This document shows, piece by piece, positions 1 through 17,550 of a DNA stretch of 17,550 nucleotides. Below the pieces are notes generated by a model. That model did not search any database, was not told the origin of the DNA, and saw only the letters and a list, made by a program, of their open reading frames with translations. The DNA comes from an uncultured archaeon (GTDB lineage Archaea; Asgardarchaeota; Lokiarchaeia; Sigyniarchaeales; SOKP01). The DNA is taken from the NCBI GenBank assembly GCA_964447495.1, contig CAYUTF010000072.1:1-17550 (forward strand), written 5' to 3'. The number at the start of each line of letters is the position of its first letter. Within the stretch, counting starts at the first letter, position 1. The position numbers and the translations under genes are program-made.

Positions 1-165
1 CATGAAAATATTTACTTCCTTCTAATGTTTTTCCATATTCTTCGAGTGATTTATAATCTTTAAAATCAAACTCATCTGGCATTGAGGAAAAAACATATCT
101 ATTAAGAAAAACTTTTAGTCTATAATCCATAAAAATTTATAAGATAATATTTATCTGATGTAATC

Positions 166-1227
166 ATGAATATTGATGATATTAAGAAAATTCTTGGAAC
201 AGATGCGGATACACTTCTCAATCATACATGTACTGGAATTCCTAAGGATATGATCCATCAACCTGGCCCTGATTTTATCGAGAGAGTAGTTGAAGATTCA
301 GATCGAAATAATTTAGTATTAAACAATTTGGAAAGAATATTTAATCAGAGAGGACGATTAGCAGGTACGGGTTATGTTTCTATTCTACCCGTGGATCAAG
401 GGATAGAGCATACGGCAAGTGCAAGTTTTGCAGTTAATCCCTCGTATTTTGACCCTGAGAATATAATTAAATTAGCGATTGATGGTGGATGCAATGCTGT
501 TGCTTCTACATTAGGTGTATTAGGTTCAATAAGCCGAAAATATGCGCGAAAGTTACCATTTATAGTAAAATTAAATCATAATGAATTATTAACGAAACCT
601 CCATTATCGGATCAGACGATGTTTGCAAGTGTTGATCAAGCTTTGGACATGGGAGCTGTTGGTGTAGGTTCTACTGTTTATTTTGGTTCTCAAGAGTCCA
701 GGCGACAAATTCAAGAGACCTCTGAAGCTTTTAAATATGCTCATGAGTTAGGCCTTGTATGCGTATTATGGTGCTATTTGAGAAATACCGAAGAATTCAT
801 TAAAAACGGAAAAGATTATCATACAGCTAACGATTTAGAGAGTCAAGCAAATCATTTGGGGGTTACAATCGAAGCTGATATTGTTAAACAAAAAATTTCT
901 ACTCTCAGTCGAGGATTCCTTGATCTTAATTTTGGTAAAACCGATAAACTTGTATACAATAAATTAGCGACAGATCATCCTCTTGAATGGAATAGATATC
1001 AAGTAGCTAACTGCTATATGGGCCGTGTAGGTCTTATTAACTCTGGTGGAGAATCAGGAGGAAATGATCTGCAAGATGCTGTAAAAGCAGCAGTAATTAA
1101 CAAACGATCGGGGGGAATGGGATTAATCTTAGGACGAAAAGCTTTTAAAAAATCAAAACCCGAAGGAATTAAGATTCTTAATGCTGTACAAGATGTTTAT
1201 TTATCTAAGGAAATAGATATTGCCTAA
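166..1227 (+). CDS. fbaB: Class I fructose-bisphosphate aldolase (DhnA/FbaB type, ~350 aa)
   Basis: Motifs [51 protein letters not shown] (Schiff-base Lys) and [12 protein letters not shown] match the E. coli-type FbaB family. Confidence 0.95.
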
Positions 1228-1370
1228 TTAATTTCTTTAAATTCTTTTTTTATTTAATTTTTGAGAATCATTATATAGGGACTTCAATTATTGGACTACA
1301 ATAACTTAAATAAATTAATTAAATGTATACTTAATATATACAAATTATTATTGAAATGTGAGTAATTAAT

Positions 1371-2081
1371 ATGGGAAATCATAACCATTATCCTAATCCA
1401 AATAATAATCCATATAGAGTAAAATATCAATCAAATGAAAGAACAAATGAAGTAAATTTTAATAGTACGCGAATAGATTTTAATTCTAATCGAATTTGTC
1501 CCTCTTGTGGAAAGATCATTAGTTTAAAGCATAATTTCTGTAAGTTTTGCGGCGTAGATCTAAGTGGTCTTCGACCTATGCAAGACGCGGATAGAACTAT
1601 GCAAGAACTCGCTAAAACAGCTCTCACTGATCCGAATGCAGATGTCAGAAAAGAAGCAGTTGACACTTTAGGAGATTTCGGAGAATATGAAGTTTTAGGT
1701 GTGTTAGCTTATATTTTACTTAATGACCCCGATGAAAGTGTCAGAAAAGAAGCAGCAGATGAATTAGGTGATTTGCACCATGTGATTTCACTGGATGTTT
1801 TAGCTAAAGCACTTAAAGATAGGAGTCCTATTGTAAGAAAAGAGGCAATTGAAGGATTAAAAAAAATAAAAAAGAAAAACAAACCTGAGAAGAGAGCAGA
1901 AGAAAAAGAATCCAAAGCTGTAAAGAGAGAAATTGAAGAAGAAGTGGAAGAAGAAAAACTTGAAGTGAAACAAGAAGACGCGGTACAAAAGATTGAAGAG
2001 GAAAAGGAAGAAGAAGAGGAATCAGAGGAAGAACCTCTAAAAGAAATTGAATCAGAAGATGATGATTACTATAAACTATAA
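1371..2081 (+). CDS. Zn-ribbon + HEAT/PBS-lyase-type repeat protein with long acidic C-terminal tail
   Basis: CPSC-x10-CKFC ribbon; three ~31-32 aa repeats (DPNADVRKEAVDTLG, DPDESVRKEAADELG, DRSPIVRKEAIEGLK); Lys-rich then Glu-rich tail ending EDDDYYKL. Confidence 0.85.
   Translation: MGNHNHYPNPNNNPYRVKYQSNERTNEVNFNSTRIDFNSNRICPSCGKIISLKHNFCKFCGVDLSGLRPMQDADRTMQELAKTALTDPNADVRKEAVDTLGDFGEYEVLGVLAYILLNDPDESVRKEAADELGDLHHVISLDVLAKALKDRSPIVRKEAIEGLKKIKKKNKPEKRAEEKESKAVKREIEEEVEEEKLEVKQEDAVQKIEEEKEEEEESEEEPLKEIESEDDDYYKL
1643..1755 (+). repeat. Intragenic 17-nt direct repeat (tgtcagaaaagaagcag) at 96-nt spacing
   Basis: Exact copies at 1643-1659 and 1739-1755 encode VRKEA of HEAT repeats 1 and 2. 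Confidence 0.85.
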
Positions 2082-2140
2082 GAAGAATTCTTTTCTATTT
2101 TTAAAAAAATTCAATTTCAGGTAATTTTTAACATCTAGTA

Positions 2141-3076
2141 TTATTCAGTTTTATTGGAAGGTATTTTAGGTAATTCTCTTCTTTTGGTTGCATTAACTTT
2201 TATACTTTCTGTATTATTTTTTGATGTAGTTATTTCTATAGATTCCTTTTTCTTCAGCACCTCTACTCCTTCTACAATACCCTTGTTATGATCAATATAC
2301 ACACGAAGTTTATTGTTATCTAACTCAATAATACCTTTAGGGAGGTTTTTGATTTCCTCCCATACTATGTCAGCCACACTTTTCCCTAATACTTCTGTCA
2401 CTTTAGAAACAGCACCATAAAGAGAATGACCTAATATTAAATTTTGTCTTTCGTAATTCATCGGAACCCCTTTTTTCAAAATCCTTTCCTTAATTTGTTC
2501 CTTTTCTTCGTTTGAAAGACCCATTATTTTCTTGATAGAAGTGGGTTTCATTAATAATTGAGTTTCCCCCTTTTGTTGAGAACTCCCGATCCGAATAGAG
2601 GACATCACTACATCATCAGTAGTATCCTCTAAGAGGGGTGAAAAATACTCTCCTTCAGAACTTTTTTCTTTGGCTAGCTTTTGCGCTTCATTCATTCTTT
2701 CTCGTTCAATATTTCTAATATAACGCATATCTGGCAATTTTTCTGTAGCTTCCATTGATTCTAGCTTAAACGCATTTAAAAATTCTTGTAATTCATCCCC
2801 TTGATCGATAGAAACTATTTTGCATCGATGATATCTCGAATCTGTTATTAATTCCTTCTGAATTTGCTGAGCTACTTTAGAACTTATAAATCTTTTACGA
2901 ACTGGAGATTTAGAACCTTTCCATATGAAAATCCTTCGGAGATCTTCCCGAACTATGATTAAGACCTGTTCGGGGTTTAAAAAACTCTTTAAATTTTCTT
3001 GTGTGATCTCTAATTTTTTACGTTCACCAGTATTTTCCAAGTCATATACCATAAACACCTCATAAACTTCTGTCAT
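2141..3076 (-). CDS. Single gelsolin/villin-like domain protein with uncharacterised C-terminal region (Asgard type)
   Basis: N-terminal ~105 aa LNPEQVLIIVREDLRRIFIWKGSKSPVRKRFISSKVAQQI...IVSIDQGDELQEFLNAF fits the gelsolin repeat pattern (L..D/E..I..W.G..S...A......QG.E..EF). Confidence 0.8.
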   Translation of the reverse strand: MTEVYEVFMVYDLENTGERKKLEITQENLKSFLNPEQVLIIVREDLRRIFIWKGSKSPVRKRFISSKVAQQIQKELITDSRYHRCKIVSIDQGDELQEFLNAFKLESMEATEKLPDMRYIRNIERERMNEAQKLAKEKSSEGEYFSPLLEDTTDDVVMSSIRIGSSQQKGETQLLMKPTSIKKIMGLSNEEKEQIKERILKKGVPMNYERQNLILGHSLYGAVSKVTEVLGKSVADIVWEEIKNLPKGIIELDNNKLRVYIDHNKGIVEGVEVLKKKESIEITTSKNNTESIKVNATKRRELPKIPSNKTE

Positions 3077-3266
3077 TTGATCATCCCTTTATGGTACTAT
3101 ATATCTACAGTTTCAGAATAAAAATTATTATTTGTTCTTAACAAGTTAGTCTTAAATTAAACATTTAAAATTACCGTATTCAATAAAATTTTTAATTATA
3201 TACAAAATTATAAAAAAGCATCTTCTATTTGAGAGATCCTCGATTATATTAGATGTGAACATACTT

Positions 3267-3290
3267 CATTAGTAATGAATATTACTAATG
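3267..3290. promoter_or_regulatory. Perfect 10-bp inverted repeat, candidate operator or hairpin in a divergent intergenic region
   Basis: CATTAGTAAT-gaat-ATTACTAATG between the divergent starts at 3076 (-) and ~3404 (+). Confidence 0.45.
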
Positions 3291-3403
3291 GTGATTTTGT
3301 ATTAAAGGCTGAAACATATCAAGTAAACTGCTAATGAATTACCATTATTTAGAAATTCTTTGACGTGTTCTTTATTAAATTCTTATCTCTCATTAGAATA
3401 GTT

Positions 3404-3568
3404 ATGAGTATCTTTTCAAAACTAATTCCTGAGTTAGGTATTTCCAATTTTTTTCTTAAGAAAAAAGCGTGTTATAATTGTGATACAAAAAAACATGTGT
3501 TATATATAAGGGAAATGGAAAATTATTTAGAACTTCTGTGCAAGAACTGCATAAAGCATAAAAGATAA
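3404..3568 (+). CDS. Small putative Zn-finger protein (~54 aa)
   Basis: CYNC and CKNC pairs. ATG at 3404 preferred over the GTG at 3365 in the ORF track. Fills the intergenic space without overlap. Confidence 0.55.
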   Translation: MSIFSKLIPELGISNFFLKKKACYNCDTKKHVLYIREMENYLELLCKNCIKHKR

Positions 3569-3590
3569 AAAATAGATAAGTTAAATTGCT

Positions 3591-4358
3591 TTAAAATCTC
3601 CGTGGAAATCTTCCAGGTCGATATGGTCCTCTTCGCCTCATTGGACCAGGACCAATCCGTGGGCCCATGCCTCCAGTATCGTGGAGAACATTATCTATAG
3701 ACAGAACAAATCCTAAGAGAATCCTTCTATCAGTCACATTATCAAGGATTTTCAAAGCATAAGTATCACTATAATCAAACAACCCTCCAAGGAATACATC
3801 TCTCCATCTATCAGCTTTTTCGATTTCTGCGACGAGCTTTTTTGTTGCAGTTTCATAAATTTTAAATGACCAACCCATAAAATTTCCCTCTGCTTCATAC
3901 CATCTGGTCCTAGTTTCAGGTTCCTCTAAATAGAAAACGTGTCGAAAGAAGGTTAGGATTTTTCTTTTAATTGTTGCAATTGGTTGACCATCTGGTGTTT
4001 TAAGATCCTGGGCTCCACGAGCAGACACAATCTTGCTATGAATAGTTGCTCCAACAGTACCATCAATTTCTTGTAATTCAACTCTTCTTCGAATACTAAA
4101 TATTTGACGATTCATCCTTCCAATAAGCTGACCCTTTTCATCTAAAATATCACCGTAACCTAAGTCCCACATTTTCTCCTTAATTACATAATAATTTCTA
4201 TTTAGATCAAATAATCCCCCTTCTTTTTTTGGAGCTGTTCTGATTTGGGGCTCTGTTGTTTGTTTTGAGGGCGGTTCTCTTTTTAATTCACTCCCGCATT
4301 TTTCGCAAAATCTTTGTTCACTAGTCACTTTAGCGCCACAATTATCACAATATTGCAT
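3591..4358 (-). CDS. Zn-ribbon + LURP-one/Tubby-C (phospholipid scramblase-like) domain protein with Arg/Gly/Pro-rich tail
   Basis: N-terminal CDNC-x10-CEKC. Beta-rich domain with YVIKEKMWD..GDILDE.G..IGR, TIKRKILTF, EGNFMGWSFKI, DTYALKI and a closing hydrophobic helix ILLGFVLSID, typical of the LOR/Tub_2 family. GAGGT SD-like site upstream. Confidence 0.85.
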   Translation of the reverse strand: MQYCDNCGAKVTSEQRFCEKCGSELKREPPSKQTTEPQIRTAPKKEGGLFDLNRNYYVIKEKMWDLGYGDILDEKGQLIGRMNRQIFSIRRRVELQEIDGTVGATIHSKIVSARGAQDLKTPDGQPIATIKRKILTFFRHVFYLEEPETRTRWYEAEGNFMGWSFKIYETATKKLVAEIEKADRWRDVFLGGLFDYSDTYALKILDNVTDRRILLGFVLSIDNVLHDTGGMGPRIGPGPMRRRGPYRPGRFPRRF

Positions 4359-4528
4359 ATTATTTACCTCAAAAAATTTGAAATTAGATTTATTAATATT
4401 TAATCATGAATAATCCGTCGTTTCTAATAAATGTAAGGGGAGAAATAACTTTCAAGGAGGATATAGAGAAATGTTTTAATTTCACTAAAATTTTAAGTAA
4501 GTAATTAAAGATAAAGCGAGAAGAAAAA

Positions 4529-5308
4529 TTGGTTTCAAAATACTCAATACCTTACTTATTAAAGCTTAAGGATTATATTACTCTTACGGGTACAATATTA
4601 GGAATAATCTCTTTAATATGTGCTTGTGTAGGTACAAAAGACGCAATCTCTTTAGGATTTTTCTTGGTGACCATTGCGTTGGGCACGGATTTAGTTGATG
4701 GATATATAGCAAGGAAGACAGGGACTGTTAATGATATGGGAAAAGAGCTAGATTCTTTAAGTGATTCATTAACATTTGGAATTTGCCCTGCCATACTAAT
4801 TTTTCAAGCTTTTAATATTGGTGGTGTATTTAATCTATTTCTCCTTATTGCTTGCATTTGCTTCGCATTAGGAGCAATTCTAAGACTAGCCCGGTTTAAT
4901 TTATCTTTAAATATTGGCTATACTGGTCTCCCTACTCCAATTAGTGCGTTATTAATTATTGCATATTTTTATGCAAACTATTTCTATTCCTTAGCGTATC
5001 CAACGGCAATACCTTCCTTTCCTATTATTGCCTATTATGCAATTCCATTTTTTCTAATATTCATTGCTTGGTTAAATATAACCACACATATTTCTTTTGG
5101 TGAAAAAGGGAAAATTGTTTATATAATTTTTCTTTTAACTGCGCCACTTGGTCCGATTTTTGGGATCATAGGGATTATGAATCCAAATTATCTCTTATCG
5201 ATATCTGTTGCAATAATTTTTGTTTCTTCCTTTTTTCTCATGTTTATCTATATTCTCTATGGGTTTATTATAAAATATAAATCTTCAAAAATAACTAATT
5301 CTAGTTGA
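4529..5308 (+). CDS. pssA: CDP-alcohol phosphatidyltransferase, PssA/archaetidylserine synthase-like
   Basis: Signature DLVDGYIARKTGTVNDMGKELDSLSD plus RLARFN and GLPTP motifs of the PssA subclass; multiple TM helices; TTG start. Substrate specificity is inferred. Confidence 0.8.
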   Translation: MVSKYSIPYLLKLKDYITLTGTILGIISLICACVGTKDAISLGFFLVTIALGTDLVDGYIARKTGTVNDMGKELDSLSDSLTFGICPAILIFQAFNIGGVFNLFLLIACICFALGAILRLARFNLSLNIGYTGLPTPISALLIIAYFYANYFYSLAYPTAIPSFPIIAYYAIPFFLIFIAWLNITTHISFGEKGKIVYIIFLLTAPLGPIFGIIGIMNPNYLLSISVAIIFVSSFFLMFIYILYGFIIKYKSSKITNSS

Positions 5309-5345
5309 AAAAGGAGCAAAAAGGTATTTTTTTTGAAATTTTCCT

Positions 5346-7343
5346 CTATAAGATTTTAGATTTCCATTCTTCAATACTTTCTTTGATTTGAATGATATTT
5401 TCTTGACTTAATGGATGGACATAGAGTTTATACTGATTAATAGTACTTCTTAACTTATGTAAGGTAACTGAAAAACCTTTTTTTTCCAAGACAAGATCTG
5501 CAATATTTTGTAATTCTTTGCTAAAATTTTCTCCGTTTAACTTCTCAAGTTTCTGAACTAACTCATTAAATGCTTTATCGATTAAAATTCCTGCTTGATC
5601 ATTTGCTTTTGGCTGAATTTTTGAGACAAAATCCACATGTTGTTGGATTTGTTTTGTCAAATCATTAATCGCCTCTGAAGTGTTTGGTTGTACTTTTGTT
5701 GGGACTGTTCCTTGTAATGGTGATTTTATAACTACTCTTCTTGCTGAAGGTTGTATCTCATCTTTATCCTTTACAAAAAGAGGTTCTTGTTTCTTGTTCG
5801 CCTTGATATTATCAGGTATTTCAATTGAGGGTTGAATTCGCTTTATTGGAGTTGTTTCTAAAGCTGTATCCGATTTTATTTCTTTTACTCCAATTGATTT
5901 TGGTGTTTGATATAATTCAGAACTCCCTTTTTCCCACATATAATTAATAAAACTGGTGAAAAGATTTACGTATGATTTATGATTACTTGCAAATCCTATA
6001 AAATCATTAAGAGGATCCTTTGAATTCATATTAACAATTCCAATAATTAAATAATCCTCATCTCCTTTCAAAATGATGATATCATCGTTTTTAAGAGTTC
6101 GATATTCAAGATTTTTGAGTTCTTTAAATTTTTTCACTAAACTATTTGTATGAGCTTCTGATGATGCAATCTTAACTTTTACATTATTTCTTAACGATTT
6201 AAATGAATCTACTAATAAATGAGTTTCAATTTTTGGTAGAATTAACATAAGTTCTTTGTTAGATTTTGCAATAGTATTAGTTATATCTTCATTAACCCTA
6301 GAAATACTGTTAACAAACCATAAGTTAGTTAGTTGTACTTTTTCGGGTGAAATATACGATTGGAAATAATTTTTCATAACTTTATCTATGGGATTACTAA
6401 GAGCGGCGACAGAATCCACAGAATTCTTAATTACCACTTCAAAATTATCTAAGATGAGTTTTTCAAATTTTTCTAAATCGCTAGATAACTCCCCTTTTTT
6501 AGATTTTATCATATCAATGATTTGATTGATTTTTTGTTCATAGTTATTTACTGTATTGACTAATAGCATCTTAAAATCATCCCGAAATTGAAAGGTTGAT
6601 TTGGTGATATTCTTAAGTGATTCAGTGGTGTTACTAAATTCCGAGTTTATTAATTCATGTAGTTGGGAAGTAAAATTCTTTATCAACTCTTCCGAATTTT
6701 GTTTAAAAATCCTTTCAATTAGCTTTTTCACCGAATCTTCATGCTTCTTCAATTCTAAGTATCCCAATTGGGTAAGTAAGTCATCTTTTATCTTTGTTAC
6801 CATTTTAAATAAATTTGAAAATTCTCTTTGAGTAATCCCTTTAATTCTTTGATGAAGGTCTTTTAAAACTTCCTCAAAAATATTAAGATTCTCCATTCCC
6901 TGAACAATATCTTCAACTTCCTGTCTTTGAATTATGGATTCCTCTTCAATGTCTTTCTTCATATCCTGAGTGGTCTGAAAAATATTATCCAACTCTAAAA
7001 GAGAATTCTTATCAAACGTATTATGTAAGGTCTTAGCTAGTAGTTGATGTAATTGATTCTTAATACTGTCTAAATTCGCATTGATATTAGCGATATAAGT
7101 TATAATCGGATTAAAAGGGGGAATAACCAGATAAGTCATTATAATCTCTGGATCCAGAGATTGGATAGGAACTAGTAGCCCCATCTCCAAAAGTTCATTT
7201 AAAGTAGTTGAATATTCCTCTTGAGATAAGTTTGGAACAATTGAATAAATTTCAAAAGAAGAAAGTGCAGGTTTACCCAAACTCTTAAGATAAATTTGAA
7301 TTGCATTTTCAGACAGATGCAGTTGTTTTAAAAAATCTTCCAT
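5346..7343 (-). CDS. TrmB-like protein: N-terminal wHTH, long helical/coiled-coil region, PLD-fold (TrmB effector-type) domain, linker and helical C-terminal domain
   Basis: LHLSENAIQIYLKSL...TLNELLEMGLLV resembles the TrmB wHTH; ~250 aa heptad-rich helix; ITNTIAKSNKELMLILP...VKVKIAS resembles a PLD-like fold with no HKD motif. ATG at 7343 follows GAGGA (ORF track start is TTG 7355). Confidence 0.7.
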   Translation of the reverse strand: MEDFLKQLHLSENAIQIYLKSLGKPALSSFEIYSIVPNLSQEEYSTTLNELLEMGLLVPIQSLDPEIIMTYLVIPPFNPIITYIANINANLDSIKNQLHQLLAKTLHNTFDKNSLLELDNIFQTTQDMKKDIEEESIIQRQEVEDIVQGMENLNIFEEVLKDLHQRIKGITQREFSNLFKMVTKIKDDLLTQLGYLELKKHEDSVKKLIERIFKQNSEELIKNFTSQLHELINSEFSNTTESLKNITKSTFQFRDDFKMLLVNTVNNYEQKINQIIDMIKSKKGELSSDLEKFEKLILDNFEVVIKNSVDSVAALSNPIDKVMKNYFQSYISPEKVQLTNLWFVNSISRVNEDITNTIAKSNKELMLILPKIETHLLVDSFKSLRNNVKVKIASSEAHTNSLVKKFKELKNLEYRTLKNDDIIILKGDEDYLIIGIVNMNSKDPLNDFIGFASNHKSYVNLFTSFINYMWEKGSSELYQTPKSIGVKEIKSDTALETTPIKRIQPSIEIPDNIKANKKQEPLFVKDKDEIQPSARRVVIKSPLQGTVPTKVQPNTSEAINDLTKQIQQHVDFVSKIQPKANDQAGILIDKAFNELVQKLEKLNGENFSKELQNIADLVLEKKGFSVTLHKLRSTINQYKLYVHPLSQENIIQIKESIEEWKSKIL

Positions 7344-7494
7344 TTTTATCCTCAATAGATTAGTATGTTGAAATGGAGTTTCTTATTTTTAATAATAAGA
7401 TATATACCTATTTATTTTTAAATTTTTTAAGATATAAAATATTTAAAGAATATTATCCTTAAAATTAATTATTAATTGCTAGGTTTTCAATTCT

Positions 7495-8808
7495 ATGAAA
7501 GTTTCTTATGAGGATGTATTTATATATCTAGATCTAACAAAGGAAATTTTAAAGAAAAAAGAAATTGCTAAAGCGATTAAATATTATATTTCAGAGAAGA
7601 ATAAAATCAATATAAATGGGCACTATGGCTTATTAATCTTTCAAGAAGAAGGTAATCCTATATTTATAACCGATAAAAAGGATTCAGATATTATTTTAAA
7701 TGCAATTGATGAAAATTGGAAGTTACGCCCAAAAAAGAAATCCTACTTTGAGAATGGATTATTCTATATTTTTTCCTATATTGCTGAGACTGTGAGAAAG
7801 AAGTCCAAATATAATCGAGTTATAGTAATTACAGATACTGCTAGTGATCTTTCTGAAGATTATACTGATGCATTATTTAATCTTGTCTCAAAAATTAAAG
7901 TATTCCCTACATTTATAGACATTATAAGAGTTTCAGATAAAGAGGAGCGCTTTTTCAAGGATGATGTCAAATTAAATATCCTTGCTAGTGACACAAAGGG
8001 AGGTATTTTTTATATTAAAGATAAAGCCGAATTTCATAATGTTTTTAAAAAACTTGTAAAATCCAAGCAATTAATTAATATCTTTGCCGATAAAGCTGAT
8101 AAAGTTAAAATAAAAAAAGAGGATTATGCTTTTTACTCTCAATTAGCGAAGGATTTAATTGATTCCCCAAAAGAACTATCAGCCGTGCAATGTTTTTTTT
8201 GCTCAGATGAGATCTGCCCTGTATGTACTAATATTAATGATATTCCAAAAATGTGTCCCGAGTGTTCTACCGCTTTCCATCATTGTTGTATTACAAATTA
8301 TGCGATTCAATATAACATTGGAATTCCGCATATATTTCGGTGCCCAAAATGTGATGTGCTATTAAAAATACATCAAGATGAGATAGTTGTACCTGAAGAT
8401 TCTTCTATTAAATCAGCGGAAGACTATATAGACTGGGATACTATAGAAGGACCTGGAGCACCAGAGCAATTAGATAATCTTCCAGAGATTCAATATTCAA
8501 CCAAATTATCATCAAGTTCAGAAGAAAAATCTCACACAGTCAGAATTGGGGGTTATTTTGGAAAAGTCTATATGGTTAAAAAGGTAGATAATAAATTAAT
8601 ATATCAAAAGATAAAAAAGAATATAGCTATCACTGGAGAGATACAAGAAATAAATGTTGATACTAATATTAAAAATGCATATGCGGGTCCATTAAAGAAA
8701 AAACCTGAAATCCCAATTACCTCTTGTCCTGAATGTGGAACTCAACTTAATACTGATCTTATCAAAGATAATAACATTTGCCCCTTCTGTGGGCATAAAT
8801 TAGCTTGA
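7495..8808 (+). CDS. vWA-like domain + RING/PHD-like Cys-rich finger + C-terminal Zn ribbon (paralog 1)
   Basis: vWA strand/helix pattern (VFIYLD, YGLLIF, RVIVITD, FIDIIRV, LASDTKGGIFY) with degenerate MIDAS; Cys10His2 cluster at 8191-8352; terminal CPEC...CPFC. Confidence 0.75.
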   Translation: MKVSYEDVFIYLDLTKEILKKKEIAKAIKYYISEKNKININGHYGLLIFQEEGNPIFITDKKDSDIILNAIDENWKLRPKKKSYFENGLFYIFSYIAETVRKKSKYNRVIVITDTASDLSEDYTDALFNLVSKIKVFPTFIDIIRVSDKEERFFKDDVKLNILASDTKGGIFYIKDKAEFHNVFKKLVKSKQLINIFADKADKVKIKKEDYAFYSQLAKDLIDSPKELSAVQCFFCSDEICPVCTNINDIPKMCPECSTAFHHCCITNYAIQYNIGIPHIFRCPKCDVLLKIHQDEIVVPEDSSIKSAEDYIDWDTIEGPGAPEQLDNLPEIQYSTKLSSSSEEKSHTVRIGGYFGKVYMVKKVDNKLIYQKIKKNIAITGEIQEINVDTNIKNAYAGPLKKKPEIPITSCPECGTQLNTDLIKDNNICPFCGHKLA

Positions 8809-8923
8809 GTAACTATTTTTAAATTTTTATTTTTGAAATATATATTATTTTTCTTGTGAAAGAATGGAACAATCAATAAAAATAAATAAAGATTCTCACA
8901 TTATTCATATATAATTTTATCAA

Positions 8924-10291
8924 ATGTCTAAAACAAATCGATTTATGTCTGATGCTAAAATGTTAAGAAAACCATCAATTAATTCGGAGGAATTCATCTT
9001 TTACATTGATCTTATTTCAGATTTCCTTAAAAAAAAGACACTTGTTAAGGGCATTAATTCTTTTATTAAAGAGAAAAATAATTTTAATATTTTAACCTCT
9101 TATGGATTAGTCATCTTTCAAGATGATGATAATCCTATTACACTCTATGATGAAAAAGATTCTGATGTAATACTTGATCATTTAAATGATAAATGGGAAA
9201 CGCGTGAGAAAAATCATAGCTTTCTGGAAAATGGTTTATTTGAAATCTTAGCATACATCTTTCGAAAAAGTCAACAATCTAGAAAAAATTATCGTGTAAT
9301 TGTTGTTTCAGATGTTCCGAGTACCTTATCTGAAGATTACCATAATGCTCTCTACGATTTATTAATTAAAGCTAGAAATTTCTATGCATTTATTGATATT
9401 ATTCGTGTTGGAGACGACAAATTTTATGATGATGATGTAAAGTTAAAGGTGATTTCTTCTGAAACTCATAGCGGTGTTTTTTACTGTAATGATCCAAAAC
9501 TTTTTCCTAATATTTTAGGGTCATTAGTACAAAATAAAACCGAGTTTAATGTCATACAACCTGATGAAGAAAATCCTATATTAATAGAAGATAAAATCTT
9601 TTATGAGAAGTTAGCCGTTGACTTAATATCACTTGATTCAGAGGATAAAGAGATTTGTGATATTTGCCAACAAGAATTATGCCCAATATGTGAAGCACAT
9701 TCGGATGAGGTACATAAATGCTTCAATTGTAATGCGAAATATCACACATGTTGCGCAGCAAACTATTCGATAAATAATAACATTGGATTTATGCATTTAT
9801 TTAGATGTATCCAATGTGACACTTTACTAAAATTAGACGAAGATTTTGTAAATTTAGTATATGAAGAAGAATATGGAGAAGAAACTCAGGAGCAGTTAGA
9901 TGAAGAACAAATCCTAATCACAGGAGACGAGGAAGTGGATTATGATGAAGAAATATACGAAGAGCATTATACAGGACCTATTCTTTCAGTAGAAAATCCG
10001 ATGGAAGAAGGACCAGTAGAACTTGAAGTAATACCCGAAAAGAAGGTAAGGATAGGAGGTTATTTTGGACAAGAAATAACAATTAAACCGAAAAATAATG
10101 GACATGATAATACTTTAAAAGTAATAGACACAGTAGTTAACGTTCGTGGAGAGTCTCCTCCAGTTAAAAAACCCATTTCGATAACATCTCTTAAACCACC
10201 TAAAAGAACAACTATTAAATTGTGTAAAATATGTGGTACCACAATTACAAGTGTTCAAATTTGTCCAAATTGTGGTGCACGCGTAGATTAA
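8924..10291 (+). CDS. vWA-like domain + RING/PHD-like Cys-rich finger + acidic linker + C-terminal Zn ribbon (paralog 2)
   Basis: Collinear with 7495-8808 (FIFYID, YGLVIFQ, ENGLF, RVIVVSD, FIDIIRV, DDVKL); identically spaced Cys10His2 cluster at 9656-9817; terminal CKIC...CPNC. Confidence 0.75.
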   Translation: MSKTNRFMSDAKMLRKPSINSEEFIFYIDLISDFLKKKTLVKGINSFIKEKNNFNILTSYGLVIFQDDDNPITLYDEKDSDVILDHLNDKWETREKNHSFLENGLFEILAYIFRKSQQSRKNYRVIVVSDVPSTLSEDYHNALYDLLIKARNFYAFIDIIRVGDDKFYDDDVKLKVISSETHSGVFYCNDPKLFPNILGSLVQNKTEFNVIQPDEENPILIEDKIFYEKLAVDLISLDSEDKEICDICQQELCPICEAHSDEVHKCFNCNAKYHTCCAANYSINNNIGFMHLFRCIQCDTLLKLDEDFVNLVYEEEYGEETQEQLDEEQILITGDEEVDYDEEIYEEHYTGPILSVENPMEEGPVELEVIPEKKVRIGGYFGQEITIKPKNNGHDNTLKVIDTVVNVRGESPPVKKPISITSLKPPKRTTIKLCKICGTTITSVQICPNCGARVD

Positions 10292-10329
10292 CCTGATATT
10301 AGGGTAAAAGAAATGACTTTTTAAATTCC

Positions 10330-10362
10330 AATAGAATTAAAATAATGATACGCTATTCTATT
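10330..10362. promoter_or_regulatory. Inverted repeat AATAGAAT-N17-ATTCTATT just before the DMT start codon
   Basis: Arms at 10330-10337 and 10355-10362, downstream of a TTTTTAAA TATA-like element (10318-10325). The same arms recur at 13701-13731. Confidence 0.5.
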
Positions 10363-10364
10363 TA

Positions 10365-11288
10365 ATGACTTCTTTAGGATTTAAATCATTAAGAGTTACC
10401 CCTACAATCTCCAAAATATCAATGCTAACTTCAGGCATTTGCATGGGGAGTGTTGGTCTTTTTATTACGCTCTTAAACGGTTATTCAATTTATTCAATAA
10501 TATTTTTTCGGGGACTTTTTGGAACAATTTTCCTCACCATTTTAATGATAATTACCAAATCGTTTTCGATTAGTTTCATTTCTGAATCTTTTAGACGCTA
10601 CTGGAAATATCTTCTAATCGTTGCTATAACAAATCCCTTGGTTATATTCTTCTACTTTTGGAATATTCAACTATCAGGATCAGCATTCGCAGCGTTTTTG
10701 CTTTATACTAGTGGTTTGTTCCTCCTTATTTTTCTCACTATAACTAAAGAAGAAAAAATTTCTAAATTAAATTATATCTGCTTTATTCTCGCAATTATTG
10801 GAGTTTCCATTATAATGGAGTTTTGGACAGAAAACTTTTTCTCATTTGGGATAATAATTGGTTTACTTTCGGGTTTAAACTTAGGAATTTTGATATTTTC
10901 TAAGAAAAAAATCTATAATCATCGAAGGAAAAATCAATCAGTATTACGTAAAGAAGGAAATTTTGACGTTTTGTTAACGTGGTGGTCAACCTTATTTTTA
11001 ATAATTATCTTTTTTCCAATGGGTTTTAATGATCTATTCAGATTTACACTTAATGATTTACTCTTTAGTTTATTATTAGGCTTTTTTCCCACGGCCTTTG
11101 CTTTTACTCTCTATAACATTGGCGTGAAAAATGATAAGGGAGGGAATATCATAATTCTTTCTTATTCTGAAATTGTAGTATCCGTGATTGTAAACTTATT
11201 CTTTTTCCCCAAGCTTTCCATCTTTACGATTATTGGTGGAAGTTTTGTGTTATTAGCCAATGCATTAGTACTAAAGTATTCTAAATAA
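10365..11288 (+). CDS. DMT/EamA family transporter
   Basis: ~10 TM helices in two repeats; IIFFRGLFG, AAFLLYT..LF, KEEKIS, LGFFPTAFAFTLY, ILSYSEIV, IIGG motifs. Confidence 0.9.
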   Translation: MTSLGFKSLRVTPTISKISMLTSGICMGSVGLFITLLNGYSIYSIIFFRGLFGTIFLTILMIITKSFSISFISESFRRYWKYLLIVAITNPLVIFFYFWNIQLSGSAFAAFLLYTSGLFLLIFLTITKEEKISKLNYICFILAIIGVSIIMEFWTENFFSFGIIIGLLSGLNLGILIFSKKKIYNHRRKNQSVLRKEGNFDVLLTWWSTLFLIIIFFPMGFNDLFRFTLNDLLFSLLLGFFPTAFAFTLYNIGVKNDKGGNIIILSYSEIVVSVIVNLFFFPKLSIFTIIGGSFVLLANALVLKYSK

Positions 11289-11373
11289 CTATCAAATTGT
11301 TTTTTTTCAATGCAATATTAATAATATTACTCTTAAACTAAATTATTGAATTTTAACATATTTGAGTCTTATT

Positions 11374-12090
11374 ATGCATGAAAATAATGAAGAAGAGATT
11401 TCGAGAATAAAAGAACTTGAAAGTATAAACCTAGCTTCACCCGAAATACGAGATTCAGTGGTATCGACTAAAAAAAGTATCGAAAAGGAAAATGAACTGT
11501 TAGCTTCGAAAATTAACACTACTCTCAAAACTCATAATATTAAATCGTTTGATATTGTAGGTGCTATTGGCGCAGGAAAAACGGAAATCATTTCTCAAAT
11601 TGTAGAAAAATTATATACAAAATATAAAATATTGGTAATATGTGGTGATATTATTACTCGAGTTGATGCAAATAGAATAGAAGCTCATAATGCTGATACC
11701 GTACAAATAAATACTGGGCGAGAATGCGCGTTAAATGCATATCATATTCACCAAATTATAAAAAATAAAGATTTAAACAAATATGATCTCTTATTTATTG
11801 AAAATGTAGGCAATCTTATCTGCCCTTCTGATTTTATATTAGGAACAGATAAGAGAATAGTAGTTGTCTCTATAACAGAAGGAGAATGGGTAATTGAGAA
11901 ACATCCAATGCTTTTTAAAATGTCTGATATAGCAGTGATTAATAAAATTGATTTAAAAGAACGTCTAGGCACTAACGTAGATAAAATGATAAATGATGCG
12001 AAAAGGATTAACCCGAATATTGAGATTATTACTACCAGTGCAAAAAAAGACACTAATATAGATAAATTGATATCTCATATGGGACTTTAG
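11374..12090 (+). CDS. hypB: Hydrogenase nickel incorporation GTPase HypB
   Basis: P-loop GAIGAGKT, QINTGRECAL, FIENVGNLICPSDF, SITEG, KHP, NKIDL. ATG at 11374 preferred (ORF track start is TTG 11362). Confidence 0.93.
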   Translation: MHENNEEEISRIKELESINLASPEIRDSVVSTKKSIEKENELLASKINTTLKTHNIKSFDIVGAIGAGKTEIISQIVEKLYTKYKILVICGDIITRVDANRIEAHNADTVQINTGRECALNAYHIHQIIKNKDLNKYDLLFIENVGNLICPSDFILGTDKRIVVVSITEGEWVIEKHPMLFKMSDIAVINKIDLKERLGTNVDKMINDAKRINPNIEIITTSAKKDTNIDKLISHMGL

Positions 12091-12126
12091 AGGAGTTAAT
12101 TAAATTAAAAGCCAAATTGATTTATA

Positions 12127-12546
12127 ATGAAGGAAGAATTAAAGAAAATTGAATTGTTATTAGAAAATCCGAATAAGATACAAGAAGTTGCGCTGAAAAA
12201 TATATTGAAATCGTTATTTCCAAAGATATCAAATCATATTGATAATTATATAGGAGACTATCCCACATTTATTGAACCTGTATATTTAGCAGAAAATGTT
12301 CAGATAGGAGACGACGTTCTTCTTGGTCCAAATGTATATATTGGGTCTAATGTGAAGATTGGTAATTATGTTGAACTTTCAAATACAATTATTTTTGATA
12401 ATGTGTCCATTGGAAATAACTTTAAATTGGAAAATTGTCTAATTGCTCCAAATTCTCATCTCAATTTTGAAAATTTTAAATGTAAATCAAGTGTTCTCAT
12501 TGGAGATGCTGCTTCTGAGAAGGACTTGCGAAAAATTATCTTTTAG
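12127..12546 (+). CDS. Stand-alone left-handed beta-helix (hexapeptide repeat) protein resembling the C-terminal domain of NDP-sugar pyrophosphorylases
   Basis: PVYLAENVQIGDDVLLGPNVYIGSNVKIGNYVELSNTIIFDNVSIG hexapeptide periodicity; no nucleotidyltransferase domain. Confidence 0.8.
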   Translation: MKEELKKIELLLENPNKIQEVALKNILKSLFPKISNHIDNYIGDYPTFIEPVYLAENVQIGDDVLLGPNVYIGSNVKIGNYVELSNTIIFDNVSIGNNFKLENCLIAPNSHLNFENFKCKSSVLIGDAASEKDLRKIIF

Positions 12547-12548
12547 CT

Positions 12549-13388
12549 ATGAATGTGATTATTATGAAGCAGTATAAGAAATTTTTTGATGCAAATTTAA
12601 AACGCTGGAATGAATTAGTCGATATTAATGCTAAGTCAAAATTTTATGATTTAGACGGATTTAAAGAGGGAAAAACCTCCCTTTTTTCAATTGAACGCGA
12701 AGAATTAACAGATGTAAAGGATAAAACGCTCCTTCACTTACAATGCCATTTTGGAATGGATACACTTTCATGGGCACGAATAGGTGCGAAAGTTACTGGT
12801 GTTGATTTTTCAGATAAAGCAATTAAATTAGCAAAAATGTTATGTAATGAATTACAGATTCCTGCTAATTTTATTCACTCAAATATTTATGATTTACCTA
12901 AGGTTTTAGATGAAAAATTTGATATAGTATTTACTTCCTGTGGAGTAATTGGGTGGTTACCTGATTTATATGCATGGGCGCAAATCATTAACCATTATTT
13001 AAAACCTGGTGGTATTTTTTATATTGTTGATAATCATCCATTTGGAAATTTAATTGATGAGAAGTTCAAAGAAGAATTCCGAATAGGTTACGATTACTTC
13101 AATGAAGGGAAACCTAATCGTTTTGATGATGATGGTGCTTATGTTGATACAAGGATTCAAATTGAAAATAAAACAACATACGATTGGTTTCATCCAATGG
13201 GGGATATCATTAATTCTCTCCTTGAAGTTAATTTTGAAATTCTATTTTTGCATGAGTTCCCCTTTTCTTTCTTTCAAATTCACCCCGATATGAAACAACG
13301 TGAAGATGGCTATTGGGAGTTTCAAACATTTAAGCATTCAATTCCTATGATGTTTTCATTGAAAGCAAAAAAAAAGAATCATCTCTAA
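12549..13388 (+). CDS. Class I SAM-dependent methyltransferase
   Basis: LLHLQCHFGMDTLS (motif I variant), VTGVDFS, FDIVFTS, LKPGGIFY. Confidence 0.92.
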   Translation: MNVIIMKQYKKFFDANLKRWNELVDINAKSKFYDLDGFKEGKTSLFSIEREELTDVKDKTLLHLQCHFGMDTLSWARIGAKVTGVDFSDKAIKLAKMLCNELQIPANFIHSNIYDLPKVLDEKFDIVFTSCGVIGWLPDLYAWAQIINHYLKPGGIFYIVDNHPFGNLIDEKFKEEFRIGYDYFNEGKPNRFDDDGAYVDTRIQIENKTTYDWFHPMGDIINSLLEVNFEILFLHEFPFSFFQIHPDMKQREDGYWEFQTFKHSIPMMFSLKAKKKNHL

Positions 13389-13438
13389 ATTGCGATCTTA
13401 GTTGTATTTTACTATACACATTTCACTCTAATCGTGAA

Positions 13439-13561
13439 ATGTTTATTGAATATGTTGGCAATTTAATCTGTCCTTCAGATTTCATTTTAGGTACAGATAA
13501 ACGAATTGTAATTGTATCTATTACTGAAGGAGAATGGGTCATTGAAAATAAGAATTATTAA
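13439..13561 (+). pseudogene. hypB: hypB internal fragment (40-codon ORF, below the ORF-track cutoff)
   Basis: Translates MFIEYVGNLICPSDFILGTDKRIVIVSITEGEWVIENKNY*; 13442-13546 matches hypB 11794-11898 at 33 of 35 residues. Confidence 0.9.
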
Positions 13562-13696
13562 AATCTAATTTTTTGTTTTTTCAAAGTTCTGCAGTGATAT
13601 TACCACTTAAAATAAAAAAATAAAATTTATCTTTATTTTTTAATCAACTAGAAGCTAGTCAACATTAACTTACTTCCATTTATCTCTAATTTATAA

Positions 13697-13735
13697 TTTT
13701 AATAGAATAAGCTTATATAAAAAATTCTATTAAAA
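13697..13735. promoter_or_regulatory. 12-bp perfect inverted repeat bracketing a TATA box, upstream of the small membrane protein/ABC unit
   Basis: TTTTAATAGAAT (13697-13708), 15-nt spacer containing TTATATAA (13713-13720), ATTCTATTAAAA (13724-13735). Confidence 0.55.
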
Positions 13736-13785
13736 ATAATAATATAAACCTAAAAAGTATAAAAAAAGCAAAAGAGGTACGAAAT

Positions 13786-13986
13786 ATGGCATTGTTCTGG
13801 AATTATAAAGCAAGGTTCATATTAGGGGGATGTATTGTTACAATTATAAGCGTTATATTGCTCATTATACGCCCTGATTTATTCATTTCTTATGTACTAA
13901 TTGTGATCGGAATAATTGCTTTAGTGATCGGGTTAATTTGGAAATCTAAACCTAAAGAGAAACCAGATGATAAGAGCACGAACTGA
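13786..13986 (+). CDS. Small two-TM membrane protein
   Basis: Two hydrophobic helices and a charged tail; GAGGT SD-like site 7 nt before ATG. Confidence 0.75.
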   Translation: MALFWNYKARFILGGCIVTIISVILLIIRPDLFISYVLIVIGIIALVIGLIWKSKPKEKPDDKSTN

Positions 13987-14092
13987 TAGATTTTCTCTGA
14001 CATTATGAAAATTACAATTTATCAATTATTATTTGAAATTTTATAAAAGAAAAAAATGAAAATTTAACGAACAACTTAATAGGTACATAATA

Positions 14093-15010
14093 ATGATTAA
14101 AATTGAAAATTTGACCAAGAATTATGGAAAACTGACAGCTGTTGATAACATTTCATTGCAAATTGAAGAAGGTGAAGTATTTGGTTTGCTTGGTCCTAAT
14201 GGTGCCGGTAAGACAACCACAATTAGGGTATTATGTTGCCTTATATCTAAAACGAGTGGTACTGCAACTTTAAATGATTTGTCAATTGATAACAATAAGG
14301 ACAAACTTGAAATTCGTAAAATGATCGGATTCTTACCGGATAATGTGGGCCTTTATGAAAGTATGACCGCCTATAAAAATTTGGATTTCTATGCAAAACT
14401 TTATCAGGTTCCTAAAAATAAACGAAAAGAACGGATTGAATATTATTTGAAAATGCTAGATTTATGGGAGAAAAAAAATGTGGTTGTAGGCACATTTTCC
14501 AAAGGAATGAAGCAAAAATTAGCTATTGTTCGAACATTGGTCCATGAACCAAAATTCTTGTTTATGGATGAACCGACGGCAAGTTTGGATCCAGAAGCGA
14601 CTAAGATGGTGAGAGACTTTATCCTTGAATTGAAAAAAGAAAAGCGGACTATTTTTTTAAATACGCATATGCTCGATGAGGCAGAACGAATCTGCGATCG
14701 CGTGGGAATTTTGAATACCCATCTAATAGCCATCGGATCTCCCGATGAATTACGCCATTCTTTGTGGGGAAAGAAATCTGTTGTAGTAGTGGATGCAGTT
14801 ACAGATAATATCCTCAAAAGTATAAAATCTCTTGGATTCGAAAAAATTGAAGTAGATAATAACAAAATAACCATTGACGTTAATGATCCTCGCAAAGATA
14901 ATTCTCCCATTACCCGCGCAATATTAGATGCGGGTGGACAAATTCAAACTATTTCAGAGCTTGTTCCAAGCTTAGAAGATATTTATTTGAAAGAAATTAG
15001 GAGGAAATAG
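14093..15010 (+). CDS. ABC-2 type exporter ATP-binding subunit
   Basis: Walker A GPNGAGKTT, signature FSKGMKQK, Walker B FLFMDEPT, H-loop NTH. Confidence 0.95.
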   Translation: MIKIENLTKNYGKLTAVDNISLQIEEGEVFGLLGPNGAGKTTTIRVLCCLISKTSGTATLNDLSIDNNKDKLEIRKMIGFLPDNVGLYESMTAYKNLDFYAKLYQVPKNKRKERIEYYLKMLDLWEKKNVVVGTFSKGMKQKLAIVRTLVHEPKFLFMDEPTASLDPEATKMVRDFILELKKEKRTIFLNTHMLDEAERICDRVGILNTHLIAIGSPDELRHSLWGKKSVVVVDAVTDNILKSIKSLGFEKIEVDNNKITIDVNDPRKDNSPITRAILDAGGQIQTISELVPSLEDIYLKEIRRK

Positions 15011-15014
15011 GGAA

Positions 15015-15752
15015 ATGAATACTAAAAATGTTTGGACGATAACTTCAAAAGATATTGGTCTTTTTATTAAAAAAAAATGGATACTTTATGCCGCATTAAT
15101 TTTACCGTTAGCTCTTTCAATCGGGTTACCCTTAATAGTTTTGTATGTTATAAATAACAGAACTCTTCCCGATATATCGGCAATATTTCCGATATTTAAT
15201 GCATTTTCGTTTTTTTTCATGGTTCTTTCTGCGATAATTCCAACTGTTATCGCATCTTACAGTTTTGTAGGGGAAAAAACTGAAAAAACTCTTGAACCCT
15301 TATTAGCAACTCCAACTACTGATGATGAAATCTTACTCGGGAAGAGTTTAGCGGCATTTCTGCCTGTAATAATTATGATATTTATTGCTGCTGCTATATT
15401 CACGGTCCTGATGGATATTTTTACTGGCGCTAAAGTTGGTTATCCTTATTTCCCAAACTTGAACTTTATGATTCTGATATTTTTAAACTCTCCACTAGCA
15501 TGCGTTATGAGTATAGAATTAAGTATCATAATCTCCTCTCGCATGAGTGATATCCGCTCAGCCCAACAATTATCTGGACTCTCAATGGTTCCATTCATTG
15601 TATTATATCTTCTTATCGAAATTAATGTCATTACGCTTGATGTTAATACCTTACTTATAATTGCCGGAATTATTGCCGTAATTGATGTTTGCTTGTTTTT
15701 ACTCAGTCGAGCTGTATTTAAACGTGAAGAGATCTTAACGAAATGGAAATAA
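15015..15752 (+). CDS. ABC-2 type exporter permease
   Basis: Six TM helices; SFVGEKTEKTLEPLLATP...ILLGK motif; 4 nt downstream of the ATPase gene. Confidence 0.93.
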   Translation: MNTKNVWTITSKDIGLFIKKKWILYAALILPLALSIGLPLIVLYVINNRTLPDISAIFPIFNAFSFFFMVLSAIIPTVIASYSFVGEKTEKTLEPLLATPTTDDEILLGKSLAAFLPVIIMIFIAAAIFTVLMDIFTGAKVGYPYFPNLNFMILIFLNSPLACVMSIELSIIISSRMSDIRSAQQLSGLSMVPFIVLYLLIEINVITLDVNTLLIIAGIIAVIDVCLFLLSRAVFKREEILTKWK

Positions 15753-15759
15753 AAAAATT

Positions 15760-15776
15760 AATTTTTTTTCTTTTCT
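15760..15776 (+). terminator. Oligo-T tract, candidate archaeal intrinsic terminator of the ABC unit
   Basis: T8-c-T4 run within 25 nt of the permease stop codon. Confidence 0.45.
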
Positions 15777-16040
15777 AAATTCTCCCTACAGTGATATTTT
15801 TAACTGCTTATTTCCGCTGATGATCTAACTTATCTATTTTAAGATATTTAATTAATAGCAAGGGATTTTTAGGAGAAACACTTGCTATTTTATACTTTAA
15901 GCTTACAAATTATCTTCCAAATGCGTACATAATCTAAAGTTATTTCACTTGAATGGGAATATTATGGGATAAAATTACAGTAAGCTTTTTCAATTCACAT
16001 AAACTTATTCATTTAATTAAAAATTTTTGTGAAAAAGAAT

Positions 16041-17417
16041 ATGAAGGGACCTGTAGAACCGTTTAAAATTAAAATGATAGAGCATGTCGGAATGCCGGAT
16101 GAAAATAGGAGAAAAGAAGCCATTAGAGAAGCTGGTTTCAATACTTTTTTATTAAAATCCGAAGATGTGTTTATTGATCTACTTACTGATTCTGGAACAT
16201 CTGCAATGTCAGACAATCAATGGGCAGGTTTGATGTTGGGGGATGAAGCATATGCTGGCGCCCGAAACTTTTATAATTTAGAAAAATCAGTACAAGACGT
16301 GCTTGGATACAAATACATGGTTCCAACTCATCAAGGACGTGGCGCTGAACATTTAATGTACAGTCATTTGGTCAAACCGGGACAGATTGTTCCACGGAAT
16401 ATGTACTTTACCACCTCAAAATTGCATGTGGAATTACCAGGAGGAAAAATGGTTGACAGCATTATTGATGAGGCACATGATCCCGAGAATGAGCATCCAT
16501 TCAAAGGTAATTTTGACTTTAAGAAATTACAGGCATTTATTGATGAGTATGGATTGGATAAAATCTCTTTTGTTAATGTTGAAATGGACGTTAATATGGC
16601 TGGAGGACAACCCATTTCAATGGAGAATTTACGCAAGTTAAGAGAATTCTGTAATGATTACAAATTGAAAATTATTTACGATGCTACGCGCTCCAGTGAA
16701 AATGCTTACTTCATTCGAGAGCGGGAAAAAGGATATGAAAATACCCCAATTATTGATATCTTGAGAGAAATGATGAGCTATTCCGATGGGTGTATATACA
16801 GCTCAAAAAAAGATTGCTTAGTTAATATTGGTGGTTTTCTTGCAACAAATGATGAAGAAATCTTTGAAGCAACGCGCAATATGGTCGTAGTTTACGAAGG
16901 ATTACATACTTATGGGGGAATGGCGGGTAGAGACATGGAAGCCCTTGCCCGAGGGCTCAGGGAAGGTGCGGAATACAATTATTTAAAATATAGAATAAAT
17001 CAAGTCCGATATCTAGGCAAGTTGCTTATGGAAGCAGGAGTACCTATAGTAAAACCGACAGGAGGTCATGCAGTATTTTTAAACGCCTTGAAATTCTTAC
17101 CCCACGTTCGACGTGAACAATGGCCAGCTCAAACGTTAGCAGCAGCGATTTATGAAGACTCTGCTGTACGAAGTATGGAGCGAGGGGCAATTTCAAAGGG
17201 ACGTGATAAGGAAACAGGAGAAAATATCTTTCCGAAACTGGAGTTAGTAAGATTAACAATCCCACGGAGAGTATATACGAACACACATATGGAGTATACC
17301 GCAGAATCAGTAATCCGTCTTTATGAAAAGCGTGATACCATTCGAGGGTTAAAAATGGTATACGAGCCAAAATATTTACGATTCTTTCAAGCGAGATTTG
17401 AGAAAATTTCTCTTTAA
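16041..17417 (+). CDS. tpl: Tyrosine phenol-lyase (PLP-dependent beta-eliminating lyase)
   Basis: EPFKIK, IDLLTDSGT, GDEAYAG, PTHQGRGAE, SSKKD (PLP Lys). NMYFTT, SMERG and LRFF are TPL-type, whereas tryptophanase has FDTT, EIGS and LRHF. ATG 16041 gives an N-terminus collinear with known TPLs (ORF track start is GTG 16029). Confidence 0.88.
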   Translation: MKGPVEPFKIKMIEHVGMPDENRRKEAIREAGFNTFLLKSEDVFIDLLTDSGTSAMSDNQWAGLMLGDEAYAGARNFYNLEKSVQDVLGYKYMVPTHQGRGAEHLMYSHLVKPGQIVPRNMYFTTSKLHVELPGGKMVDSIIDEAHDPENEHPFKGNFDFKKLQAFIDEYGLDKISFVNVEMDVNMAGGQPISMENLRKLREFCNDYKLKIIYDATRSSENAYFIREREKGYENTPIIDILREMMSYSDGCIYSSKKDCLVNIGGFLATNDEEIFEATRNMVVVYEGLHTYGGMAGRDMEALARGLREGAEYNYLKYRINQVRYLGKLLMEAGVPIVKPTGGHAVFLNALKFLPHVRREQWPAQTLAAAIYEDSAVRSMERGAISKGRDKETGENIFPKLELVRLTIPRRVYTNTHMEYTAESVIRLYEKRDTIRGLKMVYEPKYLRFFQARFEKISL

Positions 17418-17550
17418 ATCTAATTTTTTCTAATATTATAAAAAGGAATCTAAGAATTTAAAGCCTGATTAGTGCCATAAAAGAATTCTCTTGATTTAAT
17501 CAAATAAATAGATTTATCGGAAAGTAGAGAATAGCTGATAGGATAGCTGC

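Follow-up and report, generated by a model that had tools for sequence, protein, structure and literature searches.

Does a tandem pair of vWA-RING genes in an uncultured archaeon encode a ubiquitin ligase, a relative of the TFIIH subunits p44/Ssl1 and p34/Tfb4, or something else? The pair lies in a stretch of 17,550 nt (GenBank assembly GCA_964447495.1, contig CAYUTF010000072.1, positions 1 to 17,550), which is called the window here. A preliminary description of this DNA had proposed a heterodimeric E3-like or p44/p34-like module that could be related to the ancestor of the p44/p34 or Rpn10-type vWA proteins. To our knowledge, no prokaryotic forerunner is accepted for TFIIH p44 and p34 or for proteasomal Rpn10, and none was found in the literature searched.

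The upstream gene PAR1 (P0001; 7495..8808, + strand) encodes 437 aa according to its ORF and translation, with a vWA domain, a RING, a linker and a Zn ribbon in this order. Its neighbour PAR2 (P0002; 8924..10291, +) encodes 455 aa as an ORF, and alignment of its orthologs points to the 13th codon (nt 8960) as the probable true start. The two genes lie on one strand and are spaced by 115 nt (8809..8923), where a T-rich run past the PAR1 stop is followed by a TATA-like AT-rich stretch ahead of PAR2. Their products are collinear from end to end (35% identity, 466 columns, E 4e-85; BLASTP), a similarity far above chance, and the adjacent, co-oriented paralogs of the preliminary description were recovered as such. 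We found 632 homologs of PAR1 (E≤1e-3) and 438 of PAR2, and the two clades were supported by SH-aLRT values of 97 and 99, respectively. Homologs of the pair are labelled Promethearchaeota or Lokiarchaeota in their source records, and a gelsolin ORF is present in the window, in agreement with the Asgard-like archaeon assumed at the outset.

The N-terminal region of PAR1 (7501..8070, +; residues about 3-192) had been taken for a vWA domain, and its AlphaFold model (mad2a08824856; block pLDDT 78-97 across residues 1-190) bears this out. Modelled residues 3-192 gave Z≥8 with 653 of the 997 chains compared, as expected of a vWA fold. Superposition on solved vWA domains (VIA-align) reached Z 20.8 with human p44 (rmsd 2.5 Å, 176 residues), and p44/Ssl1 chains occupied ranks 1-20 in the 997-chain comparison. 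When the full model was scanned against 48,161 representative chains, the top three were again p44/Ssl1 (Z 19.8, 19.4 and 19.1), and the best 50 (Z 19.8 to 14.5) included p44/Ssl1, ArnB, Rpn10, p34, integrin I, Sec23/24, Ku and collagen VI vWA domains. The best Foldseek E-value for the PAR1 model, 8.5e-10, belonged to yeast Ssl1. Among solved structures, the modelled vWA domain appears closest to that of p44, by a small margin of 1-2 Z over ArnB and Rpn10. The vWA domain of PAR2 (8978..9541, +) was assigned by collinear alignment to PAR1 and has a weak Pfam VWA match at residues 49-187.

Neither protein had been credited with an intact MIDAS, and the orthologs agree. PAR1 has a degenerate motif (D13-L-T15-K-E17) and keeps D114; its orthologs read D-L-T-K-(D/E), with D13 in 18/18 rows, T15 in 16/18 and D, E or N at position 17 in 11, 6 and 1 rows. 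PAR2 is more degenerate (D-L-I-S-D; orthologs D-L-(I/L/T/S/V)-(S/T)-(D/N/E)). The intact D-x-S-x-S...T...D was absent from the PAR1 and PAR2 rows, in which the first Asp and D114 alone are kept. Since this metal site has decayed, metal-free binding of a partner or substrate is the most likely role of the domain.

A conserved helix (8116..8145, +; F213, Y214, L217 and A218 at least 90% conserved), aligned by hhalign to the equivalent helix of an Ssl1-like family, precedes the C4HC3 RING-type finger of PAR1 (8191..8367, +). The ligands of this finger are C241, C244, C254, C257, H262, C265, C283 and C286, with extra C233, C236 and C264; those of PAR2 (9656..9832, +) are C253, C256, C266, C269, H274, C277, C295 and C298, with extra C245, C248 and C276. 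The spacing is C-x2-C-x9-C-x2-C-x4-H-x2-C-x17-C-x2-C, and all eight ligands are invariant in the 41 aligned family members (41/41). Beyond them, the finger of the pair has one additional CxxC and C264, which is kept in 18/18 PAR1, 15/15 PAR2 and 3/3 basal rows and in 0/7 third-paralog and 0/3 Ssl1-like rows. A third zinc site formed by the extra CxxC and C264 is possible.

The model of the PAR1 finger domain (pLDDT 88.9) reached Z≥5 with seven of the 48,161 solved chains and Z≥8 with none. Almost all of its listed matches were RING or U-box E3 domains (FANCL, Z 6.6 and 6.4; Listerin, 6.0; Nse1, 5.3; Deltex, 5.2; APC11, 5.1), and Foldseek returned the same kinds with weak E-values; the p44 RING gave Z 4.4. 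The predicted finger can be superposed on solved RING domains at modest Z, consistent with the RING/PHD-like finger read from the sequence beforehand. By Pfam, Prok-RING_1 (PF14446) matched 12/41 family members at E≤1, the best being an outlier row (L035) at 30.5 bits (cut-off 29.1 bits), and zf-RING_2 matched 10/41; neither P0001 nor P0002 itself had a Pfam RING match at E≤1. Two positions that we take to touch the E2 in RING domains are kept in the pair. The aromatic residue four past ligand 6 is Y, F or H in 15, 2 and 1 of the 18 PAR1 rows and Y in 15/15 PAR2 rows; the Pro right after ligand 7 occurs in 18/18 PAR1 and 6/15 PAR2 rows. Searched against the genome, the finger profile found, at E 2e-4, a protein of 681 aa with a passing match to Pfam zf-RING_2 and, at E 0.0019, a membrane protein whose gene comes immediately behind the Ub-like, E1, E2 and JAB genes of contig C62.

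The linker that follows had been described as variable, which holds for one part of it. In PAR1 this part (8386..8529, +) has gappy alignment columns and pLDDT <50 at residues 300-306 and 315-343; it is also rich in Ser/Thr. The region is not variable throughout, for a beta motif with the family consensus V-R-I-G-G-(F/Y)-F-G lies between finger and ribbon. In PAR1, V-R-I-G-G-Y-F-G and the following strands span 8533..8610 (+; residues 347-372, strands predicted at 347-351, 357-364 and 367-372); the motif is conserved in PAR2 as K-K-V-R-I-G-G-Y-F-G (10040..10123, +), and the glycines G352 and G353 are present in 18/18 PAR1 and 15/15 PAR2 rows. The expected C4 zinc ribbon closes both proteins: in PAR1 (8716..8802, +) C411, C414, C429 and C432 are at least 90% conserved, with weak Pfam Zn_ribbon matches, and in PAR2 (10217..10285, +) the ligands are C434, C437, C447 and C450.

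The same genome carries two Ssl1-like vWA-RING-RING genes (G000:C93 6532-7725, 397 aa; G000:C11 51918-53096, 392 aa). A profile of the pair only (33 rows) matched that of the Ssl1-like family (14 rows) with a probability of 99.2% (hhalign; E 2e-19, 280 columns), and this homology is collinear over the vWA domain, the pre-RING helix and the C4HC3 finger. Both genes also share with the pair a finger ending in F-R-C-x-x-C-x-x-L-L-K and language-model scores of 0.93-0.94 (172-180 features in common). In contrast to the degenerate site of the pair, the DxSxS MIDAS of the Ssl1-like genes is intact (3/3), and a second RING-H2-like finger stands at their end, where the pair has beta motif and ribbon. 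C93 and C11 pass the Pfam Ssl1 model (PF04056) at 37 and 33 bits (cut-off 27), whereas the pair fails it: at E≤1, a scan of the whole genome found these two genes and not the pair, and Ssl1 was absent among the 25 Pfam families listed for the 41 family rows. Against the PDB, the Ssl1-like family profile matched Rpn10 (E 3.9e-18) and p44 (about 1e-14) first. The C93 and C11 genes are better p44/Rpn10-like candidates than the pair.

How old is the duplication? PAR1/PAR2 was seen within one archaeal family only. PAR1 lies upstream of and adjacent to PAR2 in 17 of the 20 genomes holding both (separate contigs in 3/20), so that the pair is indeed kept together. A single copy is found in the same-family genera g4 and g6, and g5 retains just a 166-aa PAR1 remnant; because some same-family genomes have a single copy, a heteromer is not obligatory for the ancestral function. 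A duplication that took place inside one archaeal family cannot have given rise to the p44/p34 duplication of eukaryotes; it runs parallel to it at best, which contradicts the proposed relation of the pair to the p44/p34 ancestor. The same follows from distribution, as the older Ssl1-like family is present in 120/121 genomes of the class, whereas the pair type was found in one order only. The pair is a young, lineage-restricted offshoot of the Lokiarchaeia-type Asgard vWA-RING superfamily.

In agreement with the preliminary description, a Pfam scan of 15 ORFs of the window detected no E1, E2, ubiquitin, XPB or XPD domain. The genes flanking the pair are of housekeeping types, and the 15-gene neighbourhood is syntenic as a whole among relatives. 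Divergent from the pair lies a gene for a 669-aa protein (5346..7355, −) with a weak Pfam Regulator_TrmB match (E 0.0084, under cut-off). It was found beside PAR1 or PAR2 in 13/13 loci examined, in one of them with a 2.4 kb gap, and is possibly a regulator or partner of the PAR gene(s). The genome does encode the ubiquitin-system components that had been expected of an Asgard archaeon, namely two UQ_con (E2) genes and, on another contig than the pair, an operon in which a ubiquitin-family ORF is followed by ThiF E1, E2 and JAB in a row and then by a RING-like protein. An XPD-type DEAD_2 gene is located on contig C125, apart from the pair, and Tfb2/p52 had no match at E≤1 in this genome (98% complete). 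Archaeal and Asgard E1/E2/RING cascades are reported to be active in vitro (PMC5654768; 10.1101/2023.07.25.550441).

We infer all that is said of the pair's function from its established features, which are the domain architecture, the predicted folds, the homology to Ssl1-like genes, how old and how widespread the duplication is, the conserved adjacency and the genome's ubiquitin system. Our preferred reading, to which we give a probability of about 45%, somewhat short of even odds, is that PAR1 and PAR2 are a RING E3-like ligase or adaptor pair. The vWA domain with its decayed metal site would bind a partner or substrate metal-free, and the RING would recruit one of the genome's two E2s charged with the ubiquitin-like protein and act in ligation, while vWA domain, beta motif and ribbon would hold the target or partner complex. 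PAR1 and PAR2 would probably form one hetero-oligomer, with PAR2 as the more conserved, ancestral-type subunit. Architecture, finger ligands, fold matches, the genome's ubiquitin system, the kept adjacency and the link to the superfamily suggest such a ligase or adaptor. Against it stand the absence of an E1, E2 or Ub gene near the pair, the low absolute Z of the finger, a C4HC3 spacing that fits PHD fingers too and the loss of the Pro after ligand 7 in 9/15 PAR2 rows. Adjacency among close relatives may have shared ancestry as its sole cause.

The rank of p44/Ssl1 in the structure scans, with yeast Ssl1 as the best Foldseek match, would also be consistent with a non-catalytic, p44/p34-like scaffold in which the paralogs lock together, the vWA domain of one touching its partner's RING or ribbon, and organise another machine, for instance around the genome's XPD-like helicase. 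After archaeal clusters, the nearest language-model neighbours of both paralogs are eukaryotic TFIIH p44 (0.86-0.88) and Tfb4 (0.81-0.82), scores that, lying below 0.9, serve as no more than leads. For TFIIH, the vWA and C-terminal zinc domains of p34 are reported to bind the p44 RING (PMC5737387), and the p34 MIDAS is reported to be disrupted as well (PMC4094531). The XPD-type gene of the genome would supply a helicase, but it lies on another contig and is not accompanied by Tfb2/p52. Moreover, Pfam Ssl1, C1_4 (PF07975) and Tfb4 (PF03850) have no match in the pair (C93 and C11 match Tfb4 under its cut-off, at 23.9 and 17.5 bits), the finger is nearer to canonical E3 RINGs (Z 6.6) than to the p44 RING, the domain order differs, the lead over ArnB and Rpn10 is small and the duplication is recent and limited to one family. 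We therefore consider the scaffold unlikely. Of the TFIIH-like character proposed beforehand, the vWA fold has stood, with p44 as its best match, whereas Pfam models and domain order have not borne it out. In fold and architecture the likeness to p44/p34 is genuine. It is best explained not by direct ancestry but by a common origin of the wider superfamily and the eukaryotic intracellular vWA proteins (p44, Rpn10), followed by a separate duplication.

ArnB, the best non-TFIIH structure match (Z 18.6, rmsd 2.7, 171 residues; its paralog VWA2, Z 15.7), points to a regulatory module in which vWA domain and zinc ribbons would serve phosphorylation- or signal-dependent expression control, perhaps with the TrmB-like neighbour at all 13 loci and with the Ser/Thr-rich PAR1 linker. 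This is rather improbable, given that the window holds no FHA protein or kinase, that ArnB is devoid of a RING, that the TrmB match is weak and that synteny among such close relatives says little about a functional link. It is very unlikely that the pair is an Rpn10-like adaptor whose vWA domain docks on a complex of proteasome-like or AAA type and whose zinc modules bind ubiquitin or substrate, not an E2. Rpn10 is the top match of the sister Ssl1-like family and the best vWA match of the pair family profile in the PDB, the latter not significant (E 0.035), but proteasome genes were not found nearby, and no UIM or other ubiquitin-binding family, whose short motifs are easily missed, was detected by Pfam in the pair or the 41 rows. 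The finger spacing fits the PHD signature as well, and a PHD/C1-type reader of a peptide (e.g. histone) tail or lipid would agree with Pfam PHD and C1_2 matches (7/41 rows each), with PHD chains among the weak PDB sequence matches and with one homolog named 'DC1 domain-containing' in its source record. All E-values to PHD chains exceeded 0.01, though, the structure matches were mostly RING/U-box E3 domains and the lone PHD-named row in the best 50 (PHF7) is E2-bound, which makes such a reader highly improbable.

What does the pair mean for the eukaryotic modules? The class-wide Asgard vWA-RING family, whose profile has Rpn10 and p44 as its first matches in the PDB, and the derived pair, with a predicted fold nearest p44, are clonable candidates for asking whether these modules grew from archaeal RING ligases. 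A bolder scheme, which we hold to be improbable, sees in the class-wide superfamily the archaeal stock of p44/Ssl1, p34/Tfb4 and Rpn10; PAR1/PAR2 would then independently replay the p44/p34 step, in which a vWA-RING gene was duplicated into a mutually binding heteromer, one copy with an E2-facing RING surface and the other a scaffold. The pair also bears on how a duplicated vWA-RING gene turns into a heteromer. Should the ligase reading prove correct and the pair be an active E3, substrate-binding E3s would join the small set of characterised archaeal ubiquitin ligases.

Among known systems, the layout of the pair is nearest to that of TFIIH p44 and of RING ubiquitin ligases. Rpn10/PSMD4 is an intracellular vWA protein of the ubiquitin system (Z 18.2 to the vWA model of the pair) but has UIMs and neither RING nor ribbon. 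ArnB of Sulfolobus (8s05_B) is an archaeal cytoplasmic vWA protein that works with a zinc-ribbon partner; unlike the pair it has no RING, and its partner ArnA is an FHA protein. TFIIH p34/Tfb4 (structure Z 16.7-17.7, below p44, ArnB and Rpn10) resembles the pair in a vWA domain with disrupted MIDAS, a C-terminal C4 zinc domain and a paralogous vWA-RING partner, but has no RING. TFIIH p44/Ssl1 shares with the pair a vWA domain followed by zinc modules including a RING; its order is vWA-C4 finger-RING instead of vWA-RING-ribbon, its RING is C4C4 where the pair has a C4HC3 finger, and the link to XPD is missing from the pair. The RING E3s FANCL, Listerin, Nse1 and APC11, whose RINGs we take to have C4HC3 ligands, and the small RING E3s of archaea have the eight-ligand cross-brace pattern in common with the finger of the pair, which differs from them by its additional CxxC and Cys; the ubiquitin operon of this genome encodes a RING-like protein with a finger of the same kind.

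The window (about 30% G+C over 17,550 nt) carries two co-oriented open reading frames, PAR1 (P0001, 437 aa; 7495-8808, plus strand) and PAR2 (P0002, 455 aa; 8924-10291, plus strand), separated by a spacer of 115 nt. Judging from the alignment of its orthologs, PAR2 probably starts at the 13th codon (nt 8960). Aligned over their full length, the two proteins share 35% identity (E 4e-85), confirming that they are adjacent, collinear and diverged paralogs, as stated in the preliminary description. Database searches at E<=1e-3 yielded 632 clusters for PAR1 and 438 for PAR2, each paralog having its own large ortholog set, and for all 241 proteins among the matches listed, the score against one paralog exceeded that against its sister by a factor of at least 1.75. 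Within the genus, PAR2 orthologs are 58-66% identical, compared with 52-61% for PAR1. The host had been described as Asgard-like, in agreement with a gelsolin-repeat gene at 2141-3076 (minus strand) and with close homologs named by their sources as Promethearchaeota or Lokiarchaeota archaeon. A sigma-70 and terminator scan, which is of bacterial type and not suited to archaea, gave 14 sites (18.6 expected).

We modelled PAR1 with AlphaFold on a 41-row alignment of the family (mean pLDDT 76.9). In the model, residues 1-190 form a confidently predicted alpha/beta domain, 208-217 a helix and 233-291 the zinc finger region; two stretches are of low confidence, 347-372 contain three strands, and a small ribbon lies at the C-terminus. 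The eight finger ligands (C241, C244, C254, C257, H262, C265, C283 and C286) are invariant in 41/41 rows and conservation of the four ribbon cysteines is 90% or higher, consistent with a finger and a C4 ribbon in each protein. An extra CxxC and C264, both confined to PAR and basal sequences, may form a third zinc site, which would bring the predicted zinc content of each chain to four ions (two in the RING, one at this site and one in the ribbon). The linker had been called variable, which holds for the low-confidence stretches but not for its whole length, since it contains a V-R-I-G-G-(F/Y)-F-G beta motif with both glycines present in 18/18 PAR1 and 15/15 PAR2 rows. The metal site (MIDAS, DxSxS) is degenerate in both paralogs, as had been noticed: PAR1 orthologs read D-L-T-K-(D/E) and PAR2 orthologs D-L-(hydrophobic/T/S)-(S/T)-(D/N/E), leaving the first Asp and D114 as the sole MIDAS residues kept in the pair.

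In a Foldseek search of the PDB with the PAR1 model, TFIIH Ssl1/p44 chains ranked first (best E 8.5e-10). VIA-align, applied to the Foldseek list, gave human p44 a Z of 20.8 (rmsd 2.5 A, 176 residues), with ArnB (18.6), Rpn10 (18.2), p34 (17.1-17.7) and an integrin I domain (17.5) behind it. When 48,161 representative chains were scanned independently, p44/Ssl1 took positions 1-3 (Z 19.8, 19.4 and 19.1), then came ArnB (18.6) and Rpn10 (18.2), with a slow fall through ordinary vWA domains thereafter. From these rankings we assign the modelled N-terminal domain of PAR1 to the vWA fold, with p44 as its predicted nearest solved relative by a small margin of 1-2 Z units; the vWA claim of the preliminary description is thereby upheld.

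The finger was also modelled alone (96 residues, pLDDT 88.9). Foldseek E values were weak (0.2 and above), and the list was full of RING E3 domains. Against the 48,161 chains, none of which reached Z 8 or above, the best folds were FANCL (Z 6.6 and 6.4), Listerin (6.0), Nse1 (5.3), Deltex (5.2) and APC11 (5.1), and nearly all of the best 50 rows were RING or U-box domains. The E3 RINGs outscored those of p44 and Ssl1 (Z 4.4 and 4.1), which argues for a RING-type cross-brace more akin to the RINGs of E2-binding E3s than to that of p44 and favours the RING side of the earlier RING/PHD-like label.

In sequence searches, P0001 and P0002 fell below every vWA and RING cut-off of Pfam. At E<=1, the 41 aligned relatives matched Prok-RING_1 (12 rows), zf-RING_2 (10), PHD (7), C1_2 (7), VWA_2 (7) and VWA (6). 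Against PDB sequences the single proteins, as well as the C-terminal 114 residues of PAR2, gave nothing significant, and the matches of the family profile were all weak (APC11 0.0019, Arkadia RING 0.0073, PHD fingers about 0.01, Rpn10 0.035). A genome-wide scan with Pfam Ssl1 did not match the pair; it found two other genes of about 395 aa above the curated cut-off, on contigs C93 (397 aa; 6532-7725, minus strand; locus L036) and C11 (392 aa; 51918-53096, plus strand; locus L037). Pfam Tfb4 matched these two alone in the genome, below its cut-off, and C1_4 matched neither them nor the pair. These models do not bear out the p44/p34-like nature suggested for the pair. The products of the C93 and C11 genes have an intact DxSxS and two fingers, the first of C4HC3 type, ending in F/V-R-C-x-x-C-x-x-L-L-K like that of the pair, and the second RING-H2-like. 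Adjoining the C93 gene, in divergent orientation, is a gene whose 402-aa product has a GTPase domain resembling Gtr1/RagA and Arf (L036 2204-3412, plus strand).

We compared the families by hhalign using a pair-type profile of 33 rows, made after taking out the third paralogs (described below) and the single Ssl1-like row. It aligned with the Ssl1-like family at a probability of 99.2% (E 2e-19) over 280 columns spanning vWA, helix and finger. The E of 3.8e-39 obtained with the full 41-row alignment is inflated because that alignment contains one Ssl1-like row (L035), without which the value was 1.5e-26. The Ssl1-like profile itself first matched Rpn10 (E 3.9e-18) and human p44 (about 1e-14) in the PDB, and at lower rank a bacterial BatA-like protein (2.9e-11), yeast Ssl1 (1.5e-9) and MERIT40 (2e-6); in a homolog search with its alignment, the matches listed were close archaeal relatives only. 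Language-model features grouped both paralogs with their own clusters (0.97-0.98), then with Asgard Ssl1-like clusters (0.93-0.94), followed by eukaryotic TFIIH p44 (0.86-0.88) and Tfb4 (0.81-0.82), values below 0.9 serving as leads only. We conclude that the pair is most closely related to uncharacterised vWA-RING-RING proteins of the Ssl1-like type in the same class, and that the C93 and C11 genes make better candidates for p44/Rpn10-like proteins than the pair does.

The two families differ in their spread. Phylum-wide searches with P0001 at E<=1e-5 were positive in 28/151 sampled genomes, namely the window's own, all 25 others of its family (f1) and 2/2 of a second family (f2); the remaining 25 families, with 123 genomes, gave no match. 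Pfam Ssl1 was above cut-off in exactly the same 28/151 genomes, and the Ssl1-like profile was found in 120/121 genomes of the class, four further families included. P0002 matched a PAR-like gene (E 3.4e-32) in one genome from a further family of the same order, and weakly (E 1e-9 to 1e-11) Ssl1-like genes of about 400 aa in four genomes from other orders of the class. Many f1 genomes carry, at another site, a third and shorter paralog (about 380 aa, with vWA, finger and ribbon), which was not found in the window's genome. In one genome a copy of about 370 aa is tandemly duplicated (G049, contig C61; L033 4029-5108 and 5886-7028), a second tandem case in the superfamily. Seven longer proteins, P0297, P0306-P0310 (about 1090-1120 aa) and P0311 (727 aa), have PAR-like N-terminal vWA and zinc modules and a long tail, whose several hundred C-terminal residues had no Pfam match.

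A tree of 46 rows, leaving out four rows cut by locus ends (L007 1-1322, L018 3014-4389, L020 2873-3882 and L022 1-1212), both L008 rows, L006 and a 166-aa remnant in L028, recovered a PAR1 clade (SH-aLRT 97; genera g1-g3) and a PAR2 clade (SH-aLRT 99; g1, g2, g5 and g6), with the single-copy genes of g4 and g7 in an open fork at the base. Genus g6 has PAR2 only, and g5 has PAR2 together with the remnant of PAR1 (G132, contig C118; L028 5543-6043, minus strand), which retains finger and beta motif only, lies upstream of an intact PAR2 and looks like the decay of one partner. Where both genes occur they are adjacent with PAR1 upstream in 17/20 genomes and on separate contigs in 3/20, so the pair is largely conserved together. 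The likely order of events is an old class-wide vWA-RING-RING family, an order-level offshoot in which the MIDAS was likely lost and the ribbon gained, and a family-level tandem duplication. The pair is a young offshoot, and because its duplication is family-level, after the order-level step, it is too young to be an ancestor of p44/p34, the preliminary description having proposed that it could be related to one.

The neighbourhood encodes a DeoC aldolase, a HEAT/Zn-ribbon protein (1371-2081, plus strand), the gelsolin, a Zn-ribbon and LOR/scramblase-like protein (3591-4358, minus strand), a CDP-alcohol phosphatidyltransferase, a 669-aa protein, PAR1, PAR2, an EamA transporter, a CobW GTPase and others, and was syntenic in 13/13 f1 loci examined. 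The gelsolin, LOR/scramblase-like and HEAT-repeat genes form an upstream block that is syntenic across the family. The 669-aa protein (5346-7355, minus strand; weak TrmB-like match, E 0.0084), transcribed divergently from PAR1, stands beside the PAR gene(s) in 13/13 related loci, even where identity drops to 28-37%. Conservation in the neighbourhood is highest for a gene encoding a beta-eliminating lyase family protein (16029-17417, plus strand; Pfam E 7.5e-74), which is 85-89% identical within the genus. A defence-island or vWA-MoxR reading was rejected because AAA+ and effector genes are absent nearby and the neighbours are housekeeping genes. As previously reported for E1, E2, ubiquitin, XPB and XPD, no ubiquitin-system or repair gene lies in the window.

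Ubiquitin-system components, which the preliminary description ascribed to Asgard archaea in general, are present elsewhere in the genome. A gene row on contig C62 (15034-19280; L071) encodes a ubiquitin-family protein (15034-15369, 111 aa), a ThiF E1 (15436-16671, 411 aa), an E2 (16749-17285, 178 aa), a JAB peptidase of 277 aa and a multi-pass membrane protein of 386 aa whose C-terminus is RING-like; the finger profile of the pair matches this membrane protein at E 0.0019. A second E2 gene, on contig C67, lies outside the row. Another candidate E3 of this genome is a coiled-coil-rich protein of 681 aa (contig C40 17445-19490, minus strand; L072) that terminates in a C4HC3 RING passing Pfam zf-RING_2.

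An aromatic residue four positions after ligand 6 occurs in all PAR2 and 17/18 PAR1 rows, and a Pro after ligand 7 in 18/18 PAR1 rows versus 6/15 PAR2 rows; we take both to be RING E2-contact positions. Based on these, on the RING-E3 fold matches and on the complete ubiquitin system, we tentatively read the pair as a RING E3-like ligase or adaptor, at somewhat less than even odds (about 0.45). The finger would dock a charged E2, the metal-free vWA domain, aided by beta motif and ribbon, would hold a substrate or partner, and PAR1 and PAR2 would act together. That PAR2 evolves more slowly and keeps the Pro in fewer rows would fit, purely by analogy with known heterodimeric RINGs, a division into active and supporting subunits. 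Reconstitution of archaeal E1/E2/RING cascades is reported (PMC5654768; 10.1101/2023.07.25.550441).

The vWA rankings headed by p44, together with an XPD-type helicase gene outside the window, point to a non-catalytic scaffold resembling p44/p34; Tfb2 had no match in the genome, the finger resembles E3 RINGs more than that of p44, and we regard such a scaffold as unlikely. Less probable again is a regulatory module like ArnB, in favour of which stands its place as the next fold in both rankings. That the pair serves as an adaptor in the manner of Rpn10 appears improbable; in its favour are the structural match to Rpn10, close behind ArnB, and the weak sequence match of the family profile to it. 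Least probable of all is a PHD/C1-type reader, for which the few PHD and C1_2 rows speak, set beside a finger scan dominated by RING and U-box domains.

Among the papers that our literature search covered, none dealt with the Ssl1-like/PAR vWA-RING family. Burroughs, Iyer and Aravind reportedly described prokaryotic RING families in 2011, and public annotation pipelines already tag the Ssl1-like proteins with PF04056. From the pair the analysis arrives at an Asgard family, present across the class, that neighbours Rpn10 and p44 by its sequence profile, and the origin of those eukaryotic modules therefore becomes testable. By their defining models the pair falls outside the p44, p34 and Rpn10 families; as modelled it looks like, and in the mechanism proposed would work like, a p44-type vWA-RING protein.
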